DNA of 64,000 nucleotides from a virus (Duplodnaviria; Caudoviricetes), in the IMG/VR virus record IMGVR_UViG_3300025154_001556; one strand, written 5' to 3'. The notes below the pieces were generated by a model, which worked only from the letters and a program-made list of their open reading frames with translations, was not told the DNA's origin and made no database searches. Positions 1 through 64,000 of the stretch are shown here, piece after piece (positions within the stretch are counted from its first letter, which is position 1; each line of letters starts with the position of its first letter). Made by a program: the position numbers and the translations under genes.

Positions 1-25
1 TGCATTTGATTGGCATGAGAAGGTA

Positions 26-676
26 GTGGCCACACTTCACAAGGAAATACCTGATGTTTTAAAAGGTACCTCTAACTGTTATTTGGCCATGAAATATGGT
101 TTGCCTATGATCGGTACTATGGCACATCAAATGTTTCAAATGTATCAACAAATTACTTCTGCCTATGATAGCCAGATAGACTTGCTGACTGCTTGGCGAG
201 AGGAGTATGGGGATAAATTATTAATTGCTTTAAGTGATATATTTGGCTTTGAAGCCTTCCTATCCGATTTTAGGCACTTTGCTGATCAATACTCTGGGGT
301 TCGCCATGACAGCGGTAACCCTTATATTTGGTGTGACAAATTGTTGCAGCTTTATAATAAGCGGAATATTGACGCAAAGAGTAAGACTGCTGTTTTTAGT
401 GACGGCTTAGATGTGGATAAAGCCCTCAATCTTTACGCCACTTTTTACAACAAAATAAATGTAGCCATTGCTATTGGCACCAACCTTACAAATGATACAG
501 ATGTCGAAGCATTACAAATTGTAATTAAACTCGTTGAGTTTAACCACGGCCCGGTAGCAAAAGTGAGTGACTCTCCTGGAAAAGGGATGTGCGAGAGTAA
601 AGAGTATGAGGAATACATAAGCTACATTGTAAGCCGAAAAGAAAAGGAGTACAAAGAATGGCTAGAAAACAAGTAG
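26..676 (+). CDS. pncB: Nicotinate phosphoribosyltransferase, C-terminal part (5' end probably before the window)
   Basis: GTSNxxLA, GTMAHQ, GVRHDSGNP, VFSDGLD, IGTNLTND and IVIKL..PVAKVSDSPGK match E. coli-type PncB in order. Confidence 0.93.
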   Translation: MATLHKEIPDVLKGTSNCYLAMKYGLPMIGTMAHQMFQMYQQITSAYDSQIDLLTAWREEYGDKLLIALSDIFGFEAFLSDFRHFADQYSGVRHDSGNPYIWCDKLLQLYNKRNIDAKSKTAVFSDGLDVDKALNLYATFYNKINVAIAIGTNLTNDTDVEALQIVIKLVEFNHGPVAKVSDSPGKGMCESKEYEEYISYIVSRKEKEYKEWLENK

Positions 677-1266
677 CCTTATTTGGTGGGGCATTTGATC
701 CTGTAACATTAGGACATATATTGGTAGCAAAGATGATGCTCGGGGTAGCAAATTTTGATAAGATATGGTTCTTGCCGAGCTATCATTCCTGGAATGATAA
801 AAATATGCAGGACGCCAATCACCGTTTAAACATGTTAAAGTTAACATGTAATGACATTTCTGATAAACGTATAAATGTTTGTTCCTACGAGATAGCCAAC
901 AAGTTGATAGAACCAACAGTTGTTGTTTTAGATCGCTTGGCCTCATATATCGATGCGGATTTTTTCTTTTGTATCGGAACAGATCAAGCCGCAGAGATTG
1001 AAACTTGGCATGAGTGGGAACGTTTGATAAGTCAGTACTCATTTGTAGTTATGGAGCGTCCAGGTAGCCCGTATGTAGAGGGCAGTTGGTATACTATCGG
1101 AAAACATAAATTTGTTAAATGTACCTCCGGCATAGGCAACGTGTCTTCTACTGAGGTACGTAAGGAAATTGCCAGAGAGGGTATATCATACAATGTGACA
1201 CAATCTGTAATGCAATATATTAAAGATAATAACCTTTATAAGGGGGCTTTGAAAATAAATGCTTAG
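658..1266 (+). CDS. nadD: Nicotinate-nucleotide adenylyltransferase
   Basis: FGGAFDPVTLGH ((H/T)xGH), FCIGTDQ..I..W..W, SSTEVR, YIKDNNLY; overlaps pncB stop. Confidence 0.92.
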   Translation: MARKQVALFGGAFDPVTLGHILVAKMMLGVANFDKIWFLPSYHSWNDKNMQDANHRLNMLKLTCNDISDKRINVCSYEIANKLIEPTVVVLDRLASYIDADFFFCIGTDQAAEIETWHEWERLISQYSFVVMERPGSPYVEGSWYTIGKHKFVKCTSGIGNVSSTEVRKEIAREGISYNVTQSVMQYIKDNNLYKGALKINA

Positions 1267-2089
1267 TATTAGTGCAGAGTACAATAAAATGTATAACAAC
1301 ATTTTGGCCGAGGGTATGGAGTACGTGCGAAGGAGCCGTCTGGAATCTTTGGTGATTGGTATTTCAGGTGGTATAGATAGTGCCTTAGTGGCTGCCTTGG
1401 CACGCGTTATTTGTGACGAGACGGGTATTACCCTTATAGGCAGAAGTATGCCTATTGTAACAAATAAACCGGATGAAATAGCACGCGCTTCCGCCATTGG
1501 TAAATGCTTTTGTGATGACTTTGAGACAGTATCCTTGGATGATGTCTACAATAATCTGTATAAATCCATATCAAATCCGGCCAGGCATGATATCACTACA
1601 AAAGCAGAGAGGATTCGCCGTGGTAATGTAAAAGCAAGAACTCGCATGATACTACTGTATGATTTGGCCCATCTTAATAACGGTCTTGTTTTGTCAACAG
1701 ATAATTATACGGAGCTGCTGCTTGGCTTTTGGACAATGCATGGTGATGTTGGCGACTATGGCATGATACAGAATCTGTGGAAAACTGAAGTGTACGGGCT
1801 GGCGGCTTGGCTCTGTAAAAAGTATGCCATGAACGACGCCGTGGATAAAGCAGAAGCACTTAACGCGTGTATAACAGCGGTACCGACTGATGGTCTGGGT
1901 GTAACCGACAGTGATTTCGATCAACTCGGCCTTCGTCGCTACACAGACATCGACAACGTCCTACTCAAATACATCACAGATGGTGTGGAAGAGGATGATA
2001 GTCCGGTTGTGCTTCGCTACAAAAATACGCATTACAAAAGGAATAACCCAATAAATCTTACACGAAATAAGATTTTGGGAATAATGTAA
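1259..2089 (+). CDS. nadE: NH3-dependent NAD+ synthetase
   Basis: VIGISGGIDSALVAAL PP-loop, GNVKARTRM, STDNYTE..LGFWTMHGD, LWKTEVY, PTDGL; no glutaminase domain. Confidence 0.92.
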   Translation: MLSISAEYNKMYNNILAEGMEYVRRSRLESLVIGISGGIDSALVAALARVICDETGITLIGRSMPIVTNKPDEIARASAIGKCFCDDFETVSLDDVYNNLYKSISNPARHDITTKAERIRRGNVKARTRMILLYDLAHLNNGLVLSTDNYTELLLGFWTMHGDVGDYGMIQNLWKTEVYGLAAWLCKKYAMNDAVDKAEALNACITAVPTDGLGVTDSDFDQLGLRRYTDIDNVLLKYITDGVEEDDSPVVLRYKNTHYKRNNPINLTRNKILGIM

Positions 2090-2120
2090 TAAGACAAAAC
2101 ACTGACTAAAAGGAGTTACT

Positions 2121-3371
2121 ATGGGCTCTTTCAATGTAGCTTGCTCAATTAGTAATGTAAGTATTAATGCTGGCCAACGTATAGCATTTATTCCGTTGGT
2201 AATAAAGCGGCATTTAGCCAAAGATGGTAAACTACCAATACCCAACCAGATGCTCATTGAGCCCGACTCATTATTAACTCCTTTTTGTTTACCAATCTTT
2301 GGTAAATATAATGATTATGGTTCGATAGAACACATAGAAAAGGATGCAAACACCGAGGCCATTGAAGCATATATGGGTATGCCCATAGAATCCTTTGTTG
2401 ATTGCATTACTTGTGGTAGAGAGCCTCATGATTATTTCGGCGATTTATTTAAACATTTTGCCACCAATGGAACTCGTGGTGTAGTTAGAGATTATCGAGT
2501 TCATTTTGATGGTAAATACCTGGAACAAGTGGGTTTTAAACGACTTGACATACCGGGAGAAGCCTGGTATGATTATATTTATGAGGACTTTCCTTACCTG
2601 GTTAAACTCATAGCTGGCTATGATCAACGACCTATTTACCCTAATAATGGACATCGTATTATGGGTATAGGCTTTGAAGTATACGATCATACTGGAAGTG
2701 TGGTTTATACGGGCAGTCATTACGACGCAAAGTCGGCCCTACCCAAAGCATTCTTAGCGCTTACTGACTACTTTATTTACGTTAATAAAGAAGACCAGGA
2801 AAAAGTTAAGTTGCTTAAAAGTATGTCTGGTATGTTTATACATAGTGACATCTGGGATTATATGATAAACATGCCAGGGCGTGAAAAAGAGCTGTTTAAC
2901 CTAAGCTTTGACGAATTACAACAAAAGATAATAGCCTATGATAACGGTGAGGAGGACTACTTTACACATACTGTGCCGTCTGTTGAGAAACAGCTTACAG
3001 AGCATAACATGTTATGTGCAATACTGGAAAAGGTGGAAGACTTTGTACCGAATCAACCTGGAAGCACACTTAAAATATCTCAACCATTCTTTGTAGATCC
3101 TATAAAGGCGGTTGTTACTGAAAACTATTTTCATAGATTCTTTAACAATTGGCCGTACTTTGCCCCAGTCTATCGCGCGGCAATAAAGGATGACAGTATA
3201 AAGGAATACTTCATGAATTATTGTAGCTTTTATTGGGAGATGTATTCCACCAACAGATTCTTCTTTCCTGGTATGAATGGTGAACAGTCTGGTAATACAG
3301 AAGCGTCATTGCGTCTTGCAAGGCAAACAGTTAAACTTTTAGAGGAGAGGCAAAAAGAAGAAAATGAGTGA
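2121..3371 (+). CDS. Hypothetical phage protein (416 aa)
   Basis: Long ORF with GGAG RBS; no recognisable motif. Confidence 0.75.
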   Translation: MGSFNVACSISNVSINAGQRIAFIPLVIKRHLAKDGKLPIPNQMLIEPDSLLTPFCLPIFGKYNDYGSIEHIEKDANTEAIEAYMGMPIESFVDCITCGREPHDYFGDLFKHFATNGTRGVVRDYRVHFDGKYLEQVGFKRLDIPGEAWYDYIYEDFPYLVKLIAGYDQRPIYPNNGHRIMGIGFEVYDHTGSVVYTGSHYDAKSALPKAFLALTDYFIYVNKEDQEKVKLLKSMSGMFIHSDIWDYMINMPGREKELFNLSFDELQQKIIAYDNGEEDYFTHTVPSVEKQLTEHNMLCAILEKVEDFVPNQPGSTLKISQPFFVDPIKAVVTENYFHRFFNNWPYFAPVYRAAIKDDSIKEYFMNYCSFYWEMYSTNRFFFPGMNGEQSGNTEASLRLARQTVKLLEERQKEENE

Positions 3372-3528
3372 CAAAAATAAAAAACCTAACTGGACTAATT
3401 GTAAAGACTGCGTGTGCCCCAAGTGTAAGGGCGGCAGAACACAGTGCAGAGAGAATGACCGCGGCGACTTTGAACACAGGTGTTTAGACTGTAAAAATAC
3501 CTGGTGGATTGATGGAGCTGATTATTAA
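3364..3528 (+). CDS. Small zinc-ribbon protein (54 aa, below the ORF-track cut-off)
   Basis: Translated by hand: MSDKNKKPNWTNCKDCVCPKCKGGRTQCRENDRGDFEHRCLDCKNTWWIDGADY; overlaps upstream stop. Confidence 0.6.
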   Translation: MSDKNKKPNWTNCKDCVCPKCKGGRTQCRENDRGDFEHRCLDCKNTWWIDGADY

Positions 3529-3557
3529 TGTGACTTGTAAAGGGTGGGGGTTTATTT

Positions 3558-3998
3558 ATGACAACATTTAAAGATATTAAACTAAAAGTCCTACCCTTAC
3601 CAAGCTTCTTTTATTTTTATAGAAGGCTGTTGGGGGAAGAAATCACATTAACTGAGTGTGTTGAAAACTATTCCGGTTATGTCCATGAGATCAGGCCAAT
3701 GGTTGGAAGAGACGGTTGGTACTATGATAGAGTAAACAACTTTGCTTGGTTCGAGGTGGATAAAAGAGCTTTTGTAGATTTAACACCTGAAAGTTTTGTA
3801 TATGAATTGAAAATGCTTAATCATATACCACTGCCGGCCAAAGTAAAACGTGCTATAACAGTGTTGAAGAATTACAATGCGTGCCCTGCTGATCTTAAAG
3901 AGCTTATCTATACGGATGAGTGCTTCTTAATGGGACAACAGGCATATAGAAGTGCCACACTCGCCAGGTTGAGGGTACGAAGACGTTTTAGGAAATAG
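3558..3998 (+). CDS. Hypothetical protein
   Basis: ORF track; fits operon spacing. Confidence 0.65.
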   Translation: MTTFKDIKLKVLPLPSFFYFYRRLLGEEITLTECVENYSGYVHEIRPMVGRDGWYYDRVNNFAWFEVDKRAFVDLTPESFVYELKMLNHIPLPAKVKRAITVLKNYNACPADLKELIYTDECFLMGQQAYRSATLARLRVRRRFRK

Positions 3999-4010
3999 GG
4001 GGCTTAAGCA

Positions 4011-4166
4011 ATGCTGGGAATTAACTACACCTATATAGACTGTGATAAGCGCAGCTGTAAATATAACAAACACGGCGCCTGCGATCCTCCAGAAGACAGG
4101 GAAGGCGATGGTCGTATAAAGCTTGTTAATGGTAAATGTATTACGTATCAAAGTAAAACAAGGTAA
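4011..4166 (+). CDS. Small Cys-rich protein (51 aa)
   Basis: Translated by hand: MLGINYTYIDCDKRSCKYNKHGAC...KCITYQSKTR. Confidence 0.5.
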   Translation: MLGINYTYIDCDKRSCKYNKHGACDPPEDREGDGRIKLVNGKCITYQSKTR

Positions 4167-4175
4167 GTGAGCGCC

Positions 4176-4811
4176 ATGAAATATTACAAGTACCCAAGAA
4201 CTCTACACCTTCCTTGGAGTCCTGGCAAAACAAATGATGACAAAGTATTAAAAGACGCCTCCCATTTTCTTGGAAAAGAAATAGTCATGTCATTGAAAAT
4301 GGACGGGGAGGCGACAACTTTATATAATAATCACATGCATGCCAGATCTATTGATTCTAAGGACCATCCATCCAGGCACTGGTTAAAAGCCCTTCATAGT
4401 GCCATTAGCGGCTTAATACCCGATGGCCATAGGGTATGTGGTGAGAACCTCTACGCATGCCACAGCATACCTTACAATGCGTTATTGAGCTATTTCCAGG
4501 TATACTCTGTGTGGAATGATAAAAATATATGTTTACCTTGGGATATAACCGTTGATGTTTGTAAGCACATGGGTTTAATTACAGTACCTGTTATTTGGAG
4601 GGGCACAGTAAACGATAACCTTGAAACACTCTTACAGGATTTATTTAAACCTTACGCAAATGAGCATGAAGGTTACGTCATACGTACTGCCGACTCTTTT
4701 CCATATGATGAATTTGGTACGCATGTTGCTAAGTATGTAAGGAAAAATCATGTACAGACCGACGGACACTGGTTGAATCAATCAGTAGTTAAGAACAAAC
4801 TTAAACTGTGA
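4176..4811 (+). CDS. RNA ligase family protein (Rnl2-like adenylation domain)
   Basis: KYPRTLHLPWSPG..DDK, KMDG (motif I lysine), VCGENLY, FQVYSVW, EGYVIR, KYVR; ATG 4176 preferred over GTG 4167. Confidence 0.82.
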   Translation: MKYYKYPRTLHLPWSPGKTNDDKVLKDASHFLGKEIVMSLKMDGEATTLYNNHMHARSIDSKDHPSRHWLKALHSAISGLIPDGHRVCGENLYACHSIPYNALLSYFQVYSVWNDKNICLPWDITVDVCKHMGLITVPVIWRGTVNDNLETLLQDLFKPYANEHEGYVIRTADSFPYDEFGTHVAKYVRKNHVQTDGHWLNQSVVKNKLKL

Positions 4812-4823
4812 GGCACTGCTAGC

Positions 4824-5027
4824 ATGTCCAGCAAAAAGCTTAATGTGTTTGTGTACACACTACTATATGGTGACTTACATGAGGTACCACTCAGTGTACT
4901 TGGTGAACACTGCCCCAGCGAAGAAGTATACCGCTCTTTTGATGAGGAGCAGAAGCTACGACTACATGCCGCGGCGACGCTACAAAAACGTTTTGATGAA
5001 GTAATACCAAATAAACTATTAAAATAG
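4824..5027 (+). CDS. Hypothetical protein
   Basis: ORF track, 67 aa, ends in TAG. Confidence 0.5.
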   Translation: MSSKKLNVFVYTLLYGDLHEVPLSVLGEHCPSEEVYRSFDEEQKLRLHAAATLQKRFDEVIPNKLLK

Positions 5028-5042
5028 GAAAGAAACATTAAT

Positions 5043-5702
5043 ATGAGGCCAAGAAAAGGAAGTCCGGCTGAAAAGTTAGGTATAAAATTTACTGGTAATC
5101 CAGATGCATTAGATCAGCCGAAGAGAAAAGTTACATACGAAATACTTGAAAGGCCTGGAAAATATACAGTAGGGCCGTTGTCTGATAGAGTCGTTATGAA
5201 CGATACTTGGTACGTTTGGTACGTTGATTTAGACGGTGTTTTATGTAACTTTCTTAAAGGTGCCAGTATAGCGACAGGTAAACAACTTACCTCACATGCT
5301 GTTTGGGCTGCCAATAGAAATGAATACTGGGAAGATATACGTAAGCTAGGCCCAAACTTTTGGAGAAATTTAGAGTGGTTGCCAGAAGCAGAAAAGCTGT
5401 GGACAATATTAAAAAAGTTCCATACAAAAATATTAACCGCATACCCCACAGTACCTCAATTGCAACTTGACGCTATTATAGGAAAAGCTGATTGGATAGA
5501 TGTCAATTTAGGTAGCAGGTTTTGTTGGGAGGCTATTATATGCCCAGTTGACTCTAAACAAAAATATGCCGGGTTGAACACAATACTTATAGATGATAAT
5601 GAGTTAACGATTAAGCAATGGAGTGCAAAAGGTGGCATTGGTATTTTACATAATAATGTAGCGGACACTTTGGAGGAGATAAAGAAGTATGCCAATTTAT
5701 GA
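5043..5702 (+). CDS. HAD-family 5'(3')-deoxyribonucleotidase-like phosphatase
   Basis: YVDLDGVL (motif I), ILTA, K, ILIDDN (motif IV), GGIGILH. Confidence 0.8.
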   Translation: MRPRKGSPAEKLGIKFTGNPDALDQPKRKVTYEILERPGKYTVGPLSDRVVMNDTWYVWYVDLDGVLCNFLKGASIATGKQLTSHAVWAANRNEYWEDIRKLGPNFWRNLEWLPEAEKLWTILKKFHTKILTAYPTVPQLQLDAIIGKADWIDVNLGSRFCWEAIICPVDSKQKYAGLNTILIDDNELTIKQWSAKGGIGILHNNVADTLEEIKKYANL

Positions 5703-5901
5703 GTATATATGTGAGTCTTGTGGCAAAAGATTCGAGAAAACAAGAGGTATAAAAGAAGACAGCTCTATGGCTGTTTGTTTAAGATGCCAAGGTATTGGAA
5801 GAAAGGTACCATCACTTTCATCATTCCATCTTAAAGGTGGTGGTTGGTATAGTGATTCTTATTCCAATAAAAGCTGTGATATAAAACAAAAGAAAGGTTG
5901 A
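5689..5901 (+). CDS. FmdB-family zinc-ribbon protein
   Basis: MPIYEYICESCG...CLRC...SFHLKGGGWY. Confidence 0.85.
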   Translation: MPIYEYICESCGKRFEKTRGIKEDSSMAVCLRCQGIGRKVPSLSSFHLKGGGWYSDSYSNKSCDIKQKKG

Positions 5902-6063
5902 GGTTAAATATATTCAAGAGGTTCTTGAAAGGAGCTAGAACATGTGTACAGTAGCAATAGCCTGGATCAACGCCAAATATAGAACAGGTTACAAGTACCT
6001 ATTTATAGGTGCAATCATGGTAGACATTGCACTTTTTGAAACATTAACTGCTATGTTGGATAA

Positions 6064-6291
6064 GTGTGGTTAATTATGACAACGCTGACAGCCGAAGAGG
6101 CAAAAAAGTTACGATGTTGTAAAGATGTTACGTTGCTTTGTGTGGCAGAAGAGTGCATGGCGTGGCAAATATATTATGAATATGAATTCCCGTCACGGTC
6201 TAACACATGTAAACACCCGCCACAGCAACCACAGCCTTCTATACGCAAGGACACTAATAAAGGTTACTGCGGTTGGCTTTGTAAAGAGTAA
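6064..6291 (+). CDS. Small Cys-rich hypothetical protein
   Basis: ORF track; CxxxxCMAW...GYCG pattern. Confidence 0.5.
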   Translation: MWLIMTTLTAEEAKKLRCCKDVTLLCVAEECMAWQIYYEYEFPSRSNTCKHPPQQPQPSIRKDTNKGYCGWLCKE

Positions 6292-6320
6292 AATAAAAAT
6301 AATTGTCCTATCTGAAAATA

Positions 6321-6345
6321 ACTAGGGAGCCGCAAACTCCCTAGT
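6321..6345. terminator. Hairpin between convergent genes
   Basis: actagggag-ccgcaaa-ctccctagt, perfect 9-bp stem. Confidence 0.7.
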
Positions 6346-6392
6346 ACACCCATCCTAGACGCCCGGTTTTTCGCAGGGCATTCACTAGCTTA

Positions 6393-6617
6393 CTAGAGCC
6401 TTTGAAGCTTGTGACCAATTCCTACCACACCTAAGCCTAGCCCCGCATCCATCACCGCCTTGGCCGCCGTATGGCTACCCATCAAGTCAATGACTACACT
6501 TCCGATAATCAAGAAGCCTCCTGTAATAGTTTTCCAATTAGTCCCTAAAACTTTTTCTAACCAAAAGGCAACAACTTGTTGTGTTTGTACTAGGTTTACT
6601 ACACTTTCAGAGTTCAT
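6393..6617 (-). CDS. Small two-TM membrane protein, holin-like
   Basis: Two hydrophobic helices and a basic C-terminus, 74 aa. Confidence 0.45.
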   Translation of the reverse strand: MNSESVVNLVQTQQVVAFWLEKVLGTNWKTITGGFLIIGSVVIDLMGSHTAAKAVMDAGLGLGVVGIGHKLQRL

Positions 6618-6868
6618 AATAATAGTCCCCCTATCTTTTTAATGAATTCTTTTTAATTAGTAACTATAAATTTTTTTTATCTGCCCGTAAAAACTGGTCT
6701 ATGAACCGAGTTAAAAATGGTTCATGGTGCCACCTCACTAACTACTTTTATATTGTTGTATTTATTCATATATAGTATAATGAGGACAGTTAATTTTTTA
6801 CTTTAATTTTTTTTATTCGCCGCCAAAAGTATCTTATGAACCGCGATAAAAAGTGTACCCCAAAATAC

Positions 6869-6897
6869 TTGACATAGTAATGTGTGCATGTTATATT
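6869..6897 (+). promoter_or_regulatory. Sigma70-type promoter
   Basis: TTGACA-17 bp-TATATT; implies the true start is ATG 6938. Confidence 0.75.
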
Positions 6898-6937
6898 AGC
6901 AAAGTTACTAAATATAAATTCTAACAATGAGGTTATT

Positions 6938-7489
6938 ATGGGCTTGAAACTTAATTTAGGTGGCGGTTACAAAGAGTACGATAATTATATAAACATAGAT
7001 ATAGATCCTAATTGTAAACCAGACTATGTCATAGATTTAGAAAGGGACATACTACCTTTTAAAGAAAATACTGTAAGTGAGGTAAGAGCATATCACATAT
7101 TAGAACATCTTGGAAATGGTTTCTTTCATTGTTTACAAGAATTATATAGAGTATGTGAGCATGGAGCTATTATAGATATACAAGTACCACACCATTTCCA
7201 CGAAGTATTTATTAACGATCCAACACATAAAAGACCGATTACCGTTGAAGGCATGAGGCTGTTCAGTAAAAAATATAATGCGCTGGAAATAGAACGAGGT
7301 GGTAGCTCTTCTTGTTTAGGTATTAGATTTAATGTAGACTTTGAAATAGTACAATATAACTTTATACCTGATTTATTCTATAAAGATATATTAGCAAGTA
7401 ATTCATTTGAACAAAATGTTAGACTTACAAGAGAATGTGTTAATGTGGTAATTGAAACTCATATGAAATTGGTGGTGGTAAAATGCTAA
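6938..7489 (+). CDS. Class I SAM-dependent methyltransferase (Methyltransf_11-like)
   Basis: LKLNLGGG, INIDID, DLE..LPF, HILEH, ELYRV, DPTH; GAGG RBS before 6938. Confidence 0.82.
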   Translation: MGLKLNLGGGYKEYDNYINIDIDPNCKPDYVIDLERDILPFKENTVSEVRAYHILEHLGNGFFHCLQELYRVCEHGAIIDIQVPHHFHEVFINDPTHKRPITVEGMRLFSKKYNALEIERGGSSSCLGIRFNVDFEIVQYNFIPDLFYKDILASNSFEQNVRLTRECVNVVIETHMKLVVVKC

Positions 7490-8817
7490 ATGAAACTATA
7501 TTATTCCTTAAAGAACGTAACGAGAACAGGGTGGCTGCGGAGCTTCTAATGACCTTTGGTAAGTATGCTCATTCAGTAGAAGAGTATGATTCAATAGCAA
7601 AAGGTTACTGTGATATTAAACGTTATAAAGAGTCTATTAAGTGGGCGGAGAAGGCCCTTTCTGTGGCCGCCGGCAACGAAATGCTTTACGTTGTACGGGC
7701 TAACCTAGCTAAGGTATGTAATCACGCCAACATGCCAGTCAAAGCCTTATTTTATTTGAAGCTTAATGAGGCCCTGACACCAGAAGACCCAGAACTTCTT
7801 TTAGAAAAAGCTTTTAGTTTGTTCTTAATGAACCGACAAAAAGAATCTGAATCTATACTTAGAGGGTTAAACACAAGACCGGGTTTAGATGAGCAGTTAG
7901 CCACCAGAGTTAAGTTTAACCTGGGAACTTATGATCTATATAATGATAAGTTTCAAGAAGGGCTAAGAGGCTTCTTATTAGAAGGCAAGAAGTTAAATAT
8001 TTGGAAAAATATAAAACTACCGCTAGAATTTTGGGAAGGTGGTATACAGCCCGGAAGAACCATAGTTATAGTGGCTGAAGGTGGTATAGGAGACGAAATT
8101 ATAAACATACGTTTCTGTGACAAGCTTGTAGACTATGGTATGGTACCTCTATGGTATACTACTAGAAAGGACCTGTCAGCCATTTTTAATAGGCATGGGT
8201 ACACTACCATCAATTCATTAGAAAACGTCCCTAAGGACGCTCTATGGACTTACAGCATGTCTTTACCAATCTACTTAGACCTACAACCAAAAGATTTGTG
8301 GAAAGGTAAGTATTTATATCCATCAGTAGCCCACCAAAAGAAATGGGATTGGATGAACAAAACCAATAATCTTAAAGTAGGTATAAGGTGGAGTGGTAAT
8401 CCTGAGTATGAACACGATTTACATAGAAGTGTACCCTTAGATAAGTTGTATGAGGTAGTGTTCCCCTTTAATTTTGATTTATATTCTTTACAACGCGACG
8501 AAGGCGTGGAACAAATACAGGAGCACTATGATCTGGATAATCTGTCAGACGAGTTAGTGTCCTTTGAGGATACGTTGGCTGTAATAAACAACTTAGATAT
8601 TGTAATATCGTCATGCACTTCTATACTACATGCTGCTGCAGCAATGGATAAAAAAACGTATGGTTTAATACCGTGTACAGCCTACTACACTTGGTGCTCA
8701 TCTAATGAGTATAAAAGTAAGTGGTATGGAGATAATCTTACTTTATTAAGACAACATGAGTTGAGAAGTTGGGATGGGCCTTTGAATAAATTAAAAGAAT
8801 TGCTAATGAAGGGATAA
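7483..8817 (+). CDS. TPR-containing glycosyltransferase (GT9/heptosyltransferase-like)
   Basis: N-terminal TPR-like helices; AEGGIGDEI..RF, KVGIRWSGNP, SFEDTLA.I.NLD.VIS.CTS..H.AAA. Confidence 0.8.
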   Translation: MLNETILFLKERNENRVAAELLMTFGKYAHSVEEYDSIAKGYCDIKRYKESIKWAEKALSVAAGNEMLYVVRANLAKVCNHANMPVKALFYLKLNEALTPEDPELLLEKAFSLFLMNRQKESESILRGLNTRPGLDEQLATRVKFNLGTYDLYNDKFQEGLRGFLLEGKKLNIWKNIKLPLEFWEGGIQPGRTIVIVAEGGIGDEIINIRFCDKLVDYGMVPLWYTTRKDLSAIFNRHGYTTINSLENVPKDALWTYSMSLPIYLDLQPKDLWKGKYLYPSVAHQKKWDWMNKTNNLKVGIRWSGNPEYEHDLHRSVPLDKLYEVVFPFNFDLYSLQRDEGVEQIQEHYDLDNLSDELVSFEDTLAVINNLDIVISSCTSILHAAAAMDKKTYGLIPCTAYYTWCSSNEYKSKWYGDNLTLLRQHELRSWDGPLNKLKELLMKG

Positions 8818-8827
8818 TATAAAATGA

Positions 8828-8859
8828 TATAGAGAAGCATCAAACGATGCTTCTCTATA
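8828..8859. terminator. Bidirectional terminator-like hairpin at the strand switch
   Basis: tatagagaagcat-caaacg-atgcttctctata, 13-bp inverted repeat between convergent genes. Confidence 0.8.
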
Positions 8860-8860
8860 C

Positions 8861-10006
8861 TTAATTTGCATATGTAATAAAACCTGATGTGAAGTTAGCA
8901 CAACCTATGCTCTTCCAGTTTGTTCTAGAACTAATTTGGGTGGGAGTAGGCTTATCTACTATGTCACCCAAAGCTAGTGTTCCAGTCGTATTATAACCCC
9001 AGCCCCATAGTGTACCATCAGTTCTAATTGCTAATACATGGCTATAACCTAAGGCCACCGTTTTCCAGTCTGTCATAGCGCCCACTTGTATAGGAGATGA
9101 TTTATCCTCAAAAGTACCGATACCTAAATTACCACGAAGATTTCGTCCCCAAGACCACAAGCTACCATCAGTTTTAATTGCAACCGTAAAATTGAAACCA
9201 CCCAATACCGATTTCCAATCAGTAAGTGACCCAAGTTGCACAGGTGAACTTGTTGGTGTTGTTGTACCATCTCCAAGCTGTCCTAAGGCGTTATCACCCC
9301 ATAGCCAAAGGGAACCATCATTTTTAATTGCCATGGTAGCGTAGTACCCACAATTTATCAATGCCCAATCTGTGTCAGAGCCAACTTGAATTGGGGATGA
9401 TTTAGACACAACCGTCCCATCACCTAATTGACCGCTATCATTAAAACCCCAAGTCCAAATAGTTCCATCTGTTTTAAGGGCCGCAGTATGGTATGTACCA
9501 CAGGAAATATGCTGCCAATTAGTGAGAGATCCTACTTGTATTGGAGATGATGTATTAACTATGCTATTGTTACCAAGTTGGCCATAACCATTATAACCCC
9601 AAGCCCATAGTGAGTTATCTTCTTTTATAGCCGCTAGATGGACACGCCCGCTAGCCAGTGTATGCCAATCAGTAAGATTTCCTACTTGTATTGGGGATGA
9701 TTTATCTACCAAAGTGCTATCCCCTAATTGACCGTAATGGTTTCTACCCCATGACCACAAGGTACCATCAGCTTTAATTGCAGAAAATTGTCTGTAACCG
9801 CCTGCAATTAGTTTCCAATTATTAAAACCACCCACTTGAATTGGAGATGATTTGTGTACTTGTGTGCTATCGCCTATGGCGCCGAATTCGTTATCACCGG
9901 ATGTAAATAAATTACCAAAGTCAAATAAATCTCTCCGGGTGAACAAGTCATTAAAATCTACTACCTGATCATTATAAGTAAATTTATAGCCTGTTGGATT
10001 TGACAT
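8861..10006 (-). CDS. RCC1-repeat beta-propeller protein (putative tail adhesin)
   Basis: About 7 repeats of about 52 aa: AIKxDGTLWxWGxNxxGQLGDxTxxxKSSPIQVG. Confidence 0.88.
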   Translation of the reverse strand: MSNPTGYKFTYNDQVVDFNDLFTRRDLFDFGNLFTSGDNEFGAIGDSTQVHKSSPIQVGGFNNWKLIAGGYRQFSAIKADGTLWSWGRNHYGQLGDSTLVDKSSPIQVGNLTDWHTLASGRVHLAAIKEDNSLWAWGYNGYGQLGNNSIVNTSSPIQVGSLTNWQHISCGTYHTAALKTDGTIWTWGFNDSGQLGDGTVVSKSSPIQVGSDTDWALINCGYYATMAIKNDGSLWLWGDNALGQLGDGTTTPTSSPVQLGSLTDWKSVLGGFNFTVAIKTDGSLWSWGRNLRGNLGIGTFEDKSSPIQVGAMTDWKTVALGYSHVLAIRTDGTLWGWGYNTTGTLALGDIVDKPTPTQISSRTNWKSIGCANFTSGFITYAN

Positions 10007-10014
10007 TTTATCTC

Positions 10015-11193
10015 CTAATAATTTAAATCTGTTATAGCTATTACGCTGGTATTACATCCGAAAATGTTTTTCCAATTATTTAGACCCCCGACTTGGATTG
10101 GAGATGACTTATGTACATTTGTGTTGTCCCCAAGTTGCCCATCGGTATTAAAGCCCCAAGTCCAAATAGTGCCGTCCGTTTTTAAAGCTGTGGTATAACT
10201 ATATCCACAAGATACTTTTTTCCAATTACTAAGGGAGCCTACTTGTACTGGTGAAGAGTAGTTTGCTGTAAGCACAGAACCCAAACCCAGCTGTCCGTAG
10301 TTATTAGCACCCCAAGTCCACAAGGTACCATCGGTTTTTATGGCTGCTGCATGATATTGCCCCGCCTCACAGCTAGCCCAGTCGGTCGAGGAGCCTATCT
10401 GTACCGGTGATGATTTACCCACACTAGTAGCATCTCCAAGTTGGCCACCATTATTATAGCCCCAGGACCATAAGGTACCATCCAATTTTAAAGCAAGGGT
10501 ATATAATTGGCCACAAGAAACTTGCTTCCAATCAGTTAAACTCCCTACCTGAATTGGAGAGGATTTACTATCCAAAGTCCCATCCGCTAACTGGCCGTCT
10601 GTATTACTTCCCCACATCCAGAGTGCGCCGCTCGAATTTATAGCTGCGCCATGCCCACCCCCACTGGCTATCGATATCCAATTAGTAAGCGCCCCTATCT
10701 GAATTGGGGATGATTTAGAAATAGTTGTACCATCTGCAAGTTGTCCGACAGTATTAGATCCGCCGATAGACCATATGGTGCCATCAGTTTTTAAAGCTAA
10801 CATAAAAATATGCCCAGAAGCAACACTTGCCCAATCCGTAAGAGCCCCAATTTGTTGCGGAGATATGGATCTTGTGGTTGTACCATCACCCAACTGTCCG
10901 TATACATTGTTGCCCCAAGTCCACAAAGTGTTGTCATTCTTAGTGGCTATCATTTGCTGCCACCCACCAGCAATGTTTTTCCAATCTACCAAGGAACCGA
11001 GTTGTATTGGTGAAGATTTACCAATTAAAGTACTGTCACCTAATTGCCCACTAGCATTTTGTCCCCAAGTCCATATACTAGCCCTTTTTGAGGACGGTAC
11101 TAATTGTGGGTAAACACGTAACAAATAATCTTTTGTGACAAAGTTACCGCAGTCAGAACCATCTGCTCTTTTATAGTTGGTCGTTATTGTCAT
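10015..11193 (-). CDS. RCC1-repeat beta-propeller protein
   Basis: Same repeat unit, different N-terminal leader. Confidence 0.88.
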   Translation of the reverse strand: MTITTNYKRADGSDCGNFVTKDYLLRVYPQLVPSSKRASIWTWGQNASGQLGDSTLIGKSSPIQLGSLVDWKNIAGGWQQMIATKNDNTLWTWGNNVYGQLGDGTTTRSISPQQIGALTDWASVASGHIFMLALKTDGTIWSIGGSNTVGQLADGTTISKSSPIQIGALTNWISIASGGGHGAAINSSGALWMWGSNTDGQLADGTLDSKSSPIQVGSLTDWKQVSCGQLYTLALKLDGTLWSWGYNNGGQLGDATSVGKSSPVQIGSSTDWASCEAGQYHAAAIKTDGTLWTWGANNYGQLGLGSVLTANYSSPVQVGSLSNWKKVSCGYSYTTALKTDGTIWTWGFNTDGQLGDNTNVHKSSPIQVGGLNNWKNIFGCNTSVIAITDLNY

Positions 11194-11208
11194 CTTTACA
11201 CCTCGGTA

Positions 11209-11841
11209 TTATAGTAGTACATCAAGAGAATCATCTATTGCAGTAAGAGTATTTAAATCAACCGCGTTATTTATTGATGTAACTATGCCAGATTCCCATT
11301 CAAATTGCGCTTGTATATGTGCTAATACAGCAGATACCAGAACTTGTAGATCTGCAAGAGATAATACAAGCCATGTATTACCAAACTTCCAATTAACACC
11401 AGCAACACCAAGTAGTAATGCCTGTGAGTACATATTGCGTGTCTCCCTATCAGTTGCAACTCCTATTTCTTGGTCTTGAAGTGTGATTTTTGTACCGCTA
11501 ACCTCTTTCTGCCAACGAAGATTAGCCACTTTTGCTTTAAGTTCATTACGTACAGCTTCAATAGGTCTATCTACAACGGTGTAGCTGGCGATAGCCTTAT
11601 CCGCTTGTATCGTCCAATTAGGCCCGGCTAGTTGCTGAATCCTGTGGTCATAATTTACAGCAGTAAATTCAACAGGAAGTATCTTTACAGTATCACTAAC
11701 TGAGTATGCTGCTGAATCTTCCGTAATAGTTGGAAGTGTAAAATTTAAACCTAGCTCATCTGTTAAAACAGATTGAAACATATTCTGGTTCCACCAGGTA
11801 GGCCCTAATATCACTTTATTATTAGATACTAATACTTTCAT
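11209..11841 (-). CDS. DUF4376-like tail fibre assembly protein
   Basis: LKAKVANLRWQKEVSG...TDRETR...WK...W..L..ADL.......HIQAQF.WE. Confidence 0.7.
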   Translation of the reverse strand: MKVLVSNNKVILGPTWWNQNMFQSVLTDELGLNFTLPTITEDSAAYSVSDTVKILPVEFTAVNYDHRIQQLAGPNWTIQADKAIASYTVVDRPIEAVRNELKAKVANLRWQKEVSGTKITLQDQEIGVATDRETRNMYSQALLLGVAGVNWKFGNTWLVLSLADLQVLVSAVLAHIQAQFEWESGIVTSINNAVDLNTLTAIDDSLDVLL

Positions 11842-11854
11842 TTATATCCTCCAT

Positions 11855-12985
11855 TTAGTTTCCGTATGTAACAACAAGAGGTGTTGCTCCACCAGCCACC
11901 TGTTTCCAATTTGTTAATGAGCCTACTTGTATAGGAGAGGACTTATGTACAATTGTGCCATCTCCCAACTGGCCGTAGTTATTAGGGCCCCAAGACCACA
12001 AAGTGCCATCGGTCTTAGTAGCAAAAGAATTGGATGACCAAGCGGAGGTCTGTTTCCAATCAGTTAAACCCCCTACCTGAACAGGGGATGATTTATCAAC
12101 AATAGTACCGTCGCCTATTTGACCGTAGTAGTTTAACCCCCATCCCCAAAGAGTGCCATCTGTCTTAATGGCTAAAACGTGTAACCAACCAGCTGAAAGA
12201 TTTTTCCAATCCGTGAGTGCTCCTATCTGTACCGGGGAGGATTTACGTGTAGTAGTACCATCTCCTAATACACCTACATAAGCATATCCCCAAGCCCACA
12301 AAGTACCATCGGTCTTTATGGCATGGGAAGATAAACTACTACAAGCAACCTCTTTCCAATCGGTTAAAGTTCCAATTTGTATAGGAGATGACTTTCCTAC
12401 CACAGTATCATCACCAAGCTGCCCATAAGTATTTCTACCCCAAGACCATAAAGTACCGTCGGTCTTTATAGCCAAAACGTGTGAATCGTATGTAATTACA
12501 TCTTTCCAATCTGTTAAACTGCCTACTTGTATTGGAGATGATTTAGGGGCAATTGTTCCATCGCCCAACTGACCGTAGCTATTAGCACCCCAAGACCATA
12601 AGGTACCATCAGTTTTTATAGCTAGTGCATTTATAGAACCAACTTTTATAGACAACCAATCTGTTAAACTACCTACCTGTATCGGGGATGATTTAGGCGC
12701 AATTGTTCCATCACCTAGCTGTCCGTTATTATTGTAGCCCCACATCCATAACGTACCGTCAGTTTTGATACCAGCAGAGACATTACCAATAGAACTTACT
12801 TGTTTCCAATTAGTAAGTGCCCCTATCTGAATTGGGGATGATTTAGAAATAGTGGAAGAATCACCCATTTGCCCAAAGTTATTGTAACCCCAAGAAAATA
12901 AAGTATGTCCTACAAATCTATCTATCAGCTCATAATCAGTGAAGAAGAGGTTGTCTAACTCACCTTCTAATGTTCTGAATCCCAT
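11855..12985 (-). CDS. RCC1-repeat beta-propeller protein
   Basis: Same repeat unit. Confidence 0.88.
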   Translation of the reverse strand: MGFRTLEGELDNLFFTDYELIDRFVGHTLFSWGYNNFGQMGDSSTISKSSPIQIGALTNWKQVSSIGNVSAGIKTDGTLWMWGYNNNGQLGDGTIAPKSSPIQVGSLTDWLSIKVGSINALAIKTDGTLWSWGANSYGQLGDGTIAPKSSPIQVGSLTDWKDVITYDSHVLAIKTDGTLWSWGRNTYGQLGDDTVVGKSSPIQIGTLTDWKEVACSSLSSHAIKTDGTLWAWGYAYVGVLGDGTTTRKSSPVQIGALTDWKNLSAGWLHVLAIKTDGTLWGWGLNYYGQIGDGTIVDKSSPVQVGGLTDWKQTSAWSSNSFATKTDGTLWSWGPNNYGQLGDGTIVHKSSPIQVGSLTNWKQVAGGATPLVVTYGN

Positions 12986-13456
12986 TTATTTATCCTCCAA
13001 TATTTCTAGCCTCTCTCTAAGCTCTTTTATGGCCTCTACCAATATACCTATTGTAGCAATATAGTTGACAGCTTTCATGTTATGTTTATCGGTAACCACA
13101 AGCTCGGGCATTGTAATCTCCACCTCTTGTGCTATAAAACCATAAGATTTTTTACCGGTAGAGATCCAATCAAATGAACAGCCTTCTAAATTATTTAACA
13201 TATCTAAAGCACCATATATTGGCTGTATGTTTGTTTTTAGTCTTTCATCGGAAGATGTTACAAAACCTACGGAAATAAAATTACCTGTGTAAGGATTATA
13301 AGATAATTTATTTGAAGACACCCCTGCGGCACTCATAGTACCGGATATTGTGCTCGTAAACATTGGATAATAAGCGGCATCAGTGGTAATGTCTGATACA
13401 GATATTTCTCCACCAGCTCCACCACCTGTACTTACGTAATCAGAATAATTTGACAT
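12986..13456 (-). CDS. Short tail-fibre protein with peptidase S74 intramolecular chaperone
   Basis: SDERLKTNI..I..AL..L..L.G..F.W, GFIAQEVE..MPELV, VNY......LVEAIKEL. Confidence 0.85.
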   Translation of the reverse strand: MSNYSDYVSTGGGAGGEISVSDITTDAAYYPMFTSTISGTMSAAGVSSNKLSYNPYTGNFISVGFVTSSDERLKTNIQPIYGALDMLNNLEGCSFDWISTGKKSYGFIAQEVEITMPELVVTDKHNMKAVNYIATIGILVEAIKELRERLEILEDK

Positions 13457-13467
13457 TTACATCCTCC

Positions 13468-14220
13468 TTATTGTACTATACTTAGGATATTAGGTTTATC
13501 TCTTGTTACCTCAATCGTATGCTCAAAGTGAGCAGAGTATTTTCCTGAAGCGGTAGATATTGTCCAACCATTGGCTTCTCTAAACACCCTACAATCAGGG
13601 CCTTCTATAAGCATGGGCTCTATGGCTAATACCATACCTGCTTTTAATATAGCACCCTTATTTTTTTTACCATAGTTTGGTATTTGAGGTCTTTCATGCA
13701 AATCTTTGCCCACAGCATGACCAACAAATTCGCGTACAACTGAATAACCATTGCTTTCGGCGTGTGTTTGTATGGCATTTGATATATCCCCTATACGATT
13801 ACCGCTGACAGCTTTTTCAATACCTTTATATAAACATTCTTTGGTTGTATCTATTAGCTGTTGATTTTGCTTCGTTACATTTCCTATTGGCAGTGTAATA
13901 GCGGCGTCACCATAAAAATAATCTTTACATATACCAAAATCTATACTAAGTACATCACCATCACGTAATGTAGTATTAGAAGGAAAACCATGTACTACTT
14001 GATTATTAATGGAAGCACATATCGCATACGGGTAACCTTTATAATTTTTAAAGCCTGCTATGGCTTTATGGGATACAGCTAACTCATTGGCTACTTGTTC
14101 TAAATATTGAGTAGTTACACCAGGAACGGCTAAAACTTTCAAATTACTAAGAAAAGTAGCTACTATTTTACAGCTGGTTTTTATTTTTTCTATCTGTGAG
14201 GGTGTTTTTAATATCATCAT
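13468..14220 (-). CDS. map: Methionine aminopeptidase, type I
   Basis: SINNQVVHGFP, GDVLSIDFG, GDAAIT, FVGHAVG..LHE.P, LAIEPM, SAHFEHT. Confidence 0.95.
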   Translation of the reverse strand: MMILKTPSQIEKIKTSCKIVATFLSNLKVLAVPGVTTQYLEQVANELAVSHKAIAGFKNYKGYPYAICASINNQVVHGFPSNTTLRDGDVLSIDFGICKDYFYGDAAITLPIGNVTKQNQQLIDTTKECLYKGIEKAVSGNRIGDISNAIQTHAESNGYSVVREFVGHAVGKDLHERPQIPNYGKKNKGAILKAGMVLAIEPMLIEGPDCRVFREANGWTISTASGKYSAHFEHTIEVTRDKPNILSIVQ

Positions 14221-14276
14221 GATGAATAGCCAAGCATTAGTTATATCTCCTTAAATACATTTGAACTAAAATAGAA

Positions 14277-14305
14277 AATAAGGGCAACAAAATGTTGCCC
14301 TTATT
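14277..14305 (-). terminator. Terminator-like hairpin after the structural gene
   Basis: aataagggcaaca-aaa-tgttgcccttatt, 13-bp stem. Confidence 0.75.
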
Positions 14306-14326
14306 CATCGCTTATTCAATCATGTA

Positions 14327-15589
14327 TTACTCTATAATTCTCCAACCGTAAGTATCATTATAGTAAATTAACTCAAACGAAGCATCATCTACATCTATTA
14401 TTAAATCCTGATCAAGCCCCATAATTAATTTACCATTCCTGCTAATTGTTACATTTACTGTACCACAATTACCGCCTCCATCAAAAATAGATACAGGTAC
14501 ACCAAACACTGGGTTTGGTGGCAATGAAATGGTATAGGCAGAAACTGCTTGGGTATTTACCACTATTCTATCATAAGGTAAAGCCGTATAGTTAGCTAGT
14601 TTTTCAACCCAAACTTTAAGACCGCCAGATGCGGCATAAGATGAATTCCATTCTATATTGACCCAATCATCTGTGTATGTATCAAAAGCAGGTGTAACTT
14701 GTAGTACGCCCGCGGCCACAGCAGCTGTGTAATAGTCTGCCGAGTTTTTAAATTTGACACCATTGTAGTACACTTCAAGATCGGCGGGTACAGTAGTAAA
14801 GTTACCATCATACTCCCACACACCACCATTATAAACCATATCAGCACTAGCGTGCTGAATATTTGCAGCACCACTGATTGTAACTATTTTACCGACACTA
14901 TCAACTGTAACGTTAAGACCACCAGATGCTTGGAAAGTTAATGTATCCCCAGAGCTTGATGCTTCAGCGGTATTGACGCCATCAGTCATGTATAGAAAAG
15001 ATTTACCACCACCAGAAACCGTGGTGTCAATCTTATCCGATAAAAATTCACCTGTGTATTTATAAATCTCGCCCCAAAGAGGGCCTGTGTAACCTAAACC
15101 AGTTGGATCAGCATCAAAGTAAACTGTACCAGCTGACGCATCGTACTCCCAGTTAAAAGCAGTCTCTGATGCTAAAATTTCAGAGGCATAATTAGGAGCT
15201 GTACCAGCACCATTATCAGCAAACACGCGAAGTTTGTACTGAGTTTCCGCGTAACGCATCCACATATCTATACGGATAGCGCCTCTTGCTGAATGGCCTG
15301 TTTCAATACAGTCACTTTCGTAACCTATCCAAGCCTTATTACCATTTACAGTAGGATCTGCTGTAAGTTTTATTGTGTGTTTTTCAACTAAACCAGCTGT
15401 GATGCCGCTAGCTACCAACGGACCGTAAGTAGCAACCACATCTATGGCTGGAATTTGATTAGCGAGTATCTGATGAGGGTTCTTTAAAGCAAATGATTCG
15501 TTAGACGCACCTTTGGCGGTTGACGTGAACCCTACATTACTCAGATGCTTGCTTTGAATACTTTCTCTATAAGTATCTGAAAAAGCCAT
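14327..15589 (-). CDS. Virion structural / tail-associated protein
   Basis: Beta-rich, G/T/S-rich; C-terminal LPxNP..G..V.I.D.......NVTI.RNG..I.G....L.IDVD..SF.LIY....GW module typical of large-phage fibre proteins. Confidence 0.6.
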   Translation of the reverse strand: MAFSDTYRESIQSKHLSNVGFTSTAKGASNESFALKNPHQILANQIPAIDVVATYGPLVASGITAGLVEKHTIKLTADPTVNGNKAWIGYESDCIETGHSARGAIRIDMWMRYAETQYKLRVFADNGAGTAPNYASEILASETAFNWEYDASAGTVYFDADPTGLGYTGPLWGEIYKYTGEFLSDKIDTTVSGGGKSFLYMTDGVNTAEASSSGDTLTFQASGGLNVTVDSVGKIVTISGAANIQHASADMVYNGGVWEYDGNFTTVPADLEVYYNGVKFKNSADYYTAAVAAGVLQVTPAFDTYTDDWVNIEWNSSYAASGGLKVWVEKLANYTALPYDRIVVNTQAVSAYTISLPPNPVFGVPVSIFDGGGNCGTVNVTISRNGKLIMGLDQDLIIDVDDASFELIYYNDTYGWRIIE

Positions 15590-15601
15590 AATTAATCTCC
15601 T

Positions 15602-17593
15602 TTATAATGTAGGATTAAAAGTAATCTGAGTCAATGCCGTAGGATTACCATTAGCAAATTTAATACGCATAACGATCCTATTACCAAAACTGGAAGAACT
15701 CGTGGTACCAAAGCTAAAGGCCACAGTACTTCCAGAAGAACCTGCACCTAAACAACCATTGCCGGCGTATGTCTGCTGATCAACAGCTAAATCCTGCCAA
15801 ACTGCAGTATTTCCATTACCATAGTCAGAACAATTGGGTAGACGCAGATGAACTTCTACATCAGCTCCCTGGATTGTAGTCAATGCGTTAGACCAACCAG
15901 AGAATGTAATTGTGCCTTGATTGAAAGCACCAGTAGCAATAAAAATTCTGTAATAATAACAATCACCAGATACCGCAGAGTAGTTAGGTCCGGCTGGCAA
16001 GAATAGAGAATGGTTAATGGATGGATAGTCTAATGTACCATTATAAGTCTCTAAATGTCCACCGGCACTTCTATCTGTGGCTTCTACCCAAGCACTGTCT
16101 GTTGATGGAGTATCGCCCAAAGTGATGTCAGTAAAATCTTCTGTACCAACATAACGTTTGTCTTCATCATCAAAATACTCGATAGTGTTTGTACTTGTAA
16201 CTCCGTAAGTATCTACTCTAAATGTGCCAGCAGCAGAACTAGCTGATGTGGCACTAGCAAATACATTCCAATAGGTGGCGGTAGCACGTGCATCTAAATC
16301 TCTAAAATTACCTGCTCCTACCGTTATTGAAGAGTTATAAGTACCTATTGTATCCGTTATAGCCAAAGGCTCCGTTAAACCCAAATTGGTAAGTGTGGGT
16401 GTCTGGTTTGCCGCATTAAATTCACTAAGATTAAGTCTAAGAGGACTTGAAACATATCCTCTATCAAATAAATCCTCAGTATCTGTAACACTGATATTAA
16501 ATGTTGATCCGGTATTGTAATAGGGTACACCACTTAAATACTTATTTGATGGTGTATTTTCTGTTACTGTTGGTGCCGGGGCAGCTATGCCCTGGTCAGT
16601 AGTATCAACCCAAAAACTGGCATAAGTATAAGAAGCCGACCCGCCGACGGTGTGTTGAATTACTATTTGTCCTACATAACCAACGGCTAGTGTGAGTGTC
16701 GCACTCATACTGGCTATTTGATAGGGAGGCCAAAAACCAGCGTAGCCATCAACAGTAGTGTTCATACAACGTCTGTTTGTAAGGTTAATTATATTTGTAC
16801 CGACATTTGTAGCTGTGTGATTAGGATTCGATCCCACATCTGCTTCGGTTTCTTCTAAAACACAACCATCGGCCGCAAAAGCTGCAGCTAGATCCAATGT
16901 ACCAACAATAGTGCCGTCTTTAACTACTTGAAGGGTACCAGTATCTGCTGGGTAAAAACCCCCTGCTATACTAATAACCATGGTATTATCGTCAGTAAAT
17001 CTTACTGTAGTTCCAGCTGTTACTGTGGCCGTATTATCAGTATACTCTTCACTAGGTGCACCACTACTAACTTTTGCCGTTTGATCTATATCATCTATGG
17101 TAAAAGTAGCTGTACCTGGTCTTATAGCATACTGTGAGGTTTCTCCAACATAATTAGGCCTCTTGGGAATTAAAAAAGCCATATTCCGAAGGTCTGTGTT
17201 AGGAGTGTCATTCCAATTATCTTCGCCAACAACCAAATTCATCATTCTACGAAGATAGTTCAAGTCATCCTCTAAATTTTCATGATTGTGTCTTCTACCG
17301 GAAACACTGGCTACCGTAGCACTTGGGGTTGGGCTTACTGTGGCGTTGGTACCAGATACCGCAGTAATCTCATAAACACCGGCCGCATCGCCGGAGTCAA
17401 TAACCAAGTAGTTACCTACCTCATTTCCTGTAAAAGAAGATACATCCGCAATTGTAGGCGAACCTGATGTAACTGTAAAGGTGGCTGTAGCATAATCACG
17501 ACCACACTGCTCAGCGTACTGCTGAAGCATTGCATCATAAAATGTACGAGTACCTCTAATTTTGTCAAACTGTTCCATTAGGCTGCGTGACAT
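15602..17593 (-). CDS. Virion structural protein (663 aa)
   Basis: T/G/S/A-rich, low charge, in the tail cluster. Confidence 0.55.
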   Translation of the reverse strand: MSRSLMEQFDKIRGTRTFYDAMLQQYAEQCGRDYATATFTVTSGSPTIADVSSFTGNEVGNYLVIDSGDAAGVYEITAVSGTNATVSPTPSATVASVSGRRHNHENLEDDLNYLRRMMNLVVGEDNWNDTPNTDLRNMAFLIPKRPNYVGETSQYAIRPGTATFTIDDIDQTAKVSSGAPSEEYTDNTATVTAGTTVRFTDDNTMVISIAGGFYPADTGTLQVVKDGTIVGTLDLAAAFAADGCVLEETEADVGSNPNHTATNVGTNIINLTNRRCMNTTVDGYAGFWPPYQIASMSATLTLAVGYVGQIVIQHTVGGSASYTYASFWVDTTDQGIAAPAPTVTENTPSNKYLSGVPYYNTGSTFNISVTDTEDLFDRGYVSSPLRLNLSEFNAANQTPTLTNLGLTEPLAITDTIGTYNSSITVGAGNFRDLDARATATYWNVFASATSASSAAGTFRVDTYGVTSTNTIEYFDDEDKRYVGTEDFTDITLGDTPSTDSAWVEATDRSAGGHLETYNGTLDYPSINHSLFLPAGPNYSAVSGDCYYYRIFIATGAFNQGTITFSGWSNALTTIQGADVEVHLRLPNCSDYGNGNTAVWQDLAVDQQTYAGNGCLGAGSSGSTVAFSFGTTSSSSFGNRIVMRIKFANGNPTALTQITFNPTL

Positions 17594-17816
17594 TATTAAT
17601 CTCCTTATTAAATTATTAACGCGTTAAAAAACTAAAAACTTGTAACTAGAAAAACATTAACTCCATGACATCGTGCCCGGATGTCGATAAATAAAGATAA
17701 ACCTAATATTAGTAGGAATATTAGACTTAACTTTATTACTCTATATATAGATAGGTTACTTAATTACTAATGCAATAAAAAACCCCACTTAATAATTAAA
17801 TTAAGCAGGGTTTATG

Positions 17817-18215
17817 CTAAACTCTTGTGAGCACACAGCCGGTATCGTCTACTCTAAATGTTTCAAAATAAACCTTGCCTGCTTTTACTAAGTCCCTTAC
17901 ATTTTTTTGTGACTTACTTAGCTTAGATTTACCTGTTTTGATTTCAATAAAAACAATTTCATTATCGTTAATAAGTATACCATCTATCTCCCTCCCAATA
18001 AAAATAAAATCTTCAGGGGCATATGGCCAAGCATCAGTAAAAGGGGCTAAGTTTTCTCCTATTTTGCCTAGACGCACCTCAGAACTTTTCTTTTGTCCCA
18101 ATAGGATGTCGTATTTATTACGCCAATCTTTTACTTCTTTTTTGGCGTCTAAAAAATTTTTTAAGCTTACTATAATTACAAACACACAAACAATAATTGT
18201 TGCTAAATCTGGCAT
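17817..18215 (-). CDS. Holliday-junction-resolvase-like PD-(D/E)XK endonuclease with N-terminal TM
   Basis: SSEVRLGKIGENLAPF, FIGREIDGI, IVFIEIKTG.S.LSK.Q..VR..V..G.V. Confidence 0.78.
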   Translation of the reverse strand: MPDLATIIVCVFVIIVSLKNFLDAKKEVKDWRNKYDILLGQKKSSEVRLGKIGENLAPFTDAWPYAPEDFIFIGREIDGILINDNEIVFIEIKTGKSKLSKSQKNVRDLVKAGKVYFETFRVDDTGCVLTRV

Positions 18216-18216
18216 A

Positions 18217-18963
18217 TTAGTCTTTAATCTCCTCTATGGCTGAGGCGTAATCCACACGCTTTTGATAAACACCTTCAAGTTCTTTGGCCAGAGCGGCCCT
18301 TATTTTCTTTAAGTTACCTAGTTTGGTGTTTACATCATCAAACTGTCCGTTATCAAGCAAACCATTTATGGTTTGTTCTAATACGGCGGCAGGATCAAAA
18401 TTACCAGATTGAACTAGGGACCTACTAGTGGCCTCTACTCTATCACATATAAGTAACACAGCAGCCTCTATTGACTTAGGTTTACTGCAAGGATATCTAA
18501 AAGAATCTGGATCAGCATCTTTACCTGCCCTTGAATAAAAATAAATAGCTATATCGTTACCATGATGTTGACTTATAACTTCTATAACACTTCTTGGAAA
18601 TTTATGGTCACCAAGCAGTATATTTACTGAGTCAGCAACATGCCTTGTTATAATCTGAGTACTTATCCATGAGTCTAAACTATCATGTGGATTTTCATTG
18701 TCTAATTGGTTTTCTGAAAACATGTTTGGATTAACACATTTACCAATATCATGATAAACAGCACACACCTTCATAAATTGAATATCAAGTCCTAATTCCG
18801 CACTTACCGCTTCTGCCATAGAAGCCACTGATTGGCTATGTTTAAATGTGCCAGGGCACTTAGATTTAAACCATTTAGCCAAAGGGTAAGAAGAATCAAG
18901 TAATTCAGCTAATTCTATTTCTTGTGTTGAGATAGCTGTATTATTACTACTCTCGTCGTTCAT
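18217..18963 (-). CDS. Stand-alone HD/HDIG phosphohydrolase resembling the catalytic domain of PgpH
   Basis: PGTFKHS, YHDIGK, F.ENQ...NPHD, IITRHV, ISQHHG, FRYP..KP.S.EAAVL.ICD.VEA.SRSL, R.DY. Confidence 0.85.
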   Translation of the reverse strand: MNDESSNNTAISTQEIELAELLDSSYPLAKWFKSKCPGTFKHSQSVASMAEAVSAELGLDIQFMKVCAVYHDIGKCVNPNMFSENQLDNENPHDSLDSWISTQIITRHVADSVNILLGDHKFPRSVIEVISQHHGNDIAIYFYSRAGKDADPDSFRYPCSKPKSIEAAVLLICDRVEATSRSLVQSGNFDPAAVLEQTINGLLDNGQFDDVNTKLGNLKKIRAALAKELEGVYQKRVDYASAIEEIKD

Positions 18964-18965
18964 TA

Positions 18966-19256
18966 TTAAACTCCTTGAATATCATTACCAAAAAGTTGTT
19001 TTCTGGAAGCTACCTTAGATAAACGTAGTTTTTCTACATTATCAATTTTATTTTGTTGTATCGTACCGTCTCCAAAGGCCATACCCTCAGGGTCATCTCG
19101 GTAATCCCAAATACCTCCTAAGCATTCTTCACCTGTTTCATCATCAATCATAATCTCCAAGGCCAAACCCAAAGGATGAAAAAATAATCTATTGGCTTCC
19201 TGTAAAAAGCCAAATTCTCTAAATTCTTTTATGTCCATCCTATTAATAGTAGTCAT
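18966..19256 (-). CDS. Conserved phage hypothetical protein
   Basis: IKEFREFGFLQEANRLFFHPLGLALE. Confidence 0.65.
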   Translation of the reverse strand: MTTINRMDIKEFREFGFLQEANRLFFHPLGLALEIMIDDETGEECLGGIWDYRDDPEGMAFGDGTIQQNKIDNVEKLRLSKVASRKQLFGNDIQGV

Positions 19257-19266
19257 TTTTATCTCC

Positions 19267-19653
19267 TTAAAGTTGTTTTTTATAATTACCTTTACCTGGT
19301 ATTACATTCCTAACCCCGCCGATAGGATCTTCTACATCCCCGTCACGTCTTGGAATTAGGTGACAATGCGCATGCATTATCGTCTGTCCAGCAGACTCAC
19401 CGCAATTCCAGCCAACATTAAAACCAGTTATAGTGGGATCTTCTCTTACCATTTCTTCTTTTAATATAGTACAAATGCTGTATATATCATCCAACTCCTC
19501 ACGACTTAAATCCCAATAAGTTTTTTTATGCACAAAAGGTATGATTAGTTTGTGCCCCTTTGTTACAGCATACGAGTCATCCACAGCGTAAGCAGTTATT
19601 AATTCCAACACGCCCTGCTTTTCAAAAAATTCTTGATTACAAAATAAGCACAT
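19267..19653 (-). CDS. HIT family hydrolase
   Basis: CLFC, VTKGH.LIIP..H, GFNVGWN.G..AGQT..HAHCHLIPRRDGD. Confidence 0.93.
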   Translation of the reverse strand: MCLFCNQEFFEKQGVLELITAYAVDDSYAVTKGHKLIIPFVHKKTYWDLSREELDDIYSICTILKEEMVREDPTITGFNVGWNCGESAGQTIMHAHCHLIPRRDGDVEDPIGGVRNVIPGKGNYKKQL

Positions 19654-19655
19654 AA

Positions 19656-20141
19656 TTAAACCTCCAAGCTTTTTATTGGCTCCCCTAAGGTTACCTCTTC
19701 ATATAAATTACTCAAAATCTTTCTTGGTATTTTATATCCTAATGTTATATAGTTGTTATTAGGCACCTCTATTAGTGGGATATTCCTTTCTTTGGTGTAG
19801 TCTTCTACAAGTACTATGAGTGCTTGTAAATTTTTAAAAACAAATAGTTTATTATCGTTAATAAAAAAATATATAAATAGCCTACTTCCCTTTTCCCATG
19901 CCTGCCAAGGTCCCCCAGGAGATAGATTATGTTTTTTACTATAACGTTCTATAAAAAAATTAGGCGTTTTATTTATACTATATGTATCTGTTTTAACTTC
20001 GGTAGGGGTACTATTTTTTATATATACCAAGTCTGAAGCACGACTTTTAACAAACCAATCGAAATCATTTGGGTACGTATCTTTAATAAGCTGTTCACCC
20101 TTATTCCCAACCTCTAATTGTTTACTCCATTGATACATCAT
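19656..20141 (-). CDS. PD-(D/E)XK nuclease-like protein
   Basis: GE..I, SD....EVKTD....TPNFFIE; start abuts the Dam-like stop. Confidence 0.6.
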   Translation of the reverse strand: MMYQWSKQLEVGNKGEQLIKDTYPNDFDWFVKSRASDLVYIKNSTPTEVKTDTYSINKTPNFFIERYSKKHNLSPGGPWQAWEKGSRLFIYFFINDNKLFVFKNLQALIVLVEDYTKERNIPLIEVPNNNYITLGYKIPRKILSNLYEEVTLGEPIKSLEV

Positions 20142-20992
20142 TATCCTCCAAATAAATCCACAGTAAGTTTTTTTATTGGGTAGTTGGTTACTATAACTTC
20201 TTCTACTTTACCTCTTCCAGCAGCATCGCTATTAATATACCTGTGGACTTCTATTACATTAATAACGTACTCTTTATATAAATCTTGTATGAATGCGGTA
20301 TTTGCATTAGACAGCATCCATTTTACGCCACGTCTGTTTAATTCATCACACAAGTTTTTTACAAGCTGTTGATCCTTTTGATTAAAATCATCTTTATTAT
20401 AACCTGTAAAAGAATTACCATCTAATATATCGTAAGGAGGATCACTATATACAAAGTCATCTTTCTTGACATAATCAAGTATTTTGCTGTAATGCGCACG
20501 TTCGATGTGGGTATCGGCAAGACTCTCAGCACACTCTTCTAATAAAAACACATCATCTATGGTCGGGTTATTTCTAAAACCAAAGGGGACATTAAAAAGA
20601 CCCTTAGAGTTTACTCTAAACAAACCATTAAAACATGTTTTATTAAGAAATAGAAATCTTGCTGCTTTGTCTATATCTACTTCATCGCTGTACTGATCCA
20701 TGCCTTTTTGATCTCTGACTGTGTAATAATAAGCCTCATCATTTACGTGTTGTTTCAACGCTTCTATTAGTTCCTGAGTATTATTTTTAAGCACCTTATA
20801 AAAATTTATTAGGTCGCTGTTGCAATCTATAAGTATAGCGTTTTTGGGACGTAAGTGAAAAAAGAATGACGCCCCTCCCGCAAAATTCTCTATGTATCTA
20901 TTATAAGCGGTGGGCATATAGCTAGTTAAATCTTTTAATAACTTACCTTTCCCGCCAGCCCACCTTAATGGGGACTTAGCCATACTAATCAC
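20141..20992 (-). CDS. DNA adenine methyltransferase, D12/Dam family
   Basis: PLRWAGGK, ENFAGG, LNKTCFNGLFRVN..G.FNVP.G, YSDPPY, MLSN. Confidence 0.92.
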   Translation of the reverse strand: MISMAKSPLRWAGGKGKLLKDLTSYMPTAYNRYIENFAGGASFFFHLRPKNAILIDCNSDLINFYKVLKNNTQELIEALKQHVNDEAYYYTVRDQKGMDQYSDEVDIDKAARFLFLNKTCFNGLFRVNSKGLFNVPFGFRNNPTIDDVFLLEECAESLADTHIERAHYSKILDYVKKDDFVYSDPPYDILDGNSFTGYNKDDFNQKDQQLVKNLCDELNRRGVKWMLSNANTAFIQDLYKEYVINVIEVHRYINSDAAGRGKVEEVIVTNYPIKKLTVDLFGG

Positions 20993-21099
20993 CTATATTT
21001 ATACCCGTATTTATTAGTTAAAATAGCTCTGTACCAAGCCGTGTGCCAATCTCTATCACTATTAGCCCTAGTATTACATCCTATACATAATGTTATTAA
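20989..21099 (-). pseudogene. Remnant C-terminus of an HNH endonuclease
   Basis: Hand translation LITLCIGCNTRANSDRDWHTAWYRAILTNKYGYKYR-stop; upstream in-frame stop and no start codon. Confidence 0.45.
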
Positions 21100-21159
21100 A
21101 ATGTATAGCCGGTAGCATGAAACGAATTTATTACTTCAGTGTTACTAGGCGACATTGCA

Positions 21160-22134
21160 TTATATAGGTTTTATATTATTAAAATACTTATCATCTAAGT
21201 CAAATGTATGTTTAATTCTATACTTTGCTATCTCCACAGTTTCTAGATCCATCTCAATACCTAAAAAAGGCCTATTTAGTTTTCTACAAACAACCCCTAA
21301 ACTACCAGTACCGCAATAGATATCAGCAACCAGTTGATTGGATGAGTTAGTTAGAAGTTTTACAAGCCACGAAAGAATACCTAAGGGCTTAACAGATACA
21401 TGTGGGTTGTTTATAGTATTGTTTACAGTTTTCTCTTCTTTGGCCGCTCTAGGACAATACTGTATATTGGTTGGTAGTGCCCCCCTACTATTAGGCACCC
21501 ATTCAGTCCTATTTAATTTACTAAATGTATTACTTTTAGTCTCTGATTGCATATGCCCCTTACCAGTTTCCTCAAATTTTCTGACTATTGAAGAATGGTC
21601 TCCTTTATACACTTGACGAGTATCCTCCAAATTAAGTAGATTGGTTCTGTATAAGGACCAATTATTTAATTCTGACCCAACAAGCTTTTTTCTATATATA
21701 AGTATAGGGTTATAGACATTACGTATCTTACTACCATATGAACCGTCTTCTGTTTTTATACCTTTAATATGTGTACCTGCAAATGCCCAAATTAATTGAT
21801 CTCTAAATTCAAACTGTGTTTGACTCATCCTAGCATATAAAATAGGGAGCATTGACGGCTGACAAAAAATAGCTAAGTGGCCACCTGGTTTTAATTTATC
21901 ATAGCATAAGTTCCATACTTCTACAGACGGCATATCGTTGTCCCAAGTATCCATTTTAACCCCATATGGAGGGTCTGTGATTATAGCATGGATAGAATCG
22001 TCTTGAAGTGCTTGCAATAAGTCTTCACATTTACCTGCGCGCACTTCAAAATTTGATCCTGTTCCTGTATATATATTGGATCTGGGACGCCCTTTTTCAG
22101 GTCTAACTTTACAATCAAAAATATCATAAATCAT
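21160..22134 (-). CDS. N4-C/N6-A DNA methyltransferase (beta class)
   Basis: IITDPPY before HVSVKP...VADIYCGTGS..FLGIE (motif IV before motif I). Confidence 0.88.
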   Translation of the reverse strand: MIYDIFDCKVRPEKGRPRSNIYTGTGSNFEVRAGKCEDLLQALQDDSIHAIITDPPYGVKMDTWDNDMPSVEVWNLCYDKLKPGGHLAIFCQPSMLPILYARMSQTQFEFRDQLIWAFAGTHIKGIKTEDGSYGSKIRNVYNPILIYRKKLVGSELNNWSLYRTNLLNLEDTRQVYKGDHSSIVRKFEETGKGHMQSETKSNTFSKLNRTEWVPNSRGALPTNIQYCPRAAKEEKTVNNTINNPHVSVKPLGILSWLVKLLTNSSNQLVADIYCGTGSLGVVCRKLNRPFLGIEMDLETVEIAKYRIKHTFDLDDKYFNNIKPI

Positions 22135-22140
22135 TATAAA

Positions 22141-25100
22141 TCACCTATCTAATACATGTCTTATTAATACCGCTAAATCAGTTAATGTGAAGGGTTTATT
22201 TAAATAACCTAAAGCCCCCATAGTTTTTGTTTCCCCAATAGGTCCTGCATCTGAGTAACCACTGGCAATTATTACCTTGGCTTTAGGATCATACTCCAAT
22301 AGTTTTTTCAAACAAGCTATACCACCCATACCAGGCATATTAAGATCCAATATAACTAAATCTATTTTAAAGGTTTTCTTATAGATATCCAGTGCTTCTT
22401 CACCGTTTTTAGCTAATATAACATTATAGCCTTGTGTTGTCAAGTAATTTTCAGTTAAATCAGTTAAAAACTCTTCATCATCTACCACAAGTATGGTTTC
22501 ATTGCCCTCAGTATAATCTGTTACTGTGATTACCGCTGTGGGCGGTTTGATAACAGCGGTTCTATCCGCCGGTAAATAAATACAAAAGGTAGTTCCTTGA
22601 TCAACTACGCTATCACACGTTATATAACCTGAATGGTTTTTTACAATACCATAAACCACATATAAACCTAAACCTGAACCACCTGTCGTTTGTTTTTTCG
22701 TAGTAAAAAAGGGATTAAAAATCTTGCTTATGTTTTCTTGTGGTATACCACACCCAGTATCACTAACCGTAAGTACTACATAGGTGCCTTCTTTAAATTC
22801 TGTATGCCCAGCACCTATATGCGTATTACATGTTATTATATTTAAATCACCACCATCTGGCATAGCATGTACAGCATTTATAGCAAGATTCATTATAACC
22901 TGCTCTATTTGTCCAACATCAGCCATAATAGGGTATAGGTCTTTTTCTAAGGAGTAGTCAATGTTTATCATCTTAGGTATAGTTCTTTTCATAAGCTCTA
23001 CCGTACTTTCTACTGATCTGTTTAAGCTAATTGGTTCTTTAAAACTTCTTTCCTTTTCAGAAAAGTATCTGAGCTGCCCTGTTAAGCGGGCTCCTTTATT
23101 AGCAGCCTCTACTATTGCTTGTATATACTCTTTTTTTGGTGTTTTCTCATTATTTATTTCCAGCATAATTAAATCAGAGTAGCCTAAAATAATTTGTAGT
23201 ATGTTATTAAAATCATGTGATAACCCACCAGATAAGGTGCCTATGGCCTCCATTTTTTGTGCTTCACGTAATTGTTTTTCTAATCGTAATGTTTTTATTA
23301 TATTACGTTTTCGTTGTATTATACGCCAAACATTATCGGCAAGGCTGAGCAAGTGGTCAACGTCTTTATTGTTGTAGTCACCATGATTTTTATTACCTAC
23401 ACCAAAAATAGCTACAATATTGTTACCATCAAATACGGGTACGTTCATATGATTAGTTATAGGCACATGCCCCTCTGGTAAACCACGTTTATTTATATAA
23501 TTAGGATAATCATTTATAAAAATGGCTTCTCTTGTTCTCAAACAATCTGCCCATACACCACACTTATCTAAGTTATAAGTAACATTTAATTTATCTGACC
23601 TAGAGCATTCACTCATAGCTTTGCCATTGTACGCTACTTGGGTTATTTTATCTTCATCACTATTAACCAGACTAACATAGCTTATAGAACTGTCACAAAG
23701 TTTTGAAATACTTTCGGCCACAAAAGCAAATATACTTGCCTCATCTCTTTCTTCCATCTGACTAAGTTCTAAAAGTATTTCTTTACGCTGGCTTAGTAAC
23801 TTGGTTTCTTCCTCCGCCTGTTTGCGCTCAGATATGTCTGTAATAACACAATGTGTTTGTTTAAAATTACCATTGTTATCATAACCAACCCTACCACTGA
23901 CACTAACCCAGACTGGAGTACCATCAGCTTTATTTAAAATATATTCTATACCAGAAAGATAACCAACTTTTTTTAATTTAGGTAGTTGCTCATTTATATA
24001 GGTATGATATCTTTTATCAACAAAATCTAATATATTACGTTTTTGTACTTCTTCTTTTTTATACCCTAATAATTCTAGCCAAGCATTATTAACATCAAGT
24101 AATTCACCGTGTATGCCTAAGGATTGATAGGCCAACGGTGCGTTCATAAACAAATCTTTATATTTTTTCTCATTTTCTATAAGGCGTATTGAGGCTTTTT
24201 GTAAGTCTTGTTGACGTAATTCATTTGATCGTAACGCAAGAAAAATACCAAACAAACCTATTATATACACTGCTGCATGGCAATATAAATCTACTATCAT
24301 TTTAGAATCTGCCAAGTCATGCATATGATCCATTGGAAGGCTTACACTTAGTGCGCCTACTAATTCCCCATCCTTAAATTGTTTGTGGCATACTTTACAG
24401 CCCTCCACTGCGTAAATAGTGTGTATATACCTAAAAGTGTTATCATCCACATAGTAGCTTTCTATTTTTTTACCTTCTTTTATAGACTCTAATAATTTGT
24501 TTTCCCAAAGTTCTGGCTGATCTTTTGTATTAAAACCCAGAATGCGGGCGGAGCTGGCTGCTTTGTGGGTATCTAATGTTACTCCAGCCTCATCAAAGTT
24601 TTTTAGCGTAGTATATGAGTACCTCATTACGACGCTGGGATTGAATAAAGGATTACTAGTACTACCATTAAGACACTCTTTCACATTTGCATGTGTTTCT
24701 TTTTTATGAGTTGTCATATTAGAGTTGGGTAGCCCCCCATAGTTAGTAATCCAGGATCTAAGCAATAAATCCTTTTCAAAAATGTTTTGTGCTTCAAGCA
24801 AAGCTGTGTGTTCTATAATATTATGTATTCTAGTGTGGTTATAACCTAAGGAGCTGGCTATAAGTGCGGTCCAAATAAAGAATACTATGGAATACGCGGT
24901 TGTATTAAGTTTACCACCAAATTTAGTTGTAAACAATAACAATATGGCTACTATTGCCACAAACAACACTAAGTAAGGTATTACTTCTTTTACACCGTAT
25001 TTAGGATATTTTTGTTGTATAGGTAGTTTTGAAAACCATTTATGCAATGCAACACTGTACGGTGATCCTTCATCTATTATCCAATCCTTCATATAATTGT

Positions 25101-25758
25101 CAATAGTGGATAGTATGTTTAAATGTTGATCTTTACGTGTAGCAAATAGTGCGGTGGAGGGAGAAAAAAATAAACCCGTTCTTTTTATATTATATGTTTT
25201 TAACGCGGCAGCATCATGGATATTGTTGGCCACAATAAATGTGGTCTCATTACTACTTATACTATTAAATAATTCAGCATAACTTTGGTAATATAACAAA
25301 GTAGGTTTAATACCAACACTATTGCAATAGTCGTAAAAAGAATTTGCAATTACTGTGTCTTTTATAACCCCTACACGCTTATTATTCAACTCCGTAAAAG
25401 TATTTATACTTGTGTTAGTGTGTGTATAAACAACACCCCAAAAAGTAAATAAAGGTATAGATGAGAAACTAAGAGTTTCTTCAAGAGAATCTGTTTTTGC
25501 AATAGCTGGTAATAGGTCTATTTTACCTGTTTTTAGTTCATCCAAGCACTCTGAAAAATTACAGCTTTTGTAAGTTATATTCCAACCCTCCATAGCTGCT
25601 ATATTATCCAAAACATCTACATACAGGCCTTGTGCTTTATCTTCGTCATAGTAAGTTATAGGTTTATTTTCAAACACACCTACTACTAAATCGTTAGCAG
25701 AAGTAGCTTGTGTTAATAAAACTAGTATGATGCTAAATAATACTGCTTTTAGGGTCAT
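22141..25758 (-). CDS. Hybrid sensor histidine kinase: periplasmic SBP, DUF3365-like heme domain, PAS, GAF, HisKA, HATPase, REC
   Basis: Signal peptide; SBP fold; CKVCH; PAS; GAF; GGLSHDFNNIL H-box; EQVIMNLAINAVHAM, DTGCGI, FNPFFTTK, GSGLGL; ILVVDDE..LVILDLNMPGMGG. Confidence 0.93.
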   Translation of the reverse strand: MTLKAVLFSIILVLLTQATSANDLVVGVFENKPITYYDEDKAQGLYVDVLDNIAAMEGWNITYKSCNFSECLDELKTGKIDLLPAIAKTDSLEETLSFSSIPLFTFWGVVYTHTNTSINTFTELNNKRVGVIKDTVIANSFYDYCNSVGIKPTLLYYQSYAELFNSISSNETTFIVANNIHDAAALKTYNIKRTGLFFSPSTALFATRKDQHLNILSTIDNYMKDWIIDEGSPYSVALHKWFSKLPIQQKYPKYGVKEVIPYLVLFVAIVAILLLFTTKFGGKLNTTAYSIVFFIWTALIASSLGYNHTRIHNIIEHTALLEAQNIFEKDLLLRSWITNYGGLPNSNMTTHKKETHANVKECLNGSTSNPLFNPSVVMRYSYTTLKNFDEAGVTLDTHKAASSARILGFNTKDQPELWENKLLESIKEGKKIESYYVDDNTFRYIHTIYAVEGCKVCHKQFKDGELVGALSVSLPMDHMHDLADSKMIVDLYCHAAVYIIGLFGIFLALRSNELRQQDLQKASIRLIENEKKYKDLFMNAPLAYQSLGIHGELLDVNNAWLELLGYKKEEVQKRNILDFVDKRYHTYINEQLPKLKKVGYLSGIEYILNKADGTPVWVSVSGRVGYDNNGNFKQTHCVITDISERKQAEEETKLLSQRKEILLELSQMEERDEASIFAFVAESISKLCDSSISYVSLVNSDEDKITQVAYNGKAMSECSRSDKLNVTYNLDKCGVWADCLRTREAIFINDYPNYINKRGLPEGHVPITNHMNVPVFDGNNIVAIFGVGNKNHGDYNNKDVDHLLSLADNVWRIIQRKRNIIKTLRLEKQLREAQKMEAIGTLSGGLSHDFNNILQIILGYSDLIMLEINNEKTPKKEYIQAIVEAANKGARLTGQLRYFSEKERSFKEPISLNRSVESTVELMKRTIPKMINIDYSLEKDLYPIMADVGQIEQVIMNLAINAVHAMPDGGDLNIITCNTHIGAGHTEFKEGTYVVLTVSDTGCGIPQENISKIFNPFFTTKKQTTGGSGLGLYVVYGIVKNHSGYITCDSVVDQGTTFCIYLPADRTAVIKPPTAVITVTDYTEGNETILVVDDEEFLTDLTENYLTTQGYNVILAKNGEEALDIYKKTFKIDLVILDLNMPGMGGIACLKKLLEYDPKAKVIIASGYSDAGPIGETKTMGALGYLNKPFTLTDLAVLIRHVLDR

Positions 25759-25775
25759 ATTGCCACCTCTATAAT

Positions 25776-25808
25776 AAAGGGCTGATGCTTTAATAACATC
25801 AGCCCTTT
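25776..25808 (-). terminator. Terminator-like hairpin
   Basis: aaagggctgatg-N9-catcagcccttt. Confidence 0.75.
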
Positions 25809-25867
25809 AAGTAGCTATCAATTTTTACAGAGTTTAAAAACTCTTTTTAATAAACACAACATTTTGT

Positions 25868-26176
25868 TTAACCAACTTGTACTATCTCCAACACGCCGGG
25901 GGCATTTGGAGCAATAAAATCTAAAGGGACCGCAGTTGCAACACTCATGTCACTTTCATTGCCCCCACCATCGTATGCAGTTACACCTAAATTAAAAACA
26001 CCCTCTTTTCCTGTGGCTATTGTAGATAAATCTACTTCCATGGCCATACCAAGATCAATTGAAGGAGAATCATAGGTTAATTCCATTGTCGCATCTACAA
26101 AATAAAGCTTATACCCAGTCACATCAGCACTACTTGAACCAGGAAACCTTAGAGTTTTACTTACAATTTTTGCCAT
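25868..26176 (-). CDS. Fibronectin type III-like small protein
   Basis: DVTGYKLYF...GVTAYD..GNESD...APNAPG. Confidence 0.7.
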   Translation of the reverse strand: MAKIVSKTLRFPGSSSADVTGYKLYFVDATMELTYDSPSIDLGMAMEVDLSTIATGKEGVFNLGVTAYDGGGNESDMSVATAVPLDFIAPNAPGVLEIVQVG

Positions 26177-26194
26177 TTTAATTTCCTCCTAAAT

Positions 26195-26884
26195 TTATTG
26201 TATTATTATTGGTCCGGCGCCGGCTACCCAGCCCGAAATTAGTTTTGGGGCAGACACCCAAGCTACCATATTGTCTGCTTTTAAATCCACCCTATATAAA
26301 CCTGTAACAGGTAACTTTATAATTATTACATTTGTATTTATTGTAGATATTATACGGTAAACCTTTTTATTAATATCATATAGCCTGAATGTGTAAGAAA
26401 TCGCACCAGATACCACAGGCCAAGATACAACAATATCCTTGTCCGTGGTACCTACGTATAAGTTCCCACCCAAAAGTTGAGCATCAGGATAATTTATTAA
26501 TATAGTATTAGGGTCTAATGCCCCATCAAGCACGGGTGGCTCTATAACAGGGTCAACCTGAGCAGTTGCCACAACGACTTCTTTGGAATAGTCACTTTCA
26601 AAACCATCGGTATCATAAGCGGTTGCAGCAAAGTATAGGGTAACACCGTCTGGTACACCTACTACTGTGTATGTTACCCTGCCATCTTTGGTCGCTGGTA
26701 ATCCGACATCTATGCCCATTGTATAACTACGGGTTGCTGAACCGTAATAAATTTTATACCCTTTTAAGTTAGTTTCAGTATTCGGTGCCCAAGCAAAAGT
26801 TAGATCTGCCGCATACGAAGTATTACTTATACTGAGTAAACATAGAAATAAAATTAATATTGTGCTTTTAATAAAATGGCGCAT
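26195..26884 (-). CDS. Secreted FN3-domain protein
   Basis: Signal peptide; LTFAWAPNTETNLKGYKIYYG...YFAATAYD..G.ESDYS.EV. Confidence 0.8.
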   Translation of the reverse strand: MRHFIKSTILILFLCLLSISNTSYAADLTFAWAPNTETNLKGYKIYYGSATRSYTMGIDVGLPATKDGRVTYTVVGVPDGVTLYFAATAYDTDGFESDYSKEVVVATAQVDPVIEPPVLDGALDPNTILINYPDAQLLGGNLYVGTTDKDIVVSWPVVSGAISYTFRLYDINKKVYRIISTINTNVIIIKLPVTGLYRVDLKADNMVAWVSAPKLISGWVAGAGPIIIQ

Positions 26885-26887
26885 TAT

Positions 26888-28462
26888 TTATAACCCCAAG
26901 TCATTGTATATATCATCTATATTATGAATTATTTTATAAGGTATATTTAGTTTATTATATGTATTTAGTATATTAGTATTTACATCACTTCTAAATTTAG
27001 GGTCCAAATCACGTACACCATCAGCTAACTGAAAGTTAAACATATCCATATTTGGTATATAAATAGTCTTATATAAATTTAGTATATGGTCCTTTATTAC
27101 ACCTTCATAGGCCGACATTGTAGAATTGCTGCCATGTATAGTAAGATCGTAACAATAAGCGTCCATTACAGACCTATCAGCAATAACAAAATCAACCTTA
27201 TCTTGTAATTCTAATTCCTCAGTTATTTGTTTACATGTTAACCATCTTGGAGTATGGGAACCTGCCCCCTTATTTATAATAAAGGGGCATTTCCGAGCTA
27301 ACTCATCAAGTACTATGGCATTTTTACCAGACAACTTCATTTTAGTACAAAGACTATACGCTATGGTGCTTTTTCCAGAGTTTTTTAATACTGTACCATC
27401 TGCATGGAGAAATAAATTATTACCGTCAAGAGTAAATCCATAATAAGTGCCAATACCAAGAGGGGTTACATTACGTATGCCCACTCTTGATGTTGTTCTT
27501 TGAGGATTTTTTACCTGTACCGCCTTTTTATGTGCAAGTTTACATGGTATTATATCTATACCTCTTGTTAAATTTACCCTATAATAATATCCCTCTTTAC
27601 CATTATTTGTGCAAACACATTTTACTTTTTTTATTGTTGTGTGTATACCGCAACTTCTAGAAATATAAAATAAATCATAGGCTAGTTGTTTAGACTTTAA
27701 TTTTACTTCATATCTACCTTTACTACGTTGATCTAAGTGTCCATCGGCATCCAGTATACCGGCTATAATGGATAAACGTTGTTCTATACTTGCATTAAAA
27801 TAATCTAAGGGTATATGTTTATTATTAATTAAATTATATTTCTGTAAATCAACTAAAAAACTATTCCCTTTACCTCTAACATTAGTTATTCCATAAGTAT
27901 ACTTAGTATTACCAACGTGTTTAAAAAACAAATTTCTGCTTTCAGCGAAACACTTAAATGTATTTAATATAATTTCATCTGTATTAGTTAATCTTGTTCC
28001 TGCTGAATGCCCATCACCAAGCCAAACACCCAGTATATATGGCGGTATTGCTAAGGTACTACTTACTGCTCTTTTAATAACAGCATTAAACTTACAAAGA
28101 ATTCTTTGTTTTTGTTTACCTAATTTTAAATAATTTTTTACTGTTATTATACGTATATCACCTAATTGTTGCTTTTTTAGTGATCTTTTTGTAGCCCCAC
28201 TTTTACGAGATTGTGAGTATTGTAATACTAACTCGTGACTTGCATTATAAATATGTTTTATTCCATCAATATATTCAAATTCATAAAGATCTTCCCTACC
28301 GTCTTTAAGTTCCAACACTCTTCTTGGGGTAGAGTCATCCCCCATTAAAACATCACCAACTACTATAAGTTCGACTGGTTTTATGGTACCATCATACATT
28401 CTAACTAAGGTGCCTTTACCAAAACAACCATGCGTGCCGCTAATAGCTATAATTTTCTTCAT
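26888..28462 (-). CDS. AAA_28/NadR-like P-loop kinase-ATPase (175 aa after splicing) containing an intein
   Basis: Spliced Walker A ISGTHG|SGKST; ELAR, DRS..D. Confidence 0.82.
   Translation of the reverse strand: MKKIIAISGTHGCFGKGTLVRMYDGTIKPVELIVVGDVLMGDDSTPRRVLELKDGREDLYEFEYIDGIKHIYNASHELVLQYSQSRKSGATKRSLKKQQLGDIRIITVKNYLKLGKQKQRILCKFNAVIKRAVSSTLAIPPYILGVWLGDGHSAGTRLTNTDEIILNTFKCFAESRNLFFKHVGNTKYTYGITNVRGKGNSFLVDLQKYNLINNKHIPLDYFNASIEQRLSIIAGILDADGHLDQRSKGRYEVKLKSKQLAYDLFYISRSCGIHTTIKKVKCVCTNNGKEGYYYRVNLTRGIDIIPCKLAHKKAVQVKNPQRTTSRVGIRNVTPLGIGTYYGFTLDGNNLFLHADGTVLKNSGKSTIAYSLCTKMKLSGKNAIVLDELARKCPFIINKGAGSHTPRWLTCKQITEELELQDKVDFVIADRSVMDAYCYDLTIHGSNSTMSAYEGVIKDHILNLYKTIYIPNMDMFNFQLADGVRDLDPKFRSDVNTNILNTYNKLNIPYKIIHNIDDIYNDLGL
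27380..28426 (-). mobile_element. Intein (349 aa) with LAGLIDADG endonuclease
   Basis: Starts CFGKGTLVRMYDG (VMA-like block A); AGILDADG; ends YGFTLDGNNLFLHADGTVLKN followed by Ser. Confidence 0.93.
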
Positions 28463-28463
28463 A

Positions 28464-29240
28464 CTACATCCATACCCCAGACATATCCAAAGAGCGGCCT
28501 ACCGGATTAGCAATCTGAATAAGCTTTCTTAAATTACAAGAAAAGGAGTTGCCGTAACTTCCATTTTGAAGCTTTGTAATAAAATGTGTAGATTCTGGAT
28601 AGCGTTCAACATACAGTGCCAGTAGATCCCCCATAAATTCCTCACTATTTAAATTAGCGAACATTTCATTACAGGCCGTAAAATCACTGTCTTCAAAACC
28701 CCAAAAGCTACCATCAACAATGGCATAGTCATAAACAATGTCATCTTGTGTACGTCTTACGCATACCACCAATACATCTAAAATGAGGTCCTCTGCCACG
28801 CCCACTTTCATTCTGCGAGGCAGTATATCTACTGCTTTAACGTGCTCAGGATAGATAGAGGCATTTGATAACAATTTTTTACTGTTGCCTTTAACCGACT
28901 TAATTTCAATAGCTACCTTAGCGTCCAAAGACACGATATCAAAAGCACACTGAGATGGCATAACCTGCCATGTAAATTCTGGGAACATAGAAGAGATATA
29001 CTTTCTAAGCCTCTCAGAATTTTTATCTACACTGCCATTAAAAGTCCATGATCTGTCAGCGGCAGACAGCCATTCAGCACACACCCTGGCTACGGCTAAT
29101 TTAAGGGGGTTATTGCTAATGGTTATTCTAATATTATTTTTAGGTTCTTTGTACACCTTATTGTGGGTTGCTTCCATTCCTAATGCTGAGTTAACTAATA
29201 CAAAACTATTTCCTTTTCCTTGTGCTTGTTGCATACTCAT
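28464..29240 (-). CDS. PD-(D/E)XK endonuclease, NgoPII-like
   Basis: FDIV....AIEIKS......L.SN.S.YP; family assignment from memory only. Confidence 0.5.
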   Translation of the reverse strand: MSMQQAQGKGNSFVLVNSALGMEATHNKVYKEPKNNIRITISNNPLKLAVARVCAEWLSAADRSWTFNGSVDKNSERLRKYISSMFPEFTWQVMPSQCAFDIVSLDAKVAIEIKSVKGNSKKLLSNASIYPEHVKAVDILPRRMKVGVAEDLILDVLVVCVRRTQDDIVYDYAIVDGSFWGFEDSDFTACNEMFANLNSEEFMGDLLALYVERYPESTHFITKLQNGSYGNSFSCNLRKLIQIANPVGRSLDMSGVWM

Positions 29241-29253
29241 AATTAAAATCTCC

Positions 29254-29442
29254 TTAGTTTAAATCTAGGCCTAATGCTACTGTGGCTAATTCACCACCAC
29301 AATCGCAGAGTAATTGGCTGCCAAAAACTTTTGTATCAAGTACTTTTTTTGCGCCACAATTTTTACATACGTAATTAAATAATCTTAAATTAGCCACTTC
29401 TTTTTTATCTGCTGCTTTTTTTCTACCATTTTCTTTATACAT
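29254..29442 (-). CDS. Small zinc-ribbon protein
   Basis: CKNCG...CDCGG. Confidence 0.6.
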   Translation of the reverse strand: MYKENGRKKAADKKEVANLRLFNYVCKNCGAKKVLDTKVFGSQLLCDCGGELATVALGLDLN

Positions 29443-29952
29443 TTATTCTTCCTCTGGCATCATATCATAAAATGCTGGATCTACCGATAATATATAAGCG
29501 GCTGACATACCCAGCGCTTCTTTATTTTCGTTTGCTAACCAAACATACTTAGGTTTATCTGCCCAAATTCTAAGACGTTCTTTAATTATACGTCTAGCGA
29601 AATCTTGCTCAATAATCAACGTTTTAAATTGATTGCTGTATCTACTTCTAATATATCTGAGGTAACCGCTGCGCATAAGAGCCCATATTAAAGATATTTT
29701 CCACTCATGCAGTAAATCTTCGGTGGTTACATAAACTATTCGATATCCATTAAATCTAGTATCTATACTATCATCGGTTAGTTTATAGTTTACACTATAA
29801 ATACCGTTAATAACTACACCAAACATTGGAATAGCGATGTAAAAAGACGATTTGTTTGTTGTAAAATCTAATCTATATGTTAAAAATAGTGCTTTTAGTA
29901 TAATTTCAACTTCTGTGGCTAATGCGTCAATATTCATAAAATTTACCTGCAA
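29443..29952 (-). CDS. Hypothetical protein
   Basis: ORF track. Confidence 0.6.
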   Translation of the reverse strand: MQVNFMNIDALATEVEIILKALFLTYRLDFTTNKSSFYIAIPMFGVVINGIYSVNYKLTDDSIDTRFNGYRIVYVTTEDLLHEWKISLIWALMRSGYLRYIRSRYSNQFKTLIIEQDFARRIIKERLRIWADKPKYVWLANENKEALGMSAAYILSVDPAFYDMMPEEE

Positions 29953-29993
29953 TTAGATAGGGGCTTATAAAGCCCCCATCCATTTATAGATTA

Positions 29994-31931
29994 TTAGCAA
30001 TCATCAGAACATGGTTCAGTACAAGAGCAGCCATCGTTACAAGCGATTATTTGCTCCATCTCTTTTTCAACCACAGCAAAGGATACTTTACCCTTTTTAT
30101 TGCTTACCTTAATAGTAACGTTCTTTTGTATATTATCATCCGCTAACAATTTTTTAGCTAACGGTGTAGCCACTTCACGTTCTATGGTACGTTTTAAAGG
30201 TCTAGCACCGTAATCCGGGTCTATGCCTTTTTCGTAAACAAATTCTTTTACTTTGTCGTCGAATTCGAGCCAAAGTTCTTTATAGTCAGTGTCGTTAGCT
30301 CGTAAATTATCATTTAGTTTATACAACTCAATATCTATGATACGCATAAAGTCTTTCTTATTTAAAGACTTGAAGTGTATAATAGCATCAATACGGTTAA
30401 GAAACTCCGGTTTAAACTTATGCTTTAAAGCTTTGTCCAAAGCAGCTTCTTTTTTATTCTCAGTAATCTCAGCCACACTACCAAAACCAATTGTTTTTCT
30501 GATGCGTTCTACTTCATCCACACCAACATTAGAGGTCATAATAACAATGGTCTGATTAAAATCAACTGTTTTACCCTTGCCATCAGTCAGCCTTCCTTCT
30601 TCAAGAATTTGAAGGAGTAGTTCATGTACTTTCCTAGAAGCTTTTTCAACCTCATCAAATACAATGACACTAAAAGGGCTTTTCATAACAGCATTGGTGA
30701 GAAAACCGCCAGCCTCATGTCCAACGTAACCACTTGGAGAGCCAATTAGTTTAGCATACTCATGATCTGCGGAATACTCAGAACAGTCAATGTTTATTAA
30801 ATTATCTCTTCCTTTAATAAGCTCATCAGCTAAAACTTTGGTGGCCTGTGTTTTACCTACGCCAGTTCTACCAGCAAATAAAAAGGAACCAATAGGCTTA
30901 TTTGGCGCTTTAAGGCCCACACTGGCACGTTGAATAGCCTCGGATAATTGATCCACAGCCTCATCCTGACCAACCAGCATGATTTTCATATTATCTGCGA
31001 GATTTAATAAGTCTTCCTTAGGTAAATCTCTAAAAGATTTCTTCTTCTTTTTGTTACCATTAGCGTACTGCCCCATGGAACCAGAGGTGGCTGTCTTTTT
31101 TTTGCTACCACAAGAGCCACCACAAGAATCGTCCTCTTCTTCTGGTTCATCTGAAAGCGCGTGTGCATTTTCATAAGTTAGAAATGTATTACATGACTTA
31201 CATAACTCATAAAGTTCGTGCATCAGTAGCGGAGGTGCTACCCGTTTTGGTATACCCATGTCATCTAACAATGCGAACAATTCTTCAAAGCCATCTACAC
31301 AAAAAGAAACAACAAAGGTAGAAAAGCTTGTCCTATTATGAAAATATCTGTTCTTTAAAATAGCCTCAGCATCTTCCGAAGAAAAACGTTTAATCTGGAT
31401 ATACTGCCCAATACGTTTCCACCATTTTTGTACAATAGCGTATGAAAGTTTATTTAAATCTGTATTGTTTTTAGTACTATTAGTATTAGTTACTTCTGTT
31501 GTTGTCGGTCTCTTAAAAGAGTCAACTACTGGTGGTTGATCCCAAAATTTAGTATCTGTGAGTACCTTAATGTCTTCCGGCATGTTTTTAATTTTAAGCT
31601 TTATGACATGGTTTCTATTTATCACTAAATTTTCTGGGTTCAACTTAGGATTATGCTCTATAATGGCGGACATAACCTCTGATCTAACAACCAGTAGATC
31701 TTCTGTTTCAAAGTTATCCCCTGCCAATTGAAATAGTAGTTGGTTTATATTAGCCACACAGGTAGCAATAACATAGTCTTCATACATCCCTTTTGAAATC
31801 TGGCCTTTCTCCTTAGTTAAATAGGCTAATTTATCTTCAATTTCCCCTTCTGGTAGTTGAAGCACAAGAATTTCAAAATCATTTGCCTTTTTGATTTTAA
31901 CTCTAAACACTTGGTAGTCGTTTTTAGACAT
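29994..31931 (-). CDS. ClpA/B-family AAA+ ATPase with only the D2 module and an unrelated N-terminus
   Basis: VGQDEAV, RASVGLK.PNKPIGSFLFAGRTGVGKT, IDCSEY, LIGSPSGYVG, VFDEVEKA, KPEFLNRID, YGARPLKR. Confidence 0.9.
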   Translation of the reverse strand: MSKNDYQVFRVKIKKANDFEILVLQLPEGEIEDKLAYLTKEKGQISKGMYEDYVIATCVANINQLLFQLAGDNFETEDLLVVRSEVMSAIIEHNPKLNPENLVINRNHVIKLKIKNMPEDIKVLTDTKFWDQPPVVDSFKRPTTTEVTNTNSTKNNTDLNKLSYAIVQKWWKRIGQYIQIKRFSSEDAEAILKNRYFHNRTSFSTFVVSFCVDGFEELFALLDDMGIPKRVAPPLLMHELYELCKSCNTFLTYENAHALSDEPEEEDDSCGGSCGSKKKTATSGSMGQYANGNKKKKKSFRDLPKEDLLNLADNMKIMLVGQDEAVDQLSEAIQRASVGLKAPNKPIGSFLFAGRTGVGKTQATKVLADELIKGRDNLINIDCSEYSADHEYAKLIGSPSGYVGHEAGGFLTNAVMKSPFSVIVFDEVEKASRKVHELLLQILEEGRLTDGKGKTVDFNQTIVIMTSNVGVDEVERIRKTIGFGSVAEITENKKEAALDKALKHKFKPEFLNRIDAIIHFKSLNKKDFMRIIDIELYKLNDNLRANDTDYKELWLEFDDKVKEFVYEKGIDPDYGARPLKRTIEREVATPLAKKLLADDNIQKNVTIKVSNKKGKVSFAVVEKEMEQIIACNDGCSCTEPCSDDC

Positions 31932-31944
31932 CTAGTTGTCTCCT

Positions 31945-32985
31945 TTACTGTTTACGGTATAAATGATTTCCATAACTTATAACAGCAACAGCTTGTTTAT
32001 AAGTAAGTTGATTCATAGCTGGGATATTATTAGTATCCATAGTGTTGGCTTCAAAAGCTGCCAACGCCAAGTCTTCATATTTAACTCCACGTAAGTTTAG
32101 AAGCGCATCCAAAGCGGCTAACTGAACATCCGTAATGCCCCCTACCGGACCACCATAAGAAGGTTTAGTGCTCATTTGGGGTATATTAGAACTATCACTG
32201 GTGGGTGACGGTATCTTAGGCATCACATCCATAACTTTTTTAACTTGATCAGGCACTTGTTCTTCTTTTAAATCAACCGGCGGCGTGGGAAACGTATTAG
32301 GTGGAGCAGTCGGCTTTTTATTCTTACGTTCTGATAAAGATAATTGTACCACGGGTGGAGCCATTTCTTGTTTAACGGGTGGAGCTGTCTCTGGCCCAGA
32401 AGAAAAAACTGTCGTGGGTGGCATAGTAAAAGTGCTTTCTGTAACTGGTGCCTCTTCTTCTTCCTCTGTCCTTGATAAACTAGGTGGCGCAAAAGTTGGA
32501 GGTATATCGCCACTTTCTTTATATCTTTCTAAACTAGGCGGCATAATTGTGGCGTCTCCATCATCAGCAGAATTATATTCCTCATCTGTCCAATGATCAC
32601 CTTCTAAATAAAGCCCTACACCATAACGTGTGCAGGCGTTTCTAATTGCTGTGGATAACGCACTTTTATATGAGTTGCCGATATCAATAATCTTGCCCTC
32701 TTTGGGGCCACTACTAAATCTGGCTACGGCCGAACTACCATAACCTTCATGACAAAAACGTTCTCTGTCATTAGGTGCTACTTCCACCGTAACACGCACA
32801 ACAATAGAATCTTCAACTATCTCACTCGATAAAACCCTAGTACTCCAACGACCTTTAAATACTTTATTCATTCTATCAATGACATCAGTGCTAGGTATAT
32901 ATTTAAATTGTTGGTTACCAACACCTTTACGTGTTCTAAGCTCAAAACGCTCGTACAATTGTTTTAATACATTATCATCTACCAT
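31945..32985 (-). CDS. Rad52/Rad22-family (Sak-like) single-strand annealing protein with Pro-rich linker
   Basis: FKYI....VIDRMNKVF.G.WS.....HEGYG....KSA.STA.R.A....GVGLYL. Confidence 0.82.
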   Translation of the reverse strand: MVDDNVLKQLYERFELRTRKGVGNQQFKYIPSTDVIDRMNKVFKGRWSTRVLSSEIVEDSIVVRVTVEVAPNDRERFCHEGYGSSAVARFSSGPKEGKIIDIGNSYKSALSTAIRNACTRYGVGLYLEGDHWTDEEYNSADDGDATIMPPSLERYKESGDIPPTFAPPSLSRTEEEEEAPVTESTFTMPPTTVFSSGPETAPPVKQEMAPPVVQLSLSERKNKKPTAPPNTFPTPPVDLKEEQVPDQVKKVMDVMPKIPSPTSDSSNIPQMSTKPSYGGPVGGITDVQLAALDALLNLRGVKYEDLALAAFEANTMDTNNIPAMNQLTYKQAVAVISYGNHLYRKQ

Positions 32986-33034
32986 TACAAAATCTCCTTT
33001 ATCGTATAACTGCTTTTATTACTCACATGCTTAT

Positions 33035-33063
33035 AGTATATAACATTAATCAGTTTTCGTCAA
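33035..33063 (-). promoter_or_regulatory. Sigma70-type promoter
   Basis: TTGACG-17 bp-TATACT on - strand. Confidence 0.65.
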
Positions 33064-33214
33064 CAACTTTTATAACTGACTTGCATTTTTTGTCGCACTT
33101 GCATTCTTTAATGTATGGTACTTTGCCAGCTTCTCCTACTGAGTTTTCAATACCACCGTATTCACCTGAGATATGACAAGCACATTCATCACTACATTTA
33201 CACTCATCTGACAT
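33050..33214 (-). CDS. Small Cys-rich protein (54 aa); true start 33214, not 33286
   Basis: GGAGG RBS before ATG 33214; the longer start overlaps the tRNA. Confidence 0.55.
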   Translation of the reverse strand: MSDECKCSDECACHISGEYGGIENSVGEAGKVPYIKECKCDKKCKSVIKVVDEN

Positions 33215-33235
33215 ATTATTACCTCCAATATTTTT

Positions 33236-33306
33236 TGTCCCGTAGAGGAATTGAACCCCTTTAAGCGAGTTTAGAGTTCGCCGCAACGCCTGTCTGCCAA
33301 CGGGAC
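33236..33306 (-). tRNA. tRNA with CUA anticodon (amber suppressor type)
   Basis: GTCCCGT/ACGGGAC acceptor, A73; D arm with GG; GCGAA-CTCTAAA-CTCGC anticodon arm; AGGGG-TTCAATT-CCTCT T arm; CCA not encoded. Confidence 0.85.
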
Positions 33307-33307
33307 T

Positions 33308-33904
33308 TTATGCTGTAATATTTTTGATAGCACTATAATGGTTCCAGATTTCTAAATCAAGTTCGGCGACCGTTTTATTGTATTTATATGCTAGTTTAAC
33401 AAATTCTTGTTCTAATTGCAAGTATTTTCTTTTGGTAGGTGTTGCTTTTGGTGCATCAAACCCCATAAGGCGCATAAATTTAAGTATATGGGTATCTAAC
33501 CCAGCGCAGTTTGCGTTCTTTCTACTATGTATAATAAAACACCTGGCTGTTTTCATTCCTATGCCGTGTATTTTTTCTAAGTCTTCTACGGCGCACTTTT
33601 TTAAATCCAACCCACAACAAGCCAGAGCTATAAAAGTTTTGGCTTTATTGTTATAACAACCTATGCCACAAGATCGTAATAGGTTATCTATACCGTGGAG
33701 CGGGGTACCTACATTGTTAGCAGCATAAGTAAGTATAGCATTAAATGGGGTTTCATCATTATGTGTTATTTTATTGAGCAATGTTTCTAGGCAACGTGCT
33801 GCTGTCTTACCGTTCTTTCCAGCAGCACATACCCAGAATAGTAGGCTCTCTTGTAGTTGAGCCGTAGTTTGATTATAGTTTGTTATGTTGTTTGGATCAA
33901 TCAT
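33308..33904 (-). CDS. HhH-GPD DNA glycosylase-like protein (Ogg/Nth-like)
   Basis: LEKIHGIGMKTARCF, LDTHIL.FM, KY..LE..F, DL..W. Confidence 0.75.
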   Translation of the reverse strand: MIDPNNITNYNQTTAQLQESLLFWVCAAGKNGKTAARCLETLLNKITHNDETPFNAILTYAANNVGTPLHGIDNLLRSCGIGCYNNKAKTFIALACCGLDLKKCAVEDLEKIHGIGMKTARCFIIHSRKNANCAGLDTHILKFMRLMGFDAPKATPTKRKYLQLEQEFVKLAYKYNKTVAELDLEIWNHYSAIKNITA

Positions 33905-34191
33905 AATAGTTGTAACTTTTTAAAAACTTTATCTTCGGCTACTGCTGCTATGGCAGTTAATTCATAGTTCATATCAGGCTCCCTAAAACTCTTCCAGGCC
34001 ACGCCAATCAAATCTAACTTATCACCCCAGTATTTAAGTATATCTTCATTCTTGACTTGCAGATATATTAAAGTGCCGTTGGTCCAAGAGGTTTTATAAT
34101 TAAGTAAATATTCAGCTAAGGCGTGGCCTGCTTGTATGGCCTGTTGTATTTTAGTTAAATCTTTTCTAACAAGCACATACATCTTTTTCAT
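33901..34191 (-). CDS. Pth2-like peptidyl-tRNA hydrolase
   Basis: KMYVLVRKDL....AIQAGHA, L.V.NE..L, FREPD..ELTAIA. Confidence 0.75.
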   Translation of the reverse strand: MKKMYVLVRKDLTKIQQAIQAGHALAEYLLNYKTSWTNGTLIYLQVKNEDILKYWGDKLDLIGVAWKSFREPDMNYELTAIAAVAEDKVFKKLQLL

Positions 34192-34474
34192 ATTGCTTCA
34201 TCACCTCCTCCAATAAATTACTATACGGCGGATTGTAATTAGGTGATCCTGGTACCTCTATTTTTTCCATAGGAGTACCATGTAATAAGCAATATACAAT
34301 ATGTTTATATCTAAACTTTTCTTTAAGTTTGTTTAAATAGCACAGCTCTAATGTGTATTTATTATATATATTAGCACGTTGTGCTTCTTTGTAGCTTAAC
34401 CTGGTTGATCGTATTGAGCTTGCCAATTGTTTAAGTTCTGCTTTAAGTAGCGGCAGTTTTGTTTTCCGTGACAT
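34166..34474 (-). CDS. Hypothetical basic helical phage protein
   Basis: AAGGAG RBS; FRY.HI.YCLL.G...E.IE; overlaps the Pth2-like start. Confidence 0.7.
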   Translation of the reverse strand: MSRKTKLPLLKAELKQLASSIRSTRLSYKEAQRANIYNKYTLELCYLNKLKEKFRYKHIVYCLLHGTPMEKIEVPGSPNYNPPYSNLLEEVMKQYEKDVCAC

Positions 34475-34481
34475 AATTATT

Positions 34482-34577
34482 CTCCTTTAATTTGATTAAT
34501 AATAAATTAATTAGTTTAATATCAAATTAAAAGTCACGGTGGTGCTCTGGCCTACGTCCAAATCATAGTTGTCCTCC
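34482..34577 (-). promoter_or_regulatory. Leader mini-ORF MIWT-UAG-ARAPP-UGA plus a 13-bp stem covering the downstream SD
   Basis: GGAGG (34577-34573), 6 nt, ATG 34566; TAG 34554-34552; TGA 34536-34534; CTTTTAATTTGAT (34533-34521) pairs with ATCAAATTAAAGG (34496-34484), overlapping SD AAGGAG (34487-34482). Confidence 0.7.
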
Positions 34578-34581
34578 TATA

Positions 34582-36003
34582 TTATAGGTCTATTGGAAAT
34601 TTTTTTAATGTTGTTGCTGTATACCCGCGCCAATCACCGGCGTATACTTGCCCATTATACTTCATGTATTCATACATATCAGTGCTATTTAATTTATTAA
34701 GTAATAATTCAGCGTCCACAGTAAACTCACTAAGAACTAAACCTGATCTAACAAGGCTATTATCTAATTCAGAGGTTAGAATAAAGTTAGGTTTATCGTT
34801 TAGAGCAGATGTAACTATACACCGCCCTCCAAAATTGCGCAAGCCTTGTTTTCTGCCAAATTCAAACCATTTATATCCCTTACTTTTACCCTTGTCCCTT
34901 TTTAAAAGTTCCTCCTTATGGTATAAAAGATATTTATATGTTTCAGGAAATCTTGTAGCAAATTTATTCTCATCCAAACAAGTTAAATCAGGTAGGTAAG
35001 GAAATATAATTTGATACTCTGTGTTTATTATGTCTGCTTCTGTTTTTACTACTGATAATTTTACAAGTTTTTTTACTGCTGTTTTTTCAATTTTAAAATT
35101 ATCTACATAAATATAAGTATTATCTACTTTATCTGGTTTTAAAACAAATATGTTGTCTCGTAAAGTGGCAATACCGCCTGTAATTTTACATACATCCCCT
35201 AATACTGCGTTTTTAGTGTTTTGTATTACTATACCATTGTCTACAAACATGTTTCTGTCTATGGCATAGTCATTACCATATAAATTATAGGTAAATGTCT
35301 TATCTATGCTAAACAAATCTTTATTTTTTACCATATAAAGTATGGCAGTATACGCGCCGCATGAAAACTGTTTAGTAGAACCATGGTCTTTTACATAAAA
35401 CACATAATTAGTTATATTATTTCTTAAATTACGGCCGGCCTTAGATCTAAGATATGATGATGGTGTTATTAATGCAACCACACCACCTGGTTTTACTAAC
35501 TCTAAAGCCCTTTGTATAAAAGCATAGTATATATCAGTTGCGCCATTAGCACAGACGGTATAATTATTTTTTAGTAAAGGCCTATATGAGTCATCTAAAT
35601 TTTGTAGTCTTATATAGGGCGGATTACCAATTACAATGTCATATGTATTTTTTAATAGTTTTTTTGTAAATAGGGCATCGCTTTCAAGTATTGTTGGGTG
35701 TATAGATAGATTTGAAAAAATATTTCTAGCCTCGATAACAAAAGTAGTGTCCTTCTCAACAAGTGTTACCAAATTAGCTGCTTCATCAAGAGGCATCCCG
35801 TATTTTGCTGACAACATACCAATAAAATAATAAGCAAACACACCAGTGCCTGCCGCCAAGTCTAAAATACTTGGGCACTTTTTTGTGTCTAATAAGTTCA
35901 AAGCGGTGGAGCACATTTCTTCTACAATATTTTCTGGCGTGAAATGTGCCCCGGATAACTTTCTAAACTCATCAGTTCTTAATATATCTTTGTAAAAATC
36001 CAT
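34582..36003 (-). CDS. N6-adenine DNA methyltransferase, gamma class (TaqI/Eco57I-like)
   Basis: HFTP, ILDLAAGTGVF, VIGNPPYIR, DIYYAFI, C-terminal TRD-like region. Confidence 0.9.
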   Translation of the reverse strand: MDFYKDILRTDEFRKLSGAHFTPENIVEEMCSTALNLLDTKKCPSILDLAAGTGVFAYYFIGMLSAKYGMPLDEAANLVTLVEKDTTFVIEARNIFSNLSIHPTILESDALFTKKLLKNTYDIVIGNPPYIRLQNLDDSYRPLLKNNYTVCANGATDIYYAFIQRALELVKPGGVVALITPSSYLRSKAGRNLRNNITNYVFYVKDHGSTKQFSCGAYTAILYMVKNKDLFSIDKTFTYNLYGNDYAIDRNMFVDNGIVIQNTKNAVLGDVCKITGGIATLRDNIFVLKPDKVDNTYIYVDNFKIEKTAVKKLVKLSVVKTEADIINTEYQIIFPYLPDLTCLDENKFATRFPETYKYLLYHKEELLKRDKGKSKGYKWFEFGRKQGLRNFGGRCIVTSALNDKPNFILTSELDNSLVRSGLVLSEFTVDAELLLNKLNSTDMYEYMKYNGQVYAGDWRGYTATTLKKFPIDL

Positions 36004-36008
36004 ACCAG

Positions 36009-36683
36009 TTAAAGTGATTCAATATATGTAGTTAATGACACTGATCTGGGCACGTAAACACTTGTTGTATCGATATAAACAGAAGAGTCAAGTTGTCTAT
36101 AAGGAACAAGTACTACATTTACACCTTTACTTAACAGCGACAAATATCTAGCTCTAGAGTGCACGTGTTCTGGATCATTGAGATCCAGAAAAGCCATAAA
36201 AGTAAAGTAGTTTCCGACCACACCTGTTCTGTATTCCATAAGTTTATTATATTGTACATGCCTACCTAATATATCTCTAGCCATATTTGCACTATTTTTA
36301 GCGAGGCTTTGTGTTGCTGCTCTAATTTCTAAACCATGGATAGGAGCTATGTCTAAAAGATCATTATAGTAATCTTCTTTATTCATATAAGTGGCATCAA
36401 CAGTGATTGTATCTTGACTTACAAATCCACCGTAGTTAAACACGTGCTTAAAGGTTAAGTCTGCCTTAGAGGAGGTGCCCTCAGTATGCACACGGCGCTT
36501 ACCCTTAGCTAAGTACATATATCTACAAGCTTGATAAACTTTATATAATTTTGTATCACTTCGTTGCGCATTTTGCCCTGAATAATTTTCAAAAAATTCA
36601 AACATACCTTCTAACCCGCGCTCAAAATTGGCCACAAGGTCCTGTGTAGAAACTTCTTTTGCTATCGCTAATTCTCCAGTCAT
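36009..36683 (-). CDS. Hypothetical protein
   Basis: ORF track; GGAGG-like RBS; own promoter. Confidence 0.65.
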   Translation of the reverse strand: MTGELAIAKEVSTQDLVANFERGLEGMFEFFENYSGQNAQRSDTKLYKVYQACRYMYLAKGKRRVHTEGTSSKADLTFKHVFNYGGFVSQDTITVDATYMNKEDYYNDLLDIAPIHGLEIRAATQSLAKNSANMARDILGRHVQYNKLMEYRTGVVGNYFTFMAFLDLNDPEHVHSRARYLSLLSKGVNVVLVPYRQLDSSVYIDTTSVYVPRSVSLTTYIESL

Positions 36684-36734
36684 GTTAAAAAACCTCCTGT
36701 CTAAAATTAATAATTCATTGCCTTAATTATGGGT

Positions 36735-36763
36735 AGTACAGCACATGTACAATACAATGTCAA
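36735..36763 (-). promoter_or_regulatory. Sigma70-type promoter
   Basis: TTGACA-17 bp-TGTACT. Confidence 0.6.
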
Positions 36764-36772
36764 CAACTTTTA

Positions 36773-38563
36773 TTACACCCTTGTATTAATACTCCAACCT
36801 TTGTAGTGTTCTGCAGTCATCGTAGCACCCAGATCTGGATTTCTTATGTAATTACGCCATGTGGCATCTACCACACCATCTTTTGTGACATACCAGAAAT
36901 CTTCTACATAGTTGTAATTATCTTTAAGTGGTACTCTTTCATCTATTGCTAAGTCAGTGGCGTAGTATGAACCCTCTATCGGCACCCATTCACCATCGTC
37001 CCGTTTGAATGCTCCCCAACCATGTCCCGCTATGGAGCTACTTGACATAGCCCCTGTGCCGGCTTTAACTAAACCACCATACATTCTTAAACGTGAGGGG
37101 TCTACACCGGAATGTAATGCCAAACTTGTTATAAGGAAAGCCATATCCTCACAATTATGGCATATATGACCAAACTTACTTACGAACGTATGAGTATCAG
37201 CCACCATAAAGTCACGAGTATTGGTGCTGCCCATAGGTTTAACACTGTGTATGGACACTTCGCTTATACCGTCGTACCCGTAGTCCTTTGCAAAATAGCT
37301 ATTAGAGTTATAACTAAGTCGCCATATGGGTTTGTTGCCCACCCCTTTATGGTCTTTTTGTAACCACATATGAATAGGTATGCCCAACTGCATGTGCAGT
37401 CTCTGTAGGTCGTAAGCTAACTTGTACGAGCTAGTTGAATAGGTCTTTTCTTTGTTAGAGTTTTCAGCATATTTTGAGTAATGACCATCCCCAAGAAAGT
37501 GTCCATTTATTATAGCATATAGTTTATTCGCTGGCAAGTAAAATAGTTCTTCCGGTATATTAATATCAAAACTATTGACTTTACAAAGCCTTAAATACTG
37601 CTTCAACTTTGAGCTCAAAAAATTAAGGTAGGGCACACCACTGTTATTAGTAGTAATACTATATGGTATGTTATATTTATCCAAAATAGGTACTATACTT
37701 GTGGGTACATCATAACCACTTGTTCTAACGTGACTACGGTCTGTATCACCTTCAGCTAAAAAATGCCCTATAACAAAACATAAATCTTCGGTAAGCCAGT
37801 CAATGTCTTTAATTACATATGGTAGTTTTTTAACACAAGGTATTTTACGTTTCCACCACCTGCTAAGGTCTATATCACATAGCTTAGTTTTCTCATAGTC
37901 AGAATACTTTTGTACACGCCTAGTCCAGAAAGGGTGGTCCTCTGTCACGTCTATCCAGGTACCATTAGTAAATTTCACCCTAAAAATAGGTAGATTTCCC
38001 TTCTCCCATATTTTAAGCACAGGTTTATAACAATAACTTTTTTTGTTAAAGTCATAAGATAGAACTATGTCCCCTACTTGTAAAGCGCCTACTTCTTTGA
38101 GGCCATCCTTTGTCCAAATTTCCTCATAGTTAGCAGTACAATCCCCGTCCTTATGTAAAAGCGTCTCTGTTGGGTAAGCCCAGTACTCATCGGGGCCGTA
38201 GTTCATGTCATCAGTTTGATAAGTAATATTGCTATTTACCCATTGTTCAACAGCATACATTTTTTCAGTATCTGTTGTAGTGCCTTTGGTTATTTCTGCA
38301 GCGAGTTTAAATAATCTGGTATTGGGATATTCAAAGTATTTATTGTAGTCCAAATCTTGGCCGGCGGCTTTACCACTAACCGCACCATTAAAACGCAAAA
38401 GTGCCACATCAAGAGCTGATTTTGTGTTCATCAGGTCTTGTATAAAGGCACTTGCTGAGTTGGGTTCTGTTTTAAAACTATCCCAAATGGTGGCGGATTT
38501 CCAATTATTGATTTGAGGTAGTAACTCAGATATAAAATTAGATACGCTACTGATTGAAGACAT
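36773..38563 (-). CDS. Transglutaminase-like cysteine proteinase (267 aa after splicing) containing an intein
   Basis: Spliced V...I.Y..D...YG..EYWA.P.ETL..K.GD|CEDMA; GHGW; W...E. Confidence 0.85.
   Translation of the reverse strand: MSSISSVSNFISELLPQINNWKSATIWDSFKTEPNSASAFIQDLMNTKSALDVALLRFNGAVSGKAAGQDLDYNKYFEYPNTRLFKLAAEITKGTTTDTEKMYAVEQWVNSNITYQTDDMNYGPDEYWAYPTETLLHKDGDCTANYEEIWTKDGLKEVGALQVGDIVLSYDFNKKSYCYKPVLKIWEKGNLPIFRVKFTNGTWIDVTEDHPFWTRRVQKYSDYEKTKLCDIDLSRWWKRKIPCVKKLPYVIKDIDWLTEDLCFVIGHFLAEGDTDRSHVRTSGYDVPTSIVPILDKYNIPYSITTNNSGVPYLNFLSSKLKQYLRLCKVNSFDINIPEELFYLPANKLYAIINGHFLGDGHYSKYAENSNKEKTYSTSSYKLAYDLQRLHMQLGIPIHMWLQKDHKGVGNKPIWRLSYNSNSYFAKDYGYDGISEVSIHSVKPMGSTNTRDFMVADTHTFVSKFGHICHNCEDMAFLITSLALHSGVDPSRLRMYGGLVKAGTGAMSSSSIAGHGWGAFKRDDGEWVPIEGSYYATDLAIDERVPLKDNYNYVEDFWYVTKDGVVDATWRNYIRNPDLGATMTAEHYKGWSINTRV
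37154..38140 (-). mobile_element. Intein (329 aa) with LAGLIDADG endonuclease
   Basis: Starts C142; TEDHPF (block B); GHFLAEG and GHFLGDG; ends HTFV..GHICHN followed by Cys. Confidence 0.93.
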
Positions 38564-38876
38564 ATTAAATCCTTATATCTAAGATAGTTCCTTTGTTTGT
38601 AGCAGTTGGACAGGCTTCTTTGGGGCCTTTCGAAAAAACTTTCGTAAGCTTCTTTTTATTTTTCTTTTCAATCTCTTTAAGTTCATCTACCGTCATTAAG
38701 GATGTTTTTTGCATTATTGGGGTTGTAAGCATTGTGCATCCTCCCTTTTGTAAGACAGGTGCGCATAGCTATTTGAAAGGCGGACCAGTCTTTTAACATA
38801 AAAATAGTGTGCTTACAATACGAAATTTCTTTATCTATAATCATTTATCTACCTTGTAGTTAAGTAAAGTCTATAC

Positions 38877-39536
38877 CTATTTAATTTTTCGTCCTCTAAC
38901 CCAACCCAAATTTTCCAACGTATTAAGTTCTTCTTTGTTTATGGACCTACTTTCATGAGTGTAAGGGCAGTAAATCCACACGGTACCATAGCGAGAATTA
39001 AGTTGTCCTGCTTGCTTTATTGAGTTTTTTCTACCAATTATATTCTTAGTTTCTTGTGTATGCTTTTTACCGTAAAAAGCGTTTTTAGTCCCTTTATGCT
39101 TACCGGTATGGGATTTACTAATTTTATCTTTATACTTTTCCCATCTGCCAGAAGCTATTAAAAGTGTCTTTAATTTATTACCACACACTAAATTTTCTTG
39201 CCCATAACCTTTTTGGCCATTTTTCCCATATAAATTTAATTTGAATTCATTTATGGTAGCTATATTTTTATAGCCGCCCTCAATTAAATTATATGTAAAT
39301 GGGTGTTTAACAAAGTCTTTGTTTACTAAGATTTCTTCAAGCTCCGACATGTCCTCGTGATTATCAAATACGGCCAGGATGTCTTTTTTAAAATTTTGTA
39401 TACCGTATTTTCGTTGAGCGGCTATAAGATGCCGCCCTGAACCCATATATGTGTCATCAACATGCGCAGTTCTATGGCAACCTATATAAATTTTATTATT
39501 AATGATGTTTGTTATTTTATATACAACATAAAACAT
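38877..39536 (-). mobile_element. Free-standing GIY-YIG homing endonuclease with NUMOD3-like motif
   Basis: VYKITNIINNKIYIG.H...Y.GSG; N.FYGKKHT.ETK; start 39536 preferred over 39638. Confidence 0.88.
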
Positions 39537-39595
39537 ATAATAATTCCTGACACTTAAATAAAAAATTATTGTATTTGTATAAACATAATAATAAG

Positions 39596-39681
39596 TGGAG
39601 CCTAGAGAGGGATTCGAACCCCCGATGTGTTTTACCACGACAGCTTACAAAACTGCTGCTATACCCCTTAGCGATCTAGGC
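39596..39681 (-). tRNA. tRNA-Thr(UGU) with an atypical long variable arm
   Basis: GCCTAGA/TCTAGGC, U73, encoded CCA; GCAGT-TTTGTAA-GCTGT; 16-nt variable region; GGGGG-TTCGAAT-CCCTC. Confidence 0.78.
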
Positions 39682-39682
39682 C

Positions 39683-39703
39683 TATATATATATATATATA
39701 TAT
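39683..39703. repeat. (TA)n microsatellite between two tRNA genes
   Basis: About 10 TA units. Confidence 0.8.
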
Positions 39704-39719
39704 TAAAGTTAGTTAAAAT

Positions 39720-39794
39720 TGGTAGCGGCAGTAGGACTCGAACCTACATAACCAGGGATATGAACCCTGTGAGAAGCCTTTTCTCGATGCCGCG
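39720..39794 (-). tRNA. Initiator tRNA-fMet(CAU)
   Basis: C1:U72 mismatch, A11-U24, three G-C pairs in anticodon stem CAGGG-TTCATAT-CCCTG, encoded CCA. Confidence 0.88.
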
Positions 39795-39804
39795 ACACAT
39801 TTTA

Positions 39805-40107
39805 TTATTTATTTCTTGTAAAAAATAAATGATTAAAAAACTCAAAGTTTATTTTTTGAAGATACTCTGAGGGTGATTCAATATCAAGACCAAGTTGTTT
39901 TACTATTTCACTGGTTACTTCCTCGTCTTGTAAATATTGTTGGTTAAAATTATAAAACTCATACAAATCTTCGTCAGATAAACCGTTCATGTGTTCCTTC
40001 CATGCTGCTTGACAAGTAGGGCAAACATAAGAAGAGTCTTCATTATTATTAATACAATTAGGATCTGAACATTCAGGGTGAAAATCTAAAAAGTCGGGTG
40101 CGAACAT
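39805..40107 (-). CDS. Hypothetical acidic protein with Cys motif
   Basis: ORF track; C...C...CPTC. Confidence 0.55.
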   Translation of the reverse strand: MFAPDFLDFHPECSDPNCINNNEDSSYVCPTCQAAWKEHMNGLSDEDLYEFYNFNQQYLQDEEVTSEIVKQLGLDIESPSEYLQKINFEFFNHLFFTRNK

Positions 40108-40110
40108 GTA

Positions 40111-40383
40111 TTAATCCTCTATAATAGTACTGTTGGTATTATTAATTTGTTTACCATAAACTAACATATTTGGTAGTACTTCATCATTATTACTCATTGT
40201 GATTAAATCGTCTTCTAACGATTGTGTCCAATAAGGTTTACTTCGTAAATAAATTATTGCCGCTGCGTAATCTCGGCCAATCCCAAGTTCTTGTTCAACT
40301 TCTTTAATTCTACTAAAAAAAATTCTATGGTTACTAATAGCTGCTGAGTCTAATGTGTTTAGAGTTTCTTCTATTCTAGCCAT
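40111..40383 (-). CDS. Hypothetical protein
   Basis: ORF track. Confidence 0.55.
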   Translation of the reverse strand: MARIEETLNTLDSAAISNHRIFFSRIKEVEQELGIGRDYAAAIIYLRSKPYWTQSLEDDLITMSNNDEVLPNMLVYGKQINNTNSTIIED

Positions 40384-40450
40384 GTCTGTAATTTCCTCGC
40401 TCCTATTTAGTTTTTAATAATTCTTATCCTTAACTACTAAACTTGTTAAT

Positions 40451-40479
40451 AGTATAACATGTATTAACTGAGTTGTCAC
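40451..40479 (-). promoter_or_regulatory. Sigma70-type promoter
   Basis: GTGACA-17 bp-TATACT. Confidence 0.55.
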
Positions 40480-40482
40480 TAC

Positions 40483-40908
40483 TTATTTTATAGTTAGTTT
40501 AATACCCATAGTATTTAAATAAAATACATACTCATCCAAGCTGTTTAAATTGTTTAACAACTCGTTGTGCTTTTTACATTCTTTTATATGCTTGTAAGTA
40601 TCGTCGCAACGACAAGTTTTACCACATAGTTTACATCCACAATACTCCACGGGATAATTACCCTCTATACCCCAGCTACCACCATTATAGTATTCATACT
40701 TGGTTTCAGTATTTTCAAAAAGCAGTGTAGGTAATTTTCTAAAAGCTACACTATCTGGGTAATTATCAAACAACTTGTGTGACCAGTGTGGAACTAATGC
40801 TTCTATAATAGCAGCCTGGTTACTGTAAGATAAAGTGTCAAACAACAGCATTACTATATTTTTAAGTTCTGCTTGCTCAAACAATGTTTCTTTTGTGGGT
40901 ATGGCCAT
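40483..40908 (-). CDS. Hypothetical protein with Zn-binding motif
   Basis: CKLCGK...HIKEC..H. Confidence 0.6.
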   Translation of the reverse strand: MAIPTKETLFEQAELKNIVMLLFDTLSYSNQAAIIEALVPHWSHKLFDNYPDSVAFRKLPTLLFENTETKYEYYNGGSWGIEGNYPVEYCGCKLCGKTCRCDDTYKHIKECKKHNELLNNLNSLDEYVFYLNTMGIKLTIK

Positions 40909-40924
40909 AATTTACCTCAATTGT

Positions 40925-41176
40925 TTAGTACTCTACTGTGTAACTTTCAACAAATAATATTGATCTAACTGGTATTAACATTTTACCTACTTCTATAAAA
41001 GTGTTATCATTATTATGGTCAGCTATTACTTCTAATGGGTCACAATTTTGATTCCTGGATCTGCCCGAATCACGTGAAATAGACAAATAAGTACATGTAG
41101 TGCCTAGTAAATCTACTTCTAAACCATTAAGTAAAACCAATTTATAAGCATACATTCCATAGCTCCTTATTATCAA
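40925..41176 (-). CDS. Hypothetical protein
   Basis: ORF track. Confidence 0.5.
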   Translation of the reverse strand: MIIRSYGMYAYKLVLLNGLEVDLLGTTCTYLSISRDSGRSRNQNCDPLEVIADHNNDNTFIEVGKMLIPVRSILFVESYTVEY

Positions 41177-41385
41177 ACTTTAATTAGATCTGGCTCTTTT
41201 AAACCCCAACATTCTAATTCGAACTCGTATAAATAGCCTATCACTTCTTCTGACTCGTTAGGATGTTCTAATTTAATTTCTTCTAATGTTTTAGGGCGAT
41301 ATTCTCCAGGCTTATCACCGTAAGTTTGTTTCATTAATGCTTCATCTCGTTCTTCACATAAACGCATAAACCAGTTTTTAAGCAT
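41173..41385 (-). CDS. Hypothetical protein
   Basis: AAGGAG RBS; ORF track. Confidence 0.55.
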   Translation of the reverse strand: MLKNWFMRLCEERDEALMKQTYGDKPGEYRPKTLEEIKLEHPNESEEVIGYLYEFELECWGLKEPDLIKV

Positions 41386-41405
41386 CTTGTCTCCTTTAAA
41401 GCGTC

Positions 41406-41490
41406 CCCTCTTCCAAAGTCTATCGAAGTCACTCGATGTTGCTCTGATGACTAGTCAGAACCGGGATGTTTATCCCGCTAAGGAAGAGGG
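41406..41490 (-). ncRNA. Cloverleaf-like structured RNA candidate (not a canonical tRNA)
   Basis: 9-bp closing stem CCCTCTTCC/GGAAGAGGG around three perfect hairpins. Confidence 0.55.
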
Positions 41491-41496
41491 TTGTTG

Positions 41497-41578
41497 TGGA
41501 GAGTGATGGAGTCGAACCACCCGAGCTTCCGCATCTGATTTACAGTCAGACCCGCTGCCATCTACGGTATAACTCTCC
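41497..41578 (-). tRNA. tRNA-Tyr(GUA)
   Basis: GGAGAGT/ACTCTCC, A73; TCTGA-CTGTAAA-TCAGA; long variable arm; GGTTCGACTCC. Confidence 0.92.
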
Positions 41579-41592
41579 CTTTTATGCTTAGT

Positions 41593-41621
41593 ATTATAGC
41601 ATAAAATTATTTAACTGTCAA
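41593..41621 (-). promoter_or_regulatory. Consensus sigma70 promoter for tRNA-Tyr
   Basis: TTGACA-17 bp-TATAAT, perfect consensus. Confidence 0.85.
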
Positions 41622-41898
41622 TAGCTTCTTCTAATATTAAAGTTTCTAATAATGGAGGCAGTTGATTAAAAGAATTTAAAACTACCTCCCCAGTAGCTAC
41701 ATTTTTTGTTTCTATATACGTAGAATACGTAGTACCTCTATTAGAGCCCGCGTGTTTAATTGGGACAGAAAATGTTATTTTATCTCCAATTTTCAGATCT
41801 TTAAATAAACGGGCCTTAGTTTTACGTAGAATTTTTGCTACTACTAATATGTTGCTTTTTAATAGTATATCATTCATTTTATACTCCTTAATAAACAT
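41611..41898 (-). CDS. Hypothetical protein
   Basis: ORF track. Confidence 0.55.
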   Translation of the reverse strand: MFIKEYKMNDILLKSNILVVAKILRKTKARLFKDLKIGDKITFSVPIKHAGSNRGTTYSTYIETKNVATGEVVLNSFNQLPPLLETLILEEAIDS

Positions 41899-41925
41899 AT
41901 TACTTTATTGTGGTATATGTTTATT

Positions 41926-41954
41926 AGTATACCATACGCTGTAATCATTGTCAA
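41926..41954 (-). promoter_or_regulatory. Sigma70-type promoter
   Basis: TTGACA-17 bp-TATACT. Confidence 0.75.
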
Positions 41955-41955
41955 C

Positions 41956-42459
41956 CTAAAATCTTTTTGGTATTAAATTAGAGTTGTCCGGTCTATTAGC
42001 CATTATCTCCGTAAGCTTGGTAAAAGATACGGGATAAAAATTATTGTTATCTACACCAACATCCCAACTCTTACCAATAGGAGGTAGTTTGCCATGACTG
42101 TGCCCGTAAAGATTCCAACTATTATAGTGACTCGCATTCCATACTCGTAAACTATAATGAGAACAAACTATCTTCTGTCCTTCAATAGTACGTTCCCAAA
42201 TATCACCATAGAATTTATCCTTTTTATGGTCGTGATTACCGCGAATAAAGACGTGGCTACCATTAAGTTGTCGCACATATTTCTCACGTGGCTGAAAGCT
42301 AAAATCACCGACGTGGATAACCACATCTCCATCCTTAACTACTTCATTGTGTCTACGTATAATTTCATCATTCATTTCTTGCGCTGTACTAAAAGGCCTC
42401 GCACAGTACCTAATGATATTGAAATGACCGTAATGACAATCCCCGCTAAAAAAATACAT
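41956..42459 (-). CDS. Calcineurin-like metallophosphoesterase
   Basis: GDCHYGH, HVGDF, IRGNHD, SHY, LYGHSH, DVGVD. Confidence 0.9.
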   Translation of the reverse strand: MYFFSGDCHYGHFNIIRYCARPFSTAQEMNDEIIRRHNEVVKDGDVVIHVGDFSFQPREKYVRQLNGSHVFIRGNHDHKKDKFYGDIWERTIEGQKIVCSHYSLRVWNASHYNSWNLYGHSHGKLPPIGKSWDVGVDNNNFYPVSFTKLTEIMANRPDNSNLIPKRF

Positions 42460-42462
42460 AGC

Positions 42463-43098
42463 TTAATACCTCATCCACTGTTTTTTCTTTTTTGTACAAT
42501 CTTTCCAACAAGTAGAATGAAAGTCACTTCTATATGTATCATCCCACGAATTAGCTAAATTCATTAAATTCCTACAAGCACGTACATAGGGAGCATGTCC
42601 ACAACTTAAACGCCGTTCTTGTGTTGTTTTAGGGCGTCTATAATAGTGGCTAAAATGCCATTTTCTTTTGCCTGTATAAGGGACAGGCCCATTACGGAAA
42701 CCTAACCACTCATACTCTTTAAACCTGTTACGTTTAGTATACTTTTTAGGCACGTAGTTGTCAAGATCTTTTTCTATTTGTTCTGTATTTATTACTCTAA
42801 AATTAGCATCCAGAAGTAGGAAATCAACGGTGCTTCTTATATCTTTACCTATCCAACTTCCTGTCTTTATAGGCTCAAAATAAATATAAGTGTCATTCCA
42901 GTTGTTGCCAATATTTTGTGATAACTCCTTAGCAATACTTTTTGGGCGAAAATATTCACGTAATGTTTTTCTGTTAGGATCACGCCATTGGCGTTTGCGG
43001 TATCTAGCTAATAAAAAGTCTGTGTAAGATTTGAACTCCTCATAGTTGTTATCCCTATCAACCAAATAAACTCTTTCATCTTTATTAATTGTGTGCAT
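42463..43098 (-). CDS. Conserved phage hypothetical protein
   Basis: RRPKTTQERR...VR..R...L.NSWDD...WKD.TK.KKQW. Confidence 0.65.
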   Translation of the reverse strand: MHTINKDERVYLVDRDNNYEEFKSYTDFLLARYRKRQWRDPNRKTLREYFRPKSIAKELSQNIGNNWNDTYIYFEPIKTGSWIGKDIRSTVDFLLLDANFRVINTEQIEKDLDNYVPKKYTKRNRFKEYEWLGFRNGPVPYTGKRKWHFSHYYRRPKTTQERRLSCGHAPYVRACRNLMNLANSWDDTYRSDFHSTCWKDCTKKKKQWMRY

Positions 43099-43208
43099 TT
43101 AGATTCTCCTTTAAGTTAAATTAATAAACTTAAAGGATATCTTGTACGTAATAATATAATATTTTATATTTCATAATGTTAATTTATTTCCAGTGTAAAA
43201 TATTAGAT

Positions 43209-43302
<94 letters not shown>

Positions 43303-43318
43303 ATAGTCAATAAAATTG

Positions 43319-43401
43319 CGGAAAAGGTAGGATTCGAACCTACGGAACTTTCGCTCAACGGTTTTCAAGACCGCCGCCTTCAGCCACTCGGCCACTTTTC
43401 C
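43319..43401 (-). tRNA. tRNA-Ser(UGA)
   Basis: GGAAAAG/CTTTTCC, G73; GCGGT-CTTGAAA-ACCGT; long variable arm. Confidence 0.93.
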
Positions 43402-43476
43402 TATTTAATAAATAATAAGATGACCACAGTCTAACCACCACGGTCATCTTATTATTTATTTTAATCTATGCTAATA

Positions 43477-44319
43477 CTATTTTAATGTATGACACTTAGT
43501 ACAAGCAATATTACGTTTTGCATGGGTATCATGAAGCCCACTATTCCAAGTTTTCCTACTGTGACAGGTGCTACATAAGTTTTGCCACGGAGTCATAATA
43601 AAACCAGTAGGGTCAACGGTACCTGTACCAGGAGTAGGGGTAGGGGTAGGGGTAGGGGTGGTGCCTGTGTCCCCGTCAACCCCATCTTTTACCTCACCTG
43701 AGCCCACTGTAACATGGCAGTCCAAGCAGCCCTGATGTATAAGGTATGTTTCTTTCCTAAAACCAGGTGTGGCATGTGGATAGTGGCACATTTTACATGT
43801 TATAATATCCCCTTTTAGCAGTACAGCGATCCCGCCCCCAGATACAATTTCATCACCACTCATAGGGTCTTTAACAAAACCCCCATTTCCGTCGGCTACC
43901 TTTCTACCGTTAAATACGAAATCGTATTGAGCGCAGATAAACTTGTCGAATGCAACCACTGAGTCCTTCCCATTATGACAGTCTCTGCATACACCAACAC
44001 CTTCACGCTTTACTCTCTCGCCATGATTTACTCCATGTGCGTTGCCGGGTGACGGTAAAAACTTAGTAACAGTGTCCGGACATTCTGGACAAACCGGGTC
44101 TGGACATTCTGGACAAACTTGATCTTTACATTCCTCGCACGAAGGACACTCTCTATCTTTACATTCCTCGCACGAAGGACACTCTTTATCTTTAACTTTC
44201 TTTTCTTGTTTGTAAGACTCTCTATCGCGTTTATGCTCATCATCCTTAGCAATAGATGTACCCGCTACCATAAAACTAAAACAGAGTAAGATTGTTATAA
44301 TACTTAACAATTTATTCAT
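43477..44319 (-). CDS. Secreted multiheme cytochrome c (five CxxCH) with Cys-rich repeats and a Pro-Thr linker
   Basis: Signal peptide; CRDCH, CKMCH, CLDCH, CSTCH, CTKCH; GGAGG RBS before ATG 44319. Confidence 0.88.
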   Translation of the reverse strand: MNKLLSIITILLCFSFMVAGTSIAKDDEHKRDRESYKQEKKVKDKECPSCEECKDRECPSCEECKDQVCPECPDPVCPECPDTVTKFLPSPGNAHGVNHGERVKREGVGVCRDCHNGKDSVVAFDKFICAQYDFVFNGRKVADGNGGFVKDPMSGDEIVSGGGIAVLLKGDIITCKMCHYPHATPGFRKETYLIHQGCLDCHVTVGSGEVKDGVDGDTGTTPTPTPTPTPGTGTVDPTGFIMTPWQNLCSTCHSRKTWNSGLHDTHAKRNIACTKCHTLK

Positions 44320-44430
44320 ACATTCCTCCATCGTTTTGTAGTGATTTAATCACTGTTTGTGTTAGGCCTACACACAACAATGGTTAGCTTGCTATGCGTA
44401 GGTATAAAATACTTAACTGTAATTAAGTAA

Positions 44431-44459
44431 AGTATAAGACATTAAATAAAGATTGTCAA
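44431..44459 (-). promoter_or_regulatory. Sigma70-type promoter for the cytochrome gene
   Basis: TTGACA-17 bp-TATACT. Confidence 0.75.
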
Positions 44460-45421
44460 TTACTTTTAAACTTTTTAAGTAAAAATTGTCCGCATGCAGC
44501 CTTTACTTCCGATCCGGTGGATACTTGATATTTTAATTTACTGATATTATCTGAAAGTGTTTTTACTATTGTATTAAAATTTGTTGTTTCTTTAAAAGCA
44601 GATCCATCACAAGTATTAAAACGTAAGATGCGTAATTCTTTGTTGTAATTACTTGGACTATCCATAAAAGAAATAAGTTCCTTAATCTCTTCCAAGGAGT
44701 CATTGCATGACTGTAAAAAAACTTGATGGTATAATACATCAATGCCTTCTAACGCAGAAAGAATATTTAAAGCAGATACAGCTTCTATTATAGGTAGAGT
44801 ACCTGGAATTAAACCACTGCGTGTTTTTTGAAAAGCAGAATGTAATGAGTAAAATAGTCTAAAAGGACTTCTACCATCAATATGTTCTGGATTAATATCA
44901 TATAATTCTAAGGCTGTATTTAATTCTATAAATTTATTAAAATAAATATTTTTTACATTAGGGTATACAGTGGATAAATCCACCCCATCCAAGCCTTTTG
45001 CATAACCGTTAGCAAAAACCCAATTAAGTACATTTATAGAAACTTGATATACAATATCCCCGTATGGTAATGCATCACCCATACCCATCCATGAAAATTT
45101 TATGTATTTGTCTTTAAGCTCAGGTTTGTGTGCTACTTCTGCTGCTATTGCATCTTTAACATTCTGCTCTATTTGTTTAGCGGATAATTTTGTATAACCA
45201 CACTTTTTCACTGTCAGATAACAAAAAGCACAACGCATTGCACACCCTGCTGATACAGAAACAAACACGGAGTATTTATTTCTAGCTGTTGTAGTTACAC
45301 CTACTGTGTTATTACAAGAACTTACAGTTTTTATGGCAGTCTCTGAACCATCGTTGTGTATATATTTAGCCACCTGGTTATCTTTTGTTCTATAAACTTC
45401 CATAATTAACCCCGCTTTCAA
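44456..45421 (-). CDS. RlmN/Cfr-like radical SAM enzyme
   Basis: GCAMRCAFC, MGMGD, STV, SLHSA, C-terminal AACGQ. Confidence 0.85.
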   Translation of the reverse strand: MKAGLIMEVYRTKDNQVAKYIHNDGSETAIKTVSSCNNTVGVTTTARNKYSVFVSVSAGCAMRCAFCYLTVKKCGYTKLSAKQIEQNVKDAIAAEVAHKPELKDKYIKFSWMGMGDALPYGDIVYQVSINVLNWVFANGYAKGLDGVDLSTVYPNVKNIYFNKFIELNTALELYDINPEHIDGRSPFRLFYSLHSAFQKTRSGLIPGTLPIIEAVSALNILSALEGIDVLYHQVFLQSCNDSLEEIKELISFMDSPSNYNKELRILRFNTCDGSAFKETTNFNTIVKTLSDNISKLKYQVSTGSEVKAACGQFLLKKFKSN

Positions 45422-45423
45422 AA

Positions 45424-46194
45424 TTATACTACTTCTAATGTAGCTGGTGCTGCCCCTTCAAAAATAACTTCTTCTTTATTAGAAAGTTTTGATAATGGGG
45501 GAATAAGATATTCAGCTACAATGTGGCGATTTACAAATATATCATTTAACCTTGTAGCCTTTTTAATCAGCTGTCTTTTAACATAAGTACCACGTTTAAA
45601 GTGTGTAGGGTAATCGTTCCAATTTACACCTTTTCTCATAAGCATGTCTAACATCTCTTCCCTATTTTTAGAGTGCAGTTCTTTGTGTGCATAATGGAAT
45701 CTTGCTGCCATAGAGACACTGTTTTTAATTGCATCTAATTCACGCCATACAAGTGTGTTGACTGCCTCCATTTTAGTAGGAACCACCCAAGCACGACAAT
45801 CAAATAGACCAGCATCTTCACCTTTTTCAGGAATAACTTCTTTAAGATAAGAAGAAAACATAACTGATGCCGCTGAAGCCAATACAGAAACAATCTTCTG
45901 TATTTTTCCATCAAAATAAACTTGTTTATTATAACTATCGCTATATAAAATAAGGCTTATTTCATCACTTTGGGTGTAACCTATTATTGCGTTTGACATT
46001 GAAACTAACGCCCCAGTGACATTTATCATTAAATGACTTAAACGTTCATCATAAGGCCTTTTAAGGCCTTTTGTAAGTGTACTAAAACATTTACCATCCA
46101 ATCTTACACATATAGGTAGTAAAGGAGTAAATTGTCTGCCTGACTCATAACGCTCTAACAATTTCATCCTGTCACCCAGCGCATCTTTATTCAT
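45424..46194 (-). CDS. tRNA(His) guanylyltransferase Thg1-like protein
   Basis: VRLDGKCFS..TK...RPYD, YTQSDEISL, QKIVS..AS, FDCR, WR..DA..NS. Confidence 0.92.
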   Translation of the reverse strand: MNKDALGDRMKLLERYESGRQFTPLLPICVRLDGKCFSTLTKGLKRPYDERLSHLMINVTGALVSMSNAIIGYTQSDEISLILYSDSYNKQVYFDGKIQKIVSVLASAASVMFSSYLKEVIPEKGEDAGLFDCRAWVVPTKMEAVNTLVWRELDAIKNSVSMAARFHYAHKELHSKNREEMLDMLMRKGVNWNDYPTHFKRGTYVKRQLIKKATRLNDIFVNRHIVAEYLIPPLSKLSNKEEVIFEGAAPATLEVV

Positions 46195-46312
46195 AGTTTC
46201 CTCCTAACAAATGCTTAATAAAAAAAAACGGCAGAGAAAAGTGATTAAACTGTTTTTGAGTTCTGATTAATGGTCAGAATGAAGTAAGTGTAATCTGCAC
46301 TACTACCGTTTG

Positions 46313-46386
46313 CGCTGTGTACAGGAGTCGAACCTGCGAATGCCGACTAGAAAGGTCGGTGTCTTAAACCACTTGACTAACACAGC
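46313..46386 (-). tRNA. tRNA-Glu(UUC)
   Basis: GCTGTGT/ACACAGC, G73; CCGAC-CTTTCTA-GTCGG; GCAGG-TTCGACT-CCTGT. Confidence 0.9.
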
Positions 46387-46607
46387 GTAAATTGATTTTA
46401 GGGTTTTTTATTAATTTCTTTATTACCCTTTTCTAATAAAAAATTTTATCCATAGGAAAGAAAATTTAAGCAGCTCTTTTAAAGTAATACGTTCACCAGC
46501 AAACCAAGTAGTAGCTAAACCAAAACCCACACCTATAACAATATAGATAGTAAATAATACAAAAACTATACAAAGTAAATCAAGTAGCATATGCCCACCT
46601 CATACAA

Positions 46608-47180
46608 CTAAGTTGTTTTAGAAATTAATTCTTTTGCATACTCAAAATGTTTAAGTACATCCTTAAATTTAGGACTTTTTTCCCCTCCTGTCCTTAGCAG
46701 ATAGGACGGATGATATGTAGGTATAGCATAAATGTCCTTAGCATATTCATACAAGCGTCCCTGCATTGCACTTAGTGTTTGCTTCGCATCCAAATTTAAC
46801 ATAGCTCCGGCAGCGTCTTTACCTAACAATAATATTACTTTTGGTTTAATTAAATTTACCTGTGTTATTATATAGGGTAAACAGGCGTCTATCCAATCTT
46901 TTTGGAGCGGTTGGCCAGCAGCTAAGTAACATTTAACTAAATTAGTGATGTATACATCTTCATAAGTTAAAGATGTTCTAGCTAAAATTACATCAAGTAG
47001 TTTACCGGCTCTACCAACAAAAGGTATACCGACTTTGTTCTCTTCGTCTGCTGGCACCATACCACATATAAGAAGTTTAGCAGTAGGATTCCCTTTATCA
47101 AAAACGGGAAGCAGACGTCCTTCGTGTAGTGAACAAGCAGTACATTCTGCTGCCATATAATATAAGGTGATTAAATCCAT
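46608..47180 (-). CDS. Uracil-DNA glycosylase, family 4
   Basis: CTACSL, G...P...E...G.PFVGRAG.LL, YITNLVKC, TYHPSY.LR. Confidence 0.92.
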   Translation of the reverse strand: MDLITLYYMAAECTACSLHEGRLLPVFDKGNPTAKLLICGMVPADEENKVGIPFVGRAGKLLDVILARTSLTYEDVYITNLVKCYLAAGQPLQKDWIDACLPYIITQVNLIKPKVILLLGKDAAGAMLNLDAKQTLSAMQGRLYEYAKDIYAIPTYHPSYLLRTGGEKSPKFKDVLKHFEYAKELISKTT

Positions 47181-47202
47181 TCAGTTAAATCCTCAATTTT
47201 AG

Positions 47203-47454
47203 TTAAACACATTTCTTAGCGAGTACTAATTCCAACCCAGGGGTTTTAATGGACTGTTCTACCAAAGCCCGTGTCTCATTAAAAATCTCTAAACTGATTA
47301 TATCATTTATTTCCGCTTCAGTCAAGCCAATATCTGATTTTTCTTTCTTAATGCATCCCATTGTTTTACCTCTTCTGGTTATACACGCATGAATATTCTT
47401 CTTTGTGCTATCAGAAAATTTGCTTCTGTTTAATAATCTTAATGCTGCGGTATA
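47203..47454 (-). CDS. Exon 2 of intron-split phage gene (83 aa; spliced product 137 aa)
   Basis: YTAALRLLNRSK...ACITRRGKTMGC continues exon 1 in frame. Confidence 0.85.
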   Translation of the reverse strand, partial: YTAALRLLNRSKFSDSTKKNIHACITRRGKTMGCIKKEKSDIGLTEAEINDIISLEIFNETRALVEQSIKTPGLELVLAKKCV

Positions 47455-48515
47455 CAGACTGTTTACTCCCATTACTGGAAGGATCGGACTATACCACAAG
47501 TTTGAGTTTATCTAAAAAATATTCTTGACTTAGGTTCTCGTCATATCTAAACCTTATCATAGTTACTCCATTACTTGCACATAATTTGTTTTTTATAGTG
47601 TCAAGTGTCTGTCGGCGCTCAACATCTTTTTGAGTATCATAACCCAAACATGGGTAAAAATGCTGCTTTCCGTCATACTCTAATGCTATGGAGTGGTCGG
47701 GCAAAAAGATATCAAGAAATAGATTATGTCTGGTTTCTGGGTTTCTTAGCCAATCAAAAGTTTTTTCCAGTTCTATACTAATTCCTATATCTTTAAGCCA
47801 CAGTACCATATCTTTTATTTTGTATGAGCCCCTAACCCCGTACCGCAGGTAACATCTTTTTGAGCAGTAGTAATTAGGATCTCGTTTAGCTCTTGAAGGC
47901 CCCCTAGCAAAAATAATTCCACAACCTTTACAAGTAAACAGTGTCTTTTCTTTTAGCATACTTTTGTTGTGGCAGAGTTTAGAACAAAACTGCCCCCGCC
48001 CTTCACGTAATGCTGTACTTATAGAATCAAGTCTAAAGTCTTTACCACACTGAGCACAAGTATGTATAGGTATATTTACGTTATATTTATAATTACTTGT
48101 ACTAGAAATTTGGCGTCCTTGTAGTCTATGCCCGCATTCCGTGGAGCATGTTCGTATCTCTCTACGTTTTGGGGTAAATAAATTACTACAAATGGGGCAT
48201 ATAATTTCTTCTTTATTAAAAGACTTATGTTTTAAACCCTTCATAGTAATACTTCGCCATTGGGAGGCGCAGTTTTTACTACAAGTAGTTTGTTTACGTT
48301 TACTTATAAAGTAATTTTTACATATTGGACATTCTTTGTTCATACAATCCTCAAACTTCCCGGCGTATTATACACTCGTTGTGTATCTCGACTTTCGTCT
48401 CAGTCTCTGCGGGGTCAATTACGACTTCCCTCAGGATTGCCCTCAACTTAATTGGTAGGGGTTCCCTGATATGAGCCAGGTTTATTAACGTGCCCACCAT
48501 ACCTTAATAAGAAAA
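47455..48515 (-). mobile_element. Group I intron (1061 nt) encoding a homing endonuclease
   Basis: P1 GTGCCCAT/GTGGGCAC with U.G at the 5' splice site; P10 GGTAT/ATACC; CAGGGAA..CAATCCTGAG (P4/P5); CGCAGAGACTG and GGTATAGTCC (P7); P9 CTTCC/GGGAG; terminal G 47455. Confidence 0.9.
47489..48343 (-). CDS. Intron-encoded homing endonuclease: Zn-finger repeats plus Vsr/DUF559-like nuclease
   Basis: Repeated CxxC...CSxxC; LFLDIFLP...IALEYDGKQHF; stop overlaps the P7 3' strand. Confidence 0.82.
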   Translation of the reverse strand: MNKECPICKNYFISKRKQTTCSKNCASQWRSITMKGLKHKSFNKEEIICPICSNLFTPKRREIRTCSTECGHRLQGRQISSTSNYKYNVNIPIHTCAQCGKDFRLDSISTALREGRGQFCSKLCHNKSMLKEKTLFTCKGCGIIFARGPSRAKRDPNYYCSKRCYLRYGVRGSYKIKDMVLWLKDIGISIELEKTFDWLRNPETRHNLFLDIFLPDHSIALEYDGKQHFYPCLGYDTQKDVERRQTLDTIKNKLCASNGVTMIRFRYDENLSQEYFLDKLKLVV

Positions 48516-48677
48516 ATGGGCACAATCATTAACTGGAAAACTTTTTCCAGGACCGCAAAAGGTTGATTTCTTTAACTTTTTTCTTTCCTTGGTAGTTAAT
48601 TTAGCGGCGTCTTCTTTACCAAGGGCAGTCCGTGCTCTTTTTAATAGTTGATCTAATGCATCTAAAAATTCACTCAT
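48516..48677 (-). CDS. Exon 1 of intron-split phage gene (54 aa)
   Basis: AGGAG RBS; MSEFLDAL...LTTKERKKLKKSTFCGPGKSFPVNDCAH, ending at the P1-defined splice site. Confidence 0.85.
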
Positions 48678-48688
48678 AATAGTTCTCC

Positions 48689-49330
48689 TTATCTAGATAA
48701 ACAAACTAGTTTATCATTTTGTATATACTCATTGAATAAAGCAAAAAATCTATTTGCGTATTCTATTGGGGTATATTTATCAAACCAGCACAAAATTGTG
48801 CCGTCTTTGGCTAAAACTCTTTTAGCTGCCAGCACCATATCTTCTATGGCGGGCAGAGTTTCTTCATCTATATGTGAATAAAAGTCAATGAATATAAAAT
48901 CGTACTTCCTGCTTGTTTGGTACATATAAGTAAGCCCATCGCTGTTTAATATTCTATGCTTACTTTCATCATAACGAAGCCACTTATTATCTCTGGAACC
49001 GTCATCTAACAAACACTGTATTTTTCTTTGTACATTTATGACGTCTGCATTCTTTTCAATAGTAGTTAAAGATATAACTTCGGGTTTGGTTAAAATACAT
49101 CTGGAGGCTATACCAAGACCTAGACCGATTTCCAAACAATTTCCTTTTGGAAAGCTCCATAATTGCTCTATGTAATCATTAACTTCACTTTCTAATGCCC
49201 AAAGAGTATGGCCATCACCAAGCTCTAAGTATAGCTCATTATTCATACTGTAAACTCTGGCAGTATTATGTGCCGCCACAAGTTCGCCATCTCTGAAATA
49301 AAGTAGTCCATCCATTTTGGCAACTCCCAT
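48689..49330 (-). CDS. Class I SAM-dependent methyltransferase (spermidine-synthase-like fold)
   Basis: CLEIGLGLG, TTIEKN.DVI, SDG..Y, YDFIFID. Confidence 0.75.
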   Translation of the reverse strand: MGVAKMDGLLYFRDGELVAAHNTARVYSMNNELYLELGDGHTLWALESEVNDYIEQLWSFPKGNCLEIGLGLGIASRCILTKPEVISLTTIEKNADVINVQRKIQCLLDDGSRDNKWLRYDESKHRILNSDGLTYMYQTSRKYDFIFIDFYSHIDEETLPAIEDMVLAAKRVLAKDGTILCWFDKYTPIEYANRFFALFNEYIQNDKLVCLSR

Positions 49331-49377
49331 GTATACGGTTGTAGTACAAAAACATGTTTTAGCCTATTAATACATAA

Positions 49378-49635
49378 TTATTCTTTGGGTATATCAAGGA
49401 CTCTATCAAACTCGAACACCAAATTTATACTTACCGCTTCCGCTTTTGTATTATCAAAGGCTACCGGAATGCCACTTTCATCTGTTGCTATAACAGGTTT
49501 TTTATAACGTATACCAACGTTGCCATTCTTGGCCACAGGTAGATAAATATCCAATAATGCTGCTATTTCAGATCTGACATAATCAGACCAACCAGTTGTT
49601 ACTTCTTTATCCAACAGATCATTAGTAGTTTCCAT
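49378..49635 (-). CDS. Hypothetical protein
   Basis: GGAG RBS before ATG 49635. Confidence 0.5.
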   Translation of the reverse strand: METTNDLLDKEVTTGWSDYVRSEIAALLDIYLPVAKNGNVGIRYKKPVIATDESGIPVAFDNTKAEAVSINLVFEFDRVLDIPKE

Positions 49636-49639
49636 ATAG

Positions 49640-50122
49640 TTAGTTCTCCACCAATTGTTTCTTATCTTTTGCGGCATCTTTATCTTGATCATAAACAAGA
49701 CTTACTAAGGCTGTCAGATTACGTCCCCATTCAGGATCATCCGCATTTAATTCGAGTTCGATGTAAAAGTCGCTTATTTCATGATCCACTATTTTAGGTG
49801 TGCCTTTTTCATCGATGAATACATGACGCATTTCATGTGAAATAAGACGTTTTTTGTCTGCTTCTGACGCTAACCCCCACGCTTTGTGGTCAACAATTAT
49901 AATGTAATCATAACCTTCCAATGCTTTATCATCTTGTGTAAAAAACCTGATTTTAGGGGAAGCAAGCTCGATGCTGGCCAAACAAATTTTACCTCTGCTT
50001 ACACGTTTCTTTGTGTCATATATCAACCTAAAATTTAAATTAGCCAAATTTGGAAAACGCTCTTCAACAACATTAAGAAAAACCTCAACTAAATTTTCAT
50101 CACATTCAATATATCTGCTCAT
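49640..50122 (-). CDS. Putative phage metallopeptidase
   Basis: LISHEMRH (HExxH), HEI.DF. Confidence 0.75.
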   Translation of the reverse strand: MSRYIECDENLVEVFLNVVEERFPNLANLNFRLIYDTKKRVSRGKICLASIELASPKIRFFTQDDKALEGYDYIIIVDHKAWGLASEADKKRLISHEMRHVFIDEKGTPKIVDHEISDFYIELELNADDPEWGRNLTALVSLVYDQDKDAAKDKKQLVEN

Positions 50123-50378
50123 ATTTTCCTTTAATCCTTTTAAAATTTAAAACAAGTTTAGCCTTTAATACTATAAAATAAGTTATTTCCTGCCATATTT
50201 TTTATCGTAGTGCTCTTTTAAGGCTGCTATATCCTTGCTAGTTGGTTTATTGTTACCACTTACCACACTTTGTTCTTTTGCTGTACTAACTTCTTGCATT
50301 TACTTTTTCTCCTTATAGATGATTTACTCATATATAATTTCTAATCAGTATAAACCATAATGGTTTATTAATCAACAA

Positions 50379-50579
50379 TTAATTTATTTTGGCTTCTAAT
50401 TTTTTACCACAGATTGGGCAATAATTTATATTTATGCCATAGGTATAGACACGTGTATGACTAATCTCATTAACTAGCTCTTTCCAGGAAAGAACCCAAC
50501 CATATGGTTCTACCCATTGAAAAACTAAGGGATTTTTTTCAGCAATGCTTCTGCCGTCCTCGCAGCTACAAAAAGTCAT
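50379..50579 (-). CDS. Small Cys-containing protein
   Basis: C.C...INYCPICGKKL. Confidence 0.6.
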   Translation of the reverse strand: MTFCSCEDGRSIAEKNPLVFQWVEPYGWVLSWKELVNEISHTRVYTYGININYCPICGKKLEAKIN

Positions 50580-50651
50580 TAAGCACCTTAAATGTGTTTA
50601 CTTTGAAAAATACTGTGGGGCCTTAATGGCCCCATAGATAATTACTAATTA

Positions 50652-51161
50652 TTATACACGTGTGCCAGGAGCCACATAGCCAGCAGGGCCAGCGTTACGT
50701 GCACCAAAATAATGCCAACCTTCTGACGGATAAATACGTGGCGCAGCAAACCCAGAGGCATCAGCCTCCCTGGTATCCATAACGTCCATTGAAGGGGCAT
50801 TAGCACCCATGGGACGTCTACTACCAAGACCCATTATAGTAAACTCATCATTACGTACACGCTTTACAGTAGAGCCCCAAACAAAAGGATTCATGTTGTA
50901 CTCACCATCCTGAGCAAAAGAAGGAACAACAGGGTTCATGAGCTCATCTTTGGCTTGGTATGAAAGTACGGTCTTAGTATAGTCATCTGAATTTCTTAAG
51001 CCATAGTTTAAAGCACCGAAATTAGACATTTTGACACCAAACTGTCGGTACATCTGAGCACCTACACCGCCCGGTGTTACAACATCAGTTTCTGTGGGGC
51101 CTGTAGCTGCTACTTGAAAAAAATCAAAATTAAATGTGTCTGCCATGGTAATATCCTCCAA
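50652..51161 (-). CDS. Hypothetical protein
   Basis: GGAGG RBS; followed by a hairpin near 50615-50635. Confidence 0.65.
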   Translation of the reverse strand: MEDITMADTFNFDFFQVAATGPTETDVVTPGGVGAQMYRQFGVKMSNFGALNYGLRNSDDYTKTVLSYQAKDELMNPVVPSFAQDGEYNMNPFVWGSTVKRVRNDEFTIMGLGSRRPMGANAPSMDVMDTREADASGFAAPRIYPSEGWHYFGARNAGPAGYVAPGTRV

Positions 51162-51263
51162 AAGTATTGTTAGTTTCCCTTCTATATATAAAGAAAGGTT
51201 AGATTATTTAATTCTTACTTATTATATAGTACAAGAAATCAATTATATACTTTTGAATTACTT

Positions 51264-52130
51264 TTATTTTTCCATAAAATCATAAAGGCGGATTGAAATA
51301 GTACTATGATCAAATAAATATTGTGCTGTATTATCGTAATACGCCAAACTTGAAACAACCACTTCTTTAATTCCAGCGTTTATTATTTTAACCGCACATT
51401 TACCACACGGCTGTCCGCATGTTAAGTAAAGAGAAGCATCTTTTGTAGCTATGCCCATACGAGCACAATTAACTATTGCTGATTCCTCAGCATGACTGGC
51501 CACACAGAGATCCATGCCTTCTCCTGATTTGTAACCAAGCACCTTTCTGGGACATTTACCTAACAAGTATTTAGAATTACGTTCCGGTCTATTAAATGAT
51601 TTATCTAGTACCCATCTAGTATCACAAGGAGGTACCCCTCTTGGAGGACTATTATATCCCGTGCCTAAAATACTATTATCTCTAACTAACACTGCACCAA
51701 TGCGTCTAGAAAAACATTTGGAATTTCTAGCTGCTTGTGCGGCTATACCATAAAAGTATTCATCCCAACTTTTAACTGGTGTCTCATATGAAGATACATA
51801 ATCATGGGAAACAACTGGGGTGTTATTATTTAATTCACCACAATGGGTTAACCACTTACTAACCAAAGCGGCTACCCCTGCGTCATCAATACATTTACGA
51901 GCAACAACAGAGTCTAACATGTCTAAAAAAGCTGCGTAAGAATAACCCAAGGTGTATGCTGTGCTTATAGCATTGTATATTTGTAATACCTCTGCTGCAA
52001 CAGTACTATCAGAATTTACGTATAATTCTATATTGTCGTAAGCTTCTTCTATTTTTTTATTGTCATTACCAAAATTAGCTTTAATGGCTGCTCTAAAATC
52101 AGCATCATTTATATTTGACATATTATTCAT
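51264..52130 (-). CDS. dCMP deaminase with N-terminal extension
   Basis: SWDEYF, S.C..R.IGAVLV, GYN, HAEE.AI, PCGKC...IINAGI. Confidence 0.9.
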   Translation of the reverse strand: MNNMSNINDADFRAAIKANFGNDNKKIEEAYDNIELYVNSDSTVAAEVLQIYNAISTAYTLGYSYAAFLDMLDSVVARKCIDDAGVAALVSKWLTHCGELNNNTPVVSHDYVSSYETPVKSWDEYFYGIAAQAARNSKCFSRRIGAVLVRDNSILGTGYNSPPRGVPPCDTRWVLDKSFNRPERNSKYLLGKCPRKVLGYKSGEGMDLCVASHAEESAIVNCARMGIATKDASLYLTCGQPCGKCAVKIINAGIKEVVVSSLAYYDNTAQYLFDHSTISIRLYDFMEK

Positions 52131-52380
52131 CCTCTTTTAAATTTTCTAGCATATCCTCTACACCAAAAAACGGGTTATTTTTCTTTAACTCTTCTCTTTT
52201 ATATGTGTAAAGAGACAAGATATCTTCTAAATATAATAAAACAGTTTCCTCTAAATCTGGATTTATTTCCATATCTATTATATGCCTATTCATGTCTACT
52301 TCATATACTTTGCCGCCGAGGCTTTCAATAAAGTCTATTATCTCAGAAAGCATCTCTTTTTCAGAATACAGTCTATTCAT
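52123..52380 (-). CDS. Hypothetical acidic protein
   Basis: ORF track. Confidence 0.55.
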   Translation of the reverse strand: MNRLYSEKEMLSEIIDFIESLGGKVYEVDMNRHIIDMEINPDLEETVLLYLEDILSLYTYKREELKKNNPFFGVEDMLENLKEDE

Positions 52381-52390
52381 TATATACCCC

Positions 52391-53155
52391 TTAGTTTAAA
52401 TGCGCTTGTAGCACAGACATAACCAGCTTTTCCACTTTAATATAATCGGGTTTTACTGGTAGTTTACTATGCTTAAAACTACATTCTATCTTTTTAAATA
52501 ACCTTTCAGCCTCAGCTTTTACTTGTATTAAAGACCATTTACCTGTTTTTATTTCAAGAAGTTCTTCAAAATCTTCTCTATGTATATTTAATTCACCAGA
52601 ATTAAGGTATTCATCACCCATCCTAAGTAATCTTATACAGTGGCTGGCATTTTTTGGGTCAAATCCATACTTATTAACTAACTCTTTTCTTTTGCTACCC
52701 ATATAACCCAATTTAATATTACTTTCCATATGTTTAAGTTGACCATAAGCATAGCCAACAAAAGAGTTGTAGGCCTCTTTTGATATAAATAGTTTTTTAT
52801 TATCTATTAATAGTTGTCCAGCAGGTGCTTTATTTAAGTAGTGCTCAGATTTCAACCATAGCATGCCTAATACATTAGGATTAGACTTTAATAGCAAATT
52901 TACAAATTTTCTAAATTCATAAGATACAACATCATATTTATCTTTAAAACATTCTATTGCCCTTTCATGTTTTCTTTCTAACCCTAAACCTATGTAGTAT
53001 TCCTTAGGTGCCATGTATACACCCATAAGATCTATATCGTCAATGGAGTTTGGATCTGTGTTGGGTATATACATTCCGTGGGCGATACTTCCACGATATG
53101 CTTCTATGATGGTGTTATCTGGGAATAATTCTTTACTTAATTCTGGTGTTAACAT
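52391..53155 (-). CDS. Pol-beta superfamily nucleotidyltransferase (RlaP/YcgL-like)
   Basis: YRGSIAHG......DDIDLMG, YE..KF..LL...NPN, KNA.H..RLL.MG. Confidence 0.82.
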   Translation of the reverse strand: MLTPELSKELFPDNTIIEAYRGSIAHGMYIPNTDPNSIDDIDLMGVYMAPKEYYIGLGLERKHERAIECFKDKYDVVSYEFRKFVNLLLKSNPNVLGMLWLKSEHYLNKAPAGQLLIDNKKLFISKEAYNSFVGYAYGQLKHMESNIKLGYMGSKRKELVNKYGFDPKNASHCIRLLRMGDEYLNSGELNIHREDFEELLEIKTGKWSLIQVKAEAERLFKKIECSFKHSKLPVKPDYIKVEKLVMSVLQAHLN

Positions 53156-53207
53156 TTCTTTACGATCCTTATTATTAGATAGATAGAGGGACGTTACTAA
53201 TTAATGT

Positions 53208-53624
53208 TTATTTTATATAATTACAAACTATATTCTCTATTGTTTTTCCATTATCATTTAATAAATATGCCCTTGAATCCAGCATAACTATAAATTCAGA
53301 ATCATTGTTACGCCAACAACTAATTACTGCCGTTACAGTACATTCCGTACAACCCACAGACATACCATTAATTGTTTCTCCTGGACAATTGCATTTAGTA
53401 CCTGCATGTACACTTGTAAATACTGCGTCAGGGGCTGGATAATTTAAATATGCGGCGGCGTTATTTGCATAATACATTATTTTTACTCTGGCTATGTTGT
53501 CATACAACCACCAAGCTACATCGTCTACTAAGGGTAAGTTAGTGTTTATTGTTGCTGTGTAGGCACGTAATGGTGCGCCATTAGCAGTTGTAACACGTGA
53601 ATAATCGGCTACTTTTAGTATCAT
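53208..53624 (-). CDS. Hypothetical protein
   Basis: ORF track; AAGGAG RBS. Confidence 0.6.
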   Translation of the reverse strand: MILKVADYSRVTTANGAPLRAYTATINTNLPLVDDVAWWLYDNIARVKIMYYANNAAAYLNYPAPDAVFTSVHAGTKCNCPGETINGMSVGCTECTVTAVISCWRNNDSEFIVMLDSRAYLLNDNGKTIENIVCNYIK

Positions 53625-53640
53625 ATCTTTAATCTCCTTT

Positions 53641-53674
53641 CTATCTGTTTATCTATCTATCTATCTATCTATCT
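53641..53674. repeat. (ATCT)n tetranucleotide run in intergenic DNA
   Basis: ctatctgtttatctatctatctatctatctatct. Confidence 0.7.
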
Positions 53675-53728
53675 AATAGTAAAACTAATTTTTATTTCTG
53701 TTACTCTTATTTTAAGTATTTATTTTAT

Positions 53729-54136
53729 TCACCAACTCACTTCAAAATAAGTATAATAAAGTTCCATGCCGTCAAAACAATCAGATCCTGATCTACAAAC
53801 ATCCTTTGTATCTACTATTTTTACCTTGTACCCAGCAGCCTTCAATCTATTAATAAATGGGATAAAAGCTTTGTCATTTAGACAACCAGATATTTTGTAA
53901 TCTTCCATAGGCTGTATTTTTACAACGTTTTCACCCGCATTTGCTGCCTTGGCTATAATGGAGTCGGTGGTTGCATTTAATATTTTAAGTGCTTCCGCTA
54001 TAACAGAAGCACGTCTCCTGTCTATTTCTTTTTGTTCTTTTTCTGCTTTGATACGGCGATTACGTGTGTCTAATTTAAGCTTGTTCTCAGCAATTTTTTT
54101 AGCTTCTGCAGCACTTATCATATTGTTATCCTCCAA
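53729..54136 (-). CDS. Hypothetical protein
   Basis: ORF track. Confidence 0.6.
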   Translation of the reverse strand: MEDNNMISAAEAKKIAENKLKLDTRNRRIKAEKEQKEIDRRRASVIAEALKILNATTDSIIAKAANAGENVVKIQPMEDYKISGCLNDKAFIPFINRLKAAGYKVKIVDTKDVCRSGSDCFDGMELYYTYFEVSW

Positions 54137-54355
54137 AAGACATCATGTCTAATATAAAATTGCTACGAAAATCAAAAATCAGTGCGTGGTGTCTTATCTT
54201 AAAATGTATTATCCGGCCACTCCAAAATCTTTGCACATTTATCCATTGATTCCAACAGCCCTCACTGGCGGCCGGATAGGTTTTCCTAAAATTTACATAG
54301 CTAATACGAGGAATTAACCGACAGAGATTAACAAAATATGCAACGACTGTTTTAT

Positions 54356-54679
54356 TCATACACAGTCCTCTGATAAAAATTCTAAATAATCATTTAGGTG
54401 ATCTCGTAGCTTGGTTACCTGATCAACCCACTCAGCCATAGACATTTCATAAGTCCTATGTAATCTCGCCCTCTCATGACAACTTGATATTTCAATAAAA
54501 TAAAGATCTTCTTCTGAGTCTTGTCTTGAACTCCATTTAATTTTCCCAGCCCATGAAACCACAGTACTAGTAGAGGGTTCATTCTCTGGGGTAAGAAACT
54601 CCTTTTTACACCATACAGCTTCCATTGATTTTCTCCTATAAAGTTCCGCGGCGGGTCTAGTGCTCGCTTGCACAGACAT
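54356..54679 (-). CDS. Conserved phage hypothetical protein
   Basis: KKEFL...IEISSCHE.ARLH. Confidence 0.55.
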   Translation of the reverse strand: MSVQASTRPAAELYRRKSMEAVWCKKEFLTPENEPSTSTVVSWAGKIKWSSRQDSEEDLYFIEISSCHERARLHRTYEMSMAEWVDQVTKLRDHLNDYLEFLSEDCV

Positions 54680-54875
54680 GTAGGCTTAAATATTAAATAC
54701 GCCAAAAATGATGGCTAGTGAAACGGCATGGAATTACCCCATGACTAACGTGTAAAATAGCCAACAACAGTTGCCTACCAGCTTCTCTAAGAGCACGGCC
54801 AGACACCATTATGTTCATATGCATATGTTTTAAATACTCTGTCACTTGTTATAACCTCGTCATCGTCAAAATTGG

Positions 54876-55214
54876 TCACGCCAAGAATCCTACCATTTTA
54901 GCAATTGTTTTATTTACCGTTTTTACTTTTACATGGCTTCTATGTAAAGTGTTTTCTATTTGTTTAGATACTGCCCAAGCAACTTGGTTGTCAATAGCGC
55001 CTTTGGAACACTCGTAGCCTAACAACAGCTCAAAAATTTTAGCCAGTTTTTCAAGTAGTCTGGCATACTTTTCACCTTTATCTGATGCTACAAGCTTTTT
55101 ACCTTTACGTACCACATTCACATTATACACACCTAATTCTTTTCGTAAAGTTGTGTATAATATTATTCTAAGCAACGGATTATTTTTCCAGTCTATCTGT
55201 CGGTATTTCTTCAT
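54876..55214 (-). CDS. Hypothetical basic protein
   Basis: GGAGG RBS; ORF track. Confidence 0.6.
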   Translation of the reverse strand: MKKYRQIDWKNNPLLRIILYTTLRKELGVYNVNVVRKGKKLVASDKGEKYARLLEKLAKIFELLLGYECSKGAIDNQVAWAVSKQIENTLHRSHVKVKTVNKTIAKMVGFLA

Positions 55215-55229
55215 ATGTAATCCTCCGAT

Positions 55230-55535
55230 TTATTTGTTGTGTGTTTTTTTATGACAATTACCACACAATGTAGTCAAATTAGCCATAGGTTCATTCCAAG
55301 GATACCTTTTAGTGTACTGTAAATGATGTACATGCAGTTCTGTTTCAGGGTCCTTACATCTTGTACAACGCCAGTTATCTCTTTGAAAAACCTTTAAACG
55401 TTTCTTCTGCCACTTAGGATGTTTAAGGGCTTTATGATACTCTTCTTTTGAAAGCCTGTCAACATTTTTTAGTTGTTTAATAACTTTTCCAGGTTTAACT
55501 ATTTTTTTAGCCTTTTTATGCGGTTTCTTTACCAT
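55230..55535 (-). CDS. HNH endonuclease
   Basis: W...R..V..RDNW.CTRC...LHVHH...NL.TLC..CH...H. Confidence 0.88.
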   Translation of the reverse strand: MVKKPHKKAKKIVKPGKVIKQLKNVDRLSKEEYHKALKHPKWQKKRLKVFQRDNWRCTRCKDPETELHVHHLQYTKRYPWNEPMANLTTLCGNCHKKTHNK

Positions 55536-55553
55536 ATTAATTACACCATTAAA

Positions 55554-56009
55554 CTAAATACCAAAAGTTATTCTAAGTTCTGTAGGCTTGGCGTAATAAA
55601 CCAAGTCATCACCAGAGCCTGACCAATAATCGTCAGGCTTTACACGACTAATACGTATTTCTATATCAAATTTTTTCTTTAGCTTTGATAAATAGTTTTG
55701 AAATCCACTACTATGTGCATAAGGTATTAAACCCCAACTGTAAGTAAGCACGTAATAATCGTTCATATCAGCTATCACTTTAGCTACTTTTGTATTAGAG
55801 GAATTAATACTAAAAAAGCTTTTTTCAAAAACCTGTATAAGCTCTTCAGAGGCTTTACGTTCTAATGCTTGTTCTGCCAAAAGTTTGTCTTGTTTTTCTT
55901 TCACAATTTTTTGTTGTTTTTTATATTCATTTTCCTGTATAAGTTTTTTAGCAACACTCTTAACAGAAGGAGTAACAGGAGATCTATCTTTTTTTATTGT
56001 TTTTACCAT
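55554..56009 (-). CDS. Hypothetical protein
   Basis: ORF track. Confidence 0.6.
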   Translation of the reverse strand: MVKTIKKDRSPVTPSVKSVAKKLIQENEYKKQQKIVKEKQDKLLAEQALERKASEELIQVFEKSFFSINSSNTKVAKVIADMNDYYVLTYSWGLIPYAHSSGFQNYLSKLKKKFDIEIRISRVKPDDYWSGSGDDLVYYAKPTELRITFGI

Positions 56010-56020
56010 GTAAGTTACTC

Positions 56021-56248
56021 CTAAAAAATATCCATACTTATAGAAGCACCATTAACGATGCCTTCATGTTTTTTATGTCCAATTTCACTTACGTATACCA
56101 TATCAATATAGATTGATTGATTAGTAAAGTATGAACTAGTGGCTGATTTAAAATCTTCAAATATTTTAGTAACCGCAACGGCTATGTCCATTTCCGCCTT
56201 TTCTTTTAGCTCTTTAAATTCTTTAACTGATAAATTTATAGCATCCAT
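56021..56248 (-). CDS. Hypothetical protein
   Basis: ORF track. Confidence 0.55.
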   Translation of the reverse strand: MDAINLSVKEFKELKEKAEMDIAVAVTKIFEDFKSATSSYFTNQSIYIDMVYVSEIGHKKHEGIVNGASISMDIF

Positions 56249-56272
56249 TTTAATCCACCTATGCTTTTGCTA

Positions 56273-56893
56273 TTAGGCATATTCTTTGACCCCTTTAAAA
56301 GATTTTCTATGGTACTCACAGGGTCCGTAGGTGATTATAGCCTCTCTATGATCTTTTGTCAAGTACCCTTTGTTCTTTCTCCACTTATACAAAGGGAAAT
56401 TTTTATCATACTCATACATGAGATGATCTCTTACTACTTTAGCCACAATACTTGCCGCGGCTATGGATAGTACCTTAGAGTCTCCTTTAATAATTGGGCA
56501 CTGTGTAGCTGCTATACTTTTAAGCTTTATAGGACCGTCTATAAAAATATAATCGTAAGGGATATCTAAATCATATAACGCCACTTTCATTGCTAATTTG
56601 GTGGCTTCCAGTATATTAACGTCATCTATTATTTTTTGATCTATAACACCTACACCTATATCGCAAGTAGTGCTTAATTCCCTGGCTAACTCTACTCGCT
56701 TAGCCTCCGTTAGTTGTTTAGAGTCGGTGACTCTACCAATGAACTGGGCCATAGTATTAGGAGGTATATAAACAGCAGCAGCCACTACTGGTCCGGCGCC
56801 ACAGCCTCTCCCAACCTCGTCTATACCAACAGGGTGGGTGAAGCTGAGACTTAACGCCTCAGCTTCGTAAGTGTAATCAGGAAATGACTTCAT
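56273..56893 (-). CDS. rnhB: Ribonuclease HII
   Basis: GIDEVGRG..AGPVVAAAV, DSKQL, IDG, IIKGD....SIAAASIVAKV.RD, NKGY, HRKSF. Confidence 0.95.
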   Translation of the reverse strand: MKSFPDYTYEAEALSLSFTHPVGIDEVGRGCGAGPVVAAAVYIPPNTMAQFIGRVTDSKQLTEAKRVELARELSTTCDIGVGVIDQKIIDDVNILEATKLAMKVALYDLDIPYDYIFIDGPIKLKSIAATQCPIIKGDSKVLSIAAASIVAKVVRDHLMYEYDKNFPLYKWRKNKGYLTKDHREAIITYGPCEYHRKSFKGVKEYA

Positions 56894-57254
56894 CTGGGTC
56901 CACCGCAGTAGATCTAATATTAGCCAGACAGTCGGGTGCCACAATAGGCTCTTCTACAAGGTAGGTGTTTTTAGTAGTTTCGCCCACAGCAGAAGAAGCC
57001 ACTTGTTGTTCATGTAGTTTGGTCAATGCCTTCAATCTTTTTCTGCGGATGGCACCATCTATTACCCAAATAGGTGCATAGGTACTAACAGGTCTTGGCT
57101 TAATAACCACCTTAGTTATATCTAACTGGTAATGTAAACAAAATCGGTGTTTATTACTTTTAACTTTATCTTTTTTAATTAGACATCTTGTGCCAGCCTC
57201 ATTAAGATTTTTACAAGTATTACATTTAATTTTTTTAGTATTACTTTTTTGCAT
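56877..57254 (-). CDS. Hypothetical Cys-containing protein
   Basis: C..C..L....C...K...C..Y. Confidence 0.55.
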   Translation of the reverse strand: MQKSNTKKIKCNTCKNLNEAGTRCLIKKDKVKSNKHRFCLHYQLDITKVVIKPRPVSTYAPIWVIDGAIRRKRLKALTKLHEQQVASSAVGETTKNTYLVEEPIVAPDCLANIRSTAVDPDEVIS

Positions 57255-57264
57255 TTAAATCTCC

Positions 57265-57417
57265 TTATAAACCTAATTCATCGTCTTCGTCGTCGTCGTC
57301 TTCTTCTTTAAGTTTTAAATAGGCACTTAATTCATCAATGTCATTAAAAAACTTATCTGTGTCCATATCTATATCTACTAGTCCTTCAATAAACTCATCC
57401 ACATCGTCGTCTGCCAT
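57265..57417 (-). CDS. Very acidic 50-aa protein (missed by ORF track)
   Basis: GGAGGA RBS; MADDDVDEFIEGLVDIDMDTDKFFNDIDELSAYLKLKEEDDDDEDDELGL. Confidence 0.65.
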   Translation of the reverse strand: MADDDVDEFIEGLVDIDMDTDKFFNDIDELSAYLKLKEEDDDDEDDELGL

Positions 57418-57441
57418 ATTTTCCTCCTTATTGTGCTATAA

Positions 57442-58029
57442 CTAAGCTGCTATTTCTTTATCTATGTATTTAAATATATCTTGTAATTTACTTATTCTTA
57501 TAACTTTACTATTAATATACCATTTATTATATGGCCTGTCAATTAAAAAATTTACTGCTTTGGTGTGCTCTAACATGGATTCTATATTTACTGCATGGTC
57601 ATCTATATAAACGTTCAAACCTAACTGTCTACCCAAAAGTCCTTTATTACTACCATGCCCTAGGGCGTGTAATGAAGTATAAGGTATAGCATGAGTATCA
57701 AACCATTTTTGCGTAGCAAGTAGGGCAGCCTCAGGACGTGCTGTTATGAAATGCACATCATGTCCAAACGCAAATAATTTTTTTATCGTTTCCGATACCC
57801 CATAGTAGGGTGGTGCATTATATAAATAAGCGGTATCATTAACCCAAGCTATAATATCTTCTGCTATACTTTTATTTGTTTCATCACACTCTGTATAGTT
57901 ATTTGAAAAAAAATTATACTCCGCAAAAGTAGAAATTGTGTTTTTAACTCCCCACTTTAAATGTATGGAATCCAGTATTGATGATAATAAATCACACACA
58001 ACTTCATCAACGTCTATGCCAATGTTCAT
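57442..58029 (-). CDS. HAD 5'-nucleotidase (NT5C-like)
   Basis: IGIDVDEVV, HFITAR, K, YIDDH. Confidence 0.85.
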   Translation of the reverse strand: MNIGIDVDEVVCDLLSSILDSIHLKWGVKNTISTFAEYNFFSNNYTECDETNKSIAEDIIAWVNDTAYLYNAPPYYGVSETIKKLFAFGHDVHFITARPEAALLATQKWFDTHAIPYTSLHALGHGSNKGLLGRQLGLNVYIDDHAVNIESMLEHTKAVNFLIDRPYNKWYINSKVIRISKLQDIFKYIDKEIAA

Positions 58030-58403
58030 ATTATGGTTTCCTTAGTAAAGTCATTAAAATGAATAGTATCTTCTTTACCTAAATAACTGCCTTTTTGTAT
58101 TTTTATAATTTCCAATGGTATTTTACCAGGATTTTCTAAGCTATGCCATTCTGTCATAGGTATATAAATACTTTGATTTTCAAAAAGTAACGTATTATTA
58201 TCACCACAAGTTACTGAGGCGGTGCCGCTAAGTACAACCCAATACTCTAAGCTATGGTAATGCATTTGTAAGGGTAGTTTTTTACCTACATCTATGGAAA
58301 GCAGCTCAACTTTAAAAGTATTCTGTTCTTTTAATAGAGTGGAAGTACCCCAGAATTGTTTTAGGCTGTCAGCACAATCTATGTTATTAATGGCCATACT
58401 CAT
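58026..58403 (-). CDS. Stand-alone cupin resembling the mannose-6-phosphate isomerase (type II) C-terminal domain
   Basis: LQMHYH..E.WVV..GTA.VT...ENQS.YIP...H.LENPGKIPLE.I..Q.GSYLG. Confidence 0.85.
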   Translation of the reverse strand: MSMAINNIDCADSLKQFWGTSTLLKEQNTFKVELLSIDVGKKLPLQMHYHSLEYWVVLSGTASVTCGDNNTLLFENQSIYIPMTEWHSLENPGKIPLEIIKIQKGSYLGKEDTIHFNDFTKETII

Positions 58404-58612
58404 TTTGTATACTTCAAATAAAAGTTCATTGCTTCTATGGCTATTACCAATTCGTATTCCGTTAAAGATAAAGTACCTGGGTTATTCACGTCACTTATAG
58501 AAGCAAGGGATAACTTCATTTTATTTCCTATTAAACTAGCAGTGCTTAAACGTTTTACATGAAACTCTTCGCAGTATTGTTTATAGCCCTCGACCGTTGT
58601 TGTATCTACCAT
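58400..58612 (-). CDS. Hypothetical protein
   Basis: ORF track. Confidence 0.5.
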   Translation of the reverse strand: MVDTTTVEGYKQYCEEFHVKRLSTASLIGNKMKLSLASISDVNNPGTLSLTEYELVIAIEAMNFYLKYTK

Positions 58613-58670
58613 ACTTATATTCCTTAGTAAATGTTAGTTAAACAGTATTAAACAGGGTATTATGCTTTAT

Positions 58671-58699
58671 ATAATATCACATAATACCCTGCTTGTCAA
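58671..58699 (-). promoter_or_regulatory. Sigma70-type promoter overlapping a 12-bp inverted repeat after nrdJ
   Basis: TTGACA-17 bp-TATTAT; cagggtattatg...cataataccctg. Confidence 0.65.
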
Positions 58700-58719
58700 C
58701 AATTAATTATATTGTATAA

Positions 58720-61236
58720 TTAGTCACAACGAGAATAGGCGCAATTAGTACATTTAATACAACTTTCTGATCTAATTAAAGCTACTTCTCCGCATTCTGG
58801 ACATACATTAGAACTCTTTTCATATTTATATTGTTTTATATATGAACCCAGTACTCTTGCCACTACTGCGCTAAAATCAGTTATTTCGCCATTGGCTTTA
58901 CGTAACTGTTGTTGAATAAATTCTAACGGGGTACCGTGTCTTAATGCCAAACTAAGAAGACGTGTCAAAGCTCTTTGATTCGACGTCATTAAAACATGAG
59001 CTAAGTCTTTATACTCCACTTCTGCTTGCCTAATAGTTATTTCTAAGGAGTACTTACCACCCCCCTTCTTAACTATTTTACCAGCTTTACATGTTTTAGG
59101 TACATATAGCCCTTCTTCTACCTCGCCGGCAAAAATTTCATAAGGGTCACCATCCATGAGACCTATAATAACAAGCCATGGAATACCTTTAACAGAACAG
59201 TGATGTATACTGCATTCCAAAGAGTCTGGCCTTTTGGGGGCACAAACAGGCATTATACGAGTGGGCCTGTTTTCTGGGGAGCACAGTGATTGAGTTGGCT
59301 TACTATCAAATTTATTCTTATTTGTTATTGGATCTTCAAAAAGAAGAATACCTTCCCTTGAACCATCAACATAAACAGAAACAGCCCTAACTCCGTTATC
59401 ATAAGCAGACATATAAATGTTTTCTACATCTGCCACAGTAGCAGAACTTGGTAAATTATATGTACAACTAATAGAAGCGTCAAGCCACTTATACACCGCG
59501 GACATAAGTTTTATTTTACGTTGTGGATCTATCTCATGTGCTGGTTTAAAGAAGCCCTCTGGCACGTATTTTTTAATTATATCTATAATTGCCAACCCGT
59601 ATTTGCCATCTTCATCCAATGTGGCGCCGCCAAAAGAAACAAACCTTTCGTAATCATTAGATTCTGGGTCCATTTTGGACATGACGTACTCTCTCAATCT
59701 ATCTGGCATCATAAAGTAGTGTGTATAATTTCCTTTATCAATAGCCCTGGTACGTCGCCAATAATACAATCCCATTACAGGTTCAATACCAGAAGATATA
59801 CAAGGTGATGGAAATGTGCTGGAAAGTGAACCAGCGGGGGCTATACTCATATGAGCCATATTGCGCATATGTCTTACCTTAGTGGCGTCCCCATCAAAAA
59901 ACTCATTAACCATATTATTAAAATACGTTGTATTCATATAAAGATTTTTATCCTCAATGAGCCTAAACGCAGCAGCATCTCCTTTCTCTTCACCTAATTC
60001 CATAGAAGCTTTAAAAACTTGGTGCGCGTAACACTTCATAAACTTTTCTACTGCTACTATTGCCTCTTCTGAGTCGTACGCTAAATTTTGTTTTAATAGC
60101 CAGCCATGTAAATTTGTTATACCCATACCAATTTCACGTAGTTGCTCTACAATCCAGCGTTGTTGTGGTACTGGACTTAAATTATTACATAGCTCATAGT
60201 CAATAACATTATCTGCCATACGTACCATTAAAGGCACTATTACTTCCAATTCTTTTGTATAACCCTCTTCGATGATGGAAAAATTCTCCATGTTACAAGA
60301 AGAAAGGTTACAAACAGAATAAGGGGCCATAAATTTTTCCGAACATGCGTTCGAAGAATGAGGTAAAAATCTTTCATCTCCTATGTGATCATAAATGGCT
60401 TTATACATAATACTATTTTGTAAAAGATTTCTATACTGTATACCAGGTTCGGCTGTTTTCCAAGCGCGTGTTGCTATGTCACTAAATAATTTTTTAGCAT
60501 TGACTGTTTTAGTTACTACTTCACCGGTACCTTTTACTTCAAAACGTAATTCCCATTCTTTATCTGCTTTAACAGCAGCCATGAAATCATTAGTAATCTG
60601 TACAGATATATTAGCATTATTTATTTTTTTAAGATCATCTTTACAAGAAATAAATTCTTCGATGTCTGGATGGCTAACAATTAGTGACTCCAAAAGAGCT
60701 GGTTTACGTCCCTGTTGTCCCACATAATCACCGACCCTGTTTATTTTATCCATCCACGATACCACGCCAGTTGATTCACAGGCAGCATTATTAAGTTTGC
60801 TACCACGAGGTCGTAGGTTAGAAAAGTCGATGCCTATACCTTGTCTGTAAGCGGCACATTTCATAACATCATATTCGCATTGAGCTATTGATTCTAGGGT
60901 ATCTTCATACAAAGGAATTGTAGTACAATTACACATTGAACTCTTTCTATTAGAACCAATGCTAGACATAACACTACCACCAGGACGAAACCACCCTTCC
61001 CACATCAAGGAGAACCAAACATCTTTATAATAGGAGGCTTTAACTAAATTCTTTTCCATATTTGCCAAACTATTAGCAATACGAAAAAAAACCTCAGCGG
61101 GCGTTTCTTTTGTGCCATCCTCTTTATACATTGCATACTTAGCATTAAAAATGTCAACAGAATAAGAGTTATTGGCAAAGTATTCTTCAACAGAAATATT
61201 TTTTACTTCATCGAATTGCACAGTTGGTTTGTACAT
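58720..61236 (-). CDS. nrdJ: Class II (B12-dependent) ribonucleotide reductase with C-terminal Zn ribbon
   Basis: FRPGG, SMCNC, SNACSE, CNL, IGMG...L, SIAP.GS, SIS.T.N, Y.DGSR, CPECG...C..C. Confidence 0.92.
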   Translation of the reverse strand: MYKPTVQFDEVKNISVEEYFANNSYSVDIFNAKYAMYKEDGTKETPAEVFFRIANSLANMEKNLVKASYYKDVWFSLMWEGWFRPGGSVMSSIGSNRKSSMCNCTTIPLYEDTLESIAQCEYDVMKCAAYRQGIGIDFSNLRPRGSKLNNAACESTGVVSWMDKINRVGDYVGQQGRKPALLESLIVSHPDIEEFISCKDDLKKINNANISVQITNDFMAAVKADKEWELRFEVKGTGEVVTKTVNAKKLFSDIATRAWKTAEPGIQYRNLLQNSIMYKAIYDHIGDERFLPHSSNACSEKFMAPYSVCNLSSCNMENFSIIEEGYTKELEVIVPLMVRMADNVIDYELCNNLSPVPQQRWIVEQLREIGMGITNLHGWLLKQNLAYDSEEAIVAVEKFMKCYAHQVFKASMELGEEKGDAAAFRLIEDKNLYMNTTYFNNMVNEFFDGDATKVRHMRNMAHMSIAPAGSLSSTFPSPCISSGIEPVMGLYYWRRTRAIDKGNYTHYFMMPDRLREYVMSKMDPESNDYERFVSFGGATLDEDGKYGLAIIDIIKKYVPEGFFKPAHEIDPQRKIKLMSAVYKWLDASISCTYNLPSSATVADVENIYMSAYDNGVRAVSVYVDGSREGILLFEDPITNKNKFDSKPTQSLCSPENRPTRIMPVCAPKRPDSLECSIHHCSVKGIPWLVIIGLMDGDPYEIFAGEVEEGLYVPKTCKAGKIVKKGGGKYSLEITIRQAEVEYKDLAHVLMTSNQRALTRLLSLALRHGTPLEFIQQQLRKANGEITDFSAVVARVLGSYIKQYKYEKSSNVCPECGEVALIRSESCIKCTNCAYSRCD

Positions 61237-61241
61237 AAGTA

Positions 61242-61730
61242 TTATTGCTCCTCAAAAAGAGTAGTATCAAAAACGTTTGTGCCAGTAGACCCAAAACCAC
61301 CTCTTTCACCATCTTCTAGCGCATCTACAATCTCAAATACCAATTTAGGTTGAATCTTGCTTAGCCTAAATTGACAAATTCTATCATTCATTTTTATGGT
61401 AGTATCTCTTATAGCGTAAGCCATAAAACGCCAAATATCTTTATCACCTGAATAGGTATTATCAACAATACCGTAGTGGTTTGCTTGCAGTATGCCAAAT
61501 TTAGCGGCGGTGGAACTTCTAGGCACTATATTAGCTTCGTAGCCCGCAGGAAGTTTCATACTAACACCAAGGGAGATTAGTTTTAAATCCCCTTGTTCAA
61601 GTGTTATATCTTCGGCCGCACGTAAGTCAATCCAATCCCCTATATCAATTTTAGTTATGGGTATTAAATCTTTTACATGGTATTTAACTTTAATCACTAA
61701 TTCTTTATCATTACATTTACAAGCTGCCAT
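61242..61730 (-). CDS. dut: dUTPase (trimeric)
   Basis: DL, PRSS, GIVDNTYSG, RICQ, RGGFGSTG. Confidence 0.92.
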   Translation of the reverse strand: MAACKCNDKELVIKVKYHVKDLIPITKIDIGDWIDLRAAEDITLEQGDLKLISLGVSMKLPAGYEANIVPRSSTAAKFGILQANHYGIVDNTYSGDKDIWRFMAYAIRDTTIKMNDRICQFRLSKIQPKLVFEIVDALEDGERGGFGSTGTNVFDTTLFEEQ

Positions 61731-61938
61731 TATATACCTCCGTGTTATTAATTAATTCATCTTCTAAAACATCGTGACCGATGCCAGTAGATAAGTCTAT
61801 TACCTTATATATTGTTGTATTATTTAAATACTTACCAGTAACAATAAAAACCGGTAATATATTATTTCCTTTAACTATTGGTTTATTACAACAAAGTGTG
61901 TTTATATCAGATAATGTTATACGTTTTTTATTAAACAT
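61717..61938 (-). CDS. Hypothetical protein, in frame with the polA TAG
   Basis: ORF track; junction reads GAA CAG TAG TGT ATG. Confidence 0.55.
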   Translation of the reverse strand: MFNKKRITLSDINTLCCNKPIVKGNNILPVFIVTGKYLNNTTIYKVIDLSTGIGHDVLEDELINNTEVYNGSL

Positions 61939-61941
61939 ACA

Positions 61942-63858
61942 CTACTGTTCCTTATCACAATTAGAACAAACCAAACGTTGTCCGTATTTACCACCATCAG
62001 CAAATTTAAATTCTTGGCCACCACAGCCGCCTTTGTCTTTATCACATGTACCCTTCATCCAGCAAGCAGATATAAGAGCATCCGTTTCCATTGGAATAAT
62101 TTTAAAGTACATATTAAAACCATCCTTTATTGCTTGTTCAACTATCTTTGCTACTTCATATCTGTGTTCATAGTCGCATTCAACAATTAATTCATCATGC
62201 ACAGTTAAAAGCAACTTAACATAATAGGGCAATACTTCTAAGCGCTCTACAAGAAAAATCATGGCCTGTTTAATGGTATCAGCATTCGAACCTTGAATGG
62301 GTGCGTTTTTAGCCTGCCTTTTAACGCCATTAATTATGAACTTTCTATCTGGTGAATCATATTTAGGTATGTCATAGAAGCGTCTACGTCCTATAATAGT
62401 TTCACTGTATCCTTTTCTTACAGCTTCATTGGATAAATCCTCTAACCACTGCTTAATTTTAGGAAACATCGTAAAGTAATTAAGCATCAACCGCTCTGCC
62501 TTCTTTTCTGATATCTTTAATCTACGAGCCAAACCAAACTTAGAAAGACCATATGCTAAACCGAAAGTTATTGCTTTTGAAGCTTTACGTTGTTCCTTAG
62601 ACACCTTATCATATTCTACATTAAAAACACCGGCAGCTGATTTGGTGTGTAAATCGATTCCTTCCAAATAACAAGAAACAAATACAGGGTCTTGGGACAT
62701 ATTGCCTATAATACGTAACTCAGCTCCTGACATATCTGCCGTTATTAAAGCACATCCTTCTTTTGCTATAAAACAGCTTCTATATATTTGTTTACCTGGT
62801 ATATTTTGTAAATTAGGATGGGAACTACTTAATCTACCAGTCTGTATTAATTGTTTAAAATCTGTATGTAATCTTCCTGTGGCTGGATGTATTTTATCCA
62901 ATAAGGGTTGTCCGTAAGTTGAAATAAGCTTTTCAGCTTTTCTATAAGCCAGAATATTATCAATTACAGGAACGCCCGCATATTTTTCAAGTTCATCGAC
63001 AGCAGTACCTTCAACCTCTACCCCATATTTTTTAAGTGCCTCTTTAAGTTGCTTAGGACTATCTATATTTATCAGGGATACTCCAAATAAAGTTGATTGG
63101 TTTTCGGTAGCATCAAGTATTTTTGTAATTTGTACATGGAGCTCTTCTTTCTTTTTAGCCACTTCCTGCATAATTGAAAGCCAGCGCTCGGTATTAATTG
63201 TTATGCCATTTAACTCCATTTCAGCCATCGGCTTTACGAAATCGAATTCTAATTGACACACTCGCTCTAATTTATGTTTAGCCACTGATAATAGTTGTGC
63301 ATCACGTATTACGCCTAAGGTACAAACGTCTAATGCCGCGTATTCAAGTTGATACTTTTGAAATTCTTGTTCGTAGTCTGAAAAAGTACCTCGTGGCTCT
63401 TTGTCCATTGACAAGCCTAGATATTTTTGTACCAACACAGATAAAGAAGATCTAACATAGGGTCTGCCTAAATTTAGCAACTGTTCAGTCAGCATTGTAT
63501 CATATATATTGTTTATATAGAAACTATAATGATGTTTAATCATTTTAACATCATATAAAGCATTTTGAAGTACTTTTAATTTGGTTTTATCTTCTAAAAG
63601 ATCTTTAAACAACAAAACATCAAATTCACTTTTACCTATGTCTTTTCTAACATCAAAAACAAAAGGCTGTCCCTGCACACCTAATTGTAACAAAACTAAT
63701 TTTCCATCAAAAGGTGACAGGGAAGTGCCTTCCGTATCCACCTCTATCATATCAAATTGGTTTATATAGTCTAAGGCTGCCTTAGCGTCGGCAAGTTTAT
63801 TAATATATGTATATTTAGGGGCAGGTAATTTAGCAATATTCTTATCAAAAACACCCAT
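61942..63858 (-). CDS. polA: Family A DNA polymerase with 3'-5' exonuclease (no 5' nuclease domain)
   Basis: EVDTE, QNALYD, YAALD; TGRLSS..PNLQNIP, ADMSGAELR, K...FGLAYG, NAPIQG..AD, VHDE. Confidence 0.95.
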   Translation of the reverse strand: MGVFDKNIAKLPAPKYTYINKLADAKAALDYINQFDMIEVDTEGTSLSPFDGKLVLLQLGVQGQPFVFDVRKDIGKSEFDVLLFKDLLEDKTKLKVLQNALYDVKMIKHHYSFYINNIYDTMLTEQLLNLGRPYVRSSLSVLVQKYLGLSMDKEPRGTFSDYEQEFQKYQLEYAALDVCTLGVIRDAQLLSVAKHKLERVCQLEFDFVKPMAEMELNGITINTERWLSIMQEVAKKKEELHVQITKILDATENQSTLFGVSLINIDSPKQLKEALKKYGVEVEGTAVDELEKYAGVPVIDNILAYRKAEKLISTYGQPLLDKIHPATGRLHTDFKQLIQTGRLSSSHPNLQNIPGKQIYRSCFIAKEGCALITADMSGAELRIIGNMSQDPVFVSCYLEGIDLHTKSAAGVFNVEYDKVSKEQRKASKAITFGLAYGLSKFGLARRLKISEKKAERLMLNYFTMFPKIKQWLEDLSNEAVRKGYSETIIGRRRFYDIPKYDSPDRKFIINGVKRQAKNAPIQGSNADTIKQAMIFLVERLEVLPYYVKLLLTVHDELIVECDYEHRYEVAKIVEQAIKDGFNMYFKIIPMETDALISACWMKGTCDKDKGGCGGQEFKFADGGKYGQRLVCSNCDKEQ

Positions 63859-64000
63859 AATTTATCCTTTAAACTCTTTTATTAAATTAACTATTTTAAA
63901 CATTTTGTGATAAAATATTTGTTCCCCAGGTTTGCCTGTTGTATATATAGGATCTATAATTACATCTAATATTGTAGAAAATTTACGTGCTTCGGCAAAC

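What the first reader, a model, noticed from the sequence alone, without database searches (positions are those of the whole stretch)
33050..34474. Gene run linking a Pth2-like hydrolase, an unknown helical protein and a suppressor tRNA
Seen: overlapping genes (102-aa ORF, Pth2-like, HhH glycosylase) followed directly by tRNA-CUA and a Cys-rich ORF, with no obvious terminator between them. Established: Pth enzymes recycle peptidyl-tRNA released by drop-off, and short minigenes provoke drop-off. Inference: the module may clean up the side effects of readthrough or stalling. If the tRNA depends on translation of the genes upstream, it could form a positive feedback switch. The 102-aa ORF is the direct target of the leader and may bind ribosomes or release factors.
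Basis: inference. Interest (0 to 1): 0.65.

Follow-up and report, generated by a model that had tools for sequence, protein, structure and literature searches.

The report
Amber-readthrough-gated phage Pth2-like operon
A large phage that otherwise uses the normal genetic code carries a UAG-reading tRNA in one operon with two small proteins, and those proteins are probably made only after that tRNA reads through a UAG in a tiny ribosome-stalling leader; I found no published description of such a readthrough sensor.

Summary
The gene run is real. On the minus strand lie ORF102, a Pth2-fold protein, an Ogg2-like HhH glycosylase, tRNA(CUA) and a Cys-rich ORF, packed or overlapping, with no terminator-like site between them.

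The link is not chance.
- 54 of 65 short-family Pth2-like loci in IMG/VR have a same-strand tRNA(CUA) within 6 kb. In about 25 it starts just after the stop codon.
- ORF102 relatives sit directly upstream, and 7 of the top 150 relatives are fused to the Pth2-like domain.
- A close relative (234 kb) that lacks leader, ORF102 and Pth2-like gene has only a decayed tRNA(CUA) remnant.

The key part lies just outside the given coordinates: a leader ORF (34566-34534) reading M-I-W-T-UAG-A-R-A-P-P-UGA. RAPP is a published ribosome-arrest motif. The leader abuts a two-tier hairpin that hides the Shine-Dalgarno and start of ORF102. About 40 related loci keep this design, always with TAG.

Best reading: ORF102 and the Pth2-like protein are translated only while UAG is being read through. 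What they then do (peptidyl-tRNA clean-up, ribosome rescue, feedback on the tRNA) is unproven. HhH and the Cys-rich ORF are passengers.

This scan reported the same design earlier on other DNA. I found no published description. Nothing here is experimental.

The parts
34581..34608 (-). Sigma-70-like promoter (TTAAAA, 16 nt, TATAAT) just upstream of the leader; the -10 overlaps the stop of the methyltransferase gene
   Evidence: 10 of 12 matches. Such hits are no commoner here than in shuffles, so this is weak on its own. Relatives L122 and L126 have TTGACA-type promoters at the same place although their upstream genes differ.
34573..34578 (-). Shine-Dalgarno AGGAGG of the leader ORF, 6 nt before its ATG
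   Evidence: Read from the sequence.
34534..34566 (-). Leader ORF: ATG ATT TGG ACG TAG GCC AGA GCA CCA CCG TGA = M-I-W-T-amber-A-R-A-P-P-opal. Amber codon at 34554-34552; RAPP codons at 34548-34537.
   Evidence: Translation. Conserved in relatives L122, L126 and L127, with synonymous Arg (AGA to CGT) and Pro (CCA to CCG) changes and RAPP swapped for RGPP. About 40 further loci keep the design. The strict pattern occurs in 28 loci with TAG on the gene's strand and 0 with TAA or TGA there; on the opposite strand 0, 1 and 1. It is the only RAPP/RGPP/RAGP in a real reading frame of the window.
34466..34539 (-). Two-tier hairpin. Outer helix: 34539-34533 (last Pro codon, UGA and C) pairs with 34472-34466 (G of the ORF102 AUG plus codons 2-3). 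Inner helix: 34532-34521 pairs with 34496-34485 and covers AAG of the SD AAGGAG (34487-34482).
   Evidence: MFE -22.3 kcal/mol, z = -3.08, 0 of 200 shuffles fold as well. The stems are kept while the loop is unrelated in L122, L126 and L127. In 33 loci the 5' arm starts 0-15 nt after the first Pro codon; the downstream SD, identifiable in 30 of them, is on average 88% paired.
34166..34474 (-). ORF102: basic helical protein of an uncharacterised family, partner of the Pth2-like protein
   Evidence: No Pfam, PHROG, NCBIfam or PADLOC hit. A profile search found 1609 representative clusters at E <= 1e-3. It lies directly upstream of the Pth2-like gene in L002, L003 and L006. It is fused to that domain in L004 and in 7 of the top 150 representatives. 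The model of the fusion P0166 has pLDDT 95, with a helical hairpin ahead of the Pth2 fold.
33901..34191 (-). Pth2-fold protein of 96 aa, with motifs QQAIQAGHA and F-x-E-P..L-T-A
   Evidence: Invariant in the family: A18, Q20, H23, F69, E71, P72, T79, L95. The lysine of the Pth2 GKGK motif aligns with a variable Gln.
33308..33904 (-). Ogg2-like HhH-GPD glycosylase/lyase: a passenger gene inserted between the Pth2-like gene and the tRNA in this lineage
   Evidence: The Lys in GIGMK and the Asp in LDTH are kept. It is absent from the other Pth2-like loci but retained in relative G001, which lost the module.
33236..33306 (-). tRNA with anticodon CUA (amber suppressor): class I, 71 nt, A73, no encoded CCA, A31-C39 mismatch
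   Evidence: 70 of the 255 tRNAs in 82 sources (the related loci plus the window) are CUA. The amino acid it carries is not resolved.
33050..33214 (-). Cys-rich 54-aa ORF (CKC..C.CH..ECKC..KC), last gene of the unit; passenger of unknown function
   Evidence: Conserved in L122 and also in G001, which lacks the module.
33035..33063 (-). Promoter-like TTGACG, 17 nt, TATACT ahead of the Rad52-like gene; it marks the start of the next unit
   Evidence: The same TTGACG, 17 nt, TATATT is present in L122.

Best explanation
This is a suppressor-tRNA cassette in which a leader peptide reports whether UAG is being read through.

The operon is promoter, leader, ORF102, Pth2-like gene, (HhH), tRNA(CUA), (Cys-rich ORF).

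Without a working suppressor, ribosomes on the leader terminate at the UAG in codon 5. Their footprint ends before the hairpin. The hairpin keeps the Shine-Dalgarno and start codon of ORF102 paired, so ORF102 and the translationally coupled Pth2-like gene stay silent.

Once tRNA(CUA) is made and charged, ribosomes read through UAG and translate A-R-A-P-P. They arrest or pause at the RAPP/Pro-Pro-stop. Their footprint covers the outer helix and the base of the inner helix. This frees the ORF102 start region, and ORF102 and the Pth2-like protein are made in proportion to suppression.

The two proteins act as one unit, since they are fused in other phages. Most likely this is a tRNA-ester hydrolase aimed at peptidyl-tRNA or stalled ribosomes produced by readthrough.

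Shown here: the anatomy, the conservation, TAG specificity, the fusions and the co-loss. Inferred: readthrough, arrest on so short a peptide, hairpin opening, and the enzymatic role.
For: - Leader and hairpin anatomy.
- Peptide-level conservation after the amber codon in four close relatives (ARAPP, TRGPP, TRGPP, VRGPP), with synonymous AGA/CGT and CCA/CCG changes. This argues that the post-amber frame is translated.
- The same design, ATG, 1-7 codons, TAG, 2-12 codons, Pro-Pro, usually then a stop, then a hairpin containing the next gene's SD, in 33 loci, plus about 8 variants with R-S-P-stop or two ambers.
- Strict pattern: 28 loci with TAG on the gene's strand, 0 with TAA or TGA there; on the opposite strand 0, 1 and 1, over 920 kb.
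- A sister clade puts an in-frame TAG at codon 3-7 of the Pth2-like gene itself. The tree splits into a mainly leader clade (41 of 48) and a mainly N-terminal-TAG clade (17 of 20).
- RAPP and RGPP are published robust arrest motifs that EF-P does not relieve (PMC12992588, PMC10951233).
- tRNA(CUA) linkage: 54 of 65 short-family loci, always on the same strand.
- ORF102/Pth2-like fusions.
- Co-loss in G001.
- The window itself uses TAG as a genuine stop (15 of 72 genes; 93% coding density under the standard code), so UAG decoding is conditional rather than constitutive.
Against: - No experiment supports any step.
- Published RAPP arrests were shown in longer nascent chains. A 9-10 residue chain may not arrest.
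- Many related leaders have K-P-P-stop rather than RxPP, and EF-P may relieve that.
- In the window's MFE structure only AAG of the SD AAGGAG is paired. Much of the occlusion rests on the invariant outer helix, which shows no covariation.
- Promoter calls are no better than chance.
- The charging identity and efficiency of the tRNA are unknown, and it has an A31-C39 mismatch.
- The Pth2-like protein lacks the lysine of the Pth2 GKGK motif and falls below Pfam's cut-off.
- A suppressor in a genome where 21% of genes end in TAG should be costly.
- A later check of an earlier scan finding of the same kind priced the bold reading at only 20/100.
Confidence: 0.7

Rival explanations
1. The leader is an ordinary upstream mini-ORF (M-I-W-T-stop). 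TAG is simply its stop codon, and the conserved downstream sequence matters only as RNA or DNA (hairpin, operator), not as a Pro-Pro peptide. The genes are made constitutively, or are controlled by something unrelated to suppression.
For: Short ORFs ending in a stop are common. In some loci the CCNCC of the Pro codons forms part of the anti-SD arm (L049, L111, L057), so nucleotide-level selection could keep it.
Against: The pattern is TAG-specific: 28 loci against 0 with TAA or TGA on the same strand. There are synonymous Arg and Pro codon changes with the peptide kept. In most loci the Pro codons lie outside the helix and vary at the wobble base. The sister clade places the TAG inside the Pth2-like ORF itself.
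Confidence: 0.12
2. In the infected cell TAG is effectively a sense codon, because the genome is recoded outside the window or suppression is constitutive. The leader is then a plain arrest peptide that senses something else, for example the activity of the Pth2-like/ORF102 complex, EF-P or Pro-tRNA supply, and the amber codon carries no information.
For: Some related contigs are clearly TAG-recoded, with an in-frame TAG near codon 33 of the Pth2-like gene in L045, L056 and L113. Only 64 kb of a genome of roughly 237 kb was seen. Arrest peptides usually monitor the product of the downstream gene.
Against: In the window TAG ends 15 of 72 genes and no gene needs readthrough. Relative G001 has lost the tRNA and the module, so no essential gene of this lineage seems to need them. 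An amber near the very start of the leader or gene is far more regular than random sense-codon use would give.
Confidence: 0.1
3. The Pth2-like/ORF102 pair is not a clean-up enzyme. It acts on the code switch itself, either by limiting the suppressor (deacylating or hydrolysing its tRNA esters, giving a set-point) or by opposing release factor 1 (positive feedback, giving a switch). The leader works as in the best explanation; only the output differs.
For: The gating logic is equally that of a feedback regulator, as in prfB autoregulation through its in-frame UGA (established knowledge). The catalytic lysine of Pth2 is not kept. The pair is tightly tied to the tRNA gene rather than to translation genes in general.
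Against: The Pth2 fold, the Q-x-x-H-A motif and an invariant acidic residue are kept. Phage tmRNA genes lie in 10 of the 65 short-family loci, which fits a rescue or clean-up theme. The weak RF1/RF2 rows have probability at most 0.13 and are not evidence of RF1 similarity.
Confidence: 0.2

Closest known systems
RAPP/RGPP-type regulatory arrest peptides (ApdA, ApdP, ApcA; SecM with RAGP; Streptomyces RAPP/RGPP leaders; PMC10951233, PMC12992588, PMC7897499)
   Same: A small upstream ORF ending in R-A/G-P-P. The arrest site abuts an RNA structure that hides the start region of the downstream gene. The motif is otherwise avoided in proteins, and it is the only in-frame case in this window.
   Different: The leader is only 10 codons long and has no signal or membrane segment, so it cannot sense pulling force. 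The arrest motif can be reached only by reading through a stop codon. The regulated genes are a Pth2-like pair next to a suppressor tRNA, not a secretion factor.
prfB (RF2) autoregulation through an in-frame UGA
   Same: A stop codon placed early in a reading frame reports the balance between termination and an alternative decoding event, and sets the expression of a translation factor.
   Different: The competing event here is suppression by a dedicated tRNA rather than a +1 frameshift. The read-out is hairpin opening by a stalled ribosome. The sensed activity and the regulated product are different molecules.
Translational attenuation of erm, cat and cmlA, and secM-secA
   Same: A ribosome stalled on a leader melts a hairpin that sequesters the SD of the next gene.
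   Different: The trigger is a suppressor tRNA, not an antibiotic or secretion stress.
Suppressor tRNAs and 'code change modules' of stop-codon-recoded phages (crAss-like, Lak, Jade, Agate; bioRxiv 10.1101/2021.08.26.457843)
   Same: A phage-encoded tRNA(CUA) lies in a standard-code region. The idea is shared that the suppressor tRNA gates expression of genes that carry in-frame stops.
   Different: That preprint does not contain the words peptidyl, hydrolase, tmRNA or leader. This phage shows no recoding in 64 kb. What is gated here is a small accessory operon, not lysis or structural genes.
Archaeal/eukaryotic peptidyl-tRNA hydrolase 2 (Pth2, PF01981; 2zv3, 3erj, 1xty, Bit1 1q7s)
   Same: Same fold (TM 0.73-0.84) and a shared R-x-D-L...Q-x-x-H-A...acidic...T-A-(I/V) pattern.
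   Different: It is about 20 residues shorter and below Pfam's cut-off. The lysine of the GKGK motif is replaced, and Asp-Ala-Gly is replaced by Glu-Pro-(Asp/Tyr). It always comes with, or is fused to, the ORF102 helical domain.
Lambda bar minigenes (peptidyl-tRNA drop-off; from memory, not checked here)
   Same: Without a suppressor the leader is a 4-codon minigene, the kind of ORF known to release short peptidyl-tRNAs that Pth must recycle.
   Different: Bar minigenes are not gated by a suppressor, do not control a downstream SD, and are not linked to a phage hydrolase.

Membership tests
Pth2 peptidyl-tRNA hydrolase (PF01981) | Pth2 alpha/beta fold | tested here: met
   AlphaFold model with pLDDT 96.6. 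The Foldseek hits at E <= 0.001 are Pth2 chains (2zv3, 3erj, 1q7s, 1xty, 1wn2, 1rlk) plus one DUF2000 chain (2gax), TM 0.73-0.84, probability 1.0.
Pth2 peptidyl-tRNA hydrolase (PF01981) | Scores above Pfam's gathering threshold | tested here: not met
   17.5 bits against a cut-off of 23, covering residues 3-64 only. The family profile against PDB sequences hits only Pth2 chains, but weakly (2zv3, E = 0.0084).
Pth2 peptidyl-tRNA hydrolase (PF01981) | Lysine of the GKGK motif (reported catalytic Lys18 of S. solfataricus Pth2; from memory, not verified in the library) | tested here: not met
   The HMM alignment to 2zv3 places this lysine opposite Gln16, a variable position in the family (Q, Y, H, S, G).
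Pth2 peptidyl-tRNA hydrolase (PF01981) | Acidic residue of the D-A-G motif and the conserved His of A-Q-x-x-H-A | tested here: inconclusive
   Invariant Glu71 aligns with the Asp, and invariant His23 with the His. Whether Glu can replace Asp is unknown.
Pth2 peptidyl-tRNA hydrolase (PF01981) | Hydrolyses N-blocked aminoacyl-tRNA | not testable with these tools
   Needs an enzyme assay or complementation of pth(ts).
RAPP-type arrest-peptide leader | R-A/G-P-P at the C-terminal end of a small ORF upstream of the regulated gene | tested here: met
   Window ARAPP-stop; relatives TRGPP and VRGPP.
RAPP-type arrest-peptide leader | The arrest site is placed so that the stalled ribosome opens a structure hiding the downstream start region | tested here: met
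   The helix starts in the second Pro codon and includes part of the SD and the AUG region. The same geometry is seen in 33 loci. This is a predicted structure only.
RAPP-type arrest-peptide leader | N-terminal signal or membrane segment that lets secretion force release the arrest (monitoring substrate) | tested here: not met
   The leader has only four residues before the amber codon and ten codons in all.
RAPP-type arrest-peptide leader | Arrest demonstrated (toeprint, peptidyl-tRNA accumulation) | not testable with these tools
   Published arrests used longer nascent chains.
Stop-codon-recoded phage (TAG reassigned, code 15) | Many genes interrupted by in-frame TAG; low coding density under the standard code | tested here: not met
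   Coding density is 93% with the standard code, and TAG ends 15 of 72 genes. The two candidate in-frame TAGs are not supported by family hits. Only 64 kb of roughly 237 kb was seen.
Stop-codon-recoded phage (TAG reassigned, code 15) | Phage-encoded suppressor tRNA | tested here: met
   tRNA(CUA) at 33306..33236.
HhH-GPD / Ogg2-type DNA glycosylase | Ogg-HhH domain above the Pfam cut-off, with the HhH lysine and the downstream aspartate | tested here: met
   PF22175 scores 38.2 bits against a cut-off of 27. Alignment to 9o00 keeps GIGMK and LDTH.

The most novel reading that the evidence does not exclude
The RAPP leader is a monitoring substrate for the operon's own product. The ORF102/Pth2-like complex would release the short peptidyl-tRNA from the arrested ribosome. 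The leader would then read two things at once: whether UAG is being decoded (needed to reach RAPP), and whether hydrolase or rescue capacity is sufficient (needed to leave RAPP). Together with the co-transcribed tRNA this would be a self-contained, portable homeostat for stop-codon readthrough. With Rho polarity on the untranslated operon it would instead be a bistable genetic-code switch.
Probability: 0.15. Interest if true: 0.9.

Novelty: new variant of a known kind. Interest (0 to 1): 0.8.

Why it matters
Phage suppressor tRNAs are thought to switch the genetic code during infection, but it is not known how a cell or phage measures or tolerates readthrough. This operon looks like a natural sensor. 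A stop codon placed ahead of a ribosome-arrest motif turns "UAG is being read" into translation of two proteins.

If confirmed, it would:
- add a new input class, suppressor tRNA activity, to arrest-peptide regulation;
- assign a context and a testable role to two uncharacterised protein families, the ORF102 family (1609 representative clusters) and the phage Pth2-like family;
- show that amber suppression is used as a regulatory signal even in phages that keep the standard code;
- provide a compact genetic part for reporting amber suppression in synthetic biology.

Tried and rejected
- TAG recoding inside the window: ORF sets under TAG=Q and merged-frame candidates at 5025 and 55556. Family hits lie wholly on one side of the TAG and coding density is 93% under the standard code. 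Rejected for this 64 kb.
- Amino-acid identity of the tRNA, by similarity to 183 other phage tRNAs. The nearest isotypes scatter (Trp, Lys, Arg, Asn and others) and the window's tRNA matches none. Unresolved. It is a class I tRNA, so it is not of the bacterial Tyr, Leu or Ser type.
- Function of ORF102: Pfam, PHROGs, NCBIfam, PADLOC and the ESM Atlas gave nothing usable. Foldseek on the fusion model is dominated by the Pth2 domain. The low-probability RF1/RF2 rows (probability at most 0.13) are not evidence.
- Background rate of tRNA(CUA) near an unrelated phage gene: the ribonucleotide-reductase query returned a single locus, so there is no proper negative control. That locus did lead to the co-loss relative G001.
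- Whether TAG stops relax to TAA in G001, which lost the suppressor: mixed (two TAG to TAA, several unchanged). Not used.
- DNA similarity to deposited phages: none. No whole genome is held for the window.
- HDV-like theta ribozymes near the tRNA (lead from PMC10879173): Rfam at gathering threshold finds only tRNAs in 30-48 kb.
- Many independent origins of amber gating: the tree shows two old clades, one for each design, not many convergences.
- Literature search for a prior description: none found. No paper in the library holds 'suppressor tRNA', 'Pth2' and 'phage' together.
Full report
**Observation**

On the minus strand the window carries, in order:
- ORF102 (34474..34166);
- a 96-aa ORF (34191..33901) that overlaps ORF102 by 26 nt;
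- a 198-aa ORF (33904..33308) joined to it by an ATGA overlap;
- a 71-nt tRNA with anticodon CUA (33306..33236) that starts 2 nt after the preceding stop;
- a Cys-rich 54-aa ORF (33214..33050).

Rfam's tRNA model scores the tRNA at 42.8 bits against a cut-off of 29. The terminator scan finds nothing on the minus strand between 34600 and 33050.

**What the proteins are**

The 96-aa protein is below Pfam's PTH2 cut-off (17.5 against 23 bits) but matches PHROG 3668, "hydrolase", at 4e-14.
- With an alignment of 37 relatives, AlphaFold gives a model of pLDDT 96.6.
- Its only significant structural neighbours are Pth2 enzymes and DUF2000 (TM 0.73-0.84).
- A family profile hits only Pth2 chains in the PDB.
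- That alignment puts the family's invariant His23 and Glu71 opposite the His and the D-A-G aspartate of Pth2. The lysine of the Pth2 GKGK motif falls on a variable Gln.
- It is therefore a divergent Pth2-fold protein whose activity is open.

The 198-aa protein is an Ogg2-like HhH glycosylase/lyase with its Lys and Asp in place.

ORF102 has no hit in Pfam, PHROGs, NCBIfam, PADLOC or the ESM Atlas. It nevertheless belongs to a large family: 1609 representative clusters at E <= 1e-3.

**Is the linkage real?**

Searching IMG/VR with the Pth2-like protein gave 41 loci, and searching with an alignment gave 80.
- Of the 80 loci, 65 carry the short (about 100 aa) form. 54 of these have a tRNA(CUA) within 6 kb, always on the same strand. 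In about 25 it starts 285-335 nt after the gene's start, that is, directly behind its stop.
- 70 of the 255 tRNAs in 82 sources (these loci, L122 and the window) are CUA.
- A longer (about 180 aa) subfamily has a tRNA(CUA) 4.6-5.2 kb upstream in 9 of 15 loci.
- ORF102 relatives lie directly upstream of the Pth2-like gene in L002, L003 and L006.
- The two are one polypeptide in L004/L005 and in 7 of the top 150 ORF102 representatives. The model of one such fusion is confident (pLDDT 95): a basic helical hairpin followed by the Pth2 fold.
- The HhH gene is not found in these loci.

**A natural deletion**

The IMG/VR contig G001 (234,228 bp) is colinear with the window at about 79-90% DNA identity.
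- It keeps the ClpB-like, Rad52-like, Cys-rich and HhH genes.
- It lacks window positions 33909-36785: the Pth2-like gene, ORF102, the leader, a methyltransferase and ORF224.
- At the tRNA's place it has a remnant. The acceptor halves and CTA are recognisable, but a 12-nt deletion removes half of the T arm. Neither ARAGORN nor the Rfam model calls it a tRNA.
- The module and the tRNA were therefore lost together, while HhH and the Cys-rich ORF stayed. The unit is accessory in this lineage, and HhH and the Cys-rich ORF are passengers.

**The leader**

Between the methyltransferase gene and ORF102 lies AGGAGG, six bases, then ATG ATT TGG ACG TAG GCC AGA GCA CCA CCG TGA. This reads M-I-W-T-amber-A-R-A-P-P-opal (34566..34534).

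The last Pro codon, the UGA and the next C pair with the G of the ORF102 AUG and its codons 2-3 (34539-34533 with 34472-34466). The next 12 bases pair with 34496-34485, which covers the first half of the SD AAGGAG. The fold has z = -3.08, and none of 200 shuffles folds as well.

Three independent close relatives (L122, L126, L127; ORF102 54-68% identical) keep ATGATTTGGACGTAG exactly.
- After the amber codon they read T-R-G-P-P, T-R-G-P-P and V-R-G-P-P. Arg is encoded by AGA or CGT, and Pro by CCA or CCG. This is the pattern of a translated peptide.
- The stems are kept and the loops are unrelated.
- The gene upstream of the leader differs.

RAPP and RGPP are the two motifs reported to give the most robust arrest, not relieved by EF-P, and to be avoided in bacterial proteomes (PMC12992588, PMC10951233). 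In all six frames of the window there are three RAPP/RGPP/RAGP strings, and only the leader's lies in a real reading frame.

**Generality of the leader**

In 33 loci a mini-ORF lies 340-553 nt upstream of the Pth2-like start, just before the ORF102-like gene. Its form is SD, ATG, 1-7 codons, TAG, 2-12 codons, Pro-Pro, usually then a stop. Typical peptides are M-T-amber-K-F-K-P-P-stop and M-E-Y-G-amber-V-A-R-G-P-P-stop. About eight more loci have R-S-P-stop or two amber codons.

A strict version of the pattern occurs in 28 loci with TAG on the gene's strand, and in none with TAA or TGA there. On the opposite strand the counts are 0, 1 and 1, over 920 kb.

Folding the stretch from the Pro codons to the next start gives, in 33 loci, a hairpin whose 5' arm begins 0-15 nt after the first Pro codon. 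Its 3' arm holds the SD of the next gene, which is on average 88% paired in the 30 loci where an SD could be located.

**A second design**

In a sister clade the Pth2-like gene has no leader of this kind. It begins ATG, 1-5 codons, TAG, and then the domain follows in frame. A few genes of the leader clade also carry an internal TAG near codon 33.

The tree of 68 sequences separates a clade that mostly has the N-terminal TAG (17 of 20) from a clade that mostly has the leader (41 of 48). These are two old designs kept through deep divergence, not many convergences. Both make synthesis of the Pth2-like protein depend on decoding UAG.

**Genetic code of this phage**

Under the standard code, co-directional ORFs cover 93% of the window. 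The larger gaps hold tRNAs. TAG ends 15 of 72 genes. The two places where a TAG could join neighbouring frames are not supported by family hits. In this 64 kb TAG is therefore a real stop, and decoding it is conditional. The rest of the genome could not be read; the longest contig with the identical ORF102 is 236,830 bp.

**Mechanism proposed**

1. The operon is transcribed from a promoter just upstream of the leader. Such a promoter is present at the same place in relatives, but it is only a consensus match.
2. The tRNA is probably cut from the same transcript. It abuts the upstream gene in the window, L122 and L126, although that gene differs, so no dedicated promoter is conserved.
3. Without a charged suppressor, ribosomes terminate at codon 5. 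With ACG in the P site their footprint, about 15 nt (textbook value, not measured here), ends near 34542, short of the helix at 34539.
4. [quoted passage not shown] The same footprint then covers the outer helix and about six bases of the inner one, exposing the SD and AUG of ORF102.
5. The Pth2-like gene follows by translational coupling.

The anatomy and its conservation are shown. Readthrough, arrest on a 9-residue chain and hairpin opening are inferred.

**What the proteins do**

This is unknown. The Pth2 fold, the partnership with a basic helical domain, the amber gate, and phage tmRNA genes in 10 of the 65 short-family loci fit a hydrolase that deals with peptidyl-tRNA or stalled ribosomes produced by readthrough. 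Feedback on the suppressor itself or on release factor 1 fits the circuit equally well. A more specific idea is that the complex releases the RAPP-arrested ribosome, so that the leader monitors its own product, as other arrest peptides do.

**Relation to earlier work**

I reached the leader model before consulting the scan's notes (note; look-up). The notes show that the same design has been reported repeatedly on other DNA in this scan, with the same closest-known families. One later check priced the bold reading of one of them low.

I found no published description.
- The phage recoding preprint does not contain the words peptidyl, hydrolase, tmRNA or leader.
- No paper in the library holds 'suppressor tRNA', 'Pth2' and 'phage' together.

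What this window adds:
- an exact RAPP leader whose close relatives show synonymous changes;
- a two-tier helix that also covers the start codon;
- a passenger glycosylase between the Pth2-like gene and the tRNA;
- a natural co-loss of module and tRNA in a near relative.

Noticed in passing
window 1264-1272 (+); 38879-38871, 43479-43471, 57444-57436 (-): Four of the 15 TAG-terminated genes end in TAG-NNN-TAG (TAG tat TAG, TAG gta TAG, TAG tat TAG, TAG tta TAG). Only about 3% of all TAGs on the minus strand have a second TAG one codon later. This may be a guard against amber readthrough. In relative G001 one of them reads TAA gta TAG.
   Followed up: partly
L132 3669-3752 (G001 = IMGVR_UViG_3300037692_000137): A decayed tRNA(CUA) remnant, with a 12-nt deletion in the T arm, in a close relative that has also lost the leader, ORF102 and the Pth2-like gene.
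   Followed up: yes
L084, L101, L115, L118, L096, L042, L044, L047, L061, L065 (and L007, L013, L023, L025, L033, L034): tmRNA calls by ARAGORN within a few kb of the tRNA(CUA) and the Pth2-like gene. Six (in L007, L013, L023, L025, L034, L044) carry tags ending in -AA, for example ANDSRFAIAA. The others have atypical tags (for example VTNYVKIVKKIK in L047) and may not be real. None is in this window.
   Followed up: no
L098-L121 (long subfamily, e.g. L099, L105, L109, L117): A Pth2-like subfamily of about 180 aa (RMYFFVPYN..QQAIQAGHA..WKTWIILNGGTTN) has no adjacent tRNA, but a tRNA(CUA) lies 4.6-5.2 kb upstream in 9 of 15 loci.
   Followed up: no
window 39596-39681 (-): tRNA-Thr(UGU) with a 12-nt insert in the variable region, unusual for a Thr tRNA. 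The tRNA-Tyr at 41496-41578 scores only 33.6 bits, with several mispairs.
   Followed up: no
window 22141-25758 (-): A 1205-aa phage protein with SBP_bac_3, PAS, GAF, HATPase_c and Response_reg domains: a hybrid sensor histidine kinase (Pfam list).
   Followed up: no
window 26888-28462 (-) and 36773-38563 (-): A 524-aa ORF has terminase-like and thymidylate-kinase-like PHROG matches together with intein Hint and homing-endonuclease Pfam hits. A 596-aa transglutaminase-like protein has a faint LAGLIDADG hit. Both may host inteins.
   Followed up: no
window 8861-12985 (-): Three RCC1-repeat proteins (8861-10006, 10015-11193, 11855-12985) with a 210-aa ORF between the second and third. Most of the region 6010-13480 has no counterpart in relative G001.
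   Followed up: no
window 34166-34200 (-); ORF102 family alignment A5: ORF102 relatives end in a conserved short tail, V-[C/R]-A-[C/S]-[A/S], whose meaning is unknown. In the window ORF102 itself stops at TAG, so readthrough would add four residues.
   Followed up: no
L122 7625-7698: In this relative the base 5' of the CUA anticodon is C, not the near-universal U33. The G001 remnant shows the same. The window's tRNA has U33 but an A31-C39 mismatch.
   Followed up: no

What the first reader, a model, noticed from the sequence alone, without database searches (positions are those of the whole stretch)
33236..33306. Amber suppressor-type tRNA (CUA) in a genome that still uses TAG as a stop
Seen: a full cloverleaf with loop CTCTAAA, an A31:C39 mismatch, G1-C72/U2-A71, A73 and a 4-nt variable loop, starting 2 nt after the stop of the HhH glycosylase gene. 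Intact conserved genes (pncB, nadD, UDG, polA) end in TAG and have no internal TAG, so the genome is not recoded. The acceptor and T arms resemble tRNA-Glu (GUCCC..., AGGGG). The loop equals that of tRNA-Pyl, but the body has canonical GG and TTC. Inference: it may be a regulated suppressor acting on host genes, on phage TAG junctions or on the leader above. The amino acid it carries is unknown.
Basis: partly seen in the sequence, partly recalled or inferred. Interest (0 to 1): 0.75.

Follow-up and report, generated by a model that had tools for sequence, protein, structure and literature searches.

The report
Phage amber tRNA unlocks neighbouring operon
A giant groundwater phage that otherwise uses the normal genetic code carries a genuine UAG-reading tRNA whose only conserved target is a UAG-interrupted leader in front of the neighbouring peptidyl-tRNA-hydrolase operon; the same link recurs in many uncultured and four cultured giant phages, which may explain why such phages keep 'orphan' suppressor tRNAs.

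Summary
A 71-nt cloverleaf tRNA with anticodon CUA lies on the minus strand at 33236-33306. It is identical in three independent assemblies.

The genome is not recoded. I read about 135 kb of this roughly 237-kb phage and two complete related genomes, and found TAG used only as a stop, with one exception. That exception is a 10-codon leader 1.2 kb upstream on the same strand: M-I-W-T-UAG-A-R-A-P-P-UGA, followed by a hairpin that covers the next ribosome-binding site.

The leader, an unknown helical protein ('gene X'), a Pth2-like peptidyl-tRNA hydrolase and tRNA(CUA) form a conserved module:
- 25 of 30 gene-X loci carry a tRNA(CUA), against 1 of 64 relatives without gene X.
- All 32 internal stops in 24 leaders are TAG.
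- The closest relative lost the leader and both genes, and keeps only a wrecked tRNA.

In the cultured phages XacN1, RAS14, BF and ME3 the Pth2-like gene itself starts ATG-x-TAG, and each encodes a tRNA(CUA).

Best reading (0.6): a working amber suppressor that licenses translation of this operon. The amino acid is unknown; the acceptor half resembles tRNA-Glu. Nothing is shown experimentally.

Earlier notes of this scan already described the leader on this same DNA.

The parts
33236..33306 (-). tRNA(CUA), 71 nt, no encoded CCA: amber-suppressor-type elongator tRNA
   Evidence: ARAGORN; Rfam RF00005 42.8 bits; cloverleaf read from the sequence; identical in 3 assemblies; 28 related tRNA(CUA) keep the fold with compensatory changes
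34534..34566 (-). Leader ORF ATG ATT TGG ACG TAG GCC AGA GCA CCA CCG TGA (M I W T UAG A R A P P stop). The in-frame TAG is at 34552-34554; its Shine-Dalgarno GGAGG is at 34573-34577
   Evidence: Sequence. It is the only SD-preceded ATG..TAG..PP-stop mini-ORF in the window. Equivalent leaders with TAG occur in 24 distinct related loci
34484..34533 (-). Hairpin with a 13-bp stem. The 5' arm starts on the base after the leader's TGA. The 3' arm covers AAGG of the gene X Shine-Dalgarno AAGGAG (34482-34487)
   Evidence: RNA fold. The 13-bp stem appears in both the MFE and the centroid structure. The z-score of the whole 115 nt is only -1.2
34166..34474 (-). Gene X: a 102-aa helical-hairpin protein of unknown function, the first gene behind the leader
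   Evidence: No Pfam or PHROG hit. AlphaFold2 pLDDT 86, two long helices; no PDB fold match. The family has 1,620 clusters at E<=1e-3. Three natural fusions to the Pth2-like domain exist
33901..34191 (-). Pth2-like (peptidyl-tRNA hydrolase 2 family) gene, 96 aa, overlapping the end of gene X
   Evidence: Pfam PTH2 E 0.005; phrog_3668 'hydrolase' E 4e-14. The family profile A5 hits solved Pth2 structures 2zv3, 24bt, 1rzw and 1rlk, with E from 4.5e-5 to 1.2e-3. It follows gene X in 26 of about 30 loci
33308..33904 (-). HhH (Ogg-like) DNA glycosylase gene lying between the Pth2-like gene and the tRNA. It is an optional passenger of the module
   Evidence: Pfam Ogg-HhH E 1.4e-9. It is present next to the module in only 12 of about 33 loci
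33050..33214 (-). Cys-rich 54-aa ORF just downstream of the tRNA (neighbour, not part of the module)
   Evidence: It has its own GGAGG and ATG. It is conserved in G001, which lacks the module, and is not found in the other module loci

Best explanation
The gene encodes a working amber (UAG) suppressor tRNA. It is matured and charged by host enzymes, possibly helped by the phage's own CCA-adding enzyme, since the gene encodes no CCA.

It is the trans-acting part of a self-contained phage module, all on one strand: leader, gene X, Pth2-like hydrolase, (glycosylase), tRNA(CUA).

Proposed mechanism:
- Without charged tRNA(CUA), ribosomes on the 10-codon leader terminate at codon 5 (UAG). The 13-bp hairpin that starts right after the leader stays closed over the gene X ribosome-binding site.
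- When tRNA(CUA) outcompetes RF1, the ribosome runs five codons further to Arg-Ala-Pro-Pro-UGA and stalls there.
- The stalled ribosome's footprint opens the hairpin. Gene X and the overlapping Pth2-like gene are then translated.

The tRNA thus acts as a licence (an AND-gate, delay or leak filter) for an operon whose products act on peptidyl- or blocked aminoacyl-tRNA. The rest of the genome keeps TAG as an ordinary stop; any readthrough there adds only short tails.

Which residue is inserted probably does not matter. The related tRNAs differ in acceptor stems and discriminators. In this phage the acceptor half looks tRNA-Glu-like.

Shown: the tRNA fold, the conserved CUA anticodon, the conserved in-frame TAG, the co-occurrence and co-loss, and the absence of recoding.

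Inferred: expression, charging, readthrough, stalling, hairpin opening, and what the module is for.
For: 1. Real tRNA.

2. Selection on the fold and the anticodon. In 28 tRNA(CUA) from related modules, 96.6% of cells are paired. 19 of 21 pairs show changes on both sides. The covariation score is 0.868, against 0.208 in shuffles and 0.08-0.16 for slid partners. The anticodon is invariant and the loop is nearly always YUCUAAA, with A36-A37-A38. The 17-nt anticodon stem-loop of the window tRNA, including A31.C39, recurs exactly in three otherwise different tRNA(CUA): L068, L087 and L097.

3. A conserved client. 24 distinct leaders contain 32 internal in-frame stops, and all are TAG. Each is followed by xPP, mostly directly before a stop. 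Each of the window, G004 and G006 has exactly one such SD-preceded leader, always in front of gene X. G001 has none.

4. Linkage. 21 of 23 IMG/VR loci found through gene X carry a tRNA(CUA) within 5 kb, nearly always on the same strand and mostly 250-900 nt downstream. Overall the count is 25 of 30 gene-X loci against 1 of 64 glycosylase relatives without gene X (Fisher p 8e-17).

5. Co-loss. G001 is colinear with the window at 70-99% protein identity. It lacks the leader, gene X and the Pth2-like gene, and keeps only a 59-nt remnant with the same acceptor halves and no cloverleaf.

6. No recoding.
- No internal TAG against G001 orthologues in the window.
- None in 61.9 kb beyond the window, which includes tail genes (22,100 aligned residues).
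- A 7,682-residue tape-measure product is called under the standard code.
- The complete module-bearing genomes G004 and G006 gain no more from reading TAG as sense than from reading TGA as sense.
- TAG makes up 16-20% of stops whether or not the module is present.

7. G006 keeps only three tRNAs, and one of them is CUA.

8. Cultured phages. In XacN1, RAS14, BF and ME3 the Pth2-like ORF begins ATG-x(1-2)-TAG in frame, and all four encode tRNA(CUA). Aeromonas phage PX29 has a plain-ATG Pth2-like gene and no tRNA(CUA).

9. The hairpin geometry fits a stall-opened Shine-Dalgarno.

10. Natural gene X-Pth2 fusions exist.

11. An engineered circuit of the same logic works in E. coli (Ho et al. 2020, PMC7969014).
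Against: - There are no data on expression, aminoacylation or readthrough.
- The window tRNA scores lower (42.8 bits) than its relatives (52-69 bits) and has an A31.C39 mismatch.
- With 16-20% of the phage's own genes ending in TAG, a strong suppressor would extend many proteins. Activity must therefore be weak, timed, or tolerated.
- Keeping a tRNA for one operon seems costly, which favours a wider role (rival 1).
- Linkage is not perfect. Two of 23 gene-X loci show no tRNA(CUA) within 5 kb. L059, L087 and L097 have a tRNA(CUA) without gene X in the stretch fetched. In XacN1 and RAS14 the tRNA lies far from the Pth2-like gene.
- XacN1 and ME3 have possible alternative starts just after the TAG.
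- The fold z-score of the whole leader region is modest (-1.2).
- The sigma-70 promoter scan is not above chance, so co-transcription is unproven.
- The function of gene X is unknown.
Confidence: 0.6

Rival explanations
1. General suppressor with a coupled clean-up operon. On this reading the tRNA's main job is genome-wide or host-wide UAG readthrough: host takeover, C-terminally extended isoforms, or buffering of amber mutations in a large AT-rich genome. The TAG-gated gene X/Pth2 operon is only a feed-forward helper, made in proportion to suppressor activity to recycle the peptidyl-tRNA or stalled-ribosome by-products.
For: The sign of the gate fits: more suppression gives more Pth2-like enzyme. 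tmRNA genes lie within a few kb of the module in L077, L101, L103, L107 and L112. A whole tRNA for one operon looks costly. TAG stops are common in this phage, so readthrough products must arise if the tRNA is active.
Against: No conserved coding extension follows TAG stops, and in-frame downstream ORFs are not enriched after TAG. TAG stops are neither depleted nor enriched relative to the module-less relative G001 (11 against 9 of 66 orthologues). When the operon was lost in G001, the tRNA decayed too, which would not be expected if the tRNA had an independent general benefit.
Confidence: 0.25
2. Code-change intermediate. The phage is on the way to, or back from, TAG-to-sense recoding of late genes, as in crAss-like and Lak phages, and the tRNA serves in-frame TAGs in genes I did not read.
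For: Suppressor tRNAs are strongly linked to TAG recoding in gut phages, and a suppressor was seen in a standard-code relative of recoded phages (Borges et al. preprint). About 100 kb of this genome was not read here.
Against: No in-frame TAG occurs in about 135 kb of this phage, including tail genes, nor in the complete genomes G004 and G006. TAG is not depleted as a stop in the window family (16-20%). The module is conserved across very divergent phages, so it is a stable state rather than a transition.
Confidence: 0.05
3. Counter-defence or decoy tRNA. The tRNA exists to resist or soak up a host tRNA-targeting nuclease or toxin, and the CUA anticodon is a by-product of escaping recognition.
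For: The phage carries a tRNA-repair kit just upstream of the window: a CCA-adding enzyme, an RNA ligase and a Ro/TROVE protein. The Pth2-like enzyme could also detoxify blocked aminoacyl-tRNA (inference from general knowledge).
Against: It does not explain the invariant CUA anticodon across 30 different tRNA bodies. It also does not explain the strictly TAG-specific interruption of the adjacent leaders.
Confidence: 0.05
4. Dead or accidental gene: a decaying tRNA (for example a mutated tRNA-Glu), or a tRNA-Pyl, with no role in this phage.
For: It has the second-lowest Rfam score of the seven tRNAs in the window and a 31.39 mismatch. The orthologous site in G001 is a wreck. ARAGORN labels it 'Pyl'.
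Against: The cloverleaf is intact and the sequence is identical across assemblies. The same 31.39 non-pair occurs in 8 of 28 related tRNA(CUA) and in XacN1's, so it is a family trait. Covariation is strong. The Pyl-specific architecture is absent.
Confidence: 0.04

Closest known systems
The two tRNA(CUA) genes of Xanthomonas jumbo phage XacN1 (Yoshikawa et al. 2018, PMC5852040)
   Same: Amber-suppressor-type tRNAs in a cultured jumbo phage that uses the standard code. The anticodon loop is CUCUAAA with a 31.39 non-pair. The phage also has a Pth2-like gene.
   Different: The authors read through the 18 terminal TAG stops and found no target. XacN1 has no gene X and no arrest leader. Instead its Pth2-like ORF364 appears to start ATG AAG TAG, seven codons upstream of the annotated start, and is fused to another N-terminal domain. 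The tRNAs lie in the terminal repeats, far from that gene.
Suppressor tRNAs of TAG-recoded gut phages (crAss-like, Lak; code 15; Borges et al. 2021 preprint 10.1101/2021.08.26.457843; Peters et al. 2022, PMC9523058)
   Same: A phage-encoded tRNA(CUA) in a host with the standard code. The proposed use of UAG decoding to time gene expression is also shared.
   Different: Those phages have many in-frame TAGs in structural and lysis genes and few TAG stops. Here there is a single TAG-interrupted leader per genome, and TAG remains 16-20% of stops.
RAPP/RGPP-type ribosome arrest leaders (ApdA, ApdP; SecM-type monitoring substrates). Named from my own knowledge and from the earlier scan notes; I did not read those papers here
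   Same: A short upstream ORF ends in R-A-P-P next to a hairpin that hides the next gene's Shine-Dalgarno.
   Different: The stall site lies behind an in-frame UAG, so it can be reached only if UAG is decoded. The input is therefore a tRNA rather than secretion or a small molecule. Many relatives have K/V/H-P-P-stop instead of RAPP.
Synthetic 'leak dampener' feed-forward loop with an amber suppressor tRNA (Ho et al. 2020, NAR, PMC7969014)
   Same: The same logic: the target gene carries TAG and is expressed only when a co-regulated suppressor tRNA is present.
   Different: That circuit is engineered, with the TAG inside the target ORF. The natural module mostly puts the TAG in an arrest leader. 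The cultured-phage variants put it at codons 3-4 of the gene.
E. coli tRNA-Glu (gltT)
   Same: The acceptor stem is identical in 6 of 7 pairs (G1-C72, U2-A71). Both have a 4-nt variable loop, a T stem AGGGG/CCYCT, and U35 and A37.
   Different: The D arm differs (C11-G24, and G13.U22 instead of U13.G22). Positions 34 and 36 differ. The discriminator is A rather than G. Charging by GluRS is untested.

Membership tests
Canonical elongator tRNA (Rfam RF00005) | Covariance-model score above the curated threshold over the full model | tested here: met
   42.8 bits against 29, model positions 1-71; ARAGORN also calls it
Canonical elongator tRNA (Rfam RF00005) | Cloverleaf with 7/4/5/5-bp stems, U8, GG in the D loop, a TTC-type T loop and U33 | tested here: met
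   Read from the sequence. The one non-pair is A31.C39
Canonical elongator tRNA (Rfam RF00005) | Stems maintained by compensatory changes among relatives | tested here: met
   28 related tRNA(CUA): 96.6% paired, 19 of 21 pairs with double changes, covariation 0.868 against 0.208 shuffled
Amber suppressor tRNA | Anticodon CUA in a normal 7-nt loop with U33 and a purine at position 37 | tested here: met
   Loop CUCUAAA. The same loop occurs in nearly all 30 related tRNAs
Amber suppressor tRNA | In-frame UAG codons that need decoding in the same genome | tested here: met
   One site: the leader TAG at 34552-34554, conserved as TAG in 24 related leaders. No others were found
Amber suppressor tRNA | Aminoacylation and UAG readthrough in vivo | not testable with these tools
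   No RNA run holds the stretch. Reporter and charging assays are needed
tRNA-Pyl | 6-bp anticodon stem, 3-nt variable loop, short D loop without GG, non-canonical T loop | tested here: not met
   It has a 5-bp stem, a 4-nt variable loop, a 7-nt D loop with GG and a TTCAATT T loop. Only the anticodon loop matches. The Pyl features themselves are quoted from my own knowledge
tRNA-Pyl | pylS / pylBCD genes in the genome | not tested
   None appear among the Pfam-scanned neighbours, but there was no dedicated search
Bacterial tRNA-Glu | G1-C72, U2-A71 and a 4-nt variable loop (no position 47) | tested here: met
   Alignment with E. coli gltT
Bacterial tRNA-Glu | Augmented D helix (U11-A24, U13.G22..A46) and anticodon U34 U35 C36 | tested here: not met
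   It has C11-G24, G13.U22 (reversed), A46 present, and C34 U35 A36. The identity rules are quoted from my own knowledge of the E. coli system
TAG-recoded (code 15-like) phage | Many in-frame TAG codons in late or structural genes, with TAG rare as a stop | tested here: not met
   About 100 kb of this genome was not read
Arrest-peptide-controlled operon (RAPP type) | An upstream ORF ending in R-A-P-P beside a structure that sequesters the downstream Shine-Dalgarno | tested here: met
   Sequence and a 13-bp stem covering AAGG of AAGGAG
Arrest-peptide-controlled operon (RAPP type) | Ribosome stalling on the motif | not testable with these tools
   Needs toeprinting or ribosome profiling
Pth2 (peptidyl-tRNA hydrolase 2), for the gated gene | Profile-level similarity to solved Pth2 proteins | tested here: met
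   Profile A5 against the PDB: 2zv3 at E 4.5e-5, 24bt at 5.5e-5, 1rzw at 7.6e-4. Hydrolase activity is untested

The most novel reading that the evidence does not exclude
Giant phages of many lineages that use the standard code keep a private codon-tRNA pair (UAG plus their own tRNA-CUA) as a dedicated genetic lock on a Pth2-like hydrolase. The lock works either through a UAG-interrupted arrest leader (with gene X) or through a UAG at codons 3-4 of the gene itself. This would be a natural orthogonal 'amber switch'. It would also explain the orphan suppressor tRNAs of cultured jumbo phages such as XacN1, RAS14, Serratia BF and Acinetobacter ME3.
Probability: 0.55. Interest if true: 0.85.

Novelty: new variant of a known kind. 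Interest (0 to 1): 0.8.

Why it matters
Suppressor tRNAs in phages have so far been read as tools or precursors of whole-genome stop-codon recoding. In standard-code jumbo phages they have been unexplained: the XacN1 paper states that no target could be found.

Here there is a concrete, conserved target. It points to a regulatory use of a stop codon, in which a phage-owned tRNA acts as the input of a translational switch controlling an enzyme of tRNA or ribosome recycling.

The gene X family alone has more than 1,600 sequence clusters, so the module is common in nature.

Four cultured phages carry the simpler form of the link, so the idea can be tested directly. It also flags genes that annotation pipelines miss or truncate. 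The BF Pth2-like gene is unannotated, and those of XacN1, RAS14 and ME3 are probably annotated from the wrong start.

Tried and rejected
- Megablast of 6 kb around the tRNA against named phages found no match. polA by tblastn gave 35% identity or less.
- The exact tRNA with a free anticodon was absent from IMG/VR. A looser acceptor pattern found only G001.
- The window's gene X as a single query found nothing in IMG/VR or in named phages. Only the alignment reached relatives.
- Gene X has no PDB sequence hit, no Foldseek hit at E<=0.001 and no PHROG.
- Guessing the isotype by global alignment to 103 other phage tRNAs was uninformative.
- The sigma-70 promoter scan was not above shuffles (16 found against 18.5 expected). 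No minus-strand terminator lies between the leader and the tRNA. Co-transcription is therefore neither shown nor excluded.
- Sequencing runs: no RNA holder is listed. Laying four runs gave only contigs. A wastewater contig of a close relative covers 33245-33461 with no change in the tRNA part, which says nothing about expression.
- Agrobacterium phage Atu_ph07 has a UGA suppressor, but it has no match to this Pth2-like profile. The parallel 'TGA-gated Pth2' idea could not be tested.
- A search for other genes with an early in-frame TAG found only the Pth2-like gene in BF. RAS14 gave three further unverified candidates.
- The Pyl reading was rejected on architecture.
- I did not use complex prediction. 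The host, and hence RF1 and the aaRS partners, are unknown.

Full report
**The object.** ARAGORN finds seven tRNA genes in the window, all on the minus strand. One, at 33236-33306, has anticodon CTA. Rfam's tRNA model scores it 42.8 bits (threshold 29) over the full model. Read from the sequence, it is a regular cloverleaf:
- acceptor GTCCCGT/ACGGGAC
- D stem GCAG/TTGC with GG in the loop
- anticodon stem GCGAA/CTCGC with one A31.C39 non-pair
- anticodon loop CTCTAAA
- 4-nt variable loop
- T arm AGGGG-TTCAATT-CCTCT
- discriminator A, with no encoded CCA

It starts two bases after the last base of the glycosylase stop codon. The tRNA and the surrounding 1.56 kb are letter-identical in three independent assemblies, and 18 groundwater or soil runs hold the DNA.

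**What the DNA is.** The window is part of a large uncultured phage. It carries polA, ribonucleotide reductase, Rad52, a ClpB-like ATPase, a methylase, inteins, homing endonucleases and seven tRNAs. It has no close named relative. The same phage occurs in about 100 sample blocks, on contigs up to 156 kb. The nearest IMG/VR relative, here called G001 (234 kb, estimated 89% complete), is colinear with the window at 70-99% protein identity.

**Is the genome recoded? No.**
- Standard-code ORFs of at least 100 aa cover 88% of the window. Reading TAG as sense gains no more than reading TGA as sense.
- By my crude ORF calls, TAG ends 17 of 85-91 genes.
- Aligning every G001 ORF to the window shows no internal stop in a real gene. 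The few stops lie upstream of true starts or in antisense frames.
- I walked 61.9 kb beyond the window's end, through replication genes, a sugar-modification island, five giant tail-fibre-like genes and the end of the tape-measure gene. Coverage there is 96%, TAG-sense gains 0.4%, and 22,100 aligned residues contain no internal stop.
- The tape-measure product is called as 7,682 residues under the standard code.
- The 9 kb before the window is also ordinary.
- Two complete related genomes that carry the module, G004 (175 kb) and G006 (186 kb, with terminal repeats), are standard-coded in every 10-kb block.
- TAG is 16-20% of stops in the window, G004 and G006, and 16% in G001, which lacks the tRNA.
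- Among 66 orthologue pairs, the window has 11 TAG stops and G001 has 9.
- In-frame downstream ORFs are not more frequent after TAG than after TAA or TGA.

**The turn: relatives.** The glycosylase next to the tRNA brought in 70 related loci. Few had tRNAs, yet four of the eleven tRNAs found in the metagenome set were CUA, all with good scores of 52-69 bits. I checked it myself.

On the minus strand, a good Shine-Dalgarno is followed by ATG ATT TGG ACG TAG GCC AGA GCA CCA CCG TGA. Directly after the TGA begins a 13-bp stem whose 3' arm covers AAGG of the AAGGAG in front of the next gene.

That next gene, gene X (102 aa), has no Pfam, PHROG or PDB relative. It folds confidently as a helical hairpin. 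It overlaps a 96-aa gene whose family profile matches solved Pth2 peptidyl-tRNA hydrolases. The glycosylase and then the tRNA follow.

**Conservation of the module.**
- An alignment of seven gene X homologues found 23 IMG/VR loci. Twenty-one carry a tRNA(CUA) within 5 kb, nearly always on the same strand and a few hundred bases downstream.
- The Pth2-like gene follows gene X in 26 of about 30 loci. The glycosylase is present in only 12.
- Counting all loci, 25 of 30 with gene X have a tRNA(CUA), against 1 of 64 glycosylase relatives without gene X (p 8e-17).
- In front of gene X there is nearly always a mini-ORF of the form M-x(1-8)-TAG-x(2-12)-PP, mostly ending in a stop. There are 24 distinct leaders with 32 internal stops, and every one is TAG.
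- The window, G004 and G006 each contain exactly one such leader. G001 contains none.
- G001 also lacks gene X and the Pth2-like gene. At the tRNA site it has a 59-nt remnant with both acceptor halves but no cloverleaf. Leader, genes and tRNA were therefore lost together.
- The gene X family has 1,620 clusters at E<=1e-3. Three of the top 150 are fused to the Pth2-like domain.

**The tRNAs as a family.**
- The 28 distinct tRNA(CUA) keep the cloverleaf in 96.6% of cells, with changes on both sides at 19 of 21 pairs. This is far above the shuffled and slid controls.
- The anticodon is invariant, and the loop is almost always YUCUAAA. From general knowledge, the A36-A37-A38 run is the context of the i6A37 modification that helps UAG and UNN decoding. 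This was not tested here.
- Acceptor stems, variable loops and discriminators differ widely (8 A, 13 U, 8 G, 1 C). No single amino-acid identity is conserved. That fits a role in which getting past the UAG matters more than what is inserted.
- The window tRNA shares its exact 17-nt anticodon arm with three otherwise different tRNA(CUA).
- A 31.39 non-pair recurs in 8 of 28.
- Against the real E. coli gltT gene, the window tRNA has the same acceptor stem in 6 of 7 pairs, the same 4-nt variable loop and a similar T stem, but a different D arm. Glu, Gln and Lys are the likeliest residues. From general knowledge, these three synthetases read U35. None was tested.

**Cultured phages.** The Pth2-like protein has homologues in cultured jumbo phages. 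None of the three I searched (XacN1, RAS14, BF) has gene X.
- In XacN1 and RAS14 the ORF is preceded in frame by SD-ATG AAG TAG. In Serratia phage BF it is ATG ACG CAC TAG, and in Acinetobacter phage ME3 it is ATG ACT TAG.
- In RAS14 and BF no canonical start lies between the TAG and the conserved N-terminus. The BF gene is not annotated at all.
- All four phages encode tRNA(CUA). In ME3 it lies 450 bases upstream, and in BF 3.2 kb downstream.
- Aeromonas phage PX29 has a plain-ATG Pth2-like gene, and none of its 23 tRNAs is CUA.
- The XacN1 authors looked only beyond terminal TAG stops and reported no target.

**Mechanism and its limits.** The evidence supports a module in which the tRNA(CUA) is the trans-acting input and the UAG-interrupted leader, or UAG-interrupted gene start, is the cis-acting lock on gene X and the Pth2-like enzyme. 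The stall-and-open model follows from the geometry and from what is known of RAPP and Pro-Pro-stop stalling. It is an inference.

Why a hydrolase of peptidyl-tRNA should be tied to amber suppression is open. It could clean up after readthrough (rival 1). Alternatively, it could be a dangerous enzyme that needs a tight, delayed, phage-specific lock. An engineered circuit with exactly this logic removes leaky expression in E. coli.

I found no paper describing the link. Two earlier reports of this scan described the leader on this same DNA. My additions are:
- the analysis of the tRNA family
- the co-loss in G001
- the genome-wide exclusion of recoding
- the gene X-Pth2 fusions
- the cultured-phage variant of the lock

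Noticed in passing
window 47203-48677: A small gene that is intact in G001 is split in the window by about 1.06 kb holding a 284-aa ORF (47489-48343), probably an intron with a homing endonuclease. Contigs from several assemblies end at about 47.4 or 48.5 kb, as expected if this insert is polymorphic. An earlier scan note calls it a group I intron.
   Followed up: partly
window 26888-28462: This 524-aa gene carries Hom_end_hint and LAGLIDADG hits. It is 99% identical between the window and G001, while its neighbours are 75-87% identical. That suggests a recent transfer of a homing element.
   Followed up: no
window 61942-63858 versus G001 56529-59735: G001's polA is 1,068 aa and the window's is 638 aa. 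About 380 extra residues sit in the middle of the G001 gene, which looks intein-like.
   Followed up: no
window 39596-39681: This tRNA-Thr(UGU) is 86 nt long, with an extra arm of about 12 nt in the variable region. That is unusual for a Thr tRNA. It is conserved in G001.
   Followed up: no
L099 1-5400 (9.3 to 4 kb before the window start): This stretch holds RuvB, a sigma-70-like factor, a CCA-adding enzyme with an HD domain and a TROVE/Ro60-like protein. An RNA ligase lies at window 4167-4811. Together they form a tRNA/RNA repair kit, and could supply the CCA that the tRNA(CUA) gene lacks.
   Followed up: no
L077 1770-2152; L101 2487-2862; L103 2831-3157; L107 3132-3463; L112 7316-7666: Phage-encoded tmRNA genes lie within about 3 kb of the gene X/Pth2/tRNA(CUA) module in five relatives.
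   Followed up: no
L142 2449-3300 (XacN1 ORF364); L143 2449-3300 (RAS14): In these phages the Pth2-like domain is the C-terminal third of a protein of about 280 aa. Its N-terminal part carries HD-like motifs (H..HDIGKP, HDM.FH), so it may be a phosphohydrolase. This is read from the sequence only.
   Followed up: no
RAS14 record OP752703.1, complement 302428-302502: ARAGORN calls a second stop-reading tRNA with anticodon TTA (ochre type), 4 kb from the tRNA(CUA).
   Followed up: no
L144 about 2974-3312 (Serratia phage BF, NC_041917.1 about 286083-286421): The Pth2-like gene is not annotated in the RefSeq record, nor in the related Erwinia and Yersinia phage records. The likely reason is that the only start lies before an in-frame TAG.
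   Followed up: partly
window 22141-25758: This 1,205-aa phage gene has periplasmic-binding, PAS, GAF, histidine-kinase ATPase and receiver domains, making it a hybrid sensor kinase.
   Followed up: no
walked region, window +1 to +61.9 kb: TAG is much rarer as a stop there than in the window: 2 of 52 ORFs of at least 100 aa on the coding strand, against 17 of 85.
   Followed up: no
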